Shown in pieces: positions 1 through 64,000 of a stretch of 64,000 nucleotides of DNA. The notes beneath the pieces were generated by a model that did no database searches, was not told where the DNA came from, and saw only the letters and a program-made list of their open reading frames with translations. This DNA is from Candidatus Latescibacterota bacterium (GTDB taxonomy: Bacteria; Latescibacterota; UBA2968; GCA-2709665). The stretch covers positions 4,736,001-4,800,000 of the forward strand of contig OZ242358.1 in assembly GCA_965208835.1 (NCBI GenBank), given 5' to 3'. The position numbers and the translations under genes are program-made. Each line of letters begins with the position of its first letter. Positions within the stretch are counted from its first letter, which is position 1.

Positions 1-371
1 GCGTAGTCGAACGCAAATTTGGAGGAGGCCTCCATTCCGACGTTGGGAATCACGCGCAGGTCCACAATCCCCCTGCGGTGCATTTCCTCGAACAGTTCAC
101 GTTCGGGGTCGTTTTCGTTGATCAGCATCGTGTGGTCGAACATGTGATCCAGCCAGGCCTTCAGGTCCTTGAGCTTTCCGAAATCCACCACAAAGTGATT
201 CTCATCCAGTTCGTCGCACGTAAAATGGAACGTAATATCCCGGTTGTAACCGTGGATAAACTGACAGTGCCCGTCGTGATGCGCCTGTCGGTGCGAACAC
301 GGCAGATTGTGAAATGTCTTGGTGGACGAAAACCGTCCTTTTCCCCTGGTCATAGCCGCGTCTTTCTGCAT
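1..371 (-). CDS. queD: 6-pyruvoyl-tetrahydropterin synthase / 6-carboxytetrahydropterin synthase (QueD-like), 3' end outside the window
   Basis: Not in the ORF track. Manual minus-strand translation gives MQKDAAMTRGKGRFSSTKTFHNLPCSHRQAHHDGHCQFIHGYNR...VVDFGKLKDLKAWLDHMFDHTMLIN, with the PTPS CxxxHG and DF..LK..FDH motifs. Start is 371 or 353. Confidence 0.8.
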   Translation of the reverse strand, partial: MQKDAAMTRGKGRFSSTKTFHNLPCSHRQAHHDGHCQFIHGYNRDITFHFTCDELDENHFVVDFGKLKDLKAWLDHMFDHTMLINENDPERELFEEMHRRGIVDLRVIPNVGMEASSKFAFDY

Positions 372-395
372 AGTCAAGTTCAGACAGCTCCATAG

Positions 396-423
396 AAAAT
401 ACTCAATCCACTCTCTCTGTCAA
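396..423 (-). promoter_or_regulatory. sigma70-type promoter for queD
   Basis: TTGACA-N16-TATTTT on the minus strand just upstream of the start. Confidence 0.5.
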
Positions 424-458
424 GATTTCAGCATCGGACAGACACGAGGAGCGCGCAG

Positions 459-1295
459 ATGATCATCGACACCCACACCCATTTCTACGATCCCTACCGC
501 CCGGACGGAGTGCCCTGGCCGCCTCAGGACAACACGCTGCTCTATCGCCGTGTGCTTCCTGAAGACTATAAAGCCGTCGCCGTTTCCGAGGGAGTGACCG
601 GTACTGTGGTCGTGGAAGCCAGTGAATGGGTTGAAGACAACCGCTGGATCCTCGATCTGGCTGCAACGGAGGCCTTCATTGTCGGCTTCGTCGGCAATCT
701 TGACCCGGAATCGGACGACTTTGAGAAACACCTCGCGAGCCTGGCTGGAAATCCCCTCTTCCGGGGTATCCGCCTTCACAGGAACGAGGTTCAATCCGTC
801 AGCGACTCGCTGTTTTCCAGGCTCGAGTCGCTCGCGAGGAACGACCTGTCGCTCGACCTTCTCATCGACGTCGAGCAACTGCACTCCGCCGTCCGAATTG
901 CCGAGAGGCTGCCGGACTTGCGCATCGTACTCAATCACGTAATCCATGTACCCATTGACGGCAAGACGCCGGACCCCGAATGGATCGACGGCCTGCACAA
1001 GGTCTCACGGTACCCGAACATCTTCTGCAAGGTGTCCGGCCTGGTTGAAACCGCCCGGGAGAAACCTGCGCCGCCCGAGTTGATCTACTACGCGCCTACC
1101 CTGGACCACCTTTGGGAAATACTCGGCGTGGACAGGCTCATTTACGCCAGCAACTGGCCCGTATGCGAACACGGCGCAGATTACAAAACTGTACAGCGCA
1201 TCCCTATGGAGTACTTCAAGGCCATAGGAGAAGAGGCCGTCGAGAAGGTATTCTGGAAGAACGCAAAAGCGGCCTACAAGTGGCCCGATCAGTGA
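459..1295 (+). CDS. amidohydrolase_2 family protein (L-fuconolactonase-like)
   Basis: IIDTHTHF metal motif, FRGIR, VLNH, CKVSGL, ASNWPV. Confidence 0.85.
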   Translation: MIIDTHTHFYDPYRPDGVPWPPQDNTLLYRRVLPEDYKAVAVSEGVTGTVVVEASEWVEDNRWILDLAATEAFIVGFVGNLDPESDDFEKHLASLAGNPLFRGIRLHRNEVQSVSDSLFSRLESLARNDLSLDLLIDVEQLHSAVRIAERLPDLRIVLNHVIHVPIDGKTPDPEWIDGLHKVSRYPNIFCKVSGLVETAREKPAPPELIYYAPTLDHLWEILGVDRLIYASNWPVCEHGADYKTVQRIPMEYFKAIGEEAVEKVFWKNAKAAYKWPDQ

Positions 1296-1400
1296 GCATT
1301 AGAAACCGCGAGCCAATGGAAGCGCGCCGCTCTGACGGCCTCGCCAGATGGAGAACGCCGTCCGGGCGTCAATCCCTTCCCGCCGGTCCGCGGTCTGCGG

Positions 1401-1757
1401 TTATTGCCGCAGAGTGAGCATGGGCCCGAGCGGCCGTCCGCCGAGCAGGTGCATATGCAGATGGTAGACCTCCTGGCCCCCGTGTTTCCCGCAGTTCACG
1501 ATCAACCGGTACCCGTCTCCGGAAAGCCCTTCCTGTTCCGCGAGCCGGGCCGCCACGGTAAACAGACGGCCGAGCGCGGCCTCGTCTTCGCACGATACAT
1601 CACTGGCAGTTTGAATCACCTTATTGGGGACGATTAGAATGTGAGTCGGCGCCTGCGGGTTGATGTCTCGAAACGCCGTGACCAGTTCATCCTGGTAGGT
1701 CATTTCCGAAGGTATCTCCTTCCGGATAATCTTGCTGAAGATCGTCTCTTCCGCCAT
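1401..1757 (-). CDS. hinT: HIT family purine nucleoside phosphoramidase
   Basis: [32 protein letters not shown] triad; start placed at the ATG after an AAAGGAG RBS. Confidence 0.92.
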
Positions 1758-1815
1758 GAATTCTCCTTTCGGTGATTGCTCCATTTTGCTATCTTTTGTT
1801 GCCAATATGGGCTAA

Positions 1816-1977
1816 GAAGCTGTTTTAAAATTCCCAGCGGTCTTCGCGCGGCTGCAAAAGCACCGGTCGGCGTTGGTCAAACCCACCCGTATAGACAAAT
1901 ATGGGCGGATTTGCCCGCCTTGACCGCCACTTTTTCGCTCGCGCTCGGGAACTCACCGGTAATTTTAAAACAGCTTC
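1816..1977. mobile_element. MITE family A, copy 1 (162 bp)
   Basis: Perfect 17-bp TIR GAAGCTGTTTTAAAATT, flanked by TAA on both sides (1813-1815, 1978-1980); homologous to 36224-36432. Confidence 0.85.
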
Positions 1978-2043
1978 TAAAAAACATCTCGTCATTCGCA
2001 AATATAACCAACTCCCGACTCTTGCCCGAAAGTTCGCCGAAAC

Positions 2044-2307
2044 ATGCTTTCTGCCGTCGACCGCATTCTGACCGGTTTAACGATTGTCCTCCTCCGGTTC
2101 TACCGATTGCTTGTCTCGCCTTTTTTTCAGGTCGTTTTCGGTCCCGGCAGCGGGTGCCGGTTTCATCCCACGTGCTCCCGGTACGCCCGTGACTGCTTTC
2201 GGCAACATTCCTTTCCGGTCGCCCTGTTTCTATCGGTCTCACGAATTCTCAAATGTCATCCCTACCATCCCGGCGGATATGATCCCGCCCCGCCGAAAAG
2301 TCCATAG
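2044..2307 (+). CDS. yidD: membrane protein insertion efficiency factor YidD
   Basis: CRFHPTCSRY...RILKCHPYHPGGYDP. Confidence 0.9.
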   Translation: MLSAVDRILTGLTIVLLRFYRLLVSPFFQVVFGPGSGCRFHPTCSRYARDCFRQHSFPVALFLSVSRILKCHPYHPGGYDPAPPKSP

Positions 2308-2318
2308 ACCGGTTTCTT

Positions 2319-3128
2319 ATGTTCGGAATCGCCCAGATCCATTGGAGTGCGGATCCCGAAATCTTCCGCATCGGACCGGTTGTCCTGCGCTGGTACAGCT
2401 TGTGTTTTCTGGTCACTTTCGTCCTCGGCTTCTTCATTGTGCGCCGTATGTTCCGGCTCGAAGAGAAGTCTGCAAAGGACCTGGACAGCCTGGTGAACCA
2501 TATGGTTCTCGGCACCCTCATTGGCGCGCGGCTGGGACACTGCCTGTTTTACGATCCCGTATTCTACCTGACAAACCCCATTGAGATCTTCAAGATCTGG
2601 CGAGGAGGCCTTGCCAGCCACGGCGCGGCCATCGGCATCTTTGCTGCGCTTTATCTGTACGCCCGAAACCGGCCGGATCAGTCGTACCTCTGGATCCTCG
2701 ACCGCATTGTCGTTACGGTTGCCCTGGGCGGGTTCTTCATCCGTATTGGTAACTTCTTCAATTCCGAAATATACGGCACCGCGACCACTCTGCCCTGGGC
2801 GATCGTCTTTTCGCACGTGGATGCCGTCCCAAGGCATCCGGCGCAACTCTACGAATCCTTCGCCTACGGGCTGATCTTCCTCCTCCTTTATGCCGCGTAC
2901 TCAAGACAACGGGCCCGGACACCGCCGGGATTGCTTCTCGGCCTGTTCCTCGTATCGGTATTCTCATTCCGGGTGGTCGTCGAATTCGTCAAAGTCCGCC
3001 AGGCCGCTTACGGCCACGGCTTCCCCCTCAGTGTTGGACAATGGCTCAGCGTCCCACTCATCATCCTGGGCATCGTCCTGCTCGTATACGCACTAAGAAA
3101 AAGTCGCTCGACGGCCTCGACGCAGTAG
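2319..3128 (+). CDS. lgt: prolipoprotein diacylglyceryl transferase
   Basis: LRWY, GARLGH, GGLASHG, RIGNFFNSEIYG, RHPAQLYE. Confidence 0.95.
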   Translation: MFGIAQIHWSADPEIFRIGPVVLRWYSLCFLVTFVLGFFIVRRMFRLEEKSAKDLDSLVNHMVLGTLIGARLGHCLFYDPVFYLTNPIEIFKIWRGGLASHGAAIGIFAALYLYARNRPDQSYLWILDRIVVTVALGGFFIRIGNFFNSEIYGTATTLPWAIVFSHVDAVPRHPAQLYESFAYGLIFLLLYAAYSRQRARTPPGLLLGLFLVSVFSFRVVVEFVKVRQAAYGHGFPLSVGQWLSVPLIILGIVLLVYALRKSRSTASTQ

Positions 3129-3182
3129 GCACGGAGAGGGAAAAACGGCCGTTCCGAAACCCACACAGAAAGGCGGGACTCC

Positions 3183-3938
3183 ATGAACTCCTATACAGCC
3201 ATTGCCGGCGCACTGCAGAAATCACTCAGCCTTGCCCTGCCTCCCATTGCCGTCAGCATATCGAACGAAGTGCCCGAGGGCGTACCCGAATACGACGGTC
3301 GGGCGCCCGCCGGCTGTCTGTTCTGGCAGGAGGCAGTAAAGGGTCCCTTTGCCACCCGGACCTCCCACCACGAACTGTGCGCCATCGGCGTGTACACGCA
3401 CAATATGGCCAACCCTCCTGCTTCGTACGAAGCCGAGTTGGGCGACGTCCTGAAGACCATGTCCGGAATGGATTACGTTCGTGAACAGGACGTCCAGGAG
3501 ATCCCGGTGCTGGAAAACGAAACGAAGCATGTAATTTACGCCCCGCTGGACAAAACGCCACTCGAACCGACCGTGGTACTGCTCTTCGCGCATTCCGGGC
3601 AGAGCCTGATCATTACCGAAGCCGTCCAGCAGGTGGAACCCGCCGTTCCGCCCGCAATGGGAAGACCGGCGTGCGCCGTGGTTCCCCATGCCGTCAAGAG
3701 CGGACGGGCTGCTCTCAGCCTGGGCTGCTGCGGCGCGCGGGCATACCTGGATACCCTTTCGGACGACGTCGCCCTATGGGCACTGCCTGGTGACAAGGTG
3801 AACCTGTACGCAGCACGCATCGACATCCTCGCCAGGTCCAACGCCGTCCTGGGCGAATTCCATTCCCTGCGTCGAAAGGACATCGAAGCCGGTCTTCAAC
3901 CTACGGTTATGGAGTCTCTCTCAAGGCTGGAGAACTGA
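3183..3938 (+). CDS. DUF169 family protein
   Basis: L..PPIAV N-terminus, Cys motifs AGC, C.IG, RPAC, SLGCCGAR. Confidence 0.7.
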   Translation: MNSYTAIAGALQKSLSLALPPIAVSISNEVPEGVPEYDGRAPAGCLFWQEAVKGPFATRTSHHELCAIGVYTHNMANPPASYEAELGDVLKTMSGMDYVREQDVQEIPVLENETKHVIYAPLDKTPLEPTVVLLFAHSGQSLIITEAVQQVEPAVPPAMGRPACAVVPHAVKSGRAALSLGCCGARAYLDTLSDDVALWALPGDKVNLYAARIDILARSNAVLGEFHSLRRKDIEAGLQPTVMESLSRLEN

Positions 3939-3976
3939 CTCCGCACCATCAATTTCACGGCGCGCACGTCTTTCGC

Positions 3977-4004
3977 TTGAAACAGCACCGATGCGTGGTA
4001 TATT
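3977..4004 (+). promoter_or_regulatory. sigma70-type promoter with extended -10
   Basis: TTGAAA-N16-TATATT with TG at the extended -10 position. Confidence 0.5.
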
Positions 4005-4058
4005 GAGAAAACGCGCGGCCATTTGCAGACTCATTTTCACGTCAGACGGAATCTCCCG

Positions 4059-4781
4059 ATGCATTCTACTTCCAAAGAACAAAACCTGGATCTGCGTGAA
4101 AAGGGCAAATCCATCAATGGACAGATACAGGCCAGCAACCGGCGGCTGTTTATGCAGTTGCACGTCTTCGAAAACTGTACTCGCACGGACACCCTTGCGG
4201 ACGCACTCGCTGAATCCGGGGTCGACGCCGTCCTTTACGTGGACGTGAACAATCCATCCGGCGTCGGGGTTCTCACACTGTCCGAATCTCCAGACGCGTT
4301 CGTGGGGGAAATCCGCTCATTGATGAACACCCGTTCCTTCGCTGAACTCCATCGAAATCCTGACCTTACCATGTTCGGGAGAACCTACGCCCACGGGTAC
4401 GAACCCGATCTTGAAGAAACGCTGCTGCGAAAGCCGCGCCGCAAGGTCCTGAACCCGGACTGGCCCTGGGCCGTGTGGTATCCGTTGCGGCGCAAGCCTG
4501 AGTTCGGGCTGCTAAGTGGTGAGGATCTACGCGGGATTCTGGGTGAACACGCCAGAATCGGGAGGGCCTACGCCGAGGCCGGTTTTGCACAGGACATCCG
4601 CCTGGCCTGTTATGGCCTGGACCGCAGCGACAACGACTTCGTCATCGGCCTGCTCGGCCCCGAGCTGCATCCTCTCTCACACGTTGTGCAGGAAATGCGA
4701 AAGACCCGGCAGACGGCGCAGTACGTACAATCTCTGGGACCGTTTTTCGTTGGTAAAGCCATCTGGCAAACGCCGCTATGA
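4059..4781 (+). CDS. chlorite dismutase / HemQ-like heme-binding protein
   Basis: WYPLRR, proximal EH..IG, GLD..DF, EMR, GPFFVG C-terminus typical of the Cld/HemQ fold. Confidence 0.75.
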   Translation: MHSTSKEQNLDLREKGKSINGQIQASNRRLFMQLHVFENCTRTDTLADALAESGVDAVLYVDVNNPSGVGVLTLSESPDAFVGEIRSLMNTRSFAELHRNPDLTMFGRTYAHGYEPDLEETLLRKPRRKVLNPDWPWAVWYPLRRKPEFGLLSGEDLRGILGEHARIGRAYAEAGFAQDIRLACYGLDRSDNDFVIGLLGPELHPLSHVVQEMRKTRQTAQYVQSLGPFFVGKAIWQTPL

Positions 4782-4829
4782 AACCGGAAACGAGAAACAA
4801 CGAGTTAACCTGACCCACGGCAGGCTGAC

Positions 4830-6083
4830 ATGATTCGCAAGATTGAAGCCCTCCGCTACGGCTGTCTGCGCTACATCAGCCGACCGCTGGATGCGTTCCA
4901 CATTCTGGTTGGACCCAATGCGAGCGGAAAAACGACCCTTCTTGACGCTATCGCTTTCCTCGGCGACCTCGTTTCCAATGGTTTGGAGGAGGCCGTGGGT
5001 AGACGCGCCGCGGACCTGCGTGATCTTGTCTGGCGTCGCACGTTCGACCCTCTCGAAGTCGCCATCGAACTGAGCATACCATCGCAGAAGGCTGACCTCT
5101 TCGAAAACCGCCAATACGTTCGATGCCGGTACGAAGTTACCATCGGGACGACACCCGATACCGATGAGACCGCCATCCTCGCCGAACGTGTTCTGCTTCT
5201 TCCGAACGACTCACGGAGCGATCCTGAGTGCGAACAGCAGACGCTCTTCCCCATGGACCGCCCCATGCCGGACACGCTCGCCCTGCCCCGTCTGAGAGGC
5301 GCCAGGACCATCGTACACAAGGTTCACGGGAGCAACGACAACTTCTACTACGAAACCGGCACGGGATGGGACCACTCTTTCAGGCTGGGTCCCCGGCGGT
5401 CCGCTCTGGCCAATCTGCCCGAAGATGAAACCCGATATCCGGTAGCAACCTGGCTGAAAGGCGTACTAAACAAAGGAATCCAGCGCCTGGTACTGAACAG
5501 CGCCAGCATGCGTCGTCCCAGCCCGCCCGGTCGTCCCGCCGCGTTTCAGCCAGACGGTTCCAATCTTCCCTGGGTCGTCTCCTCACTGCAGTCCAATGCG
5601 CCCGACCGATTCGCGGCCTGGGTCACATCCCTGCAATCTGTCCTGCCCGACCTGAAATCCATCCGCACAGTCGAACGCAGCGAGGATCGTCACTGTTATC
5701 TGATTTTCCAGGATCGAAACGGACTGGAAGCGCCCTCCTGGACAATTTCAGACGGCACCCTCCGCCTTATGGCGCTTACTCTCCCTGCATACCTGTCTGA
5801 TTTCGGAGGCGTGTATCTCGTTGAGGAACCCGAAAACGGGATCCATCCCCGGGCCGTGGAGACGGTTTTTCTGGCGCTCTCATCCATTGAAGATGTGCAG
5901 ATCCTCCTGACCACCCACTCACCCATTATTGTGAGCCTGGCGGAAGGCAACCAGGTCATCTGTTTTTCCAGGACCGAATCCGGCGCCACCGACATGGTCC
6001 TCAGCACGGAGAACCCCGCGCTTCGCGAATGGCAGGGCGAAACCGATCTGGGTTCGCTGTTTGCCGACGGCGTGTTGGGTTAG
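4830..6083 (+). CDS. AAA_21/ABC-type ATPase of the kind found in defence and toxin systems
   Basis: Walker A GPNASGKT, signature ISDGT, Walker B VEEPENGIHP, TTHSP. Confidence 0.8.
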   Translation: MIRKIEALRYGCLRYISRPLDAFHILVGPNASGKTTLLDAIAFLGDLVSNGLEEAVGRRAADLRDLVWRRTFDPLEVAIELSIPSQKADLFENRQYVRCRYEVTIGTTPDTDETAILAERVLLLPNDSRSDPECEQQTLFPMDRPMPDTLALPRLRGARTIVHKVHGSNDNFYYETGTGWDHSFRLGPRRSALANLPEDETRYPVATWLKGVLNKGIQRLVLNSASMRRPSPPGRPAAFQPDGSNLPWVVSSLQSNAPDRFAAWVTSLQSVLPDLKSIRTVERSEDRHCYLIFQDRNGLEAPSWTISDGTLRLMALTLPAYLSDFGGVYLVEEPENGIHPRAVETVFLALSSIEDVQILLTTHSPIIVSLAEGNQVICFSRTESGATDMVLSTENPALREWQGETDLGSLFADGVLG

Positions 6084-6146
6084 AGAACCTGACGCTCCCC
6101 TGCTCGAGATTTCGAGGAATACCGTGGACTTTCAAGGACATGCGCC

Positions 6147-7316
6147 ATGGCTGAACTCGCCCTGAAATACGGCTGCAACCCGCACCAGATATCCGCAAGA
6201 ATACTCAACCCGCACGGGCCGCTTCCCTTCAACGTCCTGAACGGAGCACCCGGCTATATAAACCTGCTCGACGCGCTAAATTCCTGGCAACTGGTGAAGG
6301 AACTGAGGGAGGCGCTGGATACACCCGCCGCCGCCTCCTTCAAACACCTCAGTCCCGCTGGAGCCGCGGTTGCCGAGCCTTTGAACGACGACCTGAAAAA
6401 AGCGTATTTTGTCCAGGACATGGACCTTTCGCCCCTGGCCGTGGCGTACGCCCGCGCCCGGGGGGCCGACCGGCTTTCTTCGTATGGCGATTGGGCGGCC
6501 CTGAGCGACACGGTTGACGTCGCCACGGCCAGACTCCTTCGCCGCGAGGTGTCCGACGGTGTTATTGCGCCGGGATATCGTCCTGAAGCCCTGGAAATAT
6601 TAAAACAGAAAAAAGGGGGCGCCTACCCGGTCCTTCAAATCGATCCGGATTACATGCCCCGGGATACGGAACGACGGGAGGTATTCGGACTCACCTTTGA
6701 ACAGCAATCCAACGACCTGATCGCTGGTCCGGAGATCCTGAAAAACGTGGTTACACGGCGAAAGGAAGTCTCCGCGGAAAAGGCTCGAGATATGCTGGTG
6801 GCCACAATAACGCTCAAGTTCACCCAGTCAAACTCCATCTGCTTCGCATTGCAGGGCCAGGCCATCGGCGTGGGCGCGGGCCAGCAAAACCGCCTTGCGT
6901 GTACGGACATTGCAGCCGGTAAAGCCGAAGCCTGGTTTCTGCGCCAGCACCCTGCGGTATTGGGTCTGGAATTCAGAAAGGGCGCGAGGCGGCCCGAAAA
7001 GATAAACGCCATCGAACTCTATCTCAGAGGAAACATGACTTCCGAAGAGCAGAGCGCGTGGCGCGTTTCATTCCGCAAAGCACCGCCGCCCTTCGGTGAA
7101 GCGACCAGACGGGAATGGCTGCGGCGTCTGGAGGGTGTGACGCTGGGCTCCGACGCGTACATCCCCTTCCGCGACAACATCGACCGCGCCGCCCGTACCG
7201 GCGTGGAGTACGTTATCCAGACGGGCGGCTCCGTACAGGACGATGCAGTGACCGCGGCCGCCGATGAATACGGCATGGTTATGGTCAATACCGGGATCAG
7301 GCTCTTTCATCACTAG
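6147..7316 (+). CDS. stand-alone AICAR transformylase (PurH C-terminal type, no IMP cyclohydrolase domain)
   Basis: LKYGCNPHQ, SFKH, TQSNS, GAGQQ.R, SDAYIPFRDN, RLFHH. Confidence 0.88.
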   Translation: MAELALKYGCNPHQISARILNPHGPLPFNVLNGAPGYINLLDALNSWQLVKELREALDTPAAASFKHLSPAGAAVAEPLNDDLKKAYFVQDMDLSPLAVAYARARGADRLSSYGDWAALSDTVDVATARLLRREVSDGVIAPGYRPEALEILKQKKGGAYPVLQIDPDYMPRDTERREVFGLTFEQQSNDLIAGPEILKNVVTRRKEVSAEKARDMLVATITLKFTQSNSICFALQGQAIGVGAGQQNRLACTDIAAGKAEAWFLRQHPAVLGLEFRKGARRPEKINAIELYLRGNMTSEEQSAWRVSFRKAPPPFGEATRREWLRRLEGVTLGSDAYIPFRDNIDRAARTGVEYVIQTGGSVQDDAVTAAADEYGMVMVNTGIRLFHH

Positions 7317-7337
7317 GTCGGTGAAAAGCAGCAAAAA

Positions 7338-7365
7338 CAGCTCTCAGCTCTCAGCCATCAGCTTG
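7338..7365. repeat. short heptamer tandem repeat (CAGCTCT-like x4)
   Basis: CAGCTCT CAGCTCT CAGCCAT CAGCTTG. Confidence 0.55.
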
Positions 7366-7586
7366 AATCAAAAACGAAAGACAAACAACAAAGAGCAGCA
7401 GGCGGAACTACAGCGAATCCATCGAATTGACCTGCCGGAAATTCCTTTCGCCCGTTCGGTTGTAAGGATGGGGCCGTTGTTCGCGGAGAACTGTATCTTT
7501 TTCCCGGCGCCGAACGGGAACCAGGCGATCCGAAGACAACATTGTCGTATATCTTCGAATTGTCGCAAAACGCGACGAATTTTCCG

Positions 7587-7615
7587 TTGACGGCCGCGCA
7601 AACGGGCGTTATATT
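7587..7615 (+). promoter_or_regulatory. sigma70-type promoter of the sigma factor gene
   Basis: TTGACG-N17-TATATT, about 210 nt upstream of the CDS. Confidence 0.65.
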
Positions 7616-7828
7616 GGTCGTCCGGCGCAGTTCGTTTTCCGGTAGTCTAGGCGACTGTTGCGCGGAGTTTTGTCTTTGAATACAATCGACATGTGTTAGA
7701 GTCGATCAGATTCGGTTCCACGATGCGGCGCCAGACGCCGCCGATGCAGAGTGAACATCAACAAGGCTTCCAGTTGAATGAACGGGTGTACCTGAGGCAT
7801 ACACCGTCGCATATGGGGATTATTGCAC

Positions 7829-8656
7829 ATGAATGTTAAGTCTTCGGACGGCAACGCAGACATCTATCTGCGGGATATCAGAAAATTCACGCCGCTGAGC
7901 AAAGAAGACGAAAGGGACGTGATTGCGCACGCTCAGAAGGGTAACCGTCGAGCCCTCGACCGTCTAATTACCGCCAACTTGAGATTTGTGGTCCGAATCG
8001 CCCGGGAGTACAGCGGACGGGGACTGCCCCTGTCAGACCTGATTGCCGAGGGCAATCTGGGCCTGATCCGAGCCACACGGACATTCGATCTTGCACGTGG
8101 GCACAAATTCATCACTTACGCGGTCTGGTGGATCCGTCAGGCCATCCTGTCTGCGCTTAATCGGTGTGTACACCCGGTTGTGTTCCCTGTGAATCAAATC
8201 GACGACCTCGACGTCATCAACAGGGCCAAAAACGCCCTTTCGCAATCGCTGGGCCGGATTCCCGATCTGGGTGAACTGGTTGAGAAAACCGGCATGCCCC
8301 TCAGAAGGCTGCGCCGTGCCCTCGAAGCCAACCGAACGACCGTGTCGCTCGACAGCCCCACGCACGACGGTTCCTCGGGAGTATACGCCGATACGCTACC
8401 CGCGCAGGAGTCCCGCCCGGACGAGCAGTTTGAAGATGCCCGGATCAAAAAGCTGTTGAGAGAATGCCTGAACCGGTTGCCCCAGCGCGAGGCGAGAATA
8501 TTGAGTCTGTATTTCGGCCTTGACTCGGATAAGCCGGAGCCTCTCGAACGAATTGGCAAACGCCTGCAGATCAGCAGGGAGCGGGTTCGGCAACTCAAAG
8601 ACAGAGCGCTCAGCAGACTCCGGCTCAATTTTGTGCAGGAAAACATGATCTCGTAG
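7829..8656 (+). CDS. sigma70 family factor (RpoD/RpoS-like, no region 1.1)
   Basis: YLRDI, ANLRFVV, DLIAEGNLGL, KFITYAVWWIRQAI, ISRERVRQ. Confidence 0.9.
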   Translation: MNVKSSDGNADIYLRDIRKFTPLSKEDERDVIAHAQKGNRRALDRLITANLRFVVRIAREYSGRGLPLSDLIAEGNLGLIRATRTFDLARGHKFITYAVWWIRQAILSALNRCVHPVVFPVNQIDDLDVINRAKNALSQSLGRIPDLGELVEKTGMPLRRLRRALEANRTTVSLDSPTHDGSSGVYADTLPAQESRPDEQFEDARIKKLLRECLNRLPQREARILSLYFGLDSDKPEPLERIGKRLQISRERVRQLKDRALSRLRLNFVQENMIS

Positions 8657-8675
8657 ACAAGGATATGCGGCGCAC

Positions 8676-8718
8676 ACAAATAAAGCGGGCGGCCAGCATG
8701 GCCGCCCGCTTTATTTGT
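8676..8718. terminator. bidirectional intrinsic terminator
   Basis: ACAAATAAAGCGGGCGGCCA-GCA-TGGCCGCCCGCTTTATTTGT between convergent genes. Confidence 0.85.
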
Positions 8719-8734
8719 TACACGTGGTATTCGC

Positions 8735-9928
8735 CTATTGCCCTGGGAAAGCCACCGGTTTCTTGATCATCTGCTGCTTCAACAACTGCATTTCCCGCTG
8801 CAGACGGAGCACTTCCCGAAACAGGGCCTGGTTGCTTTCCTGCATGCTAAGCTGTGACGAGACCGCAAGCGCGTCATAACCGGCCGCTGGGAATTGACCA
8901 GGTTCTACCGAGAGTTCGCCCAACTCCACACGGGGGGTGTCGGGCTGTTCACCTCTCTTGATTTTAATGCGAACCTCGGTTCCCGGAGGTGTGGAAAGGA
9001 CGAGGCTCTTAAGATGCTCGGCGCTTTCCACCTGATGCTCCTGGAACGAAATGATTAGATCACCCCGGAGAATGCCTCTCTTCGACGCGGGGCCGTTCGG
9101 CGCAATGCTATCGACCCGGACGCCGTGATAATCGGGATCGTACTCTCCGGTTACACCCAGCCATCCGTATACCGTCTGTGAACCGTCCAGAAGGCGTTGG
9201 GCGACACGAATTGCGCGGTTGACAGGTACTACGAATACGAAGTTTGTCTCCTGCATCATTCGGGCGCCCGGAGCCCCTTCGGGCAGAATACCGGACAATG
9301 GATCGAGCAACGCCCAGACCAGGCCAAGAATCTTACCAGTACTGCAGAATACCGGTGCGCCGCCAAAACTGAGATGCACCGGTGCCGCAACGTGTATCAG
9401 GTCCTGCGCGCGGTCAACCTTGTAAACAACCCCAATCGAAGGAGTCAGGTTTCCGAAACTGTTGCCCAGGATAAACGCATAGTGACCGATGCGGACCCTG
9501 TCGGAATTCCCGATAGCAATCGGTTTCAGCCCCTCGGCGTCAACCCGGATGACTGCTACTTCCGAAACCGGATCCGATGCGACGAAACGGGCGGGGAGAC
9601 GATGCCCCGTATCCAGGGTTACCCAGATTTCCTCGGCGTCTTTAACGGCACGAAGGACCGTGACGATGGTACCACTCGAATCCAGAACAAACCCGGTGCC
9701 ATGCATGAATCCCTTGCCGTACTGAAGCCCTTCCACGGCCCCTGTCTGGGTATAGCTAGCATGAATGCGGACGACGCCGGCCCGGTTCTTTTCCAGAATC
9801 TCGGCTCTTTCTTCTTCGATTCCTTTGAGCACGCTACCGGCACGGCAATCCGTCGCACCCGGACCGGACAAAAGGATTCCCACAACTATGGGAACCGTCC
9901 ACAGCGTTTTAGACCGTTTTGCTTTCAT
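8735..9928 (-). CDS. HtrA/DegS-like trypsin+PDZ protein, catalytic triad apparently absent
   Basis: Signal peptide, GTGFVL, IGNSDRVRIG, GWLGV PDZ motif; triad positions read R/E/G. Confidence 0.8.
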   Translation of the reverse strand: MKAKRSKTLWTVPIVVGILLSGPGATDCRAGSVLKGIEEERAEILEKNRAGVVRIHASYTQTGAVEGLQYGKGFMHGTGFVLDSSGTIVTVLRAVKDAEEIWVTLDTGHRLPARFVASDPVSEVAVIRVDAEGLKPIAIGNSDRVRIGHYAFILGNSFGNLTPSIGVVYKVDRAQDLIHVAAPVHLSFGGAPVFCSTGKILGLVWALLDPLSGILPEGAPGARMMQETNFVFVVPVNRAIRVAQRLLDGSQTVYGWLGVTGEYDPDYHGVRVDSIAPNGPASKRGILRGDLIISFQEHQVESAEHLKSLVLSTPPGTEVRIKIKRGEQPDTPRVELGELSVEPGQFPAAGYDALAVSSQLSMQESNQALFREVLRLQREMQLLKQQMIKKPVAFPGQ

Positions 9929-9961
9929 TGTTCTCGTAGGCTTTCTCTCCCGAAAGTTTCA

Positions 9962-10564
9962 CTAAAAAGACACCCGGCGCACGTTGGCCATGTGCCTGCC
10001 CGGCCGCGTGCGCACCGTTGACGCGGCCTTTGCGGAATCCGCCCGGCCTGCCAGGTAAGCTTGCTGTGAAACCGGATTGTACGTTTTCCGGGGCAGCATC
10101 TTCAGCGCCCCGCGCAGGTCCGCGGCAGGAAACGTTGAAGACGCTGGCGCAACCAGCGTCATCTGGTGTACACGATCCGTGGTGACCGCGCGCGTTGTCG
10201 GCGCCTCGTCCAGCCCCGTGGTCATGCCAAGCGCGATCAGCACGACGGCCGCGGCCGTTGCGAACGCTCTTGGCATGGTCGGAACGAATACGTCCGGCAG
10301 CCTGTTCCAGAACGAGGACTTTTGGGCCGCCTCCATCATCAGGCGGCTGCGCAATGCAAAATCGAATCCGGCGGACGGCCGTACGCGCGACATCCGGGCC
10401 AGCCGCCCGGTAAGGTCCCTGACCCCTTCCAGCGAACTGGCGCAGGTGGGGCATTCTTCCAGGTGGCGATCCATCTGCGTCTTCTTTGCGCCTGCTACCT
10501 CGTCTTCGAGATAGGCCGATAATCGGGCCGCAAACTCACCGCAAGTTATGTGACCCTTACCCAT
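9962..10564 (-). CDS. zinc-finger (zf-HC2/ZAS) membrane-anchored anti-sigma factor
   Basis: C...HLEECPTC motif, one TM segment AFATAAAVVLIALGM, GGAGG RBS, directly downstream of the ECF sigma. Confidence 0.85.
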   Translation of the reverse strand: MGKGHITCGEFAARLSAYLEDEVAGAKKTQMDRHLEECPTCASSLEGVRDLTGRLARMSRVRPSAGFDFALRSRLMMEAAQKSSFWNRLPDVFVPTMPRAFATAAAVVLIALGMTTGLDEAPTTRAVTTDRVHQMTLVAPASSTFPAADLRGALKMLPRKTYNPVSQQAYLAGRADSAKAASTVRTRPGRHMANVRRVSF

Positions 10565-10632
10565 ATATCTCCTCCAATGGTTCCATTTCAATTTACGAAT
10601 GCCCGTGTGTTTCGGAAGACGGGGTAACGCTG

Positions 10633-11238
10633 TCAGATCGCCAGCCCCACGTCCCTTCCCTCATTTTTCAGCTTCTGCTGCAATTTCAGTCGGGCCCTGT
10701 TCACGCGAGACTTTACCGTCCCCACCGGACACCGGCTGATCTCTGCAATCTCCTGGTAGGACAGCCCTTCAACGTCTCGAAGCAGGATGACCTGCCGGTA
10801 GTTTTCCGACAGAGACATGATCGCCCGATGAATCTGCACATCCGCGATCGAAGATTCCGTAATTCGATCGGGCCGGTAGGACTCGTCCGGCAATTCCATC
10901 CCCGTATCGCTCTCTTCATCCCGGTGAAGCGGAAACAGCCGCCAGCGTTTTCGACGTCTTAACTCGCTTTTGGCCAGGTTGCCGGCAATGGTAAACAGCC
11001 AGGTGGAGAAGTTCGCAATTGCCCGATATTCATTCCGCTTTCTATAAGCCCTGAGAAATGCCTCCTGAACGATATCTTCGGCGGTCTCCCGGTCTCCGAC
11101 AAATCGAAATACAAAATTGTAAAGCCTTCCTCTGTAACGATTTACAATCTTCCCATAAGCTTCGATGTCGCCGTTGGCAACATCAGTGAGAATATCGACA
11201 TCCGACGCTGCTCCGTTATCCGTGTTGACCATAAGCAT
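10633..11238 (-). CDS. ECF sigma factor (RpoE/SigW-like)
   Basis: AEDIVQEAF, FSTWLFTIA.N, GLSYQEIAE, GTVKSRVNRAR. Confidence 0.93.
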   Translation of the reverse strand: MLMVNTDNGAASDVDILTDVANGDIEAYGKIVNRYRGRLYNFVFRFVGDRETAEDIVQEAFLRAYRKRNEYRAIANFSTWLFTIAGNLAKSELRRRKRWRLFPLHRDEESDTGMELPDESYRPDRITESSIADVQIHRAIMSLSENYRQVILLRDVEGLSYQEIAEISRCPVGTVKSRVNRARLKLQQKLKNEGRDVGLAI

Positions 11239-11319
11239 GGTCTTTCCCCCCTTTCACCTGCTACACCCTCGGGAATGGGGTATACATAACCCACAATCCA
11301 GACAACCGCCTAACGCCCA

Positions 11320-11347
11320 TTAAACCCTCTGGATTGAGAAAGGTTCC
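11320..11347 (-). promoter_or_regulatory. candidate ECF autoregulatory promoter
   Basis: GGAACC-N16-GTTTAA about 80 nt upstream of the ECF gene; resembles sigmaE-type GGAAC...GTT/GTCTAA. Confidence 0.5.
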
Positions 11348-11516
11348 CGAAAAGCGAAAAATCGGAGCCGGTGCCCGGAACAAAGCCAACTTACACCTTG
11401 AAAGCGCTCGAAGACAGGATTGGCAGATCAAAAGATCCAAGGCTGGCAGTCCGTTGACGATAATTATCACTAAAGAAAACAGTCGAATAACCACGCCCTC
11501 GATCCGGTTTCTCCGC

Positions 11517-11571
11517 TTGACTTCCGCTTTGGATGTGGTATAATTATAGCCGCTCCATCTAGGAATTGCAA
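11517..11571. promoter_or_regulatory. overlapping divergent sigma70 promoters (acs and ECF operon)
   Basis: + strand TTGACT-N16-TATAAT with extended TG (11517-11544); - strand TTGCAA-N17-TATAAT (11571-11543); shared palindrome TATAATTATA. Confidence 0.55.
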
Positions 11572-11616
11572 GACCTGCTTTTAGAAGCTGTTTTAATCCG
11601 AAAGAAGGGGTTTTCA

Positions 11617-13617
11617 ATGGCGGCATATCCAGACCGGACTCTCGAGCAGGGCGGACGATATATCCCGCCCCGGGACCTCAGCACGCAAGCCCATGTAGGT
11701 AGTTTCGATGAATACCAGCGGCGGTATCGGGAATCCATAAGAGACGTCGAAGCATTCTGGGCGGACGTGGCGGAAGACTTCCACTGGTTCAGAAAATGGG
11801 ACAATGTCCGCGCGTATAACTACAACGTCGACGAGGGTCCTGTTTCCATCAGATGGTTCGAAGGGGCGAAGACGAGCATTGTCTACAATTGTCTGGACCG
11901 CCACCTCGAAACGCGCGGGGATCAGCTTGCGATCATCTGGGAAGGCAACGAACCGGGTGAAGACGGCAGGCTAACCTACCGGGAACTCCATCGGCAGGTC
12001 TGCAAGTTCGCCAACGTGCTGAAGTCACGCGGGGTGAAGAAAGGAGACCGCGTTTCCATTTACATGCCAATGATCCCCGAACTGGCGATCGCTATGCTCG
12101 CCTGCGCCAGGATCGGCGCCGTTCACTCCATCGTCTTCGGCGGTTTTTCCGCGGATGCGCTTGCCGACCGCATTGTCGATTCCACCTGCCAGGTTGTGAT
12201 TACGACCGACGGCATGTTTCGGGGCGACAGACCGATGGAGCGCAAGGCATTTGCCGATAACGCCATTGCGAATGCCGATGGACGCATGGACGGAAGAACC
12301 GTAGATACCTGCATCGTCGTCCGTCGGGTGGGCGAACATGCGGACATTTCCTGCCCCATGCAGGAGGGCAGGGACATCTGGTGGCACGACGCGATGGAAA
12401 ACGCCAGCCCGGATTGTCCCTGTGAGGAAATGGACGCCGAAGACCCGCTTTACATCCTTTATACGTCTGGGTCGACGGGGAAACCCAAAGGGGTGCAGCA
12501 CAACGTGGCCGGCTATATGGTTTACACCGCCTACACCCACAAGAACATCTTCGACTACCACGATGGCGACATCTACTTCTGTGCCGCCGACATCGGCTGG
12601 GTTACCGGACATTCGTACATCATCTACGGACCGTTGGCAAACGGCGCGACGACGGTTATGTTCGAAAGCACCCCCGTGTATCCGGATCCGGGGCGTTACT
12701 GGCAGGTTATCGATAAATACAAAGTCAATCAGTTCTATACGGCCCCCACGGCGATCCGGGCGGTTGCAAAAGAGGGAGAAGCGTGGCCGGCCAAATACAA
12801 CCTTTCGTCTCTGAAGCTTCTGGGGACCGTTGGCGAACCGATCAACCCGGAAGCCTGGCTATGGTACCACAACAACGTGGGTAGAGGCCGCTGCCCGATC
12901 GTCGACACATGGTGGCAAACCGAGACCGGCGGCATCCTCATCACACCGCTTCCTGGCGCAACGGCCACGAAGCCCGGCTCTGCGACCTTTCCGTTCTTCG
13001 GCATAAAACCCGTCGTACTCGATCCGGAGTCCGGCACCGAACTGGACGGCAACGACGTCAGCGGCGTACTGGCGATCGCGGAGCCATGGCCGGGGCAGAT
13101 GCGCACGGTTTACGGCGACCACAAACGTTTCGAGGAAACGTACTTCCATCAATACAAGGGATACTATTTCACCGGAGACGGCTGCCGCAGAGACGAAGAC
13201 GGCTATTACTGGATCACCGGGCGGGTGGATGACGTCATCAATATCTCCGGGCACCGCATGGGCACCGCCGAAGTCGAGTCCGCCCTTGTCTCTCACGACG
13301 GCGTGGCCGAAGCCGCCGTCGTGGGCTTCCCCCACGAAATCAAGGGTCAGGGTATCTACGCCTATGTAACACTGAACGTCGGCGTGGAATACATCGATGC
13401 ATTGAAGGACGAACTGAAGGCATGGGTTCGAAAAGAGATCGGTCCTATCGCCACACCTGACGTCATCCATTGGGCGCCGGGATTGCCCAAGACGCGGTCC
13501 GGCAAGATTATGCGCCGTATCCTGCGGAAAATTGCCGCCGACGATACCGGCGATCTCGGTGACACGTCAACGCTCGCGGAACCGGCGGTCGTGGATCAGC
13601 TCCTGGAGAATCGCTAG
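11617..13617 (+). CDS. acs: acetate--CoA ligase
   Basis: [33 protein letters not shown]. Confidence 0.97.
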
Positions 13618-13641
13618 CAATCGGAATTGATTGCGCAAATA

Positions 13642-13669
13642 CAAGAGGGAGCCTTCCGGCTCCCTCTTG
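13642..13669 (+). terminator. hairpin/terminator after acs
   Basis: CAAGAGGGAGCC-TTCC-GGCTCCCTCTTG. Confidence 0.6.
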
Positions 13670-13698
13670 ACATTTATATGGAAAAGGTCCCGCTCTCC

Positions 13699-14439
13699 AT
13701 GACCGCCCTGCCCCGGAAATCCGTGCTTCTGCTCTCCGGAGGGATGGATTCCACCACGCTGCTCTGGTGGATGCGAGACCGTGGTATTTCAGAGATCCAC
13801 ACTGTTTCGATCGACTATGGCCAGCGCCACGCTGTTGAGCTCGAATTCAGCTCAAGCCTTTCCAGGTTGGCCGATGCGGACTCCCACCGCTGTTTCAAGG
13901 TCGATCTCCGGCAGATCGGCGGGAATCCCCTCACGGAAATCGGGTGCCCCGTTCCCACGGCGGAACAGGATCAACAGACGCTGACCGTCGTGCCTTTCCG
14001 CAACCTGCTCTTCGTCACGGTAGCAGCCGCCTGGGCAGAGATGAGGGGCTGCAATGATCTCTTTCTCTCGCCAGTGCGGGACGATTTTCAGATCTACCGG
14101 GACTGCCGCCGCGAATTTTACGACATGCTGGAAAAAACCCTGTGCCTGGGCGCCACGCGGCAGACCGACTACCGTGTTCATACCCCGTTTGTGGAGAAAT
14201 GGAAAGACGAAATCGTGAGCATGGGCCTGGACCTGGGGGTGCCCTACGCAGAGACCCACACCTGCTATGAAGGCAGACGCCCCGCCTGCGGCCGTTGCGA
14301 CGCTTGCGTGGAACGCATCAATGCCTTTCGGGCCAATCGCACCGCGGATCCCCTGGCTTACGAAATCGACGTCGACTGGACAACGTCCCGGCCGCCGCAT
14401 CAACGACCGGCCCGCGGGACGACCTCTCGAACCGATTAG
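13699..14439 (+). CDS. queC: 7-cyano-7-deazaguanine synthase
   Basis: SGGMDS, DYGQRH, VPFRN, TCY..CGRCDAC. Confidence 0.92.
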   Translation: MTALPRKSVLLLSGGMDSTTLLWWMRDRGISEIHTVSIDYGQRHAVELEFSSSLSRLADADSHRCFKVDLRQIGGNPLTEIGCPVPTAEQDQQTLTVVPFRNLLFVTVAAAWAEMRGCNDLFLSPVRDDFQIYRDCRREFYDMLEKTLCLGATRQTDYRVHTPFVEKWKDEIVSMGLDLGVPYAETHTCYEGRRPACGRCDACVERINAFRANRTADPLAYEIDVDWTTSRPPHQRPARGTTSRTD

Positions 14440-15485
14440 GCGTTCTTCAATGCGGTCACGGTGTCGATGAGACGCCGGTCCGCATTGTATCGGAGCTGGA
14501 GTATGTGAACGAGCTTCTCGGGACTGGCGTCCCGGGACGTCAACCGATAGACCTCAAGTCTGTCCGCCAGTGCGTTTATCACCATATCGAGCAGGATGAG
14601 ATCCGATGCATCGTCCTCGACCATACACTCGTCGGCCAGCACGCGGCGAACCACCTTCAGGCGATCCCGCAACGCTTCCTCGTCTATCTCGTCGACCTTT
14701 TTCCGACTGACCAGCGGGGTGGAAAGCGTCGCCAGAAAACCGTCGCTCAGGTATTTTCGGGCTTTTTCTTCAGTCCAGGTGTCCGCCAGGATTTCCATGA
14801 CGGACTGTGGGATCCGCTCAGCCCGCTCCCGGCTTTCCGCGCCCCCCCCACCGTCGTTCTGACGACGGGGCTGTCGGCGCCGTCTCGTCCGGCGTTGTTC
14901 CTGTGAAGCGCCTCTGGCGGGAGACTCCTGCGTCCTTTCAGCCGTGGCTTCCGAGGGCGCGCCCGCTGCCGAATCGGGTGGTGAAGGCGCTGCGGCCTCC
15001 GTGGTCTCCGCTGCAGGCTCCACAACGGATTCACTGGCGTTCGCCGGCTCAGGGGGCGTGGCTCCCTCAGCAGCCGTTTCTGACGGCTCCTCCGTCTTTT
15101 CAGCCTCTTTCCCGGTTTGATTCTGCTGCTTGTCTCCCGTTTTCGCGCGTGTCGTGGGCTTCGCGGATTTTGTCGATGCCCTCGTCCGTTTCGCGGGCCG
15201 TCGGGATATCACGCGCTTCTCAGGAACCTCCGCTGTTTTCCCGGTTGACTCATCTGCGTCTTCCGGGGCGTCGGCGTCGGGTGTCTCCTTCTTTTCATCC
15301 ACCGATGCTGCCCGGCTTCGAGTTGTCCTTGCCGGTTTTTTGCTGCCGGCCCGAGTACGCCTGGCGGGCCGCCGTGACACCACGCGTCTTTCGGAGCCCT
15401 TGGCTTCTTCCTTCTTCTCCCCGTCCGGGGATTCGGAAACGGGTTGCTCGTTCTCCTCGGTTGGGGAATCCTGAATAACGTCCAT
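14436..15485 (-). CDS. hypothetical protein with long disordered N-terminus and helical C-terminal domain
   Basis: GGGAGG RBS before ATG 15485; duplicated basic repeat; ordered C-terminal ~110 aa. Confidence 0.75.
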   Translation of the reverse strand: MDVIQDSPTEENEQPVSESPDGEKKEEAKGSERRVVSRRPARRTRAGSKKPARTTRSRAASVDEKKETPDADAPEDADESTGKTAEVPEKRVISRRPAKRTRASTKSAKPTTRAKTGDKQQNQTGKEAEKTEEPSETAAEGATPPEPANASESVVEPAAETTEAAAPSPPDSAAGAPSEATAERTQESPARGASQEQRRTRRRRQPRRQNDGGGGAESRERAERIPQSVMEILADTWTEEKARKYLSDGFLATLSTPLVSRKKVDEIDEEALRDRLKVVRRVLADECMVEDDASDLILLDMVINALADRLEVYRLTSRDASPEKLVHILQLRYNADRRLIDTVTALKNA

Positions 15486-15581
15486 ATACCTCCCTTCGGG
15501 CCGCAGACGAAGCATTACCGGCCGTTTCGTCTCCAACCCTCCTCAACATTTAACCTGCCCGATAACATCAAGGCGACGCAC

Positions 15582-15776
15582 TAACCTTGATTCGTAGTTT
15601 TTCGGGAACGTAAAACCGAATATATGCAAGTTGATACAGGCGATTCGGCTTCGGATTACCAGAATACACCGGGTCACTGGACGTGAACTGAAAAAACGTC
15701 CTTTTGGACTACCCTTACGCCCCGTTTCAGGGGATCTTGGTCGCGCCGTCGCGTTGCTGTTTTTTTGGAATTGGAG
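15582..15776 (-). promoter_or_regulatory. conserved ~190-nt non-coding leader element, copy 1
   Basis: Core 15582-15700 matches 44024-44142 at 95/119 positions without gaps (hand count). Confidence 0.7.
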
Positions 15777-15812
15777 CTAATATAAGCAAATATGATGATG
15801 ATTTACCAGACG

Positions 15813-15842
15813 AAAAAAGGCCGGCCGTTATCGGCCGACCTT
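15813..15842 (-). terminator. intrinsic terminator of groEL
   Basis: AAGGTCGGCCGA-TA-ACGGCCGGCC followed by T6 on the minus strand. Confidence 0.75.
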
Positions 15843-15868
15843 CGAACAGCTGCCCGATGTAACGGCCA

Positions 15869-17497
15869 TTAAAAGTGATCGTGACCGTGGCCGTGACCCT
15901 GGGGCTCTTTTTCTTCTTCCGGAACTTCCGTTACCAGTGCCTCCGTTGTCAGCAGAAGCCCGGCGATGCTCGCCGCATTCTCAACCGCGGAACGCACGAC
16001 CTTGGTGGGATCCGCCACGCCGGATTCGATCAGGTCTTCGTAGGTTTCGGTAAGCGCGTTGAACCCGAAGGCGCCATCTCCCTCCTTCACCCGCTGCACA
16101 ACAAGGCTGCCTTCGTGGCCCGCGTTATCGGCAATTTTCCTGAGCGGCGCCTCCAGCGCCTTGTTCAGAAGGTCCACGCCCGTTTTCTGATCTCCGCGAA
16201 CCCGGCTGCGCACCGTATCCAGCGACGACATACACCGCACGAGGGCGACGCCGCCACCAGGAACGATGCCTTCCTCCACGGCCGCCCGGGTCGCGTGCAG
16301 GGCATCTTCCACCCTCGCCTTTTTCTCCTTCATTTCGGTTTCGGTCGCGGCGCCGACGTTCACCACGGCCACTCCGCCGGCAAGCTTTGCGAGCCGCTCC
16401 TGAAGTTTTTCCCTGTCGTAGTCCGAGGTCGTTTCCTCGATCTGCATGCGGATCTGGCTGACACGCCCCTGTATGTCGTCGGTTGCGCCGGCGCCTTCGA
16501 CGATTGTCGTATTGTCCTTGTCGATCACGATCCGCTTGGCCTGCCCAAGATCGTCGAGTTGGATATTCTCCAGTTTTATGCCCAGATCTTCCGAAATCAC
16601 TCTACCGCCGGTGAGAATGGCAATATCCGCAAGCATCTCGTTCCGTCTGTCGCCGTATCCGGGAGCCTTCACCGCCGCCGCTTTAATGGTCCCCCGGACT
16701 TTGTTCACGACAAATGTTGCAAGCGCCTCACCCTCAACGTCTTCGGCGATCACCAGCAGCGCCCTGCCCGTTTGAGCCGTCTTCTCAAGCAAAGGCAGAA
16801 GGTCTTTCATGTTAGACAGTTTCTTCTCGTAGATGAGGAGGTAGGCATCTTCCAGAGCCGCTTCCATGTTGTCCTGGTCGGTCACGAAGTACGGTGAAAT
16901 ATATCCCCGGTCGAACTGCATGCCTTCTACGACGTCGAGCGTCGTCTCTATCGACTTGGCCTCCTCGACCGTAATCGTACCGTCTTTACCCACCTTTTCC
17001 ATGGAATCCGCAATTATGTCACCAATGCCACTGTCGTTGTTGGCTGAGATCGTCGCCACCTGCGCGATTTCTCTTCGACCCGTGACTTCCTGTGACTGTT
17101 TCTTCAAAGCCGAGGTCACGGCCGACACACCCTGATCGATTCCCCGCTTGATATCCATGGGATTGGCGCCAGCCGTTACGTTCTTGAGGCCCTCGCGGTA
17201 AATGGCCTCCGCCAGTACCGTTGCCGTGGTGGTGCCGTCGCCTGCCACGTCGGAGGTCTTGGAGGCGACTTCCTTCACCATCTGAGCGCCCATATTCTCG
17301 TAAGGGTCCGGCAGTTCGATCTCCTTGGCCACCGTTACCCCGTCTTTGGTAACGGTAGGCGAACCCCACTTCTTGCCCAGAACCACATTTCGCCCGCGCG
17401 GGCCCAGCGTGGCCTTGACTGCCTTGCTCAGAATGTCCACACCGTCCAAAACCTTTGACCGGGCGTCGATCCCGTAGCTCAGTTGCTTGGCTGGCAT
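15869..17497 (-). CDS. groL: chaperonin GroEL with His-rich C-terminal tail
   Basis: [37 protein letters not shown]; ends GHGHGHDHF. Confidence 0.98.
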
Positions 17498-17629
17498 TTT
17501 TGTCCTCCTGTAAACGCTAGTGAATGATAGCTCGTTGGATCCGGATCCATGGGCGACATTTCCGGCTCGTAATCGCCCGTCCCCATCTTAAAGGGATTGA
17601 CTCACGATTTCCATGTCACGCCGGATTCT

Positions 17630-17920
17630 CTATTCAAGAATACCCAAAATGTCGTCTTCAGAAGCAATCACCAGTTCTTCTCCGTCGACCTCGACCTCAT
17701 TCCCCGCATACTGGCCGATCAGAACGCGATTGCCCGCATTTACCGACACCGGTATCGGATCGCCCGTCTTGTCATTGACTTTCCCGGGACCCACCGCGAC
17801 CACTTCGGCTTCGAGAGGTTTTTCTTTGGCCGTGTCGGGAATGATGATGCCGCCGTGAACCTGTTCGTCCGCTTCAATCCGCCTGAGAAGCACCCGGTCG
17901 GCCAGAGGCTTCACCGTCAT
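17630..17920 (-). CDS. groS: co-chaperonin GroES
   Basis: KPLADRV, GGIIIPDTAKEKP, VVAVGPG; GGAGG RBS. Confidence 0.97.
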   Translation of the reverse strand: MTVKPLADRVLLRRIEADEQVHGGIIIPDTAKEKPLEAEVVAVGPGKVNDKTGDPIPVSVNAGNRVLIGQYAGNEVEVDGEELVIASEDDILGILE

Positions 17921-17986
17921 CCGCCCCTCCTTCACGAGAATATAACTCACATTAACTTATTAAATTATATATATTTTCGCCAACAA

Positions 17987-18013
17987 TTAGCACTCAAAAC
18001 AATCGAGTGCTAA
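17987..18013. promoter_or_regulatory. CIRCE element (HrcA operator)
   Basis: Perfect TTAGCACTC-N9-GAGTGCTAA; minus-strand promoter TTGCGC-N17-TATATT at 18049-18021 just upstream. Confidence 0.97.
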
Positions 18014-18147
18014 CAGCACCAATATACATGCTTCGGCTTCCTGGCGCAAGGACAAATTCCGCAGAATAAGAAAAAGCGCATTACGAATTGTAATGCGCCT
18101 CGGGCAATATCGGGTGCGTCTGCTAATGCATGTCCGCAATGGTCCTC

Positions 18148-18624
18148 TTATGGTATGGATCGCTTCAGCTGTTGTTTCTTTCGCGCGATCCGTTTCTCCA
18201 GGTGCTCTATTTCAGCCTCCAGGAGTTCGGGACGATCCAGATCGTCATCTTCTTCAGGCGCCGGCGGCTGTTCCGACGGCAGGCCGGCGTCCGCCCAGTC
18301 CTCGTACCCGCCGGCCATCGAAATCACCCGCGCATAACCCAATTCCTTCAACGCATCCGCAGCCAGAAGCGAACGCACTCCGCCGGCGCAATACACCACC
18401 ACTTCCCGGGACTTGTCCGGAATGGAGGATTCAGCCTCAGCTTCGAGACGGCCTCGCGGAATGTGAACCGCTCCCCGCAGATGACCCGACTCCCATTCAT
18501 CCATTTCGCGCACATCCAGCAGAACCGGGCTCGCACCGCTTTCCAGATGATTGTGAACCTCCTGCACGCTCATCTCCGGAATCACGCCGCGGGCCTCACT
18601 CAACAGGTCATCTCGGGATTTCAT
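18148..18624 (-). CDS. rhodanese-domain sulfurtransferase with acidic linker and coiled-coil tail
   Basis: LLDVRE..EW..GHL.GA, active site CAGGVRS, MAGG..DW. Confidence 0.85.
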   Translation of the reverse strand: MKSRDDLLSEARGVIPEMSVQEVHNHLESGASPVLLDVREMDEWESGHLRGAVHIPRGRLEAEAESSIPDKSREVVVYCAGGVRSLLAADALKELGYARVISMAGGYEDWADAGLPSEQPPAPEEDDDLDRPELLEAEIEHLEKRIARKKQQLKRSIP

Positions 18625-18697
18625 CGCCTGAAAGCTCCTATGCGTTGTATTGGCCGGGTCTCTCATTGAACGGAGCTGACCCGACCGGCGTGGCGGT

Positions 18698-21600
18698 TCA
18701 CGCCGGAACCCGACCCGCCTGACCGTGACACTTCTTGTATTTTTTCCCGCTTCCGCACGGACACGGGTCGTTTCTGCCCACCTTCTGCACCCGAATCGGA
18801 CGTTGTCGGGGCGGCCCCCCTTCCGAAGTGGCGGCGACGGTATCCGACATCGGCGGCGCCTCAACGCCGTGGGCGAATCCCATGCCGGTGGCATCCTGGT
18901 GCGTGAGCGAGACCCGCTGAGGCTGCCGGCCTCCGGGGCTTGTCAGTTCCTCTTCGACCGGAATGCGAAAAAGGGTCTTCAATGTCTCACGGTTGATTTC
19001 GTCAAGGAGATCGACGAACATTTGAAACCCTTCACGCTTGTATTCGATCAGCGGGTCCTTTTGTCCGTATCCCCGCAGGCCGATGCCTTCCTTGAGGTCG
19101 TCCATCTCCCTGAGGTGGTCCTTCCACTTCTCATCGGTTACCCCCAGATAGACCATTCGCTCGATGTCCCGCATCCTTCCCGCGCCGATCAGGCTCTCCC
19201 GGCGCCTGTACGCAGACCTGATTCCATCGAACAATTCATGCCTGAATCCATCCTCCTTCAGTTCGGGCAGCGCCTCGGGAGGCACTTCCGGGACCTGAAG
19301 GAAAATCTGGCGCAGGTCGCGATAGAGCCCGTCCAGATTCCAGTCCTCCTGGGTGCCTTCATCGGGAAGGTGGCTCTCGAACGAAGCGTTCACCACCTCC
19401 TCCATCTCTTCCTCGATCTGCTCGTAGATATTGTGCTGTTCCAGCGCGTGGCGGCGCCGATCGTAGACGACCTCCCGCTGCTGGTTCATCACGTCGTCGT
19501 ATTCCAGGAGATGTTTCCGCACCTCGAAATTCCGGGCTTCCACGCGCTTCTGCGCCCGCTCGATGGATCGGGTCACCATCCGGTGCTCGATCACCTCGCC
19601 GTCTTCGGCGCCCAGCCGGTCCATGATCCGGGCAATCCGCTCGGAGCCGAAGAGCCGCATGAGGTCGTCTTCCAGTGAGATGAAAAACCTTGAATTCCCA
19701 GGGTCGCCCTGCCGGCCGGCCCGTCCACGAAGCTGCCGGTCTATCCGTCTTGCCTCGTGCCGCTCGGTTCCGATGATATGCAGTCCGCAAGGAACGTCAT
19801 CCCGGCAACCGTATTCTTCCAGGTGCGGGCACACCGGATGACCGCCGTTGGTTCCGGGTATCAGCGCGCATTGATGGTCTTGCGGCGCCTTGACCACGCC
19901 ATCGCCCAGTTTGATATCCGTACCTCGACCCGCCATATTGGTGGCAATGGTCACGGCGCCCGGCTGTCCGGCTCTGGCAACGATCTGGGCTTCCTGCTGG
20001 TTGTGACGTGCGTTGAGCACCGAGTGTTTGATCCCCTTGCGCTTTAACATGCGGGATAACAACTCCGACATCTCGACGCTGATGGTACCCACGAGAACAG
20101 GCAGGCTTCTGTCGTTCAGCCGCTCGATCTCGTCCACGATGGCGTTATACTTCTCCCGTTTGGTTCTGAAGATCAGGTCTTCCGAATCGATCCGCCGCAC
20201 AGGTTCGTTCGTAGGCATCACCACGACGTCCAGCTTGTAGATCTGAAACAGTTCCGCCGCCTCGGTTTCGGCAGTTCCCGTCATCCCCGCCAGTTTGTGG
20301 TACAATCGAAAGTAATTCTGCAGTGTAATTGTGGCAATCGTCTGGGTGTCCCGTTCCACCTTGACGCGCTCTTTCGCTTCCAGAGCCTGGTGCAAACCGT
20401 CCGCAAATCGCCGACCCGGCTGGGGACGACCCGTGAATTCGTCGACGATAATCACCTGGCCGCCGTCCACGATATACCTTACATCCTTCTCATAAAGCGT
20501 ATAGGCGACCAGAAGCTGTTGTACGCTGTGAATCGCCTCGCTCTTCCGGGCGTAGTCCTGATAGGCGTCATCCTGGGCTCTGGCCTTCTCGTCCGGCGCA
20601 AGCGCATCGTCCGCCTCGATTTCGTGCAGGACTTCATCCAGGTCCTGAAGCACGAAATCGTCCGGCTTCCGGCTGATCTCAACCCGTCCCTTGTCGGTCA
20701 GGTCGATTACGTGGCTCTTCTCGTCCACGCTGAAGTAGAGGTCTTCGTCAATCTCGCCCATTCGTTTGTCACGCAGATAGTCGGCCTCAACCCGTTGGAT
20801 CAGACGTTTGGTCCCCTCTTCCTGGAGTAATTTCATGAACCGCCGGTTCTTGGGCATCCCCCGTTGAACCTGAAGCAGCCGGATACCCGCCTCGTATTCG
20901 TCCTCTTCAAGGATTTCCTCCGCTTCGTTCAGCGTTCCGGTTACCACCCGCGTCTGCGCACGGACCAACCGCTCCACCAGCGGCCGCATCTCATCGTACC
21001 GTTGATTGTCGGCCTCCGCCACCGCTCCTGAAATAATCAGCGGCGTCCTCGCTTCGTCGATCAGTATGCTGTCGGCCTCGTCGATTATCGCGAAATAATG
21101 TTCGCGCTGCATCAGGTCGTCCGGGCGTACCGCCATGTTGTCGTAAAGATAGTCGAACCCGAACTGGTCCTTCGTGCCGTAGATGACATCCGCCCTGTAG
21201 GCTTCCTGATGATCGCACTCCCGCAGACGGTACCCGCCCTCGCCATCCTCCTCCATGAGATACGCGTCCGCCTCCATGGACCGATCCTGGATGATACCCA
21301 CGCTCATCCCGAGATAGAGATAGACGGGCCCCAGCCACATGGCGTCTCGTTTTGCGAGATAGGAGTTCACCGTAACGAGATGTACGCCCCGTCCCGTCAA
21401 TCCGTTCAGATAAAGCGGCATTCCCGCGACGAGCGTCTTGCCCTCGCCGGTGGCCATCTCGGCTATTTTTCCGTGGTGAAGCACGATACCGCCGAGCAGC
21501 TGTACGTCGTAAGGCACCATATCCCAGACAATGGACTCACCGGCGCGCTCCCACTGTTTCCCGTCCGTTTTGAACCGGCGGCAAACCTCTTTGTAGACCG

Positions 21601-21928
21601 CGTATGCCTCCGGCAAGATTTCCTCCAGAGCTTCCGCCTCGAGTTCCCTGACTTCACCCTCCAGTTCCGAGATTTCGTCCAGCAGCGAAGAGCGATCCAT
21701 TTCCTCCTCGCTCTTCAACTCCTCCCGCATCCCATCGAGCTGTACCGTGTATTCTGCCGTCGCGTCCCGCAGCCTCTGCTTGAATTCGGCCGTCTTGCCG
21801 CGCAGGCTCGCTTCGGAAATGGGAGCGTAAGACTCGCAATGCCCGTTGATTCTCTCGACCGTCGGCCAGAGTTTCTTCAGATCCCGATCGTACTTGGTCC
21901 CGAAGACTTTTTTGATCACGCCCATCAT
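18698..21928 (-). CDS. secA: preprotein translocase SecA
   Basis: [57 protein letters not shown]. Confidence 0.98.
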
Positions 21929-22380
21929 AAGCTGTTATCCACCGATAATCGACAATCCACCGGTTTTTCGATGACTCCCTTCTGCCTGACCAGCGCATCC
22001 AGAATTCCGTTGATGAACGTAGGCGCCTTCTCCACGCTGTACCGCTTTGCGAGTTCAATCGCTTCGTTCATCGATACCTTGACCGGAATATTGTCGAATG
22101 CGAGCATTTCCGTAAGCGCCATCCACAGCAGGATCCGGTCGATCCTCGAGATGCGATCCAGTGCCCAGTTTCTGGATATCCCCTCTACCAGACCGTTCAG
22201 CTCTTCTTTCCGCGTCCAGGTCTCCCGGCCAAGCGCATGGGCGAATTCGGCGGCGTCCTCCGTCAACCCGGCGCGAAGCGCGACGGCGTCGAGCGTCCGT
22301 TGTACGGGGTCTCCCGAACTCTCGCTCCAGTACAGCGCCTGCAGCGTAACTTCACGGGCTTTTCGTCGAGAACCCGTCAT
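21925..22380 (-). CDS. nusB: transcription antitermination factor NusB
   Basis: [29 protein letters not shown]. Confidence 0.95.
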
Positions 22381-22856
22381 GCGTCTTCTTCGTTCAAGGA
22401 TGCCAACAGATTTACCATCTCGACAGCGGCAAGGGCGACCTCCCATCCCTTGTTGCCGGCCTTGGTTCCCGCCCTTTCGATCGCCTGTTCGATCGTATCG
22501 GTTGTCAGAACGCCAAACAGACATGGCACACCCGACTCCAGCCCGACCGATGCGATCCCCCTGGAGACCTCGTTGGCCACATAATCGAAGTGGGGAGTAC
22601 TCCCTCGAATCACGGCGCCCAGGCAGATCACCGCGTCGTAACGTCCGCTACGCGCCATTTTCCCGGCCACCAGTGGAATCTCGAACGAACCCGGAACCCG
22701 GACCACATCGACATCATCCGGTTCGCCTCCATGTCGTCTCAGGCAATCCTCGGCGCCTTCCAGCAACTGCTTGCTGACCAGGCTGTTGAATCGACTCACC
22801 ACAATGCCGAATCGTTTGCCATCCGCGCGCAATCCACCTTCAATCGTTCTGGCCAT
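22377..22856 (-). CDS. ribH: 6,7-dimethyl-8-ribityllumazine synthase
   Basis: [30 protein letters not shown]. Confidence 0.97.
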
Positions 22857-24114
22857 ACGTTTCCTCCGGGGAGCCATCGGCCAACTTCAGATCTTCTTCG
22901 TCAAATATGTGTCCCATCTTCTTCTGTTTGGTACGCAGATACCGGATATTCCACGGCGTCGATACAATCTTGACGGGGACCCGCTCCACGATTTCGATCC
23001 CGTAAGCCTCCAGCCCCACGCGCTTGGCGGGGTTGTTGGTGATCAACCGGGCTTTCCTGACGCCAAGGTCCAACAGAATCTGCGCGCCGATGCCGTAATC
23101 CCGCTCGTCCATCTTGAATCCGAGCTTCAGATTCGCCTCTACCGTATCATAGCCTTCTTCCTGAAGCTGGTATGCATTGATCTTTGCGCGCAAGCCGATG
23201 CCGCGACCCTCCTGGCGCATGTAGACAACCGCGCCACGACCCTCCCGCTCGATCATTTCGATCGCCGAATGCAGATTCGTGCAGCAGTCGCACCTCAGCG
23301 ACCCGAATGTGTCGCCCGTGAGACACTCGGAGTGCATCCGCACCAATACCGGATCTACCGCTGTCAGCGTTCCCTTGGAAAGCGCCACGTGATCCCGCCT
23401 GTCGACTTCGCTATCGTAGAGATGAAGCTTGAACTCCCCGAACCGGGTGGGGAGGCGGACCGTCTCCAGACACTCGACCAGCTTTTCCGAACGGCGCCGG
23501 TACGCAATCAGATCGCGGATGGTGATGATCCTCAGGCTGAACTTCCTGGCCATTTCGACAAGCTGCGGCAGCCGCGCCATCGTCCCGTCGGGATTCAGGA
23601 TTTCGCACAGGACGCCTGCAGGATAGAGGCCCGCGAGCCGCGCCAGGTCCACAGTCGCCTCCGTGTGCCCGGCCCGCCGTAACACACCTCCCGGACGGGC
23701 GGATAAAGGAAAGACGTGGCCGGGTCTGGCAAAATCGGGAGGCCGGGCGTCCGGATCCGCAAATCGCTGAATTGTAACCGCACGATCCTGCGCCGAGATC
23801 CCGGTCGTTGTGCCCTCAACCGCGTCGATGCTGACCGTGAAAGGGGTTCCATGCAACGCGGTATTCTTGCCCACCATCATCTCCAGTTCCAACTCCTGCA
23901 ACCGTTCCGGCGTTGCCGGGAGGCAGACCAGCCCGCGCCCGTGAAGGGCCATGAAGTTGATGATTTCGGGCGTGACCTTTTCCGCCGCCGTGATCAGATC
24001 CCCCTCGTTTTCACGGTCCTCATCGTCCACGACAATCACGAGCTTGCCCGCCCGGATGTCGTCCAGCGCTTCCTCGATGGACGCGATATGGAATCCGTCG
24101 TCGACCTCAGACAT
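22840..24114 (-). CDS. ribBA: bifunctional DHBP synthase / GTP cyclohydrolase II
   Basis: [38 protein letters not shown]. Confidence 0.97.
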
Positions 24115-24173
24115 GAAATGCCGCTCCCGGCGAAGTAAAAGTTAAAGATGTACAGGTCGAGGTTCCACGATTC

Positions 24174-24827
24174 TCACGAAACCCCTTCTCTTTCGCTTCC
24201 AATCCCCACGTTCCGAAACGTCGCGAGATTTCCGTTCTCCGTGCGTCCGATAAGCCTTTCCAGGTACCGCGCCACCAGGTCGACCTCCAGATTGACCGCG
24301 TCGCCGACCCGGCGTTCGCCGATCGTCGTGGCTTCCATCGTATGCGGAATGACCGTCACTGTAAAATCTCGCGCACCGGCGGACACAATCGTCAGACTGA
24401 TGCCGTCTACGGCGATCGATCCCTTGTCGGCCAGATACGCGGCGAGTTCGGCCTGCATCCCAATCCGGAACACCATGTTGTCCGACCAACGCCTGCGTTC
24501 CAGCACCCTGCCCATCCCATCCACATGACCGGCTACCAGATGGCCGCCCAGGCGATCCGACAGCTTCATTGACCGTTCCAGATTTACCCTGTCTCCCGTT
24601 TTCAGCCTTCCAAGAGTCGTCCGTTCCAGGGTCTCAGAGACGGACTCGAACGAAAACGACCGGCGCTCCGCTTCGACAACGGTGTGGCAGGCGCCGTCGA
24701 TGGATATGCTGTCGCCGATTGAGACATCCTCCAGCACACGCTTCGCTTCCACCGTCGTTCGCTGATACCCCTTCCGCCTCTGAATCGCGCGCACCAGCCC
24801 CACTTCCTCGACAATCCCGGTAAACAT
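24174..24827 (-). CDS. ribE: riboflavin synthase alpha chain
   Basis: MFTGIVEE, GGHLVAGHVD, KGSIAVDGISLT, VNLEVD. Confidence 0.96.
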   Translation of the reverse strand: MFTGIVEEVGLVRAIQRRKGYQRTTVEAKRVLEDVSIGDSISIDGACHTVVEAERRSFSFESVSETLERTTLGRLKTGDRVNLERSMKLSDRLGGHLVAGHVDGMGRVLERRRWSDNMVFRIGMQAELAAYLADKGSIAVDGISLTIVSAGARDFTVTVIPHTMEATTIGERRVGDAVNLEVDLVARYLERLIGRTENGNLATFRNVGIGSEREGVS

Positions 24828-24915
24828 CGAGACCATCCTTTCGCGGGCCTCGTGGACTCAACAAACCCGAGCAGTGCCGGACAAAGGATCCGAGGCTGCC
24901 GTCCCGGCGCCCGGT

Positions 24916-26015
24916 TTATGTAGCCCGCGGCAGAACTGCATCGCCCTTCAGCCGTGCCGTGTAGAACAAGTCGCGGCCGGTCCAATCCACATCGACCTCA
25001 TTCAGAAGAATCGCATCGGCTATTCTTGTAATTCCCAGGTCGCCCACCGACTCAATCCCTTTTCCCAGAATCGCCGGGGCGATAAACACCGCCAGGCGGT
25101 CGACCAACCGGTCGCGCATCGCCGAAGCAGCCACCGTGCCCCCACCTTCGATCAACACGTGGGTTATGCCTTCGGCGCCCGCCCGGGAAAGTACGTCCCG
25201 AAGCATGGGCCTACCATTCTTTGGGGTACAGACCCATACGCGCGCGCCGCGCTCCTCCATCGCTTCGATTTTTTTTTTGAAACCCCGTGCGCGGCGGCGA
25301 AAATCAGCGCCTCCCCGTCGAATATCCTTGCGTCTCTTGAAATCTCAAGGCGACTGTCCAGCACGATTTTTGCCGGATCGGGACCGTCCGCGTGCCGAAC
25401 CGACAGCGCCGGATCGTCCGCGTCGACAGTCCCCCGACCGACCAGGACCGCGGACGCTTCAGCACGCAGCCCGTGGGCCTTTACCCTGGATGCGCCAGAC
25501 GAAATCCATTTCGATTCGCCCGATGCCGTCGCGATCCGACCGTCGAGGGTCTGCGCCAGCTTCAGGGTAACGAATGGAAAGCCCGTTGTGCGGTGTTTTA
25601 CGTAAGCCTCGTTCAGCCGACGCGCCTCTTCCTCTAGTACGCCAACCTCCACCCGTACACCGGCCTCCCGCAACCGGGCGATGCCTCTGCCGGAAACCCG
25701 TCGGTCCGGGTCCACCATGCCGCATACGACCCTCGCAACCCCTCTTTTGATCAACAAATCGACACACGGCGGCGTACGGCCGGTATGGGCGCAAGGTTCG
25801 AGGGTCACGTACAGCGTAACATTGGGGGTTCCGTCGGCCAACCCTTCAAGCGCGTATACCTCCGCGTGCGGTTTTCCGGATTCAGGGTAATACCCCTTTC
25901 CAACAACCTGCCCGTCCCGAACCGTCACCGCACCCACCAGAGCGCCGTCCCGTACCCGACCGCGTCCATTTTCGGCCAGCGACAACGCCAGCCTCATATA
26001 GTCCACATCCGTCAT
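24916..26015 (-). CDS. ribD: RibD deaminase/reductase, frameshifted at an A10 run (25269-25278)
   Basis: HAE..PCAH.GRTPPC and KLAQTLDG in ORF 25164-26015; VLIEGGG and APAILG continue in the -1 frame (24916-25260). Confidence 0.9.
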
Positions 26016-26063
26016 ATACTGACCTGTATCGCCGGGAAGGTGAAACGCAAAGCGTGGACGGGC

Positions 26064-28133
26064 CTATTCAAGATCGATCGTCGCTGTGCCCACGCCCACG
26101 TTGCCCAGCGCATCGGTCGCTCGTACGACGACAGTATATTCTCCCGCCGCCAGATCCTGGATTTCGAAACGCAAGGTCTCCGTCCTGGAGTCGAAAATAC
26201 GATCAACAGGAAAGATCACCTTCCATTCACCTGAATTCACCGCATAGGCCGCACTCCAGAGCGGGCTCGCAGCGTCGTTCAGCGATCCCTGGACTTGTAC
26301 TGACCCGCCCGCCGGCCGTATCTGCAGCACCACGGAGGGCGGTGTGTGGTCAAGATCGAACGGCTGGCTGACCATCTCGCCAACCAGCGCGAGTTCCTCC
26401 GGATTGGTCAACCTGTCCGATGCCACCACGCGGACCAGCATCGTCCCCTCGGGCGCGGACTCGGTATGCCACTCGTAGGAATTGGTGCGGAGATCTTCCT
26501 TCAGCAGTTTCCAATTCTTCTCGGGCAGACCCCGATAGTACAACGTGTACACCAGCGCGTCGTTATTCGCGTCTTCCGCTTTCCATGCGATCCGCCAGAG
26601 GCCTTTCGAGTTACCCGGCGCGTTTCGACCATTTCCCGTGTCCTTCGGCGAAGCGCCGTTTCCCTGGGCCTCAACGGGCGAGGCGACGAGTGCGAGGACC
26701 CGCGGGCCCATGTTTTCCTGGAGTCCCACAAGACTTACCTCGCGAATCGTGGGCGTGGTCTCGCCCGCCTCCGATCTCAACTCGGCTCGATACTGCAGGA
26801 ACCTGGCGGGCGGACTGTGTATCTGTCCCCCCTGGGAGACCGAAGACCATTCACTCCAGGTGTTGTCCGGTTTCTCGCTGTTTCCCGAACGGGTCTTGAA
26901 TTGAATGGATGCATCCGGGGCGGGTTGTGAATCCCAGGTAATCTTACCCCATCCGGATACGAGGTGAAAATCCCTCACCCTGGATTCCAGCCTGCCTTCG
27001 CGCGCGTACGCCTTAGCCAACCGATACACTCTCCCGCCTCCCGCGGTTCCCAGCCAGAAATCCCCGGACTCGGACCCGCAGAACGCCCACGGTTGTAAGT
27101 CTTTCAGGCGGGTCAGCAGCGTGGCCCGGCCGGACAGGTCCAAACGATAGATGCTCCCCTTGTCTCCCGTGAGCACCGTAATGTTCCGATCATCCGCATG
27201 TAATGCCAGAAGCATCGGCTCGTCCACCGCCCAGAGACGCACCGTCGCACCCGATGGACGTATCGCATAAAGCACGGAACCCTGTTGGGACGCAGAGGAC
27301 CCCTGGCCCTTTGCGGTTTGCTGGGATCCACCCTTTCCGCCCCCTTTGGAACGCCTGGACATTGCACCCGCGAACAGGACTCCGTCCGGTCCCATCGCCA
27401 GGGCGCGGATTTCATCTTCCGACGCGTCGTACAGTACTTCCACTTCACCTATTGCGTTGACACGGTAGACCAGCCCGCTCTGGTCCGTGCCGGCGTACAC
27501 CTGGCCGTGGGCGTCCCGAATCAGCGACACCACATTGTGGTCATCGCTTTGATAGACTTCGTCAACCTTTCCGTCCTTGGAGATACGCAGGATGCGCCCG
27601 TGTCTGCCGCCGGTGGCTGCGTACAGGCCTCCCTTTCCGTCCACAGCCAGCGCCCAGACGTGTTCGTCTCCGGTTCGACAGAACGTCTCGGGTTCTTTGC
27701 CCGGAACAATCCGGTATACGATCCCGTCCGGTGATGAGCCGGCATAAAGTGTCCCGTCCGTTCCGACGGCAAGACTGAAGATGGCCACTTCGGGAGAGTC
27801 GAAGAGGAGCGTGGGCTCTCCGGAGCCATCAAATGCAAAGATCTTTCCGCCATTGCCCGTTGCAATATACAGACGACCGCCTCGCCCCTCCGCGAGCGCC
27901 CACACGAATTCTTCTCCCGTATTCGCCGCAGCCTGCAATTCGGGCGCCAGCAACACCGCGCCTTCTCTCGTTATCGAGACGCCGTCGGCTTCGCCCCTGG
28001 CGAAAGCTTTCTGCGAGTGGTCGCGCCACACGATCGGCTCGACGCCGTCCGCTGAAATCGGAAGGCAGTTGAGAACGATGCAGAGGCTAATCAGCAAAAT
28101 CCGGTTGATCACATTTCCGTTTTCCCGATCCAA
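26064..28133 (-). CDS. secreted beta-propeller protein with C-terminal Ig/FN3-like domains
   Basis: Signal peptide; repeated (V/I)(W/F/R)(A/S)LA..G.LYA blades; RVVASD and VVRATDALGN beta-sandwich motifs. Confidence 0.7.
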   Translation of the reverse strand: MDRENGNVINRILLISLCIVLNCLPISADGVEPIVWRDHSQKAFARGEADGVSITREGAVLLAPELQAAANTGEEFVWALAEGRGGRLYIATGNGGKIFAFDGSGEPTLLFDSPEVAIFSLAVGTDGTLYAGSSPDGIVYRIVPGKEPETFCRTGDEHVWALAVDGKGGLYAATGGRHGRILRISKDGKVDEVYQSDDHNVVSLIRDAHGQVYAGTDQSGLVYRVNAIGEVEVLYDASEDEIRALAMGPDGVLFAGAMSRRSKGGGKGGSQQTAKGQGSSASQQGSVLYAIRPSGATVRLWAVDEPMLLALHADDRNITVLTGDKGSIYRLDLSGRATLLTRLKDLQPWAFCGSESGDFWLGTAGGGRVYRLAKAYAREGRLESRVRDFHLVSGWGKITWDSQPAPDASIQFKTRSGNSEKPDNTWSEWSSVSQGGQIHSPPARFLQYRAELRSEAGETTPTIREVSLVGLQENMGPRVLALVASPVEAQGNGASPKDTGNGRNAPGNSKGLWRIAWKAEDANNDALVYTLYYRGLPEKNWKLLKEDLRTNSYEWHTESAPEGTMLVRVVASDRLTNPEELALVGEMVSQPFDLDHTPPSVVLQIRPAGGSVQVQGSLNDAASPLWSAAYAVNSGEWKVIFPVDRIFDSRTETLRFEIQDLAAGEYTVVVRATDALGNVGVGTATIDLE

Positions 28134-28281
28134 CAGCCTGATCTCCTATCCTTCCGAATCGTCCGTTCCCGCCGGTTGTCCTTGCCGGGCCGATTGCGGT
28201 CCATTCGCACAGGGAGCGCCGATCGCGTCCGCGAAAGGCTCCCAACGCCCGGGCGTCCGGAGGCGGCGATCCCGGGATCAC

Positions 28282-30087
28282 CTACTTCCCTTTTTCGCCA
28301 GCGCTTCCACCCCCGGCGAAAATGACGCCGTTTGGTTTCCTGTTCACGTTCAGTACGACGATCTGACTTCCCGACAGCACATAGTCCGTTGGAATCCGTG
28401 CTCTCTGCACGACTGTCTGCCGAACCTGTTTTACCGCATCGGACGAGCGGGAAAATTGAAGCGCCGAGAGCACCGACGACGGCAGCCTTGACACCTCCCG
28501 TCCCTCGATCGTCACGCCCTGAGCCCCGGACAGCAGTTCAACAACCATTTCGTTGTTCCGGCCGGCGCGCCCCAGCAGGCGGATGAGATGATCCAGGTTT
28601 CTGGCGCTGTATTCACCCGGCGCTCGCTTGGCCTCCTGTTTCACGTGGGCGGATGCGCTGGAAACCCTGAGAACCAGCCGGCCGCCCGGCGTTTGATTCG
28701 GAATGACCATGGCTTCCTCGACCTGCCGCAGTCCTCCCCAGTAGGGCCGCAATGAAACCGTGACACGCACCGTATCGCCCGGCTGGAACGATGTCTTCTG
28801 CAATCCGATAGCCTGGATGTGGGCGGTGTGCGCCCTTTCGGCTTCCACATCCAGGTCGAAGGTGACCCGCTCGATCCTGATCGGCTGGAACGGATTCCGG
28901 ATCAGGTTCGCGAACGGCGTGGTGACCCCCAGTACGGCACTACCCAGCCCCAATGCGCCGGCATAGACGTTCTCGGCCTCCACCGATGGACGTCCATTCA
29001 GGTCGATTCTTACACGGGATTTCACCGTCACCTCGCCCGTCAGCTTCTCGGACGAAACCATCGCGCTGAAGACCGCGATCCGCAATAGAGTCGGACTGAG
29101 GTCGCGGTCTCGCAAGACCTCCATCCGGAACTGCGCTTCCTTGCCCGGCGAACGCAAGTTGATCTGTACGGGCATCATGTCAACTTCGAGGCCGATGGTG
29201 CCGGCGATGCCGGGGGCTCGATCCTGAACGATGGCGCCCATGGTCCGCCCGGCCACTCCCAGCTTGAACGACGCAGACTGGCTGGGCAACACTTCGTGAA
29301 TATAGGCTCCCGTCATCGGAAACGCAGTCGCACCGCCAAAAATCATGGAATGCCCGAATCCGACCACCCGATCCCCATCCCGATGGGTCAGCGTTCCGAT
29401 TCCCGTCACGCTGAGGTCGCCCCGTACCAGCTGCACGCCAAGGGCGGCGCCAGGTTCGAACCCACCCGCGGGCAGGCCGGGATCCACGCCGCCACCCCCC
29501 TGGACCGGCGTCCATCCTAAATCCGAAAACGCCTGTCGAAAATCTTCGACCGCCTGCGGCGCAAAACCGGAAATCACGATCGGAAGGCTGATCGGCGTCA
29601 ACTCCGCCGCATCCATACCCGCGAGATCGATCAGTCGCCGCGCGCCGGCTTTCGTCAGGCGGGCCGTCGAGCTGACGCCTTCAGGTGCTGCCGGCCGGTT
29701 GAACAGATCAACCATTGCGGCAATCGGCGTAATGCCGGCGATGGGTTCCTTGGCAAAAGCGCCAACCCGATACGATACCGCGCCGATCAGCTTGCCATCG
29801 ACGTAAACCGGACTGCCGCTCATCCCCAGGATCACTCCCGTATTGGACAGGGGGCCGCCGGACAGCCGGGCCAGAATCAGATCGCTACGTGGACCGATCG
29901 CATTGTGCAATACACCCAGAATCTCGACCTGAAACGTATCAATTCGCGTTCCCTGGAAGACCGTCCGGCCGATGCCCTGCATCCCTCTGCGGAGTTCTTC
30001 GACGGGCATTGTCTCCACGGCCGCCCGGGCATTGCCGGCAACAGCGCACCACAACACAGCGGGCAGCGATATCTTCAGCAGACGCAT
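28282..30087 (-). CDS. SpoIVB-like peptidase S55 domain protein (secreted)
   Basis: Signal peptide MRLLKISL..ARA, G.G.TVFQG, GMSGSPVY..GKLIGAV, GFGH. Confidence 0.85.
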   Translation of the reverse strand: MRLLKISLPAVLWCAVAGNARAAVETMPVEELRRGMQGIGRTVFQGTRIDTFQVEILGVLHNAIGPRSDLILARLSGGPLSNTGVILGMSGSPVYVDGKLIGAVSYRVGAFAKEPIAGITPIAAMVDLFNRPAAPEGVSSTARLTKAGARRLIDLAGMDAAELTPISLPIVISGFAPQAVEDFRQAFSDLGWTPVQGGGGVDPGLPAGGFEPGAALGVQLVRGDLSVTGIGTLTHRDGDRVVGFGHSMIFGGATAFPMTGAYIHEVLPSQSASFKLGVAGRTMGAIVQDRAPGIAGTIGLEVDMMPVQINLRSPGKEAQFRMEVLRDRDLSPTLLRIAVFSAMVSSEKLTGEVTVKSRVRIDLNGRPSVEAENVYAGALGLGSAVLGVTTPFANLIRNPFQPIRIERVTFDLDVEAERAHTAHIQAIGLQKTSFQPGDTVRVTVSLRPYWGGLRQVEEAMVIPNQTPGGRLVLRVSSASAHVKQEAKRAPGEYSARNLDHLIRLLGRAGRNNEMVVELLSGAQGVTIEGREVSRLPSSVLSALQFSRSSDAVKQVRQTVVQRARIPTDYVLSGSQIVVLNVNRKPNGVIFAGGGSAGEKGK

Positions 30088-30289
30088 CACGACGCACACC
30101 CTTTCTCGTCGATCGGTACGGGAGCCACGAAATCTACTGCGCGCCTTCGGAAAAGTCAAGCGCTGCAACGGCCTAAGTAATTGCAAATTAACATCCGAAC
30201 CCTGTTTTGTTTCCCCAGATATAATACCCGTTTTCGCAATATGGAACAAGCCCCTTGTGCAAATCGGATCTTGTCCTTATCATAACCCA

Positions 30290-30760
30290 ATGCAAATCTT
30301 GCTGCTGGCGGTTGGCAAATGCCGAAAGCCGTATCTGAGAGTTGGTGTCTCGGACTACATCGATCGCATCCGGAGATACGCCAGCCTGGAGCATATCGAA
30401 GTCAAAGAGGAACCGACACCGGGGAGGGGTACCGCTCCGAACGGCCTCTGCAAGGAAGGCGAACGTATTCTCCGACGGGTTCCGCAGAACGCATCTATAA
30501 TTGCTCTGGACCCGGCCGGGGAGTCCTGCAGTTCCGATGGCCTCGCCCGGCGCATCTCCAGAATCGGTCTGGAAGGAACTGGTCGAATCGCGTTTGTCGT
30601 TGGCGGTCCATCCGGCCTTGCCGCCCGGGTTATCCGGCGCGCTGACTGGCGCCTTTCGCTTTCTTCCCTTACCTTTCCGCACGAGATCGCCCGTCTGGTT
30701 CTCCTGGAACAGATCTACAGGGCGTTTACCATCATGCGCGGCGAACCGTATCACAGGTAG
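30290..30760 (+). CDS. rlmH: 23S rRNA (pseudouridine1915-N3)-methyltransferase
   Basis: AVGK, FVVGGPSG, LSSLTFPHEIARLVLLEQIYRA, GEPYH. Confidence 0.95.
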   Translation: MQILLLAVGKCRKPYLRVGVSDYIDRIRRYASLEHIEVKEEPTPGRGTAPNGLCKEGERILRRVPQNASIIALDPAGESCSSDGLARRISRIGLEGTGRIAFVVGGPSGLAARVIRRADWRLSLSSLTFPHEIARLVLLEQIYRAFTIMRGEPYHR

Positions 30761-30820
30761 TCGTCGCAGCAGCCGGACCCGTAACACCGTGGCAGGCGCT
30801 CTTCCGCCGGCCGGCCGAAA

Positions 30821-31062
30821 CAAAAAAGCCCGGAAAACAGGTTCACGCGACAGCCGTGGAGAGATGATTCCGCCACTGGAATCCGGCTGCCGGGTACGTC
30901 TCCTGTTTCCGGGCTTTTTAAATGCAGTCCGAAATGTCAGGATATGCAGTTTCGGGGGAACGGAGGATATCCGAATCCGGTAACCTCGGAGAACGGCCGG
31001 AGGGGTATCGGCCCCGGGGTTCCGGAAGAAGGGTTGTCTCAATCGCCTGCCTGTTGAGAACA
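30821..31062 (-). ncRNA. candidate ~240-nt structured sRNA
   Basis: TTGACT-N17-TATCTT promoter (31096-31068), several hairpins, long terminal hairpin followed by U6; no credible ORF. Confidence 0.55.
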
Positions 31063-31438
31063 CTTGAAAGATAAGCCAATGTTTTTATTCAGTCAAGGGG
31101 AAGTTTGCCCTAATATACTGTTTTACATTATCTTGTGGTCCATCGGTCGAGTCATACCTTATATAGATTTCCGTGCGGCGGTCCATCGGAATCAGCATCT
31201 CCCCCCATTCGCCGCGCGTGGTTTTGCGCATACGCTGGACGAAGTCGGCCTTCCCGCCGCTTCCGGTACCGTCACAGCCCGGAAAGAAACCATATCGACC
31301 CGTTGACCCCGGAAGGTGGGCATTCCAACCTCACGCAATGACAGATACTTGTGGACAGAATTCCTGATCAGCGCTATCTTCAACACGCCTTTACACAGAC
31401 TGAGCTTCCACGTTTATCATCGTTGACGCAATCGACCC

Positions 31439-32791
31439 ATGCCGCATACGCTTACCATAACACAGGCGGCGGAGGAAATCCGGTCGGGCCGTCTTTCTCC
31501 GCTGGAGCTTCTTCAAGCCTGTCTCTCACAGATCGACGCCCTGGACAGCCGCCTGCATGCCTGGGTCCACGTCGACAGGGAAGGCGCCGAGCAACGCGCA
31601 CGGGTTCTTCAGGAGGAACTTGCCCGCGGCCGGTACCGTGGTCCCCTTCATGGGATTCCAATCGGGATAAAGGACATCATCGACGTGGAGGGCCTGCCCA
31701 CCGCCGCCGGCGCACGGCATCTCTACAACCGGGTTCCGGATGAAGATGCAGCGGTGGTCGCCCGATTGCGCAGGTCCGGCGCGGTCATCCACGGCAAAAC
31801 GGTTACCACGCCATTTGCGTGTTTCGATCCGGCGGAAACCAGGAACCCCTGGAACCCCGATCATACGCCCGGCGGCTCCAGCAGCGGTTCGGCCGCCGCC
31901 GTCGCGGCGCGCATGTGTCCCGCCGCCCTGGGGTCCCAGACCGGCGGATCCATCAGCAGACCCGCGGCGTATTGCGGCCTCGTGGGTCTGAAACCCACCT
32001 TCGGCAGAATCAGCCTGCGGGGGATCGTGCCCGTCAGTTACGAACTGGATCATCCCGGTCCGATCACACGTTCAGCCGCCGACGCGGCCGTCATTCTCCG
32101 GAGCCTGGCCGGTCGGGATCCGATGGATCCGCTGAGCGCCGACGTTCCTGTTGATACGTACCGCGTCGAACCGCTTACCCGTCCCCCCCGCGTCGGCATC
32201 ATTCGCACGTACTTCCCCGATAACGCCGACGAAACCATGCGCGCGGCGACGGACGATGCCGTTGAGCGCCTCGCCTTTGCGGGCGCCGAGTTCACCGGTG
32301 TGCAAATGCCAGGATCCTTTGCGGATTTACACGAGAATCACGCGCTGCTGCTCGCGGTCGGCGCGGCGAACGTCCACGGGGAACGATACGACGCCCGCCG
32401 GGACGCCTTCCCGCCCGGCCTGTGCGAGATCATCGAAAGGGGACGCGCCGCCGGAGCCGTCGATTACGCCAGGGCGCGACGGCACCAGATTGCGTTTAAG
32501 TCGGAGGTCCTCGCTGCCTTCGAGGGCGTGGACGTACTGCTGACCCCTGCAACGCCGACGCCGGCGCCATCGGGTCTGACATCCACCGGCAGTCCTGACT
32601 TCAACAGCCCCTGGAGCTACGCCGGTCTTCCCACGACCGTCCTGCCAGCCGCCTGTACGTCCGACGGACTGCCCGCCGCCGTCCAACTCGTCGCTCGACC
32701 CTTCGCCGAACTCCGCCTGCTCTCTGTCTCCGCCTGGTGCGAAACCCGCCTTGCGTGGAACCGCGCCCCATCGATTCTCTCCGCCGATTAA
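31439..32791 (+). CDS. amidase signature family protein
   Basis: PLHGIPIGIKD, PGGSSSGSA, GSQTGGSISRPA. Confidence 0.92.
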   Translation: MPHTLTITQAAEEIRSGRLSPLELLQACLSQIDALDSRLHAWVHVDREGAEQRARVLQEELARGRYRGPLHGIPIGIKDIIDVEGLPTAAGARHLYNRVPDEDAAVVARLRRSGAVIHGKTVTTPFACFDPAETRNPWNPDHTPGGSSSGSAAAVAARMCPAALGSQTGGSISRPAAYCGLVGLKPTFGRISLRGIVPVSYELDHPGPITRSAADAAVILRSLAGRDPMDPLSADVPVDTYRVEPLTRPPRVGIIRTYFPDNADETMRAATDDAVERLAFAGAEFTGVQMPGSFADLHENHALLLAVGAANVHGERYDARRDAFPPGLCEIIERGRAAGAVDYARARRHQIAFKSEVLAAFEGVDVLLTPATPTPAPSGLTSTGSPDFNSPWSYAGLPTTVLPAACTSDGLPAAVQLVARPFAELRLLSVSAWCETRLAWNRAPSILSAD

Positions 32792-32795
32792 CGCC

Positions 32796-34025
32796 ATGTC
32801 TCCGCGCCTGGTCCTTAGAAGCTGTCTTACAATTCTGACGTGGACGATGCTCCTTCTCGATCATTGCGGTATCGTCCACGCCTCCCGCGTGCTTTCCCCC
32901 AGGCAGCGCGCCGTCCGCCAGGGTATCGACTACATGCTCGACGAGCGGTACGCCCACTCCCACGCCATATTCGACTCACTCGTCGCCGTCGAACCTGAAC
33001 GCCCCGAGGGCTATCTGGGCAAGGCCCTTTCGTACTGGAACGAAAGCATGCTTCTGGCGGACGGCGAACGGTTTGTCGACTCTGTCGACCGCCTGACCGG
33101 CCGTGCCATCAAACTCTCCGAACGTGCTCTCAAGAAGGACAACAACGATGCGGAGATGGTCTTCCTTCTCGGAAAAGCCTATGGTCTGCGCGCGGGCCTG
33201 GCGCTTATCCACGGCAGCCCCATAGACGGCGTACTCCATGGCCTGAAATGCCGGGACTTCCTCAAGGAAACCATCCGTCTGAATCCAGGCCTCGCGGACG
33301 CCTATTTCGGACTGGGCCTGGCAGAGTACGTGGCCGACCGCCAGCCCCGTTTCCTCAGAATGGTAAGCCGTCTGCTTTCGCTCCCCGAAGGCGACCGGAA
33401 ACGCGGTCTCGAACGCCTCGAGCGCGTTGCCCGTGAGGGCATCTACACCCAGCGGCATGCCGTCTCCAGCCGTGCCTACATCGCCCTCTATTACGAGAAG
33501 GACTACGAAGACGCGCGGCGCCGTTTCGCAGACCTGCACCTGAGCTATCCCCACAGCCTGGACTACCGCATCCGTTACCTGGACGCGCTCTTCGGTCTCA
33601 CCATCCAGGGCAGGCAGAACTACCGCCAGGCCCTGATCGACTCCGCAAGATCCATCCGTCTCCTGGCTGAAGAACGAAACTGGATCCTGAACCGGTGGTC
33701 GCGCAACAAGCTGCACTTCATTGAAGGCTTCGGCCACTATCTCACCGGCAACTCGGAGTCGGCAATCGAACGACTTGAACTCTATACGGCCGAAGCCACA
33801 AAAAAGAGCTGGCTGCTTGGCCCGGCACATCTCATACTGGGCAAGCTGGCCGACCTGCGTAACGACCGGGACAATGCGCTCCGCCACTACCGCCGCGTGC
33901 GAAAGCACGAAAACGTCTGGGGCGTCCACGAAGAAGCCGACGCCTTTCTCAGGCATCCGTTCACAGGCGAGGAGCCCGTCCGGCGCCCTCCGGACACGGT
34001 CCGACGTTACCCGGAGAGACCTTGA
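32796..34025 (+). CDS. secreted TPR-repeat protein
   Basis: Signal peptide ending VHA; TPR-like helices (PE.PEGYL, P.LADAYFGLG, AHLILGKL); start uncertain. Confidence 0.7.
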   Translation: MSPRLVLRSCLTILTWTMLLLDHCGIVHASRVLSPRQRAVRQGIDYMLDERYAHSHAIFDSLVAVEPERPEGYLGKALSYWNESMLLADGERFVDSVDRLTGRAIKLSERALKKDNNDAEMVFLLGKAYGLRAGLALIHGSPIDGVLHGLKCRDFLKETIRLNPGLADAYFGLGLAEYVADRQPRFLRMVSRLLSLPEGDRKRGLERLERVAREGIYTQRHAVSSRAYIALYYEKDYEDARRRFADLHLSYPHSLDYRIRYLDALFGLTIQGRQNYRQALIDSARSIRLLAEERNWILNRWSRNKLHFIEGFGHYLTGNSESAIERLELYTAEATKKSWLLGPAHLILGKLADLRNDRDNALRHYRRVRKHENVWGVHEEADAFLRHPFTGEEPVRRPPDTVRRYPERP

Positions 34026-34289
34026 CGCCCCTCTGGAAATACGCGTTATTTTATCGGATGGATCTCGCGGATACATCTCATACGGGGCGTTCCGCGGAAG
34101 CATGGCCACCGGCATTCAGAAAAGAAAACCCAGGCCGTGTTCCGTACACAAACATGCCGGGGCTTGTCTCCTTATGGAATCGGTATGGCGTCTGCGCCCT
34201 CCATAGCCATGTGTCGCTCGAGACTCGGTTACCTCCGGGAGCGTATCCGTTACCCGGCCCCTTCGGCGCCGCCGTGGATCGTCCCCACC

Positions 34290-34991
34290 GTGGTCCGTTT
34301 CAAATGTCCGGACGCAGACCTGAAGCGCCGTTATCCGAGGAATCTCGGCATTTCCGTCGTCCTTTCCTCGATACTCATCTCCCTTTTATGCCTTCTCTTT
34401 CCAGGGTTCGAGTTTCGCAGTTATCCATCCTACGCCACGCCGGTGATTATTTCGCTCGAAGATATTCCTGAAACCTGGCAGGCGCCGCTGCCTGAAAGCG
34501 AAGCAATCATCCTGGGCACAGGCGACCTGGACGGCGTGGCCGTGGTTGACACCGTGGAAGACGAGGAGTCGGATATCGACTTTCTCGCCAATCTTCAAGT
34601 CGATGACACGCTTGGCGGTATGGACCGGAAGCTTGACGAAGAAGCCGTAGACTTCTGGGCCGTGTCGAAAGAACCCGTTCTCGTGCGCGAGGTCCTGCCC
34701 ATTTATCCAAGGGACGCCCACGATTTAGGTATGGAAGGGGTTGTGTTCGTCAAATTCGCGGTCGGAACGGACGGACGAGTCAAGGAGGCCTCCATTCAGA
34801 AAGGCCCCCGGATCTTTCACGCGTCCGCCCTTGAAGCCGTCTACGGGTTTGTTTTCAGGCCCGCACTCCAGAACGACAAGCCAGTCGCGGTCTGGATGAC
34901 CCGTCCCATCCGTTTTCGAATTGTGGACAATCTGCTTGAGGCGCGGCCCGTTCAACAGGTCCAAAAGCTGCCGGCGCCTGTTTCGCGCTAG
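34290..34991 (+). CDS. energy transducer TonB family protein
   Basis: N-terminal TM; YP..A...GMEGVV.VKF.V..DG.V, FRPALQ..KPV.V....PIRF; GTG start inferred. Confidence 0.85.
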   Translation: MVRFKCPDADLKRRYPRNLGISVVLSSILISLLCLLFPGFEFRSYPSYATPVIISLEDIPETWQAPLPESEAIILGTGDLDGVAVVDTVEDEESDIDFLANLQVDDTLGGMDRKLDEEAVDFWAVSKEPVLVREVLPIYPRDAHDLGMEGVVFVKFAVGTDGRVKEASIQKGPRIFHASALEAVYGFVFRPALQNDKPVAVWMTRPIRFRIVDNLLEARPVQQVQKLPAPVSR

Positions 34992-34993
34992 CC

Positions 34994-35998
34994 TCAATTC
35001 TTCCGATCGCGGTCGACCGCCCCTCCGGAATATTTCACTTCCTTCAGCCGATCCCGTTCGTCGAGCCGAACTCTCAGTGTAAACGCCCGCCGGCTCAGAA
35101 ATTTCGGATTGTGATCGAGCGCCGTTTGCAAGGCCAGCGAACCCAGCCACCCCAGCGCGTCGGGCCGAATCCCGAACCGCAGATCATGAATCAGAAACAT
35201 CCGCCCGCTTTCGCCGGACTCGACTACCGCCGGAAAACGCGCGAACCAGCGATATATCCGCCCGTCCCGCCGCTCCCACAGGGGTTCCAGACGGGGCTCG
35301 GCAAGCGCCGAACGGTAGGCGTTCGGCGAATCCGCAACCCCTGAAAACAACGACACAGGCACCTCGTACCATTCCTCCTCGCCAGACACGATTCCACGCC
35401 GATGCAGAGGAGAAAAAGGCACAGGAACCGCCGCTGCAGGCGTCAGTCCCCGTTCCGCTGCCCAGCGGTCCAGATACAGGTAGGTTATACCCGAAACGGC
35501 GACATTGAAGACCATATAAGCCGTAAGCGCCGCCAAACCCAGACGGTACCCATCCGGCCGCCATACCTTCCACCCGAGAACCAGTCCGACGATAAGAATC
35601 AGATCCAGGTACGGGTCGATAACAAACAGCACGTCGAACAACGCCCGGTACCTGGAAAACGGCATAAGGACCATGGTGCCGTACGAGGTTACCATGTCGA
35701 ACAGTATGTGAAGCAACAAGCCGGTGAGAGCGACCGCATAAAGCTTTGTGAACGGGACGTCCTTGAGTATGAAACGCCGAACAGCCCAGGCAACGACGAA
35801 CGCGCCGATTGCGGCGCCAAAGAACGAATGTGTCACCCCGCGGTGCGTCTGCAGGCTGTCGAGCGCGTCACCTGAAAAGAACACATCCACGTCCGGCAAT
35901 ATGCTGGTAATGGTCACCAGATTCACAAACCCCCGGTTCTCCGGCCATACGGACCGCGCAACCAGTCGGCCAACCAGGCCGTGTGTCGGGGTATCCAT
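34994..35998 (-). CDS. membrane-bound metal-dependent hydrolase (YdjM-like)
   Basis: MDTPTH, LPDVD, HRGVTHS, HILFD..TSYGT, IDP. Confidence 0.85.
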   Translation of the reverse strand: MDTPTHGLVGRLVARSVWPENRGFVNLVTITSILPDVDVFFSGDALDSLQTHRGVTHSFFGAAIGAFVVAWAVRRFILKDVPFTKLYAVALTGLLLHILFDMVTSYGTMVLMPFSRYRALFDVLFVIDPYLDLILIVGLVLGWKVWRPDGYRLGLAALTAYMVFNVAVSGITYLYLDRWAAERGLTPAAAVPVPFSPLHRRGIVSGEEEWYEVPVSLFSGVADSPNAYRSALAEPRLEPLWERRDGRIYRWFARFPAVVESGESGRMFLIHDLRFGIRPDALGWLGSLALQTALDHNPKFLSRRAFTLRVRLDERDRLKEVKYSGGAVDRDRKN

Positions 35999-36013
35999 GC
36001 CTTTTGCCCCCAG

Positions 36014-36047
36014 GAAGCTGTCTCAAAACCCCAGCGGTCTTCGCGCG
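36014..36047. repeat. truncated left end of MITE family A
   Basis: GAAGCTGTCTCAAAACCCCAGCGGTCTTCGCGCG matches the left ends at 1816 and 36224. Confidence 0.7.
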
Positions 36048-36223
36048 CAACGCCTCTTCAGTGCAAGATTAATAATATACTCAATGCTCCGGTTGAATCA
36101 ACCCCGCGCAAACGCAACTTGACATTTCGGTGTTCTGTCCCCTTAATTTCTTACTATTCTGCCGCCAATGCAATATGGGAACACGTTTCCGGGACAGGAG
36201 GCCAATCTCCCGTCCCTTCTTAA

Positions 36224-36432
36224 GAAGCTGTCTTAAAATTCCCAGCGGTCTTCGCGCGGCTGCAAAAGCGTCGGTCTGCGTTGGTCAAATCCACCCGTCT
36301 TACAAGATCGAGGCTGCGCTTGCTCGCCTCTCATAGGCGAATTTGCCCGTCGGCGCTGCGCGCCCCTCGCGCCTCATAACCGACACATTTTCGCGCGCGC
36401 TCGGGACTCACCAGGAATCTTAAGACAACTTC
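36224..36432. mobile_element. MITE family A, copy 2 (209 bp)
   Basis: GAAGCTGTCTTAAAATT...AATCTTAAGACAACTTC with TAA duplication; interior homologous to copy 1 plus an extra segment. Confidence 0.85.
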
Positions 36433-36461
36433 TAAGGAAGGGTTGCCGGGAGGCTTTAGAT

Positions 36462-37193
36462 ATGTCAAAGCTCGAAGGTAAAGTCGCAGTGGTAACCGGC
36501 GGAAATCAGGGAATCGGGAAGGGAATCGCGCGCGCGTTCGCCAAAGAGGGCGCGAGCCTGGTGTTGACGGCCAGAACGGTCGAAAAGCTTGAATCGGCGG
36601 CGGAAGAAATGAGGACGGAGGGCGTGGAGGCGGTTGTCGCTCCGGCTGATGTCACCGACGAATCGCAGGTGGAATCGGTGTTCGCGAAAGCGATGGAGCG
36701 TTTCGGGAGGGTGGATGTGCTGGTGAATAACGCGGCCGCTTTTGACGGGGGACGAATCGACGAGCTCTCCGCTTCAGCCTGGGACTGGGCGATGGCGGTG
36801 AACCTGCGCGGACCCTTTCTCTGCACACGGGCGGCGTTTCGCATCATGAAAGAACAGGGCGGAGGCCGTATTGTCAATATCGGCAGCATTTCCGCACAGC
36901 GTGTCCGCCCGGATTCCGCTCCATACAGCACCAGCAAGTTCGGAATTACCGGACTGACACATGCCACGGCGCTTGACGGCAGGGACTACGGGATCGTCTG
37001 CTCCTGCCTGCACCCGGGCAACACGCTGGTCGAACGCCGCCAGGAGTCCGACGCGCCCACGGACGACGAGCCGATGATGACGGTGGACGAATTGGCCCAG
37101 GCCGCGGTAACCATGGCGACGCTGCCGCTCCACGTCAACATGCTGGAGGCGATCGTGTTGCCGGTAGGGCAGCTTTATGTCGGACGAGGTTGA
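36462..37193 (+). CDS. SDR family oxidoreductase
   Basis: TGGNQGIG, NNA, YSTSK. Confidence 0.92.
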   Translation: MSKLEGKVAVVTGGNQGIGKGIARAFAKEGASLVLTARTVEKLESAAEEMRTEGVEAVVAPADVTDESQVESVFAKAMERFGRVDVLVNNAAAFDGGRIDELSASAWDWAMAVNLRGPFLCTRAAFRIMKEQGGGRIVNIGSISAQRVRPDSAPYSTSKFGITGLTHATALDGRDYGIVCSCLHPGNTLVERRQESDAPTDDEPMMTVDELAQAAVTMATLPLHVNMLEAIVLPVGQLYVGRG

Positions 37194-37319
37194 ATGGATA
37201 CCGCTATGTGTCCGTTGATACCTGAATCCGGAGCAGGGGCTTTGCCGGATGCGTTCCGTATCTTGTCCTGCCCGCCCTGTTTATCCAAGTTGTCGAATGA
37301 GCCGGGATATGGAATTTCC

Positions 37320-37348
37320 TTGACACTCTCGATGTGATTGTTTAAAGT
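37320..37348 (+). promoter_or_regulatory. sigma70 promoter of the trp/aro cluster
   Basis: TTGACA-N17-TAAAGT. Confidence 0.7.
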
Positions 37349-37426
37349 TAGATTGCTCCTGCCGGAGCGGTTTTTCTCGTCACCCGGTACGAAGTGGGCA
37401 GGACCGAGGACTGTGGAGGATCGAAC

Positions 37427-37534
37427 GTGACGGACCATGTCACAAACGGAATTTCCTGGCGTGGGTATTTTTATCGCTCCTACCGGTTGTATTACCGGGA
37501 GGCCCCGGAAGGTTGTGTCTGCCCACGCGAGTAA
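37427..37534 (+). CDS. aromatic amino acid attenuator leader peptide (35 aa)
   Basis: GGAGGA RBS (37415-37420), GTG start, MTDHVTNGISWRGYFYRSYRLYYREAPEGCVCPRE. Confidence 0.85.
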   Translation: MTDHVTNGISWRGYFYRSYRLYYREAPEGCVCPRE

Positions 37535-37559
37535 TCTGCTTGAAAAGTCGGAAACCGGG

Positions 37560-37589
37560 CCGTGGGCATCTGCTCACGGTTTTTTTTTT
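37560..37589 (+). terminator. attenuator terminator
   Basis: CCGTGGGC-ATCT-GCTCACGG followed by T10, 15 nt before trpE. Confidence 0.9.
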
Positions 37590-37604
37590 GATCTGTTGGA
37601 ACTC

Positions 37605-39086
37605 ATGAACACACCCGATCTGGAAACGTTGAAGACGCTGGCCAGGGGACGGGGAATTGTTCCGATCTCACGGGAAATCCTCGGAGATACGGAAACCCCG
37701 GTGTCCGCCTATTTGAAACTGCGGCCAAGGAGTCCGTACAGCTTTCTATTCGAGAGCGTGGAAGGAGGGGAAAAGATCGGTCGTTATTCCTTCCTGGGCG
37801 TGGAGCCGTTTCTCGCGTTTCGCTCGTGGAAATCACGGATAGAGGTGGAGGACCTGAAGCGGGGCGGCGTGAGGGTATACGAGGGATCGCCCATTGCCGA
37901 ACTCAGGCGTCTGCTGGGAAAATACCGTTCGGCCCAGTTGGAGGGACTGCCCCGGTTTACCGGCGGAGCCGTCGGCTACGTGGCTTACGACGCAATCCGG
38001 CTGGTCGAGAACATCCCCGATCGAACGCACGACGACCACGGCCTGCCGGACGTCGAGTTACTCTTCTACGATACGCTCCTTGGCTTCGACAACGTACGGC
38101 AGAAAATCCATTTGATATCCAACGTACATACCTCGGGAGATATCGAGCGGAATTACCGGGAGGCGGAAGCGCGAGTCGATGCGCTGGAAGCGGCATTGCG
38201 CGGTCCGGTTCCCGTGAACGGTGTTCCGTCAGGAACACCGCGCAACCGGACGGGAGAAATCAGGTCGAACACGGAGCGGTCTGTCTTTCTGGACAAGGTG
38301 CGTCGCTGCAAGGAATATATCGTGGCTGGCGATATCTTTCAGGTTGTACTCTCTCAGCGCTTCGAGACGGAGATTACCGTGGGGTCCCTGGACATTTACC
38401 GGGCGCTTCGCACGGTGAATCCGTCGCCATATATGTTTCATCTGGACTTCAAGGACGTGCAACTCGTCGGCGCATCGCCGGAGCTGCTGGTGCGCGTCGA
38501 AAATGGCGTCGTGCAGGTGCGCCCCATTGCGGGCACACGCTGGAGGGGGGCTACGGAAGAGGAGGACTCCGCTCTCGCGACGGACCTGCTGGAGGATGAG
38601 AAGGAACGCGCGGAGCATATCATGCTTCTGGATCTGGGCCGTAACGACGTGGGTCGCGTATCGCGTTACGATACAGTACGTGTAACAGAACAGATGGCGA
38701 TTGAGCGCTATTCTCACGTTATGCATATTGTCTCGAACGTTCGGGGGCATCTCAAAGACGGCGTGGATGCACTGGATGCGCTGTATGCCTGTTATCCGGC
38801 AGGTACGGTTTCCGGCGCGCCCAAGATCCGCGCGATGGAGATTATCGACGAGCTGGAGCCGACCCGCCGCGGACCGTACTCGGGGGCGGTGGGCTATATC
38901 GACTTTTCGGGCAATATGGATACGTGCATCGCCATACGTACGATGGTTCTGCAGGGACGGAAAGCGTACGTCCAGGCCGGCGGAGGGATCGTGTTCGATT
39001 CCATACCGGAAAACGAGCATCAGGAAACGGTTAATAAGGCGAAGGCGCTGTTCAGGGCGGTGGAACTGGCGGAGGGTGCGGAGTAG
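37605..39086 (+). CDS. trpE: anthranilate synthase component I
   Basis: DTETPVSAY, FLFESVEGG, GDIFQVVLSQRF, NPSPYM, KERAEH, PAGTVSGAPK. Confidence 0.96.
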   Translation: MNTPDLETLKTLARGRGIVPISREILGDTETPVSAYLKLRPRSPYSFLFESVEGGEKIGRYSFLGVEPFLAFRSWKSRIEVEDLKRGGVRVYEGSPIAELRRLLGKYRSAQLEGLPRFTGGAVGYVAYDAIRLVENIPDRTHDDHGLPDVELLFYDTLLGFDNVRQKIHLISNVHTSGDIERNYREAEARVDALEAALRGPVPVNGVPSGTPRNRTGEIRSNTERSVFLDKVRRCKEYIVAGDIFQVVLSQRFETEITVGSLDIYRALRTVNPSPYMFHLDFKDVQLVGASPELLVRVENGVVQVRPIAGTRWRGATEEEDSALATDLLEDEKERAEHIMLLDLGRNDVGRVSRYDTVRVTEQMAIERYSHVMHIVSNVRGHLKDGVDALDALYACYPAGTVSGAPKIRAMEIIDELEPTRRGPYSGAVGYIDFSGNMDTCIAIRTMVLQGRKAYVQAGGGIVFDSIPENEHQETVNKAKALFRAVELAEGAE

Positions 39087-39199
39087 TGCCGACAAATTAC
39101 GCCGCCGCCCCTCAGCAACCTTTTGAAAATGTCCATCCTGGCTGTGGCATGCAGCGGGACTATATCAACGGATTGTTTACGGTTTTGTCTGGTTGACCC

Positions 39200-39763
39200 A
39201 TGATCCTGGTAATCGACAATTACGACTCCTTCACGTACAATCTGGTTCAGTATCTGGGTGAGTTGGGCGCCCGGATGGAAGTGTTCAGGAACGATCAGAT
39301 CGAACTGGACCGGATTGACGCAACCCAACCCGAGAAGGTGGTGATTTCGCCCGGTCCCTGCACGCCGAACGAGGCGGGAATCTCCGTGGATCTGGTCCGG
39401 CGGTTTACCGGCCGGATTCCGATGCTGGGTGTCTGTCTCGGGCACCAGTGCATCGGACAGGCCTTTGGCGGCAAGGTCGTGAGGGCCCCGGCAATTCTCC
39501 ACGGGAAGGTGTCTGAGATTCATCACGACGGACGTACGATTTTCAGTGAAATGACTCAGCCCTTCATCGCAACGCGTTACCATTCGCTGATTGTCGAGCG
39601 GGAGAGCCTGCCGGACTGCCTTGAGGTGTCCGCGCAGACACACGACGGGATAATCATGGGTCTGCGGCACAGGAAATATCCGGTTGAGGGCGTGCAGTTT
39701 CATCCCGAATCCATATTGACGGCCGAGGGCAAAGTGCTGTTGAGGAATTTTCTTGAAGGCTGA
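39200..39763 (+). CDS. trpG: anthranilate synthase component II (glutamine amidotransferase)
   Basis: [32 protein letters not shown]. Confidence 0.95.
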
Positions 39764-39768
39764 ATTAG

Positions 39769-39914
39769 CAGCCCGTTGAAAAAGCCCATCCGGACTACGG
39801 CCGGCCGTTGCGGTCGAAATACGGCGTTGTGCTCCCTCGCCGAATCCCAGGATGGGACTCGGTCGCGCGCCTTGTCTTCGGCCTCGCCTGCATAGCGACT
39901 TTATCAACGGACTG
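39769..39914 (+). mobile_element. MITE family B, copy 1 (146 bp)
   Basis: TIR CAGCCCGTTGAAAAAG / CTTTATCAACGGACTG; 4-bp TSD TTAG. Confidence 0.88.
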
Positions 39915-39967
39915 TTAGGGGACCGTACGCCGGTCCCGTTCTCTGCTTGCATGTCGGGGAGATGGCT

Positions 39968-40981
39968 ATGGCGATACAGGATGCGATTGCGAAACTGATT
40001 GAGGGGCAGGACCTGCCACGTGACCGGATGATCGGGACGATGAACCAGATCATGTCGGGAGAGGCCACGGACGCACAGATCGGCGCGTTCCTGGTCGCTT
40101 TGCGGGTCAAGGGCGAGACAGTCGAGGAGATCGCCGGCGCCGCGGAAGTGATGAGGGACAAGGCGACGCGGGTTGTAACACGGCACCCCACGGTAGTCGA
40201 TACATGCGGAACCGGAGGCGACGGATCGGGAACTTTCAATATCTCCACGGCGGCGGCGTTCGTGGTGGCCGGCGCGGGACTGTGTGTCGCCAAACATGGC
40301 AACCGCGCCGCATCCAGCCTCTGTGGAAGCGCCGACGTTCTGAAGGAGCTGGGGGTGAACATCGAAGCGTCACCCGGGACGATGGGGCGGTGTCTGGATG
40401 AGGCAGGCATCGGATTTCTGTTCGCTCCGGCATTGCACGGCGCCATGAAATATGCGATCGGACCCAGACGCGAGCTCGGTGCGCGCACGATTTTCAACGC
40501 TCTGGGGCCGCTGACCAATCCGGCAGGCGCAACCCGACACCTGATCGGGGTCTACAGTCGATCTCTGACCGACACGCTGGCGGAGGTCTTGCGAACATTG
40601 GCGTCGGAACGTGCGTTTGTGGTACACGGGCTGGACGGACTGGATGAGATCAGCACGACCGGGCCAACGCAGGTGAGCGAATTGAAGGACGGGACCGTGT
40701 CCACGTATGAGATCACGCCCGAGGACCTGGGAATCGCGAGGGCATCGGCAGACGATCTGGCCGGGGGCAACGCAGAGACCAATGCGGCGATCCTTCGCAG
40801 GGTGCTGAATGGCGAGCCCGGGCCACGGCTTGACATCGTTCTTTTGAACGCGGCAGCCGCAATCGTAGCAGGCGGTGCGGCGGGTGATCTGCCGGCGGCC
40901 ATGGAACTGGCCAGGGAAACCGTGGATTCCGGGCGGGCGGTGGATAAGCTGGAAGAGCTCAAGCTGGTTTCGGCGGGATAA
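39968..40981 (+). CDS. trpD: anthranilate phosphoribosyltransferase
   Basis: DTCGTGGDG..TFNIST, KHGNR, GPLTNPA, DGLDE. Confidence 0.96.
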   Translation: MAIQDAIAKLIEGQDLPRDRMIGTMNQIMSGEATDAQIGAFLVALRVKGETVEEIAGAAEVMRDKATRVVTRHPTVVDTCGTGGDGSGTFNISTAAAFVVAGAGLCVAKHGNRAASSLCGSADVLKELGVNIEASPGTMGRCLDEAGIGFLFAPALHGAMKYAIGPRRELGARTIFNALGPLTNPAGATRHLIGVYSRSLTDTLAEVLRTLASERAFVVHGLDGLDEISTTGPTQVSELKDGTVSTYEITPEDLGIARASADDLAGGNAETNAAILRRVLNGEPGPRLDIVLLNAAAAIVAGGAAGDLPAAMELARETVDSGRAVDKLEELKLVSAG

Positions 40982-40982
40982 G

Positions 40983-41774
40983 ATGGCAACAATCCTGGAT
41001 GAGATCATCGCATACAAGCGACGCGTTGTGGCCGAGGCAAAACAACGGGTTTCGCACGAAGATATAAGGAAACAAGCGGATCGAGTTCGGAAACCGTGCT
41101 CCTTGATGGAGAGCCTGACCGCCGGGGAGGATATCGCGCTCATTACGGAAATAAAAAAGGCATCTCCGTCAAAAGGGGTGATCCGGGAGAATTTCGATCC
41201 GGTTGAAATCGGCCGGGCATACGAGAAAAACGGCGCTGCGGGAATTTCCGTGCTTACGGACGAGAAGTATTTTCAGGGCTCCATCGCCAGTCTGAAGGCC
41301 GTAAGCGAAGCCGTACAAATTCCGGTGCTCCGGAAAGACTTCGTGATTGACCCTTATCAGATTCACGAAGCCGGAACGATCGGTGCGTCGGCGGTTCTGC
41401 TCATTGTCTCGGCGCTCTCGCAACGTGAATTGGCAGAGATGCTCACAGTCTGCAGGGAGACACGATTGGACGCCCTCGTGGAAGTGCACACGAGGGAGGA
41501 AGCGAGCAGGGCTCTGGATGCCGGCGCAGCTCTTGTCGGGGTTAATAACCGCGACCTCAAGACGTTCGAAACCGACTTGCGAACCACGTTCGACCTGATT
41601 GAATATCTACCTGACGAACTCGTCGTGGTAAGCGAGAGCGGTATCGAGACCAGGGACCATGTCGTCCGGTTAAGGGATGCCGGCGTGAATGCGGTGCTGG
41701 TCGGGGAACATCTGATGCGCCATCCCGACGTCGGTCGGAAGCTGAAGGCGCTGCTGGGTGCGGAAGGCGGTTGA
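40983..41774 (+). CDS. trpC: indole-3-glycerol phosphate synthase
   Basis: EIKKASPSKG, SVLTD, LRKDF, GVNNRDL, SESGI. Confidence 0.96.
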   Translation: MATILDEIIAYKRRVVAEAKQRVSHEDIRKQADRVRKPCSLMESLTAGEDIALITEIKKASPSKGVIRENFDPVEIGRAYEKNGAAGISVLTDEKYFQGSIASLKAVSEAVQIPVLRKDFVIDPYQIHEAGTIGASAVLLIVSALSQRELAEMLTVCRETRLDALVEVHTREEASRALDAGAALVGVNNRDLKTFETDLRTTFDLIEYLPDELVVVSESGIETRDHVVRLRDAGVNAVLVGEHLMRHPDVGRKLKALLGAEGG

Positions 41775-41782
41775 CTCGACTC

Positions 41783-42403
41783 ATGGTTTGTGTGAAAATT
41801 TGCGGAATTACGAATCCGGAAGACGCGCTTTTCGCGGCCGCACAGGGTGTGGACGCGCTGGGGTTCATCTTCTATGAGCCCAGCCCGCGTTACGTGGATC
41901 CGGAATGCGTGAGCGAGATCGTGTCGCAATTGCCGCCATTCGTGACGCCGGTAGGGGTCTTCGTGAACAAGGCCAGGGAGGAGATTCTGGAAATCGCGCG
42001 TTCGACCGGAATTCAGGCGGTACAGTTGCACGGCGACGAGACGCCGGCCGACTGTCTGGGATATCCGTTACCGGTTGTCCGGGCATTGCGGGTGAGCGAC
42101 GGATTCGACCCTGCTTCCCTGAACGACTTTCCGGTTGACACGTTTCTGCTGGATACGGCCAAAAAGGGATGGTACGGCGGCACTGGAGAGACCTTTGACT
42201 GGCGGGTTGCAAGGGCGGCGACCGCACACGGGCGGATCATCCTCTCCGGGGGAATGGATGCGTCAAACGTAGCGGATGCGGTCCGAATGGTGAATCCGTA
42301 CGCGGTAGACTGCGGCAGCGGCGTCGAGGCCGCGCCCGGCCGGAAGGACCACGACAGAATCAGGGGGTTTTTGCGGGCGGTCCGCTCCGTAGCAGTCCGT
42401 TGA
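41783..42403 (+). CDS. trpF: phosphoribosylanthranilate isomerase
   Basis: VKICGIT, SPR, QLHGDE, GGTGETFDW, SGVE..PG.KD; last codons and stop supplied by a MITE. Confidence 0.95.
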   Translation: MVCVKICGITNPEDALFAAAQGVDALGFIFYEPSPRYVDPECVSEIVSQLPPFVTPVGVFVNKAREEILEIARSTGIQAVQLHGDETPADCLGYPLPVVRALRVSDGFDPASLNDFPVDTFLLDTAKKGWYGGTGETFDWRVARAATAHGRIILSGGMDASNVADAVRMVNPYAVDCGSGVEAAPGRKDHDRIRGFLRAVRSVAVR

Positions 42404-42552
42404 TAAAGTCGCTCTGCAGGCGAGGCCGAGCCATTGTGGCCGAAGACAAGGCGCGCGACCGAGTCCCATCCAGCGATTCGGCGAGGGAGCGCAACGCAGT
42501 ATTTCGACCGCAAGGGCCGGCCGTAGCCCGGATGGGCTTTTTCAACGGGCTG
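42393..42552 (-). mobile_element. MITE family B, copy 2 (160 bp, inverted)
   Basis: Same TIRs, TSD GTAG; inserted into the trpF 3' end. Confidence 0.88.
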
Positions 42553-42610
42553 GTAGACCACAGTGCGCGTGTCTGAACCAATATCGAGAAATGAACCGGA
42601 GTTCAAAACA

Positions 42611-43873
42611 GTGGACATCCAGAAAGATCTGAATTTCCGTGGTTACGTATTTCAGCAAACAGACCCCGACGGTTTCAGGGCTCGGCTCACGCAGGGGCCG
42701 ATCACACTCTATTCGGGGTTCGACCCCACGGCAGACAGCTTGCACGTTGGCAGCCTGATACCCATTCTGGGACTGAGGCGGTTTCAGCTGGCCGGACATC
42801 ATGCGATCGGGCTGATCGGGGGAGGTACGGGTTTGATCGGCGATCCGAGCGGCAGTAAGGAAGAACGTCCGTTGAATCCGCCCGAATTGATCGCATCATA
42901 TACCGGGAAACTGACAGACCAGCTGGCCAGGTTCCTGGATTTTGAGACGAAGACCAATCCCGCCCGGGTTGTCAGCAATCTGGGTTGGCTTTCGGAACTG
43001 AAGGCGATTGACTTCCTGAGGGACACGGGCAAGCACTTCTCCATGGGTTATATGCTGGCGAAAGAGTCCGTGGCTTCCCGGCTGGAGACCGGAATCTCGT
43101 TCACCGAATTCAGCTATATGGTCATTCAGGCCTATGATTTCATGGAGTTGTTTCGGGCACACGGATGTGAGCTCCAGATTGGCGGGAGCGATCAATGGGG
43201 TAACATAACGGCGGGAATCGAGCTGATCCGGCGCCGGCTCGGCGGGCAGGTCTATGGCCTGACGTTTCCGCTGCTGCTGAATGCCGACGGGTCCAAGTTC
43301 GGCAAGACGGCATCCGGTAACGTCTGGCTCGACCCGGGAAGGACAACCCCCTACCAGTTTTACCAGCATTGGATCAATACGGACGACCGTGACGTGGTGA
43401 AGTTCCTGAAGCTGTTTACCTTTCTACCCGAGAATGAAATCATCAATCTGGAAACGGAAGTGAACGAACACCCCGAAAAGCGAGAGGCGCAGCGGGTACT
43501 GGCAGAGGAAGTCACCACTTTCGTGCATGACAGATCCGCCACGGTGAGGGCGCGGCGGATTTCGGACGCGTTGTTCTATGGTAACCTGAAAGACCTGAGT
43601 ACACGAGAGATCGAAGAAGGGTTCCGCGACGTGCCGTCTCAGGCGCTCAATGGCGTTTCAGGTGTGGGTCTGGTGGATCTGCTGGTAGACTGCGGTATTT
43701 CATCTTCCATGCGCCAGGCGCGGGAAGATATCCGCTCCGGCGCGATCCATATCAATGGCCGTCGTTGCACCGATACGGGCATGATGCTTGAACCACCGGA
43801 CAGAATCGCAGGGAGATACCTGGTCGTGCGCCGGGGCAAACGCCGCTACTTTCTGGTGCGCTGGAACCTCTGA
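42611..43873 (+). CDS. tyrS: tyrosine--tRNA ligase
   Basis: YSGFDPTADSLHVGS, QIGGSDQWGNI, KFGKT, S4-like C-terminus; start uncertain (42563 or 42611). Confidence 0.96.
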   Translation: MDIQKDLNFRGYVFQQTDPDGFRARLTQGPITLYSGFDPTADSLHVGSLIPILGLRRFQLAGHHAIGLIGGGTGLIGDPSGSKEERPLNPPELIASYTGKLTDQLARFLDFETKTNPARVVSNLGWLSELKAIDFLRDTGKHFSMGYMLAKESVASRLETGISFTEFSYMVIQAYDFMELFRAHGCELQIGGSDQWGNITAGIELIRRRLGGQVYGLTFPLLLNADGSKFGKTASGNVWLDPGRTTPYQFYQHWINTDDRDVVKFLKLFTFLPENEIINLETEVNEHPEKREAQRVLAEEVTTFVHDRSATVRARRISDALFYGNLKDLSTREIEEGFRDVPSQALNGVSGVGLVDLLVDCGISSSMRQAREDIRSGAIHINGRRCTDTGMMLEPPDRIAGRYLVVRRGKRRYFLVRWNL

Positions 43874-43949
43874 CGGGCGGTTGCCGGTCCACCGGCATGT
43901 ATCGGAGCGCAAACCAGGATATGAATAATCGAAACCCAGCATGATAAAC

Positions 43950-44142
43950 CTCAATCCGAAAAAGACAGCAACGCGGCGACGCGATAAAACCCTCCGAAAC
44001 GGGGCAATATCGACCTATAGAATGACGTTTTTTCCCTTCACGCCCAGTGACCTGGTGTATCCTGGTAATCCGCCGTTTAATCGCTTTTATTTACAAGCAC
44101 ATATTCGAATTAACGTCCCCGAAGACTTACGAATCAAGGTTA
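43950..44142 (+). promoter_or_regulatory. conserved ~190-nt non-coding leader element, copy 2
   Basis: Homologous to 15582-15776 (minus strand); ends 22 nt before the ATG at 44165. Confidence 0.7.
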
Positions 44143-44164
44143 ACAACAGGAGAGGATTCCTTCC

Positions 44165-45142
44165 ATGAAAGCACCCTGGATTACCTATCGGCCGGAATTG
44201 AAAGTACTTGATTGTACGATTCGAGACGGCGGATTGATGAACGATCACCAGTTCACCGATGATTTCGTGAAGGCGGTCTATGAAACCTGCGTCGCCGCCG
44301 GCGTCGACTATATGGAAATTGGGTACCGGAACTCCAAGGAGATTTTCCCCAAAGACCAATTCGGAGCTTTCCGGCACAGCGACGAAGAGGACATCCGTAA
44401 GATAACGGGCGACCACGACCCTGAAACCACCGGCCTGAAGCTCGCCATTATGGCGGATGCGGGCAAGAGCGACTGGGCGGAAGACATCCTGCCGGCCAGC
44501 GAGAGCGTGGTCAGCATGGTACGCGTGGCCTGTTATGTCGAGCAGATTCCCGAGACCGTTGAAATGCTCTGCGACGCCCACGAGAAAGGGTATGAAACCA
44601 GTTGCAACATTATGGCCATTTCAACCGTACAGGAGGTTGAGATCGACCAGGCGCTGGAGGTGCTCATCCAGACGCCGGTCGGCACAATATGTGTCGTCGA
44701 CAGCTTCGGGGCATTGTATCGCGAGCAGGTGGACATGCTCATCCGAAAATATATGGATGCTGTAAGCAAAACGGGAAAGGAAGTCGGCATTCACGCTCAC
44801 AACAACCAGCAACTGGCATTCGCCAATACCATCGAAGCGCTGATTCTCGGCGCAAACCGCGTTGACGCCACGGTGGACGGGCTTGGCCGCGGCGCCGGGA
44901 ATTGCCCTCTGGAACTGCTGCTGGGCTTCCTGCGCAATCCGAAGTTCAGGATTCGACCCGTCTACAAGCTGCTGGAAGACCACTTCGTCAAGTTGCGTGA
45001 GGAATTGACGTGGGGGGCCCTTGTACCGTACAACATTACAGGGCAGCACAACCAGCATCCCCGCTCGGCGATGGCGCTTCTGGACGGGGACGAACGCAAC
45101 CGCTATCTGGCATTCTACGATCAGGTGATGAGGGATATATAG
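44165..45142 (+). CDS. DRE-TIM (HMGL-like) aldolase-family protein
   Basis: [29 protein letters not shown]. Confidence 0.85.
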
Positions 45143-46347
45143 TGCTCAACAGAGATGAAACCGCAAGGGCATGGCCTGACTCCGGGGGGCACTTCGGACC
45201 CTACGGCGGGCGCTATGTGCCGGAAACGTTGATGCCGTTACTGGAAGACCTGGAGGCGGCCTACCGCGACGCAAAGGACCGTCCGGATTTTCATGAAGAA
45301 CTGGACGGATATCTCCGGGAATTCGTAGGAAGGCCGACGTCACTCTATTTCGCACAGCGACTGACCCAAGAACTGGGCGGAGCCAGGATCTATCTGAAGC
45401 GGGAGGACCTCGCCCACACCGGCGCGCACAAAATAAACAACACGATGGGGCAGATTCTGCTTGCCAGACGCATGGGCAAGACGCGGATCATCGCTGAAAC
45501 GGGGGCGGGGCAGCACGGCGTGGCCACGGCAACCGTCGCGGCGATGTTCGGCCTGGAATGCGAGATCTACATGGGCACGGAAGACATGGACCGGCAGGCG
45601 TTGAATGTGTTTCGAATGCGGCTCCTCGGTGCGAAAGTGACCGGCGTGGACTCGGGAAGCAGGACGCTCAAAGACGCGATCAACGAGGCAATCCGGGACT
45701 GGGTGACGAATGTGGAGGATACGTTTTATATCTTTGGATCCGTCCTGGGGCCTCACCCGTATCCGATGATCGTACGCGACTTTCAGCGGGTGATCGGGGT
45801 GGAGACGCGCGCGCAGATCCTGCAGGCCGAAGGTCGGTTGCCGGACCGTCTGATCGCATGCGTGGGCGGCGGCAGCAATTCGATGGGGCTGTTTCATGCG
45901 TTTCTGGACGACACGGACGTGCGGATGGTCGGCGTCGAAGCCGGAGGCCATGGCATTGCCTCGGGCGACCACGCTGCGCGGTTTCAGGGAGGAGATCTGG
46001 GCGTACTGCACGGGGCCAGGATTTACCTCCTTCAGGACGAGGACGGTCAGATTGCACTGACCCATTCGGTATCGGCGGGCCTGGACTATTCCGGCGTGGG
46101 CCCCGAACACTGCCTTCTGCGGGATGAGGGTCGGATCGAGTATGCGTATGCAACTGACGACGAGGCCCTGAAGGGGTTCCGGCTGTTGAGTCGCACGGAG
46201 GGCATCATTCCCGCACTGGAAAGCGCGCATGCGATCGCGTACGTGTCGAAAGCGGCGCCCGAAATGGACAGGAATGCCGTGATCGTGGCGAATCTGTCCG
46301 GACGCGGCGACAAAGATGTACAGCAGGCGGCGAAGTACCTGGACTAA
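45142..46347 (+). CDS. trpB: tryptophan synthase beta chain
   Basis: [39 protein letters not shown]; GTG overlaps the upstream TAG. Confidence 0.97.
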
Positions 46348-46400
46348 ACGGTAGTACACGTTTCGTTATTGAACCGGAATCGAGGATTGGAGTTGCCCGG

Positions 46401-47213
46401 ATGACAAGGATCGGTAAACGGTTCGAAGCGTTGAGGAGAGCGGGAAAGACCGGATTTGTCGCCTACATAACGGCCGGAGATCCGGATCTGGAAACCACCC
46501 GACGACTGGTGCCGGAGCTGGAGCGGCGCGGGGTGGATATCCTCGAGTTGGGCGTACCGTTCTCCGATCCGCTGGCGGACGGGCCCGAGATCCAGGCGGC
46601 CTCGCAGCGGGCGCTGAGGCATGGGGTGTCGCTGGGCGACGTTCTGGACCTGGTGGCGGACCTGCGGCTGGAGTCCGAGATACCTATCGTTCTGTTTACG
46701 TATTTCAATCCGATGCACCGTTTCGGTCTCCAACGGCTCGTCGACAGAGCCGCCGATGCGGGGGTGGACGGCATTCTGGCGCTGGATCTTCCGCCGGAAG
46801 AAGCGGGCGAGTACAAGGGTCTGATGGAAGAGCGGGGATTGGATACGATTTTTCTGATCGCGCCTACCAGCGGTGAGGATCGCATTCGGCGAATCGCGTC
46901 TTGCACCAGCGGATTTGTATATTACGTGTCGCGCACGGGCGTGACCGGGGAACGGGACAGACTGGAGGAAACGCTTGGAGACAGGGTAGCGGCCATCCGG
47001 AGACATACCTCGCAACCCGTTGCGGTTGGATTCGGAATTTCGACGCCGGAACAGTCCGGAGAGGTTGCAGGCTATGCGGATGCGGTCGTCGTCGGCAGCG
47101 CCATCGTGCGTCGAATTGCCCAACGGCAGACCGACCCGGACCTCGTTGTTCACATCGGGGCTTTTGTCGAAGAATTGGTGCAACCGTTGAAGGGAGCATT
47201 CGATGGATCTTGA
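46401..47213 (+). CDS. trpA: tryptophan synthase alpha chain
   Basis: AGDP, ELGVPFSDPLADGP.IQ, GVTG, VGFGI, VGSA. Confidence 0.97.
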   Translation: MTRIGKRFEALRRAGKTGFVAYITAGDPDLETTRRLVPELERRGVDILELGVPFSDPLADGPEIQAASQRALRHGVSLGDVLDLVADLRLESEIPIVLFTYFNPMHRFGLQRLVDRAADAGVDGILALDLPPEEAGEYKGLMEERGLDTIFLIAPTSGEDRIRRIASCTSGFVYYVSRTGVTGERDRLEETLGDRVAAIRRHTSQPVAVGFGISTPEQSGEVAGYADAVVVGSAIVRRIAQRQTDPDLVVHIGAFVEELVQPLKGAFDGS

Positions 47214-47472
47214 AGACTGGCGTAAGGAAATCGACGTGCTGGACCGGGAACTGCTGACGCTTCTGAATCGACGGGCCGAATGCGCCATTGAAATTGGCAG
47301 GATCAAACAGGCAATCGAGCAACCGATCTTCGTGCCGGAACGGGAGATGTCGATCCTGAACCGAATCCTTGAGTTGAATGAGGGGCCCCTGGACGCCGAA
47401 GCCGTGCGACGGATCTTTCAACAGATCATCGATGAGTCCAGGCGCCTCATGCAGAAGAATCAGGGAAGTTAA
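47203..47472 (+). CDS. monofunctional AroQ-class chorismate mutase
   Basis: LEDWRKEID.LD..LL.LLNRRA...IG.IK...PERE. Confidence 0.9.
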   Translation: MDLEDWRKEIDVLDRELLTLLNRRAECAIEIGRIKQAIEQPIFVPEREMSILNRILELNEGPLDAEAVRRIFQQIIDESRRLMQKNQGS

Positions 47473-47564
47473 ACGGGTGCGAACCCTTCTGAACCTTAGC
47501 TCGAGATTGGTCGGGACGTTTCGTCACGTTTGAAGACCGAGATTTGTCACGGAGCCCGCAGCGC

Positions 47565-48593
47565 ATGGCATTCACGAAAAACATGAAGATACCCACGCCG
47601 GAAGCCGTTCTGGAGAAGATGCCGCTTCCGAAGAATCTGAAAGAAATAAAGGAGCAGCGGGATGCGGAAATCGGCGACATCTTTTCGCGCAGGAGCCATA
47701 AGTTTCTCCTTGTGATCGGCCCCTGCTCCGCACACAATGAAGACGCCGTATGTGAATACGTCTCGCGGCTGGCGAAACTGCAGGAGGCCGTCCGGGAAAC
47801 GCTGATTCTGGTGCCCCGGCTCTATACCAACAAACCCCGGACGACCGGCGAGGGATACAAGGGTATGGGACATCAGCCGGACCCGCGAAAGGCGCCGGAC
47901 ATGTCCGAAGGCATTTACGCGGTCCGTCAGATGCACATCCGGGCGGTGCGGGAATCCCACCTGACTGCGGCCGACGAAATGCTCTATCCTGGCAATCTAC
48001 CCTACGTCGATGACCTGCTGAGCTATATAGCCGTGGGTGCCCGGTCGGTAGAAAACCAACAACACCGATTGACCTGCAGCGGCGTTGACGTACCCGTTGG
48101 AATGAAAAACCCGACGGGAGGAGATCTTTCGGTTATGCTGAACGCGATTCATGCCTCCCAGATCCCGCACGTCTTCATCTATAACGGCTGGGAGGTACGC
48201 ACCGACGGCAATCCAATGACGCACGCCGTACTCCGCGGCGCCGTGGACGTAACCGGGCGCAGCATGCCGAACTACCATTTCGAGGACCTCATGTACGCGG
48301 CGGAACTGTATCGGCAGCGGCCGCTTGCCAACGCCGCGATCGTCGTGGATACGAATCACAATAACTCGGGCAAGCAGTTCAGTGAACAGCCGCGGATCGG
48401 GTTGGAAGTGATACGCAGCCGGCAGAATTCGGCGTTCCTGAACGACATGATCCGCGGATTGATGGTGGAGAGTTATCTGGTTGAGGGAGCGCAAGACGTC
48501 AATGACGGCGTGTACGGCAAATCCATTACCGATCCATGCCTGGGGTGGGAAGATACCGAGGCGTTCGTAAAGGAACTGGCCGAGGGGATATGA
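47565..48593 (+). CDS. DAHP synthase, class I-alpha (AroF/G/H type)
   Basis: IGPCS, KPRT..GYKG, GARS, GMKN, H.NS.K, ESYL..G.Q, SITDPC. Confidence 0.93.
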   Translation: MAFTKNMKIPTPEAVLEKMPLPKNLKEIKEQRDAEIGDIFSRRSHKFLLVIGPCSAHNEDAVCEYVSRLAKLQEAVRETLILVPRLYTNKPRTTGEGYKGMGHQPDPRKAPDMSEGIYAVRQMHIRAVRESHLTAADEMLYPGNLPYVDDLLSYIAVGARSVENQQHRLTCSGVDVPVGMKNPTGGDLSVMLNAIHASQIPHVFIYNGWEVRTDGNPMTHAVLRGAVDVTGRSMPNYHFEDLMYAAELYRQRPLANAAIVVDTNHNNSGKQFSEQPRIGLEVIRSRQNSAFLNDMIRGLMVESYLVEGAQDVNDGVYGKSITDPCLGWEDTEAFVKELAEGI

Positions 48594-48671
48594 TTGCGAA
48601 CGGGATCGGAAGACAGGAACGGACCCGAACGACCCGCGGGCGCTTTCGCCTCCGCCTCCAAGGATGACCGC

Positions 48672-49784
48672 ATGGCGAACGACCCTCCGTTTGCGCGTGA
48701 GACGATTGCAATAGTTGGTGTCGGGCTGATTGGCGGATCTCTTGGTGTGGCGCTCAAGGGACTGGGCATCGGACGACGTATCGTTGGCATCAGCAGGCAG
48801 GAGACCCTGGATGCAGCCGTCGGGCTGGATGTTATCGATGCGGGCTATCGCTATGAGGACCTCGAAACCGGGATTCGGGATGCGGCGCTGGTTTTCCTGT
48901 GCACTCCCATCGTACGTATTCTGGATCTGCTGCCTGAGGTGCTCGGAGCGGCGCGGCAGGATACGGTCGTGACCGATGTAGGCAGCACCAAACACGCGAT
49001 TGTTTCCGCGGCGGCGGCCCATCATCGGGATGACGTGCACTTTGTGGGCGGGCACCCGATGGCCGGATCCGAACATCGAGGGGTGGGCGCGGCGGATCCC
49101 TTCCTGTTTCAGAATGCGATCTATGTCTTGACGCCGTCGCCGGACACGCCCGGTTTCGTGGTCGAAAAGCTCGCTCGCCTTGTAAGGGCGTTCGGGGCCA
49201 GGCCGATGAGGATGACGCCTCAGGAACACGACAGGGCGGCGGCGGCGGTAAGTCACCTGCCGCAGATGATGGCCACGAGCCTGGTGTCCATGATTGGAAG
49301 GATGGCGGAAGACGACGGATTGCCGATTCGAATGGCCGCGGGGGGGTTTCGGGACCTGACCCGCATCGCTTCCAGCCCTTTTGGGATGTGGCGAGATATC
49401 TGCCGTACAAACGCGACGCCGATCCGCGAGATGATCGATCTGTATATTGAGTCGCTTTCGGCAATTCGCGGGAATGTGGACCACGACCGCCTGGAGCAGA
49501 CATTCACCTATGCGAATCGGGTACGGGGGCAGATCCCGAAGGACTCCAAGGGATTCCTGCATCCACTGCACGAAATTCTCCTCCTGGCGGAGGACAGGCC
49601 GGGTGTGATCGCCCACGTCGCCAGGAAGCTTGCCGGTGAGAGCATTAATATAAACGACATTGAGGTGCTGAATGTGCGGGAGGGAGAAGGCGGCACCATT
49701 CGAATGGGGTTCGATTCCCGTCCCTGCGCGGAACGGGCCGTTGACGTATTGGCGAAGGCGGGCTACAGCGTGAGATTGAGATAG
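48672..49784 (+). CDS. tyrA: prephenate dehydrogenase with C-terminal ACT domain
   Basis: GVGLIGGS, DVGSTK, GGHPMAGSE, SHLP, GFRDLTRIA, DRPGVIA. Confidence 0.93.
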   Translation: MANDPPFARETIAIVGVGLIGGSLGVALKGLGIGRRIVGISRQETLDAAVGLDVIDAGYRYEDLETGIRDAALVFLCTPIVRILDLLPEVLGAARQDTVVTDVGSTKHAIVSAAAAHHRDDVHFVGGHPMAGSEHRGVGAADPFLFQNAIYVLTPSPDTPGFVVEKLARLVRAFGARPMRMTPQEHDRAAAAVSHLPQMMATSLVSMIGRMAEDDGLPIRMAAGGFRDLTRIASSPFGMWRDICRTNATPIREMIDLYIESLSAIRGNVDHDRLEQTFTYANRVRGQIPKDSKGFLHPLHEILLLAEDRPGVIAHVARKLAGESININDIEVLNVREGEGGTIRMGFDSRPCAERAVDVLAKAGYSVRLR

Positions 49785-49846
49785 AGATTGAACCGGAAAG
49801 ATCGCTTTCCCTCCATTGGCGACCGCATTATAAAGAAGGCCTGGTT

Positions 49847-51145
49847 TTGGAACTCACGAAGTCGGGAATCTTCGAAGATAACATCAAACCATCGCCCGGG
49901 CTCAAGGGGGTTTCCGACCTCCCGGGCGATGTCAGTATATCGATCATCGCCCTTGCGCTCTCGTCCGCGGCGAATGGAATTACCAGGATTCGCAGGTGCT
50001 CGCGAAGCCGTGAAGTCCACCGTACTTGCGAGTTGCTGTCGGAAGTCGGGATTGCGGTAGCCTGGGACGGTGAGACCGCAACGGTAACCGGCGGCCAATT
50101 CCGGGCGCCGGAAGGCGTGCTGAACGTGGACGGGTCCCTTGTTCTGTTTTCCTGTCTGGCGGGATTGCTGTCGAATGCCCCTTTTGTAACGAGACTTTCC
50201 GGAATTCACGCCGATGCCGGCGTCAACCGGGTCTCTGAAGCGCTGCGACCGCTGGACGCCCACCTGGACCTTTCGATTAAGGACGGGATATCGGCCCGTA
50301 TCGGGGGGAAGAGGTTAAAGCCTGGATCCTGCCGCGTCGGACGTCCCGACCTGGCGGTGAAGTGCGGGGTGCTGATGGCCGGGTTGGGTGTGGACGGTCC
50401 GGTTGAGCTGCTGCAGGACACCGGAGGAGATGACGATCTGGAAGTGTTGCTGCGGGCGGCCGGATGCCGGCTGAAAAAGGGCCGGATCAGGGGCGCCGGA
50501 GGTTACCGGTTGTCGCTGGAAGGACCCGTACGGCTCCGCGCCGTTACCCATGAGTTGCCGGGTAGTTCGGACGCCGGTCTGTTTCTTGTGCTGGCCGCGG
50601 CGATGTTGGAACAGTCTGATTTGACGGTAACCCATTTCGGAACGGACTCGAGAAGCCGAAGGATCATGGACGTGCTGCGCCGGATGAACGTAGCCCTGGA
50701 TGTGGAGCCATTCCGGACGGATTCCGGTTTCCCCGCTCGAAGCGTCCGGATCATGGGGTCCGACTTGCGTGGCATAAAGATCGCCGGCGCGAACGCGCGG
50801 TTCTTGCGGGACGTGCTCCCGCTCCTGGCGGTCGCCGGCGCCGTTTCCCGGGGTGAGACCATAATCCGGGATGCGGAGGCGTTGAGGGAGGGTCCGGTCG
50901 ACTGTATCTCGGTTTTGGTAGAATGCCTCAGGAAGTTACAGATTGAAGTCGGAGAGATGCCGGACGGACTGGTTGTGAAGGGAGGGCAACCGCAGGGCGC
51001 CGAACTGGATGCCGGCGGTGACGCCCGCGTGTCTATGGCGCTCACGCTGGCGGCGCTGGCCAGCGAAGGGGAAACACTCGTCAGGAACCCCGGGCCCGTG
51101 GATCGGGCGATGATGGATCGGCTGGCGACGGTACTGGAAGCGTAA
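49847..51145 (+). CDS. EPSP synthase (AroA)-like protein, active site degenerate
   Basis: AroA length, motif order and position after tyrA, but key motifs altered (see findings). Confidence 0.75.
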   Translation: MELTKSGIFEDNIKPSPGLKGVSDLPGDVSISIIALALSSAANGITRIRRCSRSREVHRTCELLSEVGIAVAWDGETATVTGGQFRAPEGVLNVDGSLVLFSCLAGLLSNAPFVTRLSGIHADAGVNRVSEALRPLDAHLDLSIKDGISARIGGKRLKPGSCRVGRPDLAVKCGVLMAGLGVDGPVELLQDTGGDDDLEVLLRAAGCRLKKGRIRGAGGYRLSLEGPVRLRAVTHELPGSSDAGLFLVLAAAMLEQSDLTVTHFGTDSRSRRIMDVLRRMNVALDVEPFRTDSGFPARSVRIMGSDLRGIKIAGANARFLRDVLPLLAVAGAVSRGETIIRDAEALREGPVDCISVLVECLRKLQIEVGEMPDGLVVKGGQPQGAELDAGGDARVSMALTLAALASEGETLVRNPGPVDRAMMDRLATVLEA

Positions 51146-51156
51146 TCATTCAGGTA

Positions 51157-51194
51157 CCCGCGCTGTCTGCAGCGTCCGCTGCAGACAGCGCGGG
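51157..51194. repeat. perfect 18-bp inverted repeat
   Basis: CCCGCGCTGTCTGCAGCG-TC-CGCTGCAGACAGCGCGGG; no U-tract. Confidence 0.8.
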
Positions 51195-51220
51195 ACAATC
51201 TTCGGTACGAGGAGAGCCTT

Positions 51221-51361
51221 ATGAGACTGGTTGTCAGGTTATTCCTTCTGGCGTTGCTGGTGTTCCTGGGAGGCGTGGTCTTCATCAAGTACACATACAA
51301 CTGTTCGTGGAAAGAGAGTTTCGCCATCGCCGACCAGTTTGTGTCGGACCTGACCCGTTAA
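51221..51361 (+). CDS. small single-TM protein (46 aa)
   Basis: GAGGAG RBS; MRLVVRLFLLALLVFLGGVVFIKYTYNCSWKESFAIADQFVSDLTR; below the ORF-track cutoff. Confidence 0.65.
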   Translation: MRLVVRLFLLALLVFLGGVVFIKYTYNCSWKESFAIADQFVSDLTR

Positions 51362-51507
51362 CAGTCCGTTGATAAAGTCGCTCTGCAGGCGAGGCCGAAG
51401 ACAAGGCGCGCGATCGAGTCGACTCGGAGGATTCGTCGAGGGAGCGCAACGCGGTATTTCGACCGCAAGGGCCGGCCGTAGCCAGGATGGGCTTTTTCGA
51501 CGGGCTG
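51362..51507 (-). mobile_element. MITE family B, copy 3 (146 bp, inverted)
   Basis: Same TIRs, TSD TTAA. Confidence 0.88.
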
Positions 51508-51558
51508 TTAAGGAACTCCTGCCGGCAGGACGCAACAGCAGGGTGAGGGGAGTCTGTT

Positions 51559-52425
51559 TTGGGTATTGTCTCAACCACGCGATTGCTGGGGGTGATAGGC
51601 GATCCCATCGCCCATTCGTTATCTCCGGACATGCACAATGCGGCCATTGACGATCTCGAAATAGACTATTGTTACGTCGCTTTTCACGTATTGCCGGATG
51701 GGATTGAATCGGCGCTCGACGGTATGCGCGCTTTGCAGATTCGGGGATTGAACGTTACCCTTCCGCACAAGTCGGCGGTGATGGCGCACCTGGACCGGAT
51801 TTCGAAAGAAGCACTGGCCGTGGGCGCGGTGAACACGATTTCTCTCAAAGATGGCGAACTTGTCGGGCAGAATACCGACGTGTACGGGTTGGCCACCGCT
51901 CTGGAGCGCACCGCTGGCCTCGGCGTGTTGCCCGAGCATTGCGTGATTCTCGGTGCGGGAGGCGTCGCGCGGGCGGCCGTCTACGCACTGGCGACGCGGA
52001 AAGAGGTGAAGCGGGTGAGCATTCTCAATCGAACTGTCGGCCGGGCGCAGGCGCTTGCGCGGGATATGCAACGGATAACGGGAAAATCGATCGACGCGGG
52101 TGATCTGACGAAGGGCACTCAGATGAGCCGGTTCTCGGATGCCGGCCTTGTCGTGAACGGAACGTCGTTGGGGATGGTTCCGGACGTGCAGCGGACGCCC
52201 CTCGCGGATACACGCGCGGTCCACCCGCAACTGGTGCTCTACGACACGGTTTTCAATCCGCTGGATACGCTCCTGATGCGTCAGTTCCGATCCGCCGGAG
52301 CGCCGGCGTATGGAGGCCTGGATATGCTTGTGCACCAGGGCGCGCGTTCGTTTGCCATCTGGACGGGTATCGAGCCGCCCGTCGACGTGATGAAGCAGGC
52401 GATAATCGGCCGGTTTCGGGCGTAG
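51559..52425 (+). CDS. aroE: shikimate dehydrogenase
   Basis: GDPIAHSLSP.MH, NVTLPHK, GAVNT, NTD, GAGG, GLDMLVHQG. Confidence 0.94.
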   Translation: MGIVSTTRLLGVIGDPIAHSLSPDMHNAAIDDLEIDYCYVAFHVLPDGIESALDGMRALQIRGLNVTLPHKSAVMAHLDRISKEALAVGAVNTISLKDGELVGQNTDVYGLATALERTAGLGVLPEHCVILGAGGVARAAVYALATRKEVKRVSILNRTVGRAQALARDMQRITGKSIDAGDLTKGTQMSRFSDAGLVVNGTSLGMVPDVQRTPLADTRAVHPQLVLYDTVFNPLDTLLMRQFRSAGAPAYGGLDMLVHQGARSFAIWTGIEPPVDVMKQAIIGRFRA

Positions 52426-52427
52426 CG

Positions 52428-53171
52428 GTGGCGAGTTCCGACCCTCAGGAACGCGATGCCAGGCGGACCTTCGTTCGTCAGATGTTCGACGGTATTGCCG
52501 GCACGTACGATCTGCTGAACCACCTGTTGAGCGCCGGCGTGGACATTCTCTGGCGGCGCTGGACAGTCGACGCACTGGAATTGAAGGCGGACTGGCGGAT
52601 CCTGGACCTTGCGACAGGAACGGCCGATCTGGGTCTCGAAGCCGCTGCGCGCGACCCGGGGGTGCGGGTTGTGGGTGCGGACCTTTCCCTGCCGATGCTT
52701 CGGCTTGGAAACAAGAAGCAGAAGAAGGGAGCCGGCCGCATGTTTCTGCTTTGCGGAGACGCACAGCGGCTGCCGTTTCCCGATGCGCGGTTTCACGCCG
52801 TGACCATTGGCTTCGGAGTACGGAATTTTTCGGACCTGAACGGCGGGCTTCGCGAGGTCTTGCGCGTCCTGCGCCCGGGAGGCCGGCTGGCGGTTCTGGA
52901 ATTTTCCCGGCCCAGAGCCTTTCTGTTGAGCAGGGTTTACCTCATTTACTTCAAATACATCCTTCCCGGAATCGGTCGGCTGGTTTCACGGAACCCTCTG
53001 GCGTACCGGTATCTCTATGAGTCCGTGATGGGATTTCCGGAAGGAGAAGCATTTCGAATGCGTTTGACGCAGACGGGGTTTCAGGATGCGGTGGAACGCC
53101 GGTTGACCCTCGGCATTGCCACGCTCTACCTGGCGTCAAAACCTTCGAATCGGGGAGACGGAAGAGGGTAG
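52428..53171 (+). CDS. ubiE: UbiE/MenG quinone C-methyltransferase
   Basis: MFD.IA..YDLLNHLLS.G.D..WR, LDLATGTAD, FGVRN, YLYES. Confidence 0.9.
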   Translation: MASSDPQERDARRTFVRQMFDGIAGTYDLLNHLLSAGVDILWRRWTVDALELKADWRILDLATGTADLGLEAAARDPGVRVVGADLSLPMLRLGNKKQKKGAGRMFLLCGDAQRLPFPDARFHAVTIGFGVRNFSDLNGGLREVLRVLRPGGRLAVLEFSRPRAFLLSRVYLIYFKYILPGIGRLVSRNPLAYRYLYESVMGFPEGEAFRMRLTQTGFQDAVERRLTLGIATLYLASKPSNRGDGRG

Positions 53172-53367
53172 AAGAAATGCGGGTAGACGGGAGAGGGTAG
53201 ACGGTAGACCAATAGCGGGTAGACGGGAGCCGGTAGACGGTAGAAGAAATACTTGCCCGGTATGTCATTCCTCATTGCCTTCGGCACGAACAGAATCCTC
53301 ACGAGGCAGGCAATCTCTCCCCTCTCCCGTCTTACGTCTAACCGCCTTTTGCTGACGGCTGATAGCT
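53152..53367. repeat. degenerate GGTAGAC(GG) short-repeat cluster with inverted partner
   Basis: Several GGTAGACGG units in 53167-53244; AGACGGGAGAGGG (53185-53197) is complementary to 53320-53332. Confidence 0.65.
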
Positions 53368-53391
53368 TTTTGGGGCGCGAGGTCCTGCTAT

Positions 53392-55095
53392 ATGGTCAAT
53401 CCTTTTGTTGAAGAAATCGTATCGCAGGTCTCTGCGGCAACTGACATGCCGCATGATGATGTGCGGTCGCTGGTTGAGGTCCCCCCAAAGCCCGAGATGG
53501 GGGATTACGCGCTTCCGTGCTTCAGGTTTGCAAAAACACTGCGTAAAGCGCCGAATCAGATCGCCCGGGATCTTGGAGTGAGCATTCGGCCCGGCGGCCG
53601 CATTGCCCGGGTGCGGGCTGAGGGCCCTTATCTCAATTTTTACGTGAGCCAGACCGAATTCGTGCGGGAGACACTTTCGGAAATTCTCGCCAGGCGCGGG
53701 CAATTCGGCCGAAGCGACGTGGGTTCGGGAAAGACGGTCGTGATCGACTTCTCCTCGCCGGATGTCTCCAAACCGTTCACGATCGCGCACATCCGTTCGA
53801 CTGCAATCGGGAACTCGCTCTGCAGGCTGTACAAGGCCACGGGATGGAACGTGATCGGCATCAACCACCTTGGGGACTGGGGAGCCAAGCACGGGATGAG
53901 CATCGCCGCATACAAGCGCTGGGGAGACGATAACGCGATTCGTGAGAATCCGCCCTATGAGCTCTTCAATCTTTACGTAAAATACAACGCGGAGATGGAA
54001 AAGGACCCGTCTCTCGGAGACGCCGTAAAGTACTGGACAAAGAAACTGGAGGCGGGCGACACCGAAGCGCTTCGGCTATGGAGCTGGTTCAGAGACGAGA
54101 CGGTCAAGGACTTCAAGCGGATCTACGAACTGCTGGATGTCACGTTTGCGGAATATACAGGAGAGAGTTTCTTCCACGACAAGGTCGGACCCGTGATAGA
54201 CGAACTGAAGGCCAGGGGGCTTGCCGTGGAGAGTGAGGGCGCCCTCGTCGTCATGCTGGATGAAGATGACATGCCTCCCGCCATCATCCAGACCGGACAT
54301 GATACCAGTGTCTATCTCACGCGGGACCTGGCAGCGGCGATTTACCGGAAGAAGACCTACGACTTCGATAGGTTGATTTATACGACCGACGCAGGGCAGT
54401 CCCTGCATTTCCGGCAGCTCTTCAAGGTGCTGGAACGGATGGGCTGTGAATGGGCGAAAGACTGCGTACACGTTCCGTTCGGCATTATTTCCTTTAAGGA
54501 AGGAAGGATGTCGAGCCGCCGGGGAAACGTAATCTTCCTGGAGGACGTGCTGAACCGAGCCATTGAGCTGACACGGGACATTGTGGAGGACAAGAATCCG
54601 GATCTCTCCGAAAGGGATGCGATCGCGCGGGACGTGGGCATCGGCGCGGTCGTCTATGCGGACCTGGATTCCCGCCGGACGCGGGATGTGGTGTTCGACT
54701 GGGATGAGATCCTGAATTTCAACGGTGAGACCGGCCCGTACATACAATATACTCACGCCCGGTATTGCAGTGTGTTGCGCAGGTACGGAGGCGCGGTGCC
54801 ACCGTCAGACGCGGACCTTTCTCTGTTGGCCGAACCCGAGACCGTGGCCGTGGTCAAGTGCATGGAACGGTTTCCCGAGCGAATCCGGAACGCGGCCGAA
54901 ACCTGTGAGCCGTCTCTGATTGCCGGGTTCCTGATCGAACTCTGCACCGAGGCGAACCGGTTCTACAACGCCCACCGGGTCATTTCGGACGACGTGTCGC
55001 TCACCCGCGCGCGAATCGCGCTCGTTTATTCAATAACCGCCGTGCTGGCTACGGGACTCCATCTGCTTGGCCTGAAGGCGCCGGAGGAAATGTGA
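53392..55095 (+). CDS. argS: arginine--tRNA ligase
   Basis: GDYA, DFSSP..SKP.TIAH, NHLGDWG, MSSRRG, GETGPYIQYTHAR. Confidence 0.95.
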   Translation: MVNPFVEEIVSQVSAATDMPHDDVRSLVEVPPKPEMGDYALPCFRFAKTLRKAPNQIARDLGVSIRPGGRIARVRAEGPYLNFYVSQTEFVRETLSEILARRGQFGRSDVGSGKTVVIDFSSPDVSKPFTIAHIRSTAIGNSLCRLYKATGWNVIGINHLGDWGAKHGMSIAAYKRWGDDNAIRENPPYELFNLYVKYNAEMEKDPSLGDAVKYWTKKLEAGDTEALRLWSWFRDETVKDFKRIYELLDVTFAEYTGESFFHDKVGPVIDELKARGLAVESEGALVVMLDEDDMPPAIIQTGHDTSVYLTRDLAAAIYRKKTYDFDRLIYTTDAGQSLHFRQLFKVLERMGCEWAKDCVHVPFGIISFKEGRMSSRRGNVIFLEDVLNRAIELTRDIVEDKNPDLSERDAIARDVGIGAVVYADLDSRRTRDVVFDWDEILNFNGETGPYIQYTHARYCSVLRRYGGAVPPSDADLSLLAEPETVAVVKCMERFPERIRNAAETCEPSLIAGFLIELCTEANRFYNAHRVISDDVSLTRARIALVYSITAVLATGLHLLGLKAPEEM

Positions 55096-55655
55096 GTCGG
55101 GCCGGGCATTCTTCTCCGCTGCAGGGAAGACAGATTTTCCTGGCCGGTTTCATGGCAACGGGAAAGAGCAAGATCGGCTTACTTCTCGCGCGGCGTCTGG
55201 AGAGGATATTTGTGGATACGGACGAATTGATCGTGGAGACCGCCGGGAAGTCGATCCCTCGGATCTTCGCGGAAGACGGCGAGACCGCGTTCCGTCGCAT
55301 CGAACGCGGTTGCGTGAAGCGGGCGGCGGGAATGGCAGATGCTGTGATTGCGCTGGGTGGCGGCGCCGTGACACAGGAGGACAACTGGGACACGATTCGC
55401 AAATCCGGCGTCTGCCTGTGTCTTCGGGCATCGGCGGAGACGATCTTCACGCGCCTGCGCAGGACAGACGGGGAACGGCCGCTGATGGCCGGATTGAACG
55501 ACGAAGACCGGATGGCGAAGATCCGGTCGATGCTTGCCGACCGGGCGCCGTTTTACGACCGGGCGGACGCATTCGTGGAGTCGACCGAGTACCGCACGCC
55601 CGACGAGACCGTTCAACTGGCAGTAACGGCATTAAAGGGCGTTGTGTTGAAATAA
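55092..55655 (+). CDS. aroK: shikimate kinase
   Basis: GFMATGKS, DTD, GETAFR..E, LGGG, RPL. Confidence 0.94.
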   Translation: MSRAGHSSPLQGRQIFLAGFMATGKSKIGLLLARRLERIFVDTDELIVETAGKSIPRIFAEDGETAFRRIERGCVKRAAGMADAVIALGGGAVTQEDNWDTIRKSGVCLCLRASAETIFTRLRRTDGERPLMAGLNDEDRMAKIRSMLADRAPFYDRADAFVESTEYRTPDETVQLAVTALKGVVLK

Positions 55656-55704
55656 GGGCGTTTGAAGGCCGGTGTCCTAATTATCGAAAGGCGTACTGAG
55701 GCGT

Positions 55705-56814
55705 ATGGAAACCGTACGGGTCGATCTGGACAGCCGCAGTTATCCGATCCTGATCGGACACGGGATCCTGTCCGATTTCGGAAGGGCGTACGCGGCGAAG
55801 GAACTGGGTTCGGTTGCGGCGATCGTGACCAATCCGACGGTTGCGTCGCTCTACCTGGATCCGGTCAGGGCCGGTCTCGAGGCGCAGGGTGTGTCGTCAA
55901 CGGTGGTTGAGATCCCGGATGGAGAGGAATTCAAGACGTTGGAGACAGCGGGCCGGATCTATGGCGAACTGATACGGGCGGGCCTGGACCGGCGCAGCTG
56001 CATCGTCGCGCTGGGGGGCGGTGTCGTGGGCGATACGGCCGGATTCGTGGCGGCCACCTACCTGCGAGGTATCGATTTCGTGCAGGTCCCGACCACCCTG
56101 GAGGCGCAGGTCGACGCCAGCGTGGGCGGCAAGACCGGTGTCGATCACCCGCTCGGCAAGAATATGATCGGGGCATTTTATCAGCCGAAGCTGGTTTATA
56201 TTGACACCGAAACGCTGATGACCCTGCCCAGGCGGGAGGTGGTTGCCGGCATGGCCGAGGTGATCAAACACGGATTGATCCGCGACGAAGCGCTCGTGCA
56301 ATTCCTCGAGAGCAAGATTGAGAAAGTGGCGGATCTGGCAATTGAACCCCAACAACTGGTTGGTTTGATTGCACGAAACTGCCGAATAAAGGCGGACGTG
56401 GTGGCGGCGGATGAGAATGAGGCGGGATTGAGGGAAATCCTGAACTATGGCCACACGGTGGGACACGCCATAGAGGCGGTGACGGATTACACCGTTTACA
56501 AACACGGAGAGGCGGTTATGCTCGGCATGCTGGCCGCGGGCAGAATCGGCGTCATCAAGGGGATGTGGAAACCGGCCGAACTGCAACGCCAGAACGCACT
56601 GATCGAAAGACTCGGGATCCCGTCCGGCGCCCGCGCGCTTGAACCGGGAAAACTGATCGGGCGTATGGCGAGCGACAAGAAAGCGCGGGATGGCGTGATC
56701 CGGTTTGTTCTTCCGGAGGCGATCGGCCGGGCGGTGTCGTGCGACACCGTAGAGAAGCAGGAAATCGAGGAAGGTATCCGGTATATGCAGAAACGCTCAC
56801 CCGAACCGGATTGA
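55705..56814 (+). CDS. aroB: 3-dehydroquinate synthase
   Basis: GEEFK, GGGVVGD, PTTL.AQVDASVGGKT, LNYGHTVGHAIE, HGEAV. Confidence 0.96.
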   Translation: METVRVDLDSRSYPILIGHGILSDFGRAYAAKELGSVAAIVTNPTVASLYLDPVRAGLEAQGVSSTVVEIPDGEEFKTLETAGRIYGELIRAGLDRRSCIVALGGGVVGDTAGFVAATYLRGIDFVQVPTTLEAQVDASVGGKTGVDHPLGKNMIGAFYQPKLVYIDTETLMTLPRREVVAGMAEVIKHGLIRDEALVQFLESKIEKVADLAIEPQQLVGLIARNCRIKADVVAADENEAGLREILNYGHTVGHAIEAVTDYTVYKHGEAVMLGMLAAGRIGVIKGMWKPAELQRQNALIERLGIPSGARALEPGKLIGRMASDKKARDGVIRFVLPEAIGRAVSCDTVEKQEIEEGIRYMQKRSPEPD

Positions 56815-56842
56815 AGCGCTCGCGGCCGGGCGACGTTCGGCT

Positions 56843-57346
56843 TCAGCGGGTCAGCCGTTCGATGACGGAACGGTGCTCGGGAAAGCTGCGTATCAGGGCC
56901 AGGGGATCCGCCAGCTCAAAGTCTTCGAATTCAAAACCGGGAGCGACGGTGCCGCCCATCAGGGCGAATGAATGGGGCTCATTCAGCGTTGCGCCGTACC
57001 AGCAGCCGGCGTTGACGACCGCAGTCAGGGATTCGTCGTTTTCGGGGTTGTCGCCAAGCAGAATGCGGACGTATACGCCGCTTTGATCGATCGTATGGAT
57101 GGTGATGGGAGATCCGGCATAGAAGTGCCAGATTTCATCGGACTGAATGCGGTGAAGGGCGGAAAAGTCGCGCCCCCTGAGCAGGAAGTAGATCGCGGTT
57201 GAGAATGCCCGGGGACCGCTGAACCGCTCAGGGAGGGCCCGTGCCCCCACGGTCTCCCCGGAGCGGTAAATTTCCCGATAGTATCCGCCTTCGGGGTGCT
57301 CTCTCAGACTCAGTTGTGAGATCCAGTAATCGGCATTCCGGTTCAT
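56843..57346 (-). CDS. cupin_5 (DUF985) family protein
   Basis: HPEGGYYRE, STAIYFLL, HRIQSDEIWH, VAPGFEFEDF. Confidence 0.9.
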   Translation of the reverse strand: MNRNADYWISQLSLREHPEGGYYREIYRSGETVGARALPERFSGPRAFSTAIYFLLRGRDFSALHRIQSDEIWHFYAGSPITIHTIDQSGVYVRILLGDNPENDESLTAVVNAGCWYGATLNEPHSFALMGGTVAPGFEFEDFELADPLALIRSFPEHRSVIERLTR

Positions 57347-57466
57347 GGCAATGGGAAGACTCCATGGAACAGGGGCGAGAAAACCTCGCCCCTGTTCCTT
57401 TTTTTGCAAGACGATTCACTTACAGTTTCAGCAATGGGAATGGCGACAATGCGCGGTAAACTGCGC

Positions 57467-58519
57467 CTACGCGATGATACCGCCTCCCAGACAGACCTCT
57501 CCGTCGTAGAAGACGGCCGACTGTCCCGGCGCCACACCCGGGTCGGCTTCCGCCATCTGAACGTTCAGACCGGCCTTGCCGTCGGATTCAATCCGGCACC
57601 TCACGAGCCGGGGGCCGTGCCGGATTTTGCAAAGAAGGTCGTGACGGTCGGGTATCCCCGAGATCCAGTGCGGACGTGAAACGCTGAAGCGGCTCAAGGC
57701 CTGTTCGGCCCGGTGCTTCTTGTGGGACACGAAGACAATGTTGCCGCGGGTGTCCTTCCTGACCACGTACCACGGTCCCGCGGCAAGGCCCAGCCCTTCG
57801 CGCTGTCCGATGGTGTAGAACCAGTAGCCCCGGTGACGGCCGAGAACGGCGCCGGTCTCCATTTCAATGATGTCCCCGGGCTTTTCTCCAAGGTGCGCCC
57901 TGACGAAATCGGGGTAGCCTATCTTGCCCAGGAAACAGATGCCCTGACTGTCTTTGCGGTCCTTGTTGGGCAGACCGAAGTCCCGTGCGCAACTCCGGAC
58001 CTGCTTCTTGGTGAGATGCCCGACGGGGAAACTCGCGCGCTTGAGCTGATCCTGGCTGAGTCCGGAAAGAAAGTAGGTCTGGTCCTTGACGGGGTCCGGC
58101 GCTCGCTTCAGGTAGCATGTACCATTGGTTTCTTCGATTCGTGCGTAGTGCCCCGAAGCGATTTTGTGGTAGCTGCCGTCGATCCGGGCTGCGAACTCGC
58201 CGAACTTGATGTGCCGGTTGCAGACAATGTCCGGGCTGGGAGTACGTCCGGCTCTGAGTTCGGACACGGCGTGCGACACCACCCGGTCCAGGTATTCGGC
58301 CTGCAGAGGGATGATACGGAGCGGTACCCCGGCCCGTTCGCAGACGGCGCGCGCGTATTTGAGATCTTCCTCCCACGGGCAGTCGCCCAGGAAGGCAAGC
58401 TCGTCTTCCAGCCAGACCTTGAGATAGAAGGCGGTGATTTCGTGGCGCCCTTCGCTGCAAAGCAGGTTTAGGGCCACGGAGCTGTCGACGCCGCCGGAGA
58501 GCAGAAGGGCGATTTTCAT
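57467..58519 (-). CDS. mnmA: tRNA 2-thiouridine(34) synthase
   Basis: SGGVDSS, PDIVCN, GHYA, KDQTYFL, SQGICF, PGQ. Confidence 0.95.
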   Translation of the reverse strand: MKIALLLSGGVDSSVALNLLCSEGRHEITAFYLKVWLEDELAFLGDCPWEEDLKYARAVCERAGVPLRIIPLQAEYLDRVVSHAVSELRAGRTPSPDIVCNRHIKFGEFAARIDGSYHKIASGHYARIEETNGTCYLKRAPDPVKDQTYFLSGLSQDQLKRASFPVGHLTKKQVRSCARDFGLPNKDRKDSQGICFLGKIGYPDFVRAHLGEKPGDIIEMETGAVLGRHRGYWFYTIGQREGLGLAAGPWYVVRKDTRGNIVFVSHKKHRAEQALSRFSVSRPHWISGIPDRHDLLCKIRHGPRLVRCRIESDGKAGLNVQMAEADPGVAPGQSAVFYDGEVCLGGGIIA

Positions 58520-59853
58520 GGCTCGCGTCCGAAATGTACGAGGCACTCGGCCAGGGGTTCGACCGTTTTCAGATCTGCACAGCCCGACACGGTCTCGACC
58601 AGATGCTCCGTACGGGTCCTGCCCGCGTCCCTTTCGATGAGGCGATGGGCTTTGGAGACGAGGTCGTCAAAGGTGATGCCGGTGTTCGGGTCTCCCGGGG
58701 CGGGTCGCGGTCCTGTTTTGTGCGTCCGCCCGCCTGTCGTCGTGACGGTCACCCGCGCCAGGGCTTCATCGGGGAAGCGGGCTTCAATGGCGGCGTCGAC
58801 CGACACTTCAATGCGGTCCGAGAGGGCGAGCACCGCTTCGTCATTCAGACCGCCGCCGGTTATTTCAGGCACCCCGACCCGTCCGTGTACAAGGGCGCAG
58901 GCCACCGGATAGGGCAGGCTGTATTGTGCCTCTTCGGTATTGGCCGGGCGGCGGGTGCCCAGATGGGTGGCCGCCTCGAACGTCTCGATTTTGACCGAGA
59001 CGATTTCGTGGAGTCTCAGATTGCGGGTGCTGCGCAACTCCAACGCGCCAGCGATGGCGGGTTGGGCCCACCGGCAGCACGGATGGAATTTGTAGTAGAT
59101 CCGTTCAATCCACCAGTCAGTACCCAGGGTCTGCATCGTCGCGTGGTACTCGTCCGCATATAGTGTCGCGGGCATGCCCGTGAATCCGCGGGCCGCAAGC
59201 TGAGCGGCGACGACGCCCACAAACGCGCCCCAGTGGATACCGTCTTTGACCATGGCCGGATGGCGCACGCAATCCATAATGGGCGCGAGGGGCGCATGGT
59301 ATTCGGCGATGGCGAGCGCGTGTTCCACCTCCCGGGGTCCGAGTCCCAACAGACGGGCGCATGCGGCCGCGGCGCCGAGGCTGCCCCATGAACCTGAACC
59401 GTGGTAACTGGGCCCTCGGTGGGGATGGTCGTGCCAGATCGTTCCGGCGCGCATCCCGACTTCGTAACCGACGACCACCGCCGCGAGGAAGTCCGCGCCG
59501 GCAGCGTTTTCGGCCTGCGCCATCGCGAGCGCCGCGGGAACCACGACCGCGCCCGGGTGGCCCTTCGCCTGACGGAACCCGTCGTCGACGTCCAGCGCGT
59601 TCGCTGCGCAGGCGTTTGCCAGGGCGGCGCCCGGTGCACTGCCGATCCTTCCTCTTCCAGCGATCGTAGCTTCGTTACCCGGGAATGCGGTTGCGGCGTA
59701 GTCCGCCACAATATTCGCCGCGGGCGTGGCCAGGCCTGCAATGGTTGCGGCGAAGAGGTCGAGGAGATTCTTGCTCAGTTGCACCTGTACGGCTTCCGGA
59801 AATTCGCCGTATCGGGCGTTCGCGATGAATCCGCTGATGTCGATCGTTGCCAT
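58516..59853 (-). CDS. MmgE/PrpD family protein
   Basis: ALDVDD....GHPG, VVGYE, K.HPCCR, AQYSLPY. Confidence 0.88.
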   Translation of the reverse strand: MATIDISGFIANARYGEFPEAVQVQLSKNLLDLFAATIAGLATPAANIVADYAATAFPGNEATIAGRGRIGSAPGAALANACAANALDVDDGFRQAKGHPGAVVVPAALAMAQAENAAGADFLAAVVVGYEVGMRAGTIWHDHPHRGPSYHGSGSWGSLGAAAACARLLGLGPREVEHALAIAEYHAPLAPIMDCVRHPAMVKDGIHWGAFVGVVAAQLAARGFTGMPATLYADEYHATMQTLGTDWWIERIYYKFHPCCRWAQPAIAGALELRSTRNLRLHEIVSVKIETFEAATHLGTRRPANTEEAQYSLPYPVACALVHGRVGVPEITGGGLNDEAVLALSDRIEVSVDAAIEARFPDEALARVTVTTTGGRTHKTGPRPAPGDPNTGITFDDLVSKAHRLIERDAGRTRTEHLVETVSGCADLKTVEPLAECLVHFGREP

Positions 59854-59873
59854 GTTGATCCGGGCTGCCCACG

Positions 59874-60788
59874 TCAATCGCTGAGGATCTGTCTTTCGAT
59901 GTCCAGCCCCACCCGGCTGCTCCAGGCATTCAGCAGTTCGTTGTAGAGCGGGCCGGGTTTACCGCTTCCGACCGGTATGTTGTTGAACCTGGTACAGGGG
60001 GCGATGCAATATGGCGTGGTGGTCAGCCACGCTTCGTCGGCGTTGGCCACGTCGTATGGCTGAATGTCCTTTTCAATCCAGTCGAGACCGCGCTCGGCGG
60101 CAAGTTCCCTGACGGTAAGGAGGCTGACGCCCTGGAGTATGTTGCGCGTGGTCGGGGAATAGACGGTGCGGTCCTCAACGACGACGAAGTTGGAACCCGC
60201 GCATTCCGTGACGTTTCCGTCCAGGTCGAGAAGCAGCGTGATCGCTTCCGGGTCGACCGCGTGGGTCTGCTGATCGGCCAGCCACCAGTGCAGCCGGGAC
60301 CGGTTCTTGGATTTGGGATCCAGGGATTGGGGCGGGATGTGGCGCAGGGCGGGTGTGACAACGTGCGCGCCGGCCTCGAAGAGGTGGCGCCAGACACGAA
60401 AGGGCAGCGGAAAAGAGTGAATGCAGACGGTTGGCGTCAGGCGGACGCTTCCCGCGGCGCTGCCGGCGTAGATCTCGTTTTCTCCCGGCGTGATGAAGTG
60501 TACGACGCCGAGGTCGGCCCCGGGTTCAATCAATTCACGGTTCGCCTGTATGAGTTCGAGGGTTTTCTCCCGCATCTTGTTCCGCGTGAGCGGCGGGTGA
60601 ATGCCGGCGTATTTGCACGATCTGTAGAGCCGGTCCAGGTGATCGTCCAGGCGAAACGGCGCGTGCGCGAACGTACGGGTCATTTCGGTGAGCGTGGCGC
60701 CCAGAATGATGCCCAGGTCGTAAATCCTGATTGCGGCCTGAGAGGCAGGCACGAAATCACCGTTTAGATAGACGATCGGTTCCTTCAT
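59874..60788 (-). CDS. PLP fold-type IV aminotransferase (IlvE/PabC-like)
   Basis: YLNG, HLDRL, K.RSR, E.AGSN, LQGVS, DEAWL. Confidence 0.88.
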   Translation of the reverse strand: MKEPIVYLNGDFVPASQAAIRIYDLGIILGATLTEMTRTFAHAPFRLDDHLDRLYRSCKYAGIHPPLTRNKMREKTLELIQANRELIEPGADLGVVHFITPGENEIYAGSAAGSVRLTPTVCIHSFPLPFRVWRHLFEAGAHVVTPALRHIPPQSLDPKSKNRSRLHWWLADQQTHAVDPEAITLLLDLDGNVTECAGSNFVVVEDRTVYSPTTRNILQGVSLLTVRELAAERGLDWIEKDIQPYDVANADEAWLTTTPYCIAPCTRFNNIPVGSGKPGPLYNELLNAWSSRVGLDIERQILSD

Positions 60789-60974
60789 ATCATCGTGTCC
60801 TGTCCCGAAAAAAACTTACTGTTCCGCCGACGATTCATCCCGCCTCGCTCCAGCCGCCGGATACGAGTAGAGACATGGGAATTGGTCAACAACTCGTCTT
60901 AAATATAGAGGATGGGCGATGTCAAGACAATCGGAAAGGGATTTTGCGGACATCGGCGCGGCCCTCTACGGAGA

Positions 60975-62510
60975 TTACATCCAGAGATTCCGATCGAGGC
61001 TGCGGTACTGAATGGCCTCCCCGACGTGCTGAGGCTTGATTTCCTGTTCCTCTTCCAGGTCGGCGATGGTGCGGCTGACTTTCAGGATGCGGTCGTAGGC
61101 GCGCGCCGACAGGCCGAGTTTCGTAATTGCCATTTTGAGAAGCTCCTCGCCTTTACCGTCGATCTTGCAGTAATCACGGATTTCCGCGGGCCCCATATGC
61201 GCATTGCAGAACAGGTGTTGCTTCTCTCTGAAGCGGTGAAGTTGCACCTGGCGCGCCGCATTCACGCCTTCGCGAATCGCATCGGACGTTTCTCCGCCGG
61301 GCTCATCGGTCAATTCATTATAGTCGACCCCCGGAACTTCAATGTGAATGTCGATGCGATCCAGAAGTGGACCGGATATTCGGGACATATACCGCTGTAT
61401 GATCGGCGGAGAACACGTGCATTCGTTTCTGGGGTCGCCGAAGTATCCGCACGGGCAGGGATTCAGGGCGCAGGCGAGCATGAACTGTGCGGGATAGGTC
61501 AGAGAGACCATGGCCCGGGCAATCGTGACGAAGCCATCCTCGAGCGGTTGGCGCAGAACTTCCAGGACATGCTTCTTGAACTCGGGCAGCTCGTCCAGAA
61601 AGAGAACGCCATGGTGTGCAAGCGAGACCTCGCCCGGCCGCGGGTGGGGTCCGCCCCCGATCAGGCCGGCGTCCGAGATCGTGTGGTGAGGGGAACGAAA
61701 GGGCCGGATCGCCACCAGGGTGGTGTCCGGAGGCAACAGTCCGGCCACCGAGTGGATCTTGGTGGCTTCGATGGCTTCGTCCAGGGTCAGGTCGGGGAGA
61801 ATGGTGGGCAGACGGCGGGTGAGCATCGTTTTTCCGGAACCGGGCGGACCGATCATGATGATGTTGTGGCCGCCGCTGGCAGCCACTTCCAGCGCACGCT
61901 TGGCGTGAACCTGACCCCGGACGTCGCGGAAATCGACACGGTAGCTCAGCGCCTGGCTGAAGATCCGGTCGATATCAACCTCCAGCGAAGGTACGTCCCG
62001 GTAACCCTCGAGGAAGTCCAGCGTCTCCATCAGGTCGCCCACAGGATGCACGTCGATACCGCCCGCGATGGCCGCCTCGCGGGCGTTTTCGCGTGGGAGA
62101 ATCATGCCCTTGTAACCGGCCTGGCGGGTCTCCACGGCCATCGGCAGGACGCCCCGGACGGGCCGCACGGCTCCGTCGAGTGCCAACTCGCCGAGGACGA
62201 TGTATTGCGAAAGGGTCTCGGGCGAGATGTCTCCGGAAGCGGCCAGGATGCCCACGGCAATGGGCAGGTCAAAGGCCGATCCTTCCTTTCGGATATCGGC
62301 CGGCGCGAGATTGACGGTTACGCGGCGGTTCGGAAAGATCCTGCCGGAGTTCTTTATTGCGGCGGTTACGCGATCCCGGCTTTCCTTGACGGCGTTATCC
62401 GGCAGACCGACCACCGAGAATGCGGGAAGCTGATAATCCAGATCGGTCTCAATTCGCACGACATAGGCGTCGATTCCCAGGGTAGCGCAACTCAGCACTC
62501 GGGACATCAT
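60975..62510 (-). CDS. comM: YifB/ComM Mg-chelatase-like AAA+ ATPase
   Basis: [47 protein letters not shown]. Confidence 0.92.
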
Positions 62511-62612
62511 ACAGGCCTCCTTGGAGCCGGTCAGGTACGCGACTGAACTCCGCGGAAGCGTGCTGTTCTGCAGGGAGTCCGGTGTTGGTAAATTCCGACG
62601 TCCTCTGATTAC

Positions 62613-62628
62613 GCAAAGGGTATGCCAG
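62613..62628 (-). promoter_or_regulatory. sigma54 (-24/-12) promoter upstream of comM
   Basis: CTGGCATACCCTTTGC = TGGC-N7-TTGC, about 100 nt upstream of the start. Confidence 0.6.
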
Positions 62629-62775
62629 AGGAAGGGGATGCACCTAACTTGTTGTCCGGAAAAGAGATAGGCCTGGCGGAAGACGTGAAGGAGGGAATTG
62701 CGGGAAAGGGATTTTCAAATTTCGCCGAATGGACTGAACGATATGGCGATCGGGCTGGCGGTTCCGGACCGACCA

Positions 62776-63954
62776 CTAAAGGGGCTGGTCCGGGTCTGCG
62801 TCGGCCGCGTAGTCAACCGTAGGGAGGCCGAAGCCGAAGAGCTTGAGGAATTCCGCGCGAAAAACCTGCACGTCGGATACCGCTTCCAGGTTTTCGGTCG
62901 TCACGGACTGCCAGAGAGACTCGATGCGCGACTGCACGTCCTCCCTCAATTCCAGGTCATCGATGCGGATGCGCCCGCTCTCGTCTGTGGGTACCTGCGT
63001 TCCGGCATAGACTCGATCCTTCAGAAGCCGGTACATCTGTTCTATACAGCCTTCGTGGACGTTCTTCTCCTTCATGATTTTGTATAGCAGTGAGATGTAA
63101 AGGGATACCACCGGTACGGCCGCACTTGACTGGGTGACCACGGCCTTGTTTGCGGAGATGTAGGCGCGTCCGTTTCTCTTCCTCAGCCGCGCGTCCAGAT
63201 GCCGGGCCGTGGACTCGAGGTGGATCTTGGCTTTCCCGATTGTGCCGTCTCCGTAGACCGGCCGGGTCAGCTCCGGTCCGACATAGGTATACGCGACCGT
63301 GCGGACGCCCTCAGCAAGCACGTCTGCCGCTTCGAGAGCCTGAATCCACAGGTCCCAGTCTTCTCCCCCCATGACGGCGACGGTATCGTCGATCTCGTCC
63401 CCTGTGGCCGGTTCGATGGTGACCTCCGAGACGACGCCCGTGTGGATATCGACCGTCTTTCCCGTGTACGGTTCGCCCACGGTTTTCAATACCGAGGTGT
63501 ATTGCGCCCCGGTCCGGGGATGGGTGCGCCGCGGCGACGCCAGGCTGTAAACCACGAGATCGACAGTTCCCAGGTCTTCCCTGATGGCCGAGACAGTCTG
63601 TTCCTTGATTTCATCGCAAAACGCGTCGCCGTTGATGCTTTTTGAGTAATAGCCCGCGTCTTTTGCGGCTCTTTCGAAGGCAGCCGAATTGTACCATCCA
63701 GCCGATGCCGTGCGATTCCTCACGGCCGGCCTTTCAAAAAACACGCCCACGGTCCCGGCGGCGGCGCCGAAGCAGGCAGCGATTCGAGAGGCCAGCCCGT
63801 AGCCCGTCGAGGCGCCGACGACCAGCACATTCCGGATGCCTTTCAGGGGCGGCTGATTCCTTACCCAGTCGATCTGTTCCTGTACATTGTGTGCGCAGCC
63901 GACGGGGTGCGCCGTCGTACAGATGAATCCCCGGATTCTGGGTTTGATGATCAT
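62776..63954 (-). CDS. fabV: trans-2-enoyl-CoA/ACP reductase FabV
   Basis: MIIKPRIRGFICTTAHPVGC, GASTGYGLASRI, YSLASP, VMGGEDW, HEGCIEQ. Confidence 0.94.
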   Translation of the reverse strand: MIIKPRIRGFICTTAHPVGCAHNVQEQIDWVRNQPPLKGIRNVLVVGASTGYGLASRIAACFGAAAGTVGVFFERPAVRNRTASAGWYNSAAFERAAKDAGYYSKSINGDAFCDEIKEQTVSAIREDLGTVDLVVYSLASPRRTHPRTGAQYTSVLKTVGEPYTGKTVDIHTGVVSEVTIEPATGDEIDDTVAVMGGEDWDLWIQALEAADVLAEGVRTVAYTYVGPELTRPVYGDGTIGKAKIHLESTARHLDARLRKRNGRAYISANKAVVTQSSAAVPVVSLYISLLYKIMKEKNVHEGCIEQMYRLLKDRVYAGTQVPTDESGRIRIDDLELREDVQSRIESLWQSVTTENLEAVSDVQVFRAEFLKLFGFGLPTVDYAADADPDQPL

Positions 63955-64000
63955 CGGACCGTCCTTTCCGTGAATCGGGCCCTGTTCGCGGGCTCACTTT

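What the first reader, a model, noticed from the sequence alone, without database searches (positions are those of the whole stretch)
30821..31096. Candidate ~240-nt sRNA with multiple anti-Shine-Dalgarno loops
Seen (minus strand): TTGACT-N17-TATCTT promoter, then hairpins whose loops or linkers carry CCCUUCUUCC, ACCCCUCC, AUCCUCC, CAUAUCCU and CAUCUCUCC. It ends in a ~90-nt branched hairpin (GCCCGGAAACAGG...CCTGTTTTCCGGGC) plus U6 that can also terminate rlmH. Known: C-rich anti-SD loops are used by S. aureus RsaE/RNAIII and alphaproteobacterial CcsR RNAs. Inference: a trans-acting translational repressor. If transcribed from the plus strand instead, the same motifs would be GGA loops (CsrB-like).
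Basis: partly seen in the sequence, partly recalled or inferred. Interest (0 to 1): 0.7.

Follow-up and report, generated by a model that had tools for sequence, protein, structure and literature searches.

The report
Conserved two-part RNA beside rlmH
This is a probably real, uncatalogued 240-base non-coding RNA gene kept by almost all genomes searched in one order of uncultured bacteria; its front half resembles the promoter and C-rich leader of a surface-protein gene, hinting that it is a decoy for an RNA-binding protein and not only a blocker of ribosome-binding sites.

Summary
This is a single-copy minus-strand RNA gene (about 31061 to 30822), convergent on rlmH, with no Rfam match. Its 87-nt 3' rod occurs in 49 of 52 relatives in one Ca. 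Latescibacterota order and in 0 of 79 other genomes of the class. The stems covary. All 52 distinct copies have a sigma70-type promoter; 48 of 51 have G at +1. Expression rests on one RNA contig.

The "five anti-SD loops" are overstated. What is conserved is one CUCUCC bulge (51 of 51) and about three CCCC runs. No conserved target emerged in 642 orthologue pairs.

New here: in 11 of 53 genomes a twin of the promoter plus CCCC-hairpin leader precedes a secreted-protein gene. Best reading: protein-binding decoy (0.42), ahead of an RsaE/LhrC-like pairing repressor (0.33). No binding protein was identified.

The parts
31091..31096 (-). -35 hexamer TTGACT
   Evidence: TTGAC-N18-TAnnnT lies upstream of 52 of 52 distinct rods that have at least 450 nt of upstream DNA
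31072..31086 (-). Conserved promoter spacer (A-tract, then AAACA(A/T)-TGGC-TTA) overlapping the -10 start; candidate IHF-type or other operator site
   Evidence: AAAAACnnnGGC in 50 of 52; 36 of 51 match a relaxed IHF consensus, while the window's own copy has one further mismatch; consensus from PMC8942017 passages; four HU/IHF-family genes in the genome. Binding is inferred.
31068..31073 (-). -10 hexamer TATCTT
   Evidence: varies as TAnnnT: TATCTT 37, TATTTT 7, TAACTT 3, TATTAT 2, TATATT 1, TACTAT 1 of 51
30822..31061 (-). Predicted non-coding RNA, about 240 nt (227-358 nt in relatives)
   Evidence: G seven bases after the -10 box in 48 of 51, pyrimidine before it in 46 of 51; fold z -4.15; a 185-nt RNA-library contig at 30856-31040. 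Ends are inferred, not mapped.
30920..31061 (-). 5' module: variable hairpins and C/U-rich linkers with CCCC runs; resembles the leader of a secreted-protein mRNA found at a second locus in relatives
   Evidence: CCCC runs 3.2 per RNA against 0.96 in shuffles; at about +20-37, +49-66 and +93-130 in 27, 46 and 49 of 51; twin leaders
30995..31013 (-). Inner hairpin with the AUACCCCUC loop (the best conserved CCCC site)
30953..30968 (-). C/U-rich linker with the third CCCC run
30828..30914 (-). 3' module: 87-nt rod (closing stem P1, internal loop, stems P2 and P3) with a near-invariant core; probable two-way terminator
   Evidence: models R1 and R2; 11 of 23 pairs with two-sided changes, 0 of 500 shuffles as high
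30857..30865 (-). One-sided 9-nt bulge AUCUCUCCA; CUCUCC in every copy; complementary to GGAGAG, and to GGAGG with one G-U
   Evidence: CUCUCC in 51 of 51, but it was part of the search pattern; it is also invariant in the 30 blast-found copies; opening energy 0.02 kcal/mol
30822..30827 (-). U6 tract after the rod (weaker in many relatives of the second family)
30290..30760 (+). rlmH-like SPOUT methyltransferase, convergent neighbour; not required for the RNA
   Evidence: Pfam PF02590; NCBIfam RlmH models matched below their cut-offs; missing from the locus in 2 of 20 loci that keep the RNA
28282..30087 (-). SpoIVB/S55-domain secreted protein gene, the stable downstream neighbour; has its own conserved promoter
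   Evidence: PF05580; found in 19 of 20 loci; promoter-like TTGTTC-N17-TATAAT or TTGAC-type site before it
31439..32791 (+). Amidase gene, divergent upstream neighbour; this neighbour varies between relatives
   Evidence: PF01425; other genes sit here in relatives

Best explanation
A stand-alone, two-module non-coding RNA that most likely works by binding a protein. SHOWN by comparison: it has its own conserved sigma70-type promoter, a variable 5' half that exposes about three CCCC runs at fixed distances from the start, and a sequence-conserved 87-nt rod that ends the transcript. In 11 genomes the same promoter and the same kind of CCCC-hairpin leader also stand in front of a secreted CARDB- or NHL-repeat protein gene. 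INFERRED: the CCCC loops are binding sites for a factor that reads them in mRNA leaders (an unknown C-loop-binding regulator, or Rho, a cold-shock protein or a KH-type protein). The free RNA is a co-induced, terminated copy of such a leader that titrates this factor, the CsrB/CrcZ logic with a different motif. The rod gives termination and stability and probably a second specific contact through its invariant helix and bulge. The promoter spacer may be an IHF-type site that ties expression to growth phase.
For: Twin promoter at a second locus in 11 of 53 genomes, confirmed by reading 11 loci. A CCCC hairpin loop in the first 150 nt: 7 of 8 twin leaders and 18 of 21 RNA 5' halves, against 7 of 482 other promoter-like sites in this genome; 2 of 3 further twins. 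Twin CCCC runs fall in the same three position windows in 6, 5 and 4 of 8. One twin leader matches an RNA from another genus at 22 of 24 bases, a score no control reached. A repeated short motif shown in loops at set spacing is the design of protein-titrating RNAs; a mRNA 5' UTR that mimics CsrB is described for fimA (PMC13501541 passages). Stem bases around the bulge are invariant without covariation, which suits protein recognition. No conserved pairing target was found.
Against: No binding protein was identified: Hfq, CsrA, RRM, KhpA/B (above cut-off) and ProQ were not found in this 97.8%-complete genome. The twin locus was not found in this genome or, by pattern, in the two largest genera (0 of 15 and 0 of 21), which still keep the RNA. 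The 11 twins are orthologues, so they are not independent. The controls come from another genome with a different base composition. Only 2 of 8 twins beat the controls on best local score. The twin could be a sibling sRNA inside a 5' UTR, or a chance by-product of an old duplication. The CUCUCC bulge fits SD pairing well. The negative target test had limited power.
Confidence: 0.42

Rival explanations
1. Hfq-independent, multi-seed base-pairing repressor of the RsaE/LhrC type. The UCCCC loops and the CUCUCC bulge pair with G-rich ribosome-binding sites and block initiation; the twin leader is then a sibling copy embedded in a 5' UTR.
For: UCCCC in 50 of 51 copies and CUCUCC in 51 of 51; the bulge has mean unpaired probability above 0.6 in 42 of 51. 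The organism uses SD sites: GGAG before 559 of 2231 long ORFs, against 5% expected. Hfq not found, as fits RsaE (PMC2790875 abstract) and LhrC with its three redundant CU-rich sites (PMC4132741 abstract). Single-genome predictions reach -18 kcal/mol over start regions.
Against: CCUCC occurs in only 20 of 51. The strongest predicted seed, the linker at about +95-109, varies between relatives. Shared GGAGAG sites in 642 orthologue pairs: 1 seen, 0.9 expected. Joint energy ranks were not better than permutations for any of three seeds. The lexA site, best for the bulge here, is kept in 0 of 30 relatives.
Confidence: 0.33
2. The 5' half is a cis-acting control leader (a Rho-loading/attenuation or antitermination element, as in the twin mRNA) that gates how much of the downstream part is made. 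The effector is the 87-nt rod, released by processing or termination, acting through its bulge.
For: The 5' half is free in length and sequence (37-56% identity, against 61-76% for the rod) but C-rich and G-poor (mean C/G 1.53; unpaired G 9%). It occupies the same place before the rod as the twin leader does before a coding sequence. Rho is encoded and its own leader is C/U-rich. This explains why the RNA survives loss of the twin.
Against: Rho sites need no fixed hairpin loops, yet CCCC loops sit at set positions. The one informative RNA contig spans both halves.
Confidence: 0.15
3. Not a separate gene: the rlmH terminator or 3' UTR, or a leader or antisense read-through for the S55 operon.
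For: The rod has an A-run on its 5' side in most relatives and abuts the rlmH stop codon in some. The S55 gene lies downstream on the same strand in 19 of 20 loci. Minus-strand U-tails are weak in the second family.
Against: The RNA and its promoter persist where rlmH is missing from the locus (2 of 20). S55 has its own conserved promoter. A terminator does not need an invariant internal core or a dedicated promoter 240 nt away.
Confidence: 0.05
4. Plus-strand CsrB-like RNA with GGA loops.
For: The plus strand also folds well (z -3.24) and carries GGA motifs.
Against: CsrA not found. The conserved promoter and +1 point to the minus strand. The rod is more stable on the minus strand in 43 of 51, with internal G-U pairs.
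Confidence: 0.03
5. A divergent housekeeping RNA (6S-like).
For: The Rfam 6S model finds nothing in this genome, and the RNA is near-universal in the order.
Against: SRP, RNase P and tmRNA are found elsewhere. A 162-nt 6S-shaped candidate lies between a zapA-like gene and rny. The RNA's two ends do not pair into a rod with a central bubble.
Confidence: 0.03

Closest known systems
RsaE/RoxS and LhrC (C-rich-motif, Hfq-independent pairing sRNAs of Firmicutes)
   Same: Several exposed UCCC-type motifs in loops and linkers; own promoter and terminator; no Hfq needed; wide conservation within a lineage.
   Different: No Rfam or sequence match; about twice as long; ends in an 87-nt rod with an invariant bulge; no conserved target found; its 5' half has a twin as an mRNA leader.
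CcsR / 'cuckoo' RNAs of Alphaproteobacteria
   Same: Repeated C-rich motifs in hairpin loops with variable stems.
   Different: Cuckoo RNAs have 2-4 adjacent hairpins each with CCUCCUCCC (PMC4615179 abstract). Here the loops carry CCCC, and CCUCC occurs in 20 of 51 copies.
CsrB/CsrC, CrcZ and the fimA 5' UTR (protein-titrating RNAs)
   Same: Many copies of one short motif shown in loops; the same motif occurs in an mRNA leader (inferred logic).
   Different: The motif is CCCC, not GGA or CA-rich; CsrA and Hfq were not found; the partner protein is unknown.

Membership tests
RsaE/RoxS/LhrC-type C-rich pairing sRNA | Conserved unpaired UCCC-type motif(s) | tested here: met
   UCCCC in 50 of 51; accessible CCCC in 51 of 51
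RsaE/RoxS/LhrC-type C-rich pairing sRNA | Homology to the Rfam families | tested here: not met
   no match at gathering score or at E up to 10
RsaE/RoxS/LhrC-type C-rich pairing sRNA | Conserved pairing to G-rich ribosome-binding sites of target mRNAs | tested here: inconclusive
   no signal in 642 orthologue pairs from two genomes; limited power
RsaE/RoxS/LhrC-type C-rich pairing sRNA | Blocks 30S initiation complex formation | not testable with these tools
   needs toeprinting or reporters
Cuckoo/CcsR | 2-4 adjacent hairpins, each loop CCUCCUCCC | tested here: not met
   loops carry CCCC; CCUCC in 20 of 51; no Rfam match
CsrB/RsmZ | GGA motifs exposed in loops of the transcribed strand | tested here: not met
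   0.27 accessible GGA per RNA on the promoter strand
CsrB/RsmZ | CsrA/RsmA encoded by the host | tested here: not met
   PF02599 not found in the 97.8%-complete genome
Protein-titrating RNA (general kind) | Repeated motif shared with mRNA leader(s) | tested here: met
   CCCC hairpins in 7 of 8 twin leaders against 7 of 482 controls; in relatives only, not in this genome
Protein-titrating RNA (general kind) | A cognate RNA-binding protein is bound and sequestered | not testable with these tools
   known chaperones not found; partner unknown
6S RNA | 5' and 3' ends pair into a rod with a central bubble; Rfam RF00013 | tested here: not met
   a better candidate lies elsewhere
SRP RNA / RNase P RNA / tmRNA | Match to the family model at this locus | tested here: not met
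   each is found elsewhere in the genome
Repeat or mobile element | Multiple dispersed copies | tested here: not met
   single copy here; one locus per genome in relatives; no viral match

The most novel reading that the evidence does not exclude
An undescribed post-transcriptional system built like Csr/Rsm but reading CCCC hairpin loops. An unknown protein controls C-loop leaders such as that of a large surface-protein mRNA, and this RNA arose by duplicating that gene's promoter and leader and capping the copy with a conserved rod. It would act as a co-induced decoy, possibly with a second, anti-SD function in the rod's bulge.
Probability: 0.3. Interest if true: 0.78.

Novelty: new variant of a known kind. 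Interest (0 to 1): 0.58.

Why it matters
My library searches found no paper describing a regulatory RNA in this lineage, and Hfq, CsrA, ProQ and RRM proteins were not found in this genome. An RNA kept in nearly every genome of an order whose rlmH proteins are only about 45% identical is likely a core regulator. The twin locus gives a rare snapshot of how a regulatory RNA can arise from a gene's promoter and leader. It also provides a ready-made reporter: the twin leader can be used to test whether C-rich loops, routinely read as anti-Shine-Dalgarno seeds, are sometimes protein-binding sites. A CCCC-loop-binding regulator would be a new class of bacterial RNA-binding protein.

Tried and rejected
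Rfam at gathering score over the whole window and at E up to 10 over 30700-31450 gave only 3 chance hits with E 5.9-6.5.

Homologues outside the order were not found: R1 in 0 of 102 genomes of 12 other families, R2 in 0 of 79, the promoter pattern in 0 of 115. In the sister family, rlmH loci hold no such RNA: the best R1 hits in 24 loci were plain terminators, and most of the 22 downstream stretches read are coding sequence. Viral contigs gave 0 matches for the core and 0 for the promoter.

A hidden peptide was rejected. The window copy has no SD-led ORF of 8 codons or more on either strand; 9 of 51 copies have one on the RNA strand and 24 of 51 on the other, and they are not one family. The ATG inside the promoter spacer is followed by a stop in 3 of 51 (TAACTT).

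lexA as a target was rejected. Long complements of the conserved core in this genome are many and scattered, and rRNA gives only 7-8-nt matches.

A regulon for the spacer motif in this genome was not found. The best other hits lie in a repeated intergenic element or in coding sequence, and one related promoter precedes a secreted-protein gene without a C-rich leader. Five further motif sites in relatives were not twins: two are tRNA flanks, two lack CCCC, and one is the main RNA cut by a contig end.

A pseudoknot between the P3 loop and the bulge is possible in some genera, but the loop shrinks to 3-4 nt in others. A likeness of P2 and the bulge to 16S helix 45 and its anti-SD tail was noticed but rests on a few bases and was not tested.

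In RNA runs X2, X4 and X9 the contigs come from diverged relatives and run into rlmH (X2 also into the amidase gene), so they say nothing about a discrete transcript. The lack of flanking cover in X1 is not proof either. Eleven RNA runs with small shares were listed and only three of them were laid.

The target comparison covered 2.4 of 4.7 Mb of one relative; the rest of that genome was not examined.

Full report
OBSERVATION. On the minus strand, TTGACT (31096-31091) and TATCTT (31073-31068) are 17 nt apart. The 241-nt stretch 31061-30821 folds at z = -4.15, with 0 of 200 shuffles as stable. The terminal element is an unbranched 87-nt rod, not a branched hairpin. It lies between a convergent rlmH-like gene (30290-30760) and a divergent amidase gene. 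Rfam gives nothing at gathering score in the window and only 3 chance hits at E up to 10. The closest rlmH relatives are titled Ca. Latescibacterota or Gemmatimonadota MAGs.

IT IS A CONSERVED GENE. Blastn found it in 31 of 41 genomes (own included), with two anchors: the promoter and the rod. A covariance model of the rod hit 18 of 18 and 28 of 30 genomes of the order's two families and 0 of 102 in 12 other families. A broader model hit 20 of 21, 29 of 31, 0 of 76 and 0 of 3; one miss is a copy cut by a contig end. It is single-copy here. A metagenome pattern scan gave 15 hits, 14 of them beside rlmH and/or the S55 gene and one chance match. Viral contigs gave none. On 38 distinct rods, 94.5% of cells pair and 11 of 23 pairs change on both sides (0 of 500 shuffles; slid controls 33-53% paired). 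That alignment was fitted to the model and kin are not independent (the MAFFT alignment gave 5 of 23, with 116 of 500 shuffles as high).

PROMOTER AND STRAND. All 52 distinct rods with 450 nt upstream have TTGAC-N18-TAnnnT, 50 of them with the spacer AAAAACnnnGGC. Among 51 distinct full-length copies, selected by a pattern that included the promoter, the -10 box varies as TAnnnT, the spacer is always 17 nt, and the seventh base after it is G in 48. That places the start near 31061; lengths run from 227 to 358 nt. The rod is more stable on the minus strand in 43 of 51 copies.

INDEPENDENCE AND EXPRESSION. The upstream neighbour varies. rlmH is missing from 2 of 20 loci that keep the RNA, and S55 has its own promoter, so the RNA is not merely rlmH's terminator or the S55 leader. 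Expression evidence is weak: in one sponge metatranscriptome a single 185-nt contig, 100% identical at depth 2.4, covers 30856-31040 and nothing else in 29700-32100. Three other runs hold contigs of relatives that run into neighbouring genes. Contigs show neither strand nor ends.

WHAT IT IS NOT. SRP, RNase P and tmRNA lie elsewhere. The 6S model finds nothing, but a 6S-shaped 162-nt candidate sits between a zapA-like gene and rny (no Rfam support; the zapA label is my recall). CsrA, Hfq, RRM, ProQ and above-cut-off KhpA/B were not found in this 97.8%-complete genome. There is no conserved small ORF.

WHICH MOTIFS MATTER. Two things are conserved. First, CUCUCC in a one-sided bulge inside near-invariant helices; it was part of my pattern, but it is also invariant in the 30 blast-found copies. 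Second, CCCC runs in the 5' half: 3.2 per RNA against 0.96 in shuffles, at about +20-37, +49-66 and +93-130 in 27, 46 and 49 of 51. The organism uses SD sites (GGAG before 559 of 2231 long ORFs, 5% expected), so the bulge could pair with them.

TARGET TESTS WERE NEGATIVE. Single-genome predictions on my own gene calls are dominated by the variable linker. The best bulge target, lexA, keeps that site in 0 of 30 relatives. Against 2.4 of 4.7 Mb of a second-family genome, 642 orthologue pairs shared GGAGAG once (0.9 expected). GGGG was shared 15 times against 6.4 expected, the same fold as the GGAGG control (74 against 29). Joint energy ranks for three seeds were matched by 87%, 25% and 98.5% of permutations. 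Power is limited: two genomes, crude starts, half a genome.

THE TWIN. The promoter pattern occurs in 52 of 168 genomes of the phylum, all within the order. Several have a second copy. I read 16 such further places. Eleven are one orthologous locus, divergent from the same membrane-protein gene (no family hit on the partial sequence). There the promoter drives a leader of about 150-330 nt and, in most, a secreted CARDB- or NHL-repeat protein (one looks decayed). These leaders lack the rod and any Rfam match, both tested on 8 of the 11, but they carry the RNA's CCCC hairpins. A CCCC hairpin loop in the first 150 nt occurs in 7 of 8 twins and 18 of 21 RNAs, against 7 of 482 control promoter sites, and in 2 of 3 further twins. 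One twin matches an RNA of another genus at 22 of 24 bases; only 2 of 8 twins beat the controls on best local score, and 6 of 8 on mean score. The twin was not found in this genome or, by pattern, in the two largest genera. The spacer shared by both promoters resembles the IHF consensus WATCAANNNNTTR (PMC8942017, passages). 36 of 51 copies match a relaxed form, similar sites flank 4-5 of 48 tRNAs, and four HU/IHF-family genes are present. The invariant GGC is not explained by that consensus.

MECHANISM. The RNA is promoter + C-loop leader + rod, where the twin is promoter + C-loop leader + coding sequence. The simplest reading is that the loops are read by a protein in both places, and that the free, terminated copy titrates it (0.42). 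Rivals are an RsaE/LhrC-like pairing repressor (0.33), a cis-gating leader with the rod as effector (0.15), and minor ones. The anatomy, conservation and twin are shown; every functional step is inferred. That it is a real non-coding RNA gene I put at about 0.9.

COMPARISON AND NOVELTY. It resembles RsaE (PMC2790875, abstract and outline), LhrC (PMC4132741, abstract and outline) and cuckoo RNAs (PMC4615179, abstract and outline) in C-rich loops. It resembles CsrB, CrcZ and the fimA leader (PMC13501541, passages) in logic. It fails the homology or motif tests for each. Searches for Latescibacter with noncoding RNA or sRNA gave 0 papers and 1 unrelated paper; the listing for rlmH with RNA-motif terms showed nothing on this element (listing only). 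I opened no supplements, so motif lists from comparative screens could hold it unseen, and subscription journals are not searched. The scan's notes had nothing on similar DNA, only C-rich sRNAs in other phyla. Verdict: a new family and a new variant of a known kind, interest 0.58.

Noticed in passing
G000:C1:1870521-1870682 (minus strand; within L189): A 162-nt 6S-shaped RNA candidate (closing stem, central bubble, terminal stem) between a zapA-like gene and rny; missed by Rfam.
   Followed up: partly
L211-L240 and G000:C1:2516000-2516143: lexA promoters across the order share a palindrome of the form TG(A/C)AC-N4-GT(T/G)CA between -35 and -10, a probable LexA box for this lineage (read by eye).
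   Followed up: no
window 30230-30295: rlmH appears leaderless: a TATAAT/TATACT-like box sits a few bases before its start codon in most relatives, back to back with the S55 promoter around an ACAAG-N4-CTTGT palindrome.
   Followed up: no
L362-L369, L372, L374, L375: Behind the same promoter and leader, the secreted protein is NHL-repeat type in the first family and CARDB-repeat type in the second, suggesting exchange of the coding part; some copies look frameshifted or decayed.
   Followed up: partly
L370, L371 and 3' flanks of tRNA-Leu, tRNA-Pro and tRNA-Val in G000: IHF-consensus-like sites of the AAACAA-N4-TTA form directly after tRNA genes, often as one arm of an inverted repeat.
   Followed up: partly
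G000:C1:4932920-4933340 and 5107430-5107810: Two intergenic regions share a several-hundred-base repeated element with tandem GACGTAA-like units, probably a degenerate mobile element.
   Followed up: no
G000:C1:4904641-4909988: A gene cluster that looks like a Pup-proteasome system (proteasome subunits, a Pup-like small protein, a ligase/deamidase-like gene and an ATPase); labels are my recall from the translations.
   Followed up: no
G000:C1:1868798-1870384 and 1956624-1958423: Two RNase Y paralogues in one genome.
   Followed up: no
G000 leaders before 992482-995916, 4846622, 779038, 2225216-2226469 and 4142533: Several core genes (dnaE-, smc-, gyrB-, rho- and sigma-factor-like; labels recalled from the translations) have C/U-rich, G-poor leaders, possible Rho or C-loop-protein sites.
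   Followed up: partly
L165-L188: In the sister family, rlmH usually ends head-on against a conserved protein gene that looks like a D-Ala-D-Ala carboxypeptidase (recalled label), with no RNA between.
   Followed up: partly

Follow-up and report, generated by a model that had tools for sequence, protein, structure and literature searches.

The window, meaning the whole 64,000-nt stretch of DNA analyzed here (contig OZ242358.1, positions 4,736,001 to 4,800,000) from a Candidatus Latescibacterota bacterium, contains an 18-gene aromatic cluster in the order trpEGDCF-tyrS-x-trpBA-CM-DAHPS-tyrA-aroA-aroE-ubiE-argS-aroK-aroB, where x is an HMGL-like gene, tyrS is assigned by TIGR00234 (387 bits), CM is a type II chorismate mutase, tyrA encodes a prephenate dehydrogenase with an ACT domain, and the ubiE-like gene encodes a methyltransferase. 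The last gene, aroB, ends at 56814 and the genes beyond it switch to the opposite strand. The same gene order was found in all five examined relatives of the same order, which cover both of its families. An earlier note on this DNA, made by reading the letters, had placed trp genes, tyrS, CM, tyrA and shikimate genes in one downstream cluster, and all of them were found there. A scan of positions 36000-55900 gave no strong + strand terminator and no second strong promoter inside the cluster, which is likely, to judge from this arrangement, to be a single long transcription unit. The pheA gene lies ~44 kb upstream of the start of the window, and neither a Phe-run leader nor a terminator was seen in the spacer of ~130 nt upstream of it.

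The leader and the operon

The features of the leader and of the operon that it heads are as follows.

37320..37348, + strand: sigma-70-type promoter TTGACA-N17-TAAAGT (sequence reading and promoter scan), with the -35 box TTGACA at 37320-37325, a 17-nt spacer and the -10 box TAAAGT at 37343-37348
37394..37401, + strand: seg0, an extra segment of the 5'-UTR, GTGGGCAG, complementary to seg2 (folding)
37414..37419, + strand: Shine-Dalgarno sequence GGAGGA, 7 nt ahead of the GTG at 37427
37427..37534, + strand: leader ORF of 35 codons with a GTG start (sequence reading and conservation)
37459..37467, + strand: seg1, GCGTGGGTA, which pairs with seg2 (duplex -19.9 kcal/mol)
37483..37498, + strand: inner hairpin CCGG-N8-CCGG, present in the MFE fold
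37520..37528, + strand: seg2, TGCCCACGC, in the last leader codons, with seg1 or seg3 as alternative partners
37557..37589, + strand: intrinsic terminator with an 11-bp stem (37557-37582) and the loop ATCT, followed by T10 (terminator scan)
37561-37568, + strand: seg3, CGTGGGCA, in the 5' arm of the terminator
37572-37579, + strand: seg4, GCTCACGG
37580-37589, + strand: T10 tract
37605..39086, + strand: trpE, anthranilate synthase I, the first gene behind the attenuator (Pfam PF00425 and PF04715)
39200..56814, + strand: rest of the cluster, trpG to aroB (gene reading)
47203-47472, + strand: CM, type II chorismate mutase

The promoter, ribosome binding site and 35-codon ORF reported in the earlier note all lie where it had put them, while two of its positions had to be corrected: the start codon of trpE, fixed by gene reading and by alignment with relatives, is at 37605 rather than 37606, and seg4 occupies the coordinates listed above. 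The promoter scores 10/12 and is the top promoter match across 36000-55900, and its boxes are also visible in relatives from the same genus where the printed upstream stretch of 330 nt extends far enough; in the second family of the order, a TTGACA-N17-TATCTT form is present. The Shine-Dalgarno sequence and GTG are found with identical spacing in 12 of 13 genus relatives. From 36000 to 55900, no other strong terminator is found on the + strand.

Leader codons 11-23 read WRGYFYRSYRLYY and comprise, as claimed, one Trp, one Phe and five Tyr codons (W11, Y14, F15, Y16, Y19, Y22 and Y23), or 7 aromatic codons out of 13. Arg codons are found at positions 12, 17, 20, 24 and 34. Two of these, both CGG, build the inner hairpin, whose loop takes in most of the conserved Tyr-Tyr pair, and a CGT Arg codon is part of seg1. 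In other genera, analogous stems flank the Tyr run in an alignment that was read by eye. Seg2 begins at codon 32 and ends 3 nt before the stop codon, in agreement with its proposed location just ahead of the end of the leader.

The leader does not belong to a described RNA class, as no relevant Rfam family was found, whether the whole window was searched at the gathering score or the region of the leader at E values up to 10. A T-box riboswitch was rejected as there was no Rfam T-box match even at E up to 10, and the same result led to the rejection of the Rfam Trp_leader (RF00513) and the other curated leader families. Attenuation by TRAP was also rejected, since the genome (97.8% complete) gave no match to MtrB (PF02081) in a search for which the B. 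subtilis control was positive.

Conservation and alternative pairing

Among 30 trpE loci obtained from 40 relatives, 27 have upstream of the gene a Trp-containing ORF of 31-35 codons followed by a conserved terminator core, with the ORF ending 28-39 nt ahead of the core. Two of the remaining three also carry the unit (L016 and L017, which are the same as L160 and L161), and the third (L020) is cut by the end of its contig. A covariance model, R1, built from those 27 sequences gave a single match in the present genome and, among 151 genomes of the phylum, it matched 18 of 18 genomes in one family of the order (f1), 29 of 30 in the second (f2) and none of 102 in the phylum's other families. The leader is thereby found in 47 of the 48 other genomes of the order, with one copy in each and located before trpE in every case examined. 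This leader family is order-specific, single-copy and tied to trpE. The single f2 genome that lacks a match is 82% complete, and its trpE contig begins 147 nt ahead of the gene. The anatomy of the element, described previously as a four-segment leader-peptide attenuator heading an aromatic cluster, is classical and is retained in the relatives; the element is real, conserved and very probably functional.

Outside these close relatives, 80 related trpE loci were considered in which TrpE shows ≤60% identity. Eight of them pass a crude screen for a small upstream ORF and a terminator-like hairpin, and four of these look by eye to be of the Trp type. Trp runs such as WWW, YWW and YWYW make up the leaders of the more distant MAGs and of the sister order.

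A second promoter-like box is present between the terminator and trpE in most other genera, so the attenuator cannot be the sole control of the operon there. As this box would make the leader a self-contained transcription unit in those genera, it lends something to the proposal that the promoter, mini-ORF and terminator are an independent gene for a small RNA or protein that merely adjoins trpE. That is highly improbable, however, as in the present genome the 15 nt from the end of the T run to the trpE ATG contain no promoter, there is one unit per genome and it is directly ahead of trpE in all cases examined, and the codon make-up of the leader matches the content of the operon.

All four attenuator segments and the T10 tract that had been proposed are present, and folding confirms that the 1:2, 2:3 and 3:4 pairings are mutually exclusive. 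Taken from the single sequence, these pairings exceed chance only to a modest degree. Dinucleotide shuffling of the ORF region, repeated 1000 times, gave an equally good 2:3 pairing in 387 cases, so this duplex by itself does no better than shuffled sequence; it gave an equally good 1:2 pairing in 26 cases, and both in 12. Hence the weight of the evidence lies in the conservation of the switch in relatives. The earlier note had suggested looking for covarying stems in related leaders, and the terminator does covary (96.6% of the cells in the alignment are paired, two pairs are changed on both sides, and none of 500 shuffles reaches the score), and an extension of the antiterminator shows one compensatory swap. 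The antiterminator core, UGCCCA:UGGGCA, is paired in 95% of the cells in the 27 sequences and is almost invariant, as is to be expected where one strand has to serve two pairing partners. It is where the 2:3 pairing extends into the terminator loop that an A-U pair becomes U-A between one genus and the second family, and this swap speaks for the 2:3 pairing specifically. Seg1 is not homologous between the families: this genus has it at codons 10-14, the second family at codons 1-8. An automatic search found a segment complementary to seg2 just before or at the aromatic run in the great majority of the 27 sequences, and chose other partners in three sequences of the second family.

In constrained folds, 1:2 is the MFE structure when seg2 has just emerged, 2:3 gains 3 kcal/mol over 1:2 after seg3 has emerged, and with the leader at full length the antiterminator is less stable than the terminator states by 7.5-10.6 kcal/mol. 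Modeled in this way, the energetics are those of the kinetic layout of a classical attenuator. Stalling of the ribosome was modeled at equilibrium by folding only the RNA 3' of the stalled ribosome, and the probability of the 2:3 pairing was then 0.44 at W11, 0.34 at Y14, 0.33 at F15, 0.94 at Y16, 0.69 at Y19, 0.95 at both Y22 and Y23, and 0 from codon 29 onward. The low values for stalls at codons 20 and 21 (0.35 and 0.02) indicate that such equilibrium models are rough. When pairing across the stalled ribosome was allowed, the seg0:seg2 pairing dominated in this genome (P 0.6-0.86) and the probability of 2:3 was 0.05-0.43 for stalls at codons 7-25. The positions of the aromatic codons (11-23) and of seg2 suit a stalled ribosome that disables 1:2 and leaves seg2 free, and the 2:3 pairing is favored when only the downstream RNA folds but, owing to seg0, not when pairing across the ribosome is allowed. 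The equilibrium stall models, including the cross-ribosome one, are not decisive.

Seg0 also pairs with seg2 in the MFE fold. Its exact sequence is confined to this genome and its closest relative (L002) and for that reason it is treated as a local addition, which probably lies outside the conserved switch and possibly deepens basal termination.

Leader codons and the synthetase gene in the operon

The leader frame, the length of 25-35 codons and the position of the stop codon relative to the terminator are all kept in 42 genomes representing 10 genera, and the 42 leaders contain 1-2 Trp, 2-6 Tyr (median 5), 1-5 Phe and 3-9 Arg codons. Alignment of related trpE leaders, which had been proposed as a check on the W/Y/F codons, therefore shows that their content is retained, and the mixed, Tyr-dominated composition is kept across an order and is no accident of a single sequence. 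Using one leader per genus (10 genera) and the proteome of the present genome as the reference, Tyr is the most enriched residue (4.7x), followed by Cys (3.4x), Trp (3.3x), Phe (2.3x) and Arg (1.8x), with the Cys value arising because a TGC codon sits within seg2. A genome-wide scan for aromatic-rich windows of 14 residues was non-specific and gave 508 windows.

Within the genus (14 members), codons 12-24 show synonymous changes in six columns, and apart from codon 21, which is variable (W, L, R or Y), the sole replacements are of Y16 and Y19 by Phe. Y14, F15, Y22 and Y23 never change, and on either side codons 2-10 and 26-30 are free to vary. The aromatic codon content is conserved with a signature of purifying selection at the codon level, a pattern that selection acting through translation on which aromatic codons are present would be expected to produce. 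Conservation of the peptide is in part forced by RNA pairing, as the W-R-G codons overlap seg1, V-C-P overlaps seg2, and the CGG Arg codons make up the inner hairpin. Based on the anatomy of the leader and the comparison of its codons, the element before trpE is probably, though by no means certainly, a classical ribosome-mediated attenuator that is multivalent for the aromatic amino acids and weighted to Tyr. Counting against this reading are the single Trp codon (W11) of the present leader and the possibility that a leader contains a Tyr codon and yet does not respond to Tyr, as in the C. glutamicum case described below.

Strong conservation at the amino acid level of the 13-residue core within the genus would also be compatible with a nascent arrest peptide of the TnaC type, which would sense a free ligand in the ribosome tunnel instead of the supply of charged tRNA. 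This is very unlikely, since across genera the composition of the leader is retained while the order of its residues differs strongly, and since the leader has the complete set of competing hairpins together with an intrinsic terminator, features for which the classical model needs no ligand.

Further insight into the role of the Tyr codons in a multivalent attenuator comes from the sister order, which was sampled as 15 genomes of a neighboring family of the same class, five of them with a trpE match at E ≤ 1e-100. All five have a leader ORF and a terminator ahead of trpE, and these leaders contain 2-4 Trp codons, which directly follow one another (WW or WWW) in all but one of the leaders, together with 0-2 Tyr codons. 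The operon in all five has the order trpEGDC-trpS-CM-tyrA-aroA-aroE-argS-aroK-aroB; it is without trpF, tyrS, trpBA, DAHP synthase and ubiE, and its trpS encodes a 327-residue tryptophanyl-tRNA synthetase (TIGR00233, 371 bits). In the same five genomes tyrS is a lone gene preceded by a terminator-like hairpin and a T run, and in four it has a short upstream ORF with 1-4 Tyr codons; one of these ORFs holds YYRYYR, a motif that two genera of the order studied here also have. The present genome shows the converse, with trpS located apart from the operon and preceded by a promoter of its own and a short ORF that includes a WWW run. Between that ORF and trpS, reading by eye shows a GC-rich repeat resembling a hairpin, followed by T8.

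Trp runs thus go with trpS and Tyr runs with tyrS, so that the dominant leader codon follows the synthetase gene in the unit, although with just two clades compared (six operons of this order and five of the sister order) this is a lead rather than a statistic. As such a lead, the synthetase swap is the strongest argument for the Tyr codons as sensors over bystanders. The earlier suggestion that the Tyr weighting of the leader fits the cluster behind it gains from this comparison, as the weighting tracks the presence of tyrS in the operon and the sister order combines trpS with a Trp-run leader. The two clades provide a natural experiment, in which a change from trpS to tyrS is accompanied by a change from a Trp run to Tyr runs, and this would be unusually direct comparative evidence that the codon content of a leader is tuned to the content of its operon.

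The main competing explanation is a classical attenuator that senses Trp alone, the Tyr and Phe codons being bystanders kept for RNA structure or by descent. Each of the 42 leaders has at least one Trp codon, the trp genes come first in the operon, and the Trp-run leaders of the sister order and the more distant MAGs make it probable that the ancestor had a Trp leader. There is also a precedent for a silent Tyr codon: the C. glutamicum aroR leader before aroF has F-Y-F codons (Neshat et al., 2014, as reported in the available part of the review PMC11802643) and, according to the same part of that review, it responded to Phe while the supply of Tyr was without effect. Against sensing of Trp alone, the Trp positions are unstable in the genus, with W11 lost in 2 and W21 in 5 of the 14 members, whereas the Tyr and Phe codons are either invariant or, at Y16 and Y19, replaced by Phe alone. 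Moreover, it is Tyr that tops the enrichment, the same genome places its WWW run ahead of trpS, where sensing of Trp is expected, and the composition of the leader changes together with the synthetase gene of the operon. Sensing of Trp alone is accordingly considered unlikely, and the multivalent, Tyr-weighted attenuator is the reading followed below.

Predicted mechanism and relation to known systems

With ample charged tRNA, the ribosome would reach the stop codon and cover seg2, or would leave so that seg1 (or seg0) keeps seg2. With seg2 occupied, seg3 and seg4 would pair and RNA polymerase would terminate at 37580-37589. A ribosome stalled at approximately codons 7-28, a predicted range that includes all seven aromatic codons (11-23), would hide seg1 or separate it from seg2, and the free seg2 could then capture the emerging seg3, blocking the terminator and allowing transcription of the operon. 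Stalls at Tyr, Trp or probably Phe codons would in this way lead to read-through into the 18-gene supraoperon. Given five Tyr codons to one Trp codon and an operon with tyrS, tyrA, CM, the common pathway and the trp genes, the leader is predicted to act as an aromatic OR gate weighted to Tyr.

The earlier note had added the Arg codons and argS as an extra input, and this is still speculative; Arg may be a minor fourth input. In its favor are the enrichment of Arg in the leaders and the presence of argS in the operons of both orders, but some of the Arg codons are located in RNA stems. In E. coli, Arg starvation partly relieves the trp attenuator.

A tentative extension of the multivalent attenuator, which we regard as possible rather than probable, is that the leader is a merger of two older sensors, a Trp-run leader of a trp operon containing trpS and a Tyr-codon leader of a lone tyrS, both as they occur in the sister order. 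By this account tyrS replaced trpS in the operon, trpS moved out with a WWW leader of its own, and the operon leader became a chimera of a W/F part and an R-YY-R part. If true, the codon content of a leader would co-evolve with the synthetase gene that it controls, and a four-input OR gate for Tyr, Trp, Phe and Arg would preside over an 18-gene operon with two synthetases, tyrS and argS.

Leader-peptide attenuation is known mostly from Proteobacteria and Actinobacteria, with leaders for single amino acids. The present leader resembles E. coli trpL, the attenuator of which (the Yanofsky model) is summarized in the available part of PMC11802643, in having a short ORF with control codons, segments 1-4 with the alternatives 1:2, 2:3 and 3:4, a seg2 located where the ORF ends, an intrinsic terminator immediately upstream of trpE, and an Arg codon after the Trp codon. 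It has no sequence or Rfam relationship to trpL, however, and in place of two adjacent Trp codons in a 14-codon leader there are one Trp, five Tyr and one Phe codon in a leader of 35 codons, which is followed by 18 genes that include tyrS, argS and the whole common pathway. Multivalent leaders are known in E. coli, where thrL contains codons for Thr and Ile, and ilvL codons for Ile, Val and Leu. As in those cases, one leader here has codons for several amino acids that share an operon and an OR-type response is predicted, but the amino acids sensed by thrL and ilvL are aliphatic or hydroxyl ones while the codons here are aromatic. In the aromatic supraoperon of B. subtilis, sensing is carried out by TRAP, which binds GAG/UAG repeats. 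That system and the present one both have trp genes in a long unit with aro and tyr genes and a terminator/antiterminator switch before trpE, but here the leader is translated and there is no TRAP gene.

Synthetase genes under the control of a leader-peptide attenuator include pheST in E. coli. Others are trpS and leuS in Streptomyces, according to the available part of PMC1262725. A synthetase under a leader with codons for its own amino acid is a pattern that suits tyrS in the present genome and, in the relatives, trpS or tyrS; the difference is that the mixed leader of the present genome precedes 18 genes, the synthetase being one of them. The closest aromatic precedent, by analogy, is the C. 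glutamicum aroR leader, which likewise combines different aromatic codons (Phe-Tyr-Phe) and lies upstream of a DAHP synthase operon, as described in the available part of PMC11802643. With three such codons, none of them for Trp, a small operon and a different phylum, it is nevertheless distinct, on that partial description, from the seven aromatic codons of three kinds that precede the trp/tyr/aro supraoperon.

What the present leader would add to these systems is a sensor that combines the three aromatic amino acids with a bias toward tyrosine, and a predicted mechanism that is conserved over the whole order of an uncultured, sponge-associated lineage, which the best named TrpE match suggests to be Latescibacterota. 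A full-text literature search found no Trp/Tyr/Phe leader and no attenuators of this lineage; the 2010 work of Lopatovskaya et al. (cited in PMC4833913), reportedly a broad comparative survey of attenuators, may hold related predictions. There is also a point for annotation. The trpE reading frame is open back to 37437 and gene callers may therefore swallow the leader.

The trpE reading frame and its upstream region

The trpE reading frame remains open upstream of its ATG at 37605 as far as another ATG at 37437, which would give a protein of 549 residues, and this extension runs across both the 35-codon leader ORF (37427-37534) and the terminator (37557-37589):

37437-37604 of the window: upstream extension of the trpE frame, crossing leader and terminator

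Among the relatives, the open trpE frames span 493-551 residues and the upstream extension is not conserved, so a gene caller could place the start of trpE wrongly and thereby hide the leader.

Most other genera carry a promoter-like box downstream of the attenuator, at the following loci:

L015, L018-L022, L150-L158, L160-L161: promoter-like box between the leader terminator and trpE

The box reads TTGACA or a variant with one mismatch, and in several genera its form is CTTGACAAAT, after which come a GAAAAA stretch and a TATTA-like -10 element. It would supply the operons of these genera with a promoter that is independent of the attenuator. Between the leader terminator and trpE, the window's genus has no such promoter-like box.

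Candidate leaders of trpS and tyrS

In the genome from which the window comes, a leader-like region also precedes trpS, outside the window:

Contig C1, ~368209-368560, minus strand: trpS leader region

This region has its own promoter-like box as well as a leader ORF of 25 codons containing a WWW run, and ~40 nt beyond the leader stop codon lies a GC-rich hairpin-like repeat, recognized by eye, and then T8. The region is a candidate for a classical Trp attenuator of the synthetase gene.

In the sister order, tyrS stands alone, and a terminator-like hairpin with a T run lies upstream of it in all five genomes (L173-L177):

L173-L177, 30-200 nt 5' of tyrS: tyrS leader region of the sister-order genomes

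At four of these five loci tyrS is also preceded by a short ORF that carries 1-4 Tyr codons, one such ORF containing YYRYYR, and in the two loci inspected closely a CCGGGGG stretch near the end of the ORF matches, by eye, the 5' arm of the terminator. The tyrS leader regions at these loci are candidate Tyr-codon attenuators.

Operon content and trpE in other lineages

Between tyrS and trpB the operon holds an additional gene:

44165-45142 of the window: HMGL-like (aldolase/synthase-type) gene

It is also found in the two relatives examined from the window's genus and the large genus of the second family of the order, and is absent from the three examined relatives of three other genera.

Of 15 sister-family genomes searched with TrpE as query, 10 lacked a match at E <= 1e-100 (G076, G079, G081, G083, G084, G086, G096, G097, G098, and G101; completeness 88-97%), which may reflect loss of the trp operon or simply divergence.

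Farther afield, 80 distant trpE loci were put through a crude screen for an upstream small ORF and a terminator-like hairpin, which 8 passed. A leader ORF with Trp codons and a terminator precede trpE in four MAG contigs of other lineages (L031, L061, L065, and L110). These contigs carry the labels Latescibacterota (leader run FWYW), Acidobacteriota (YWYW), Dehalococcoidia (WWW), and Thermodesulfobacteriota (WWW).
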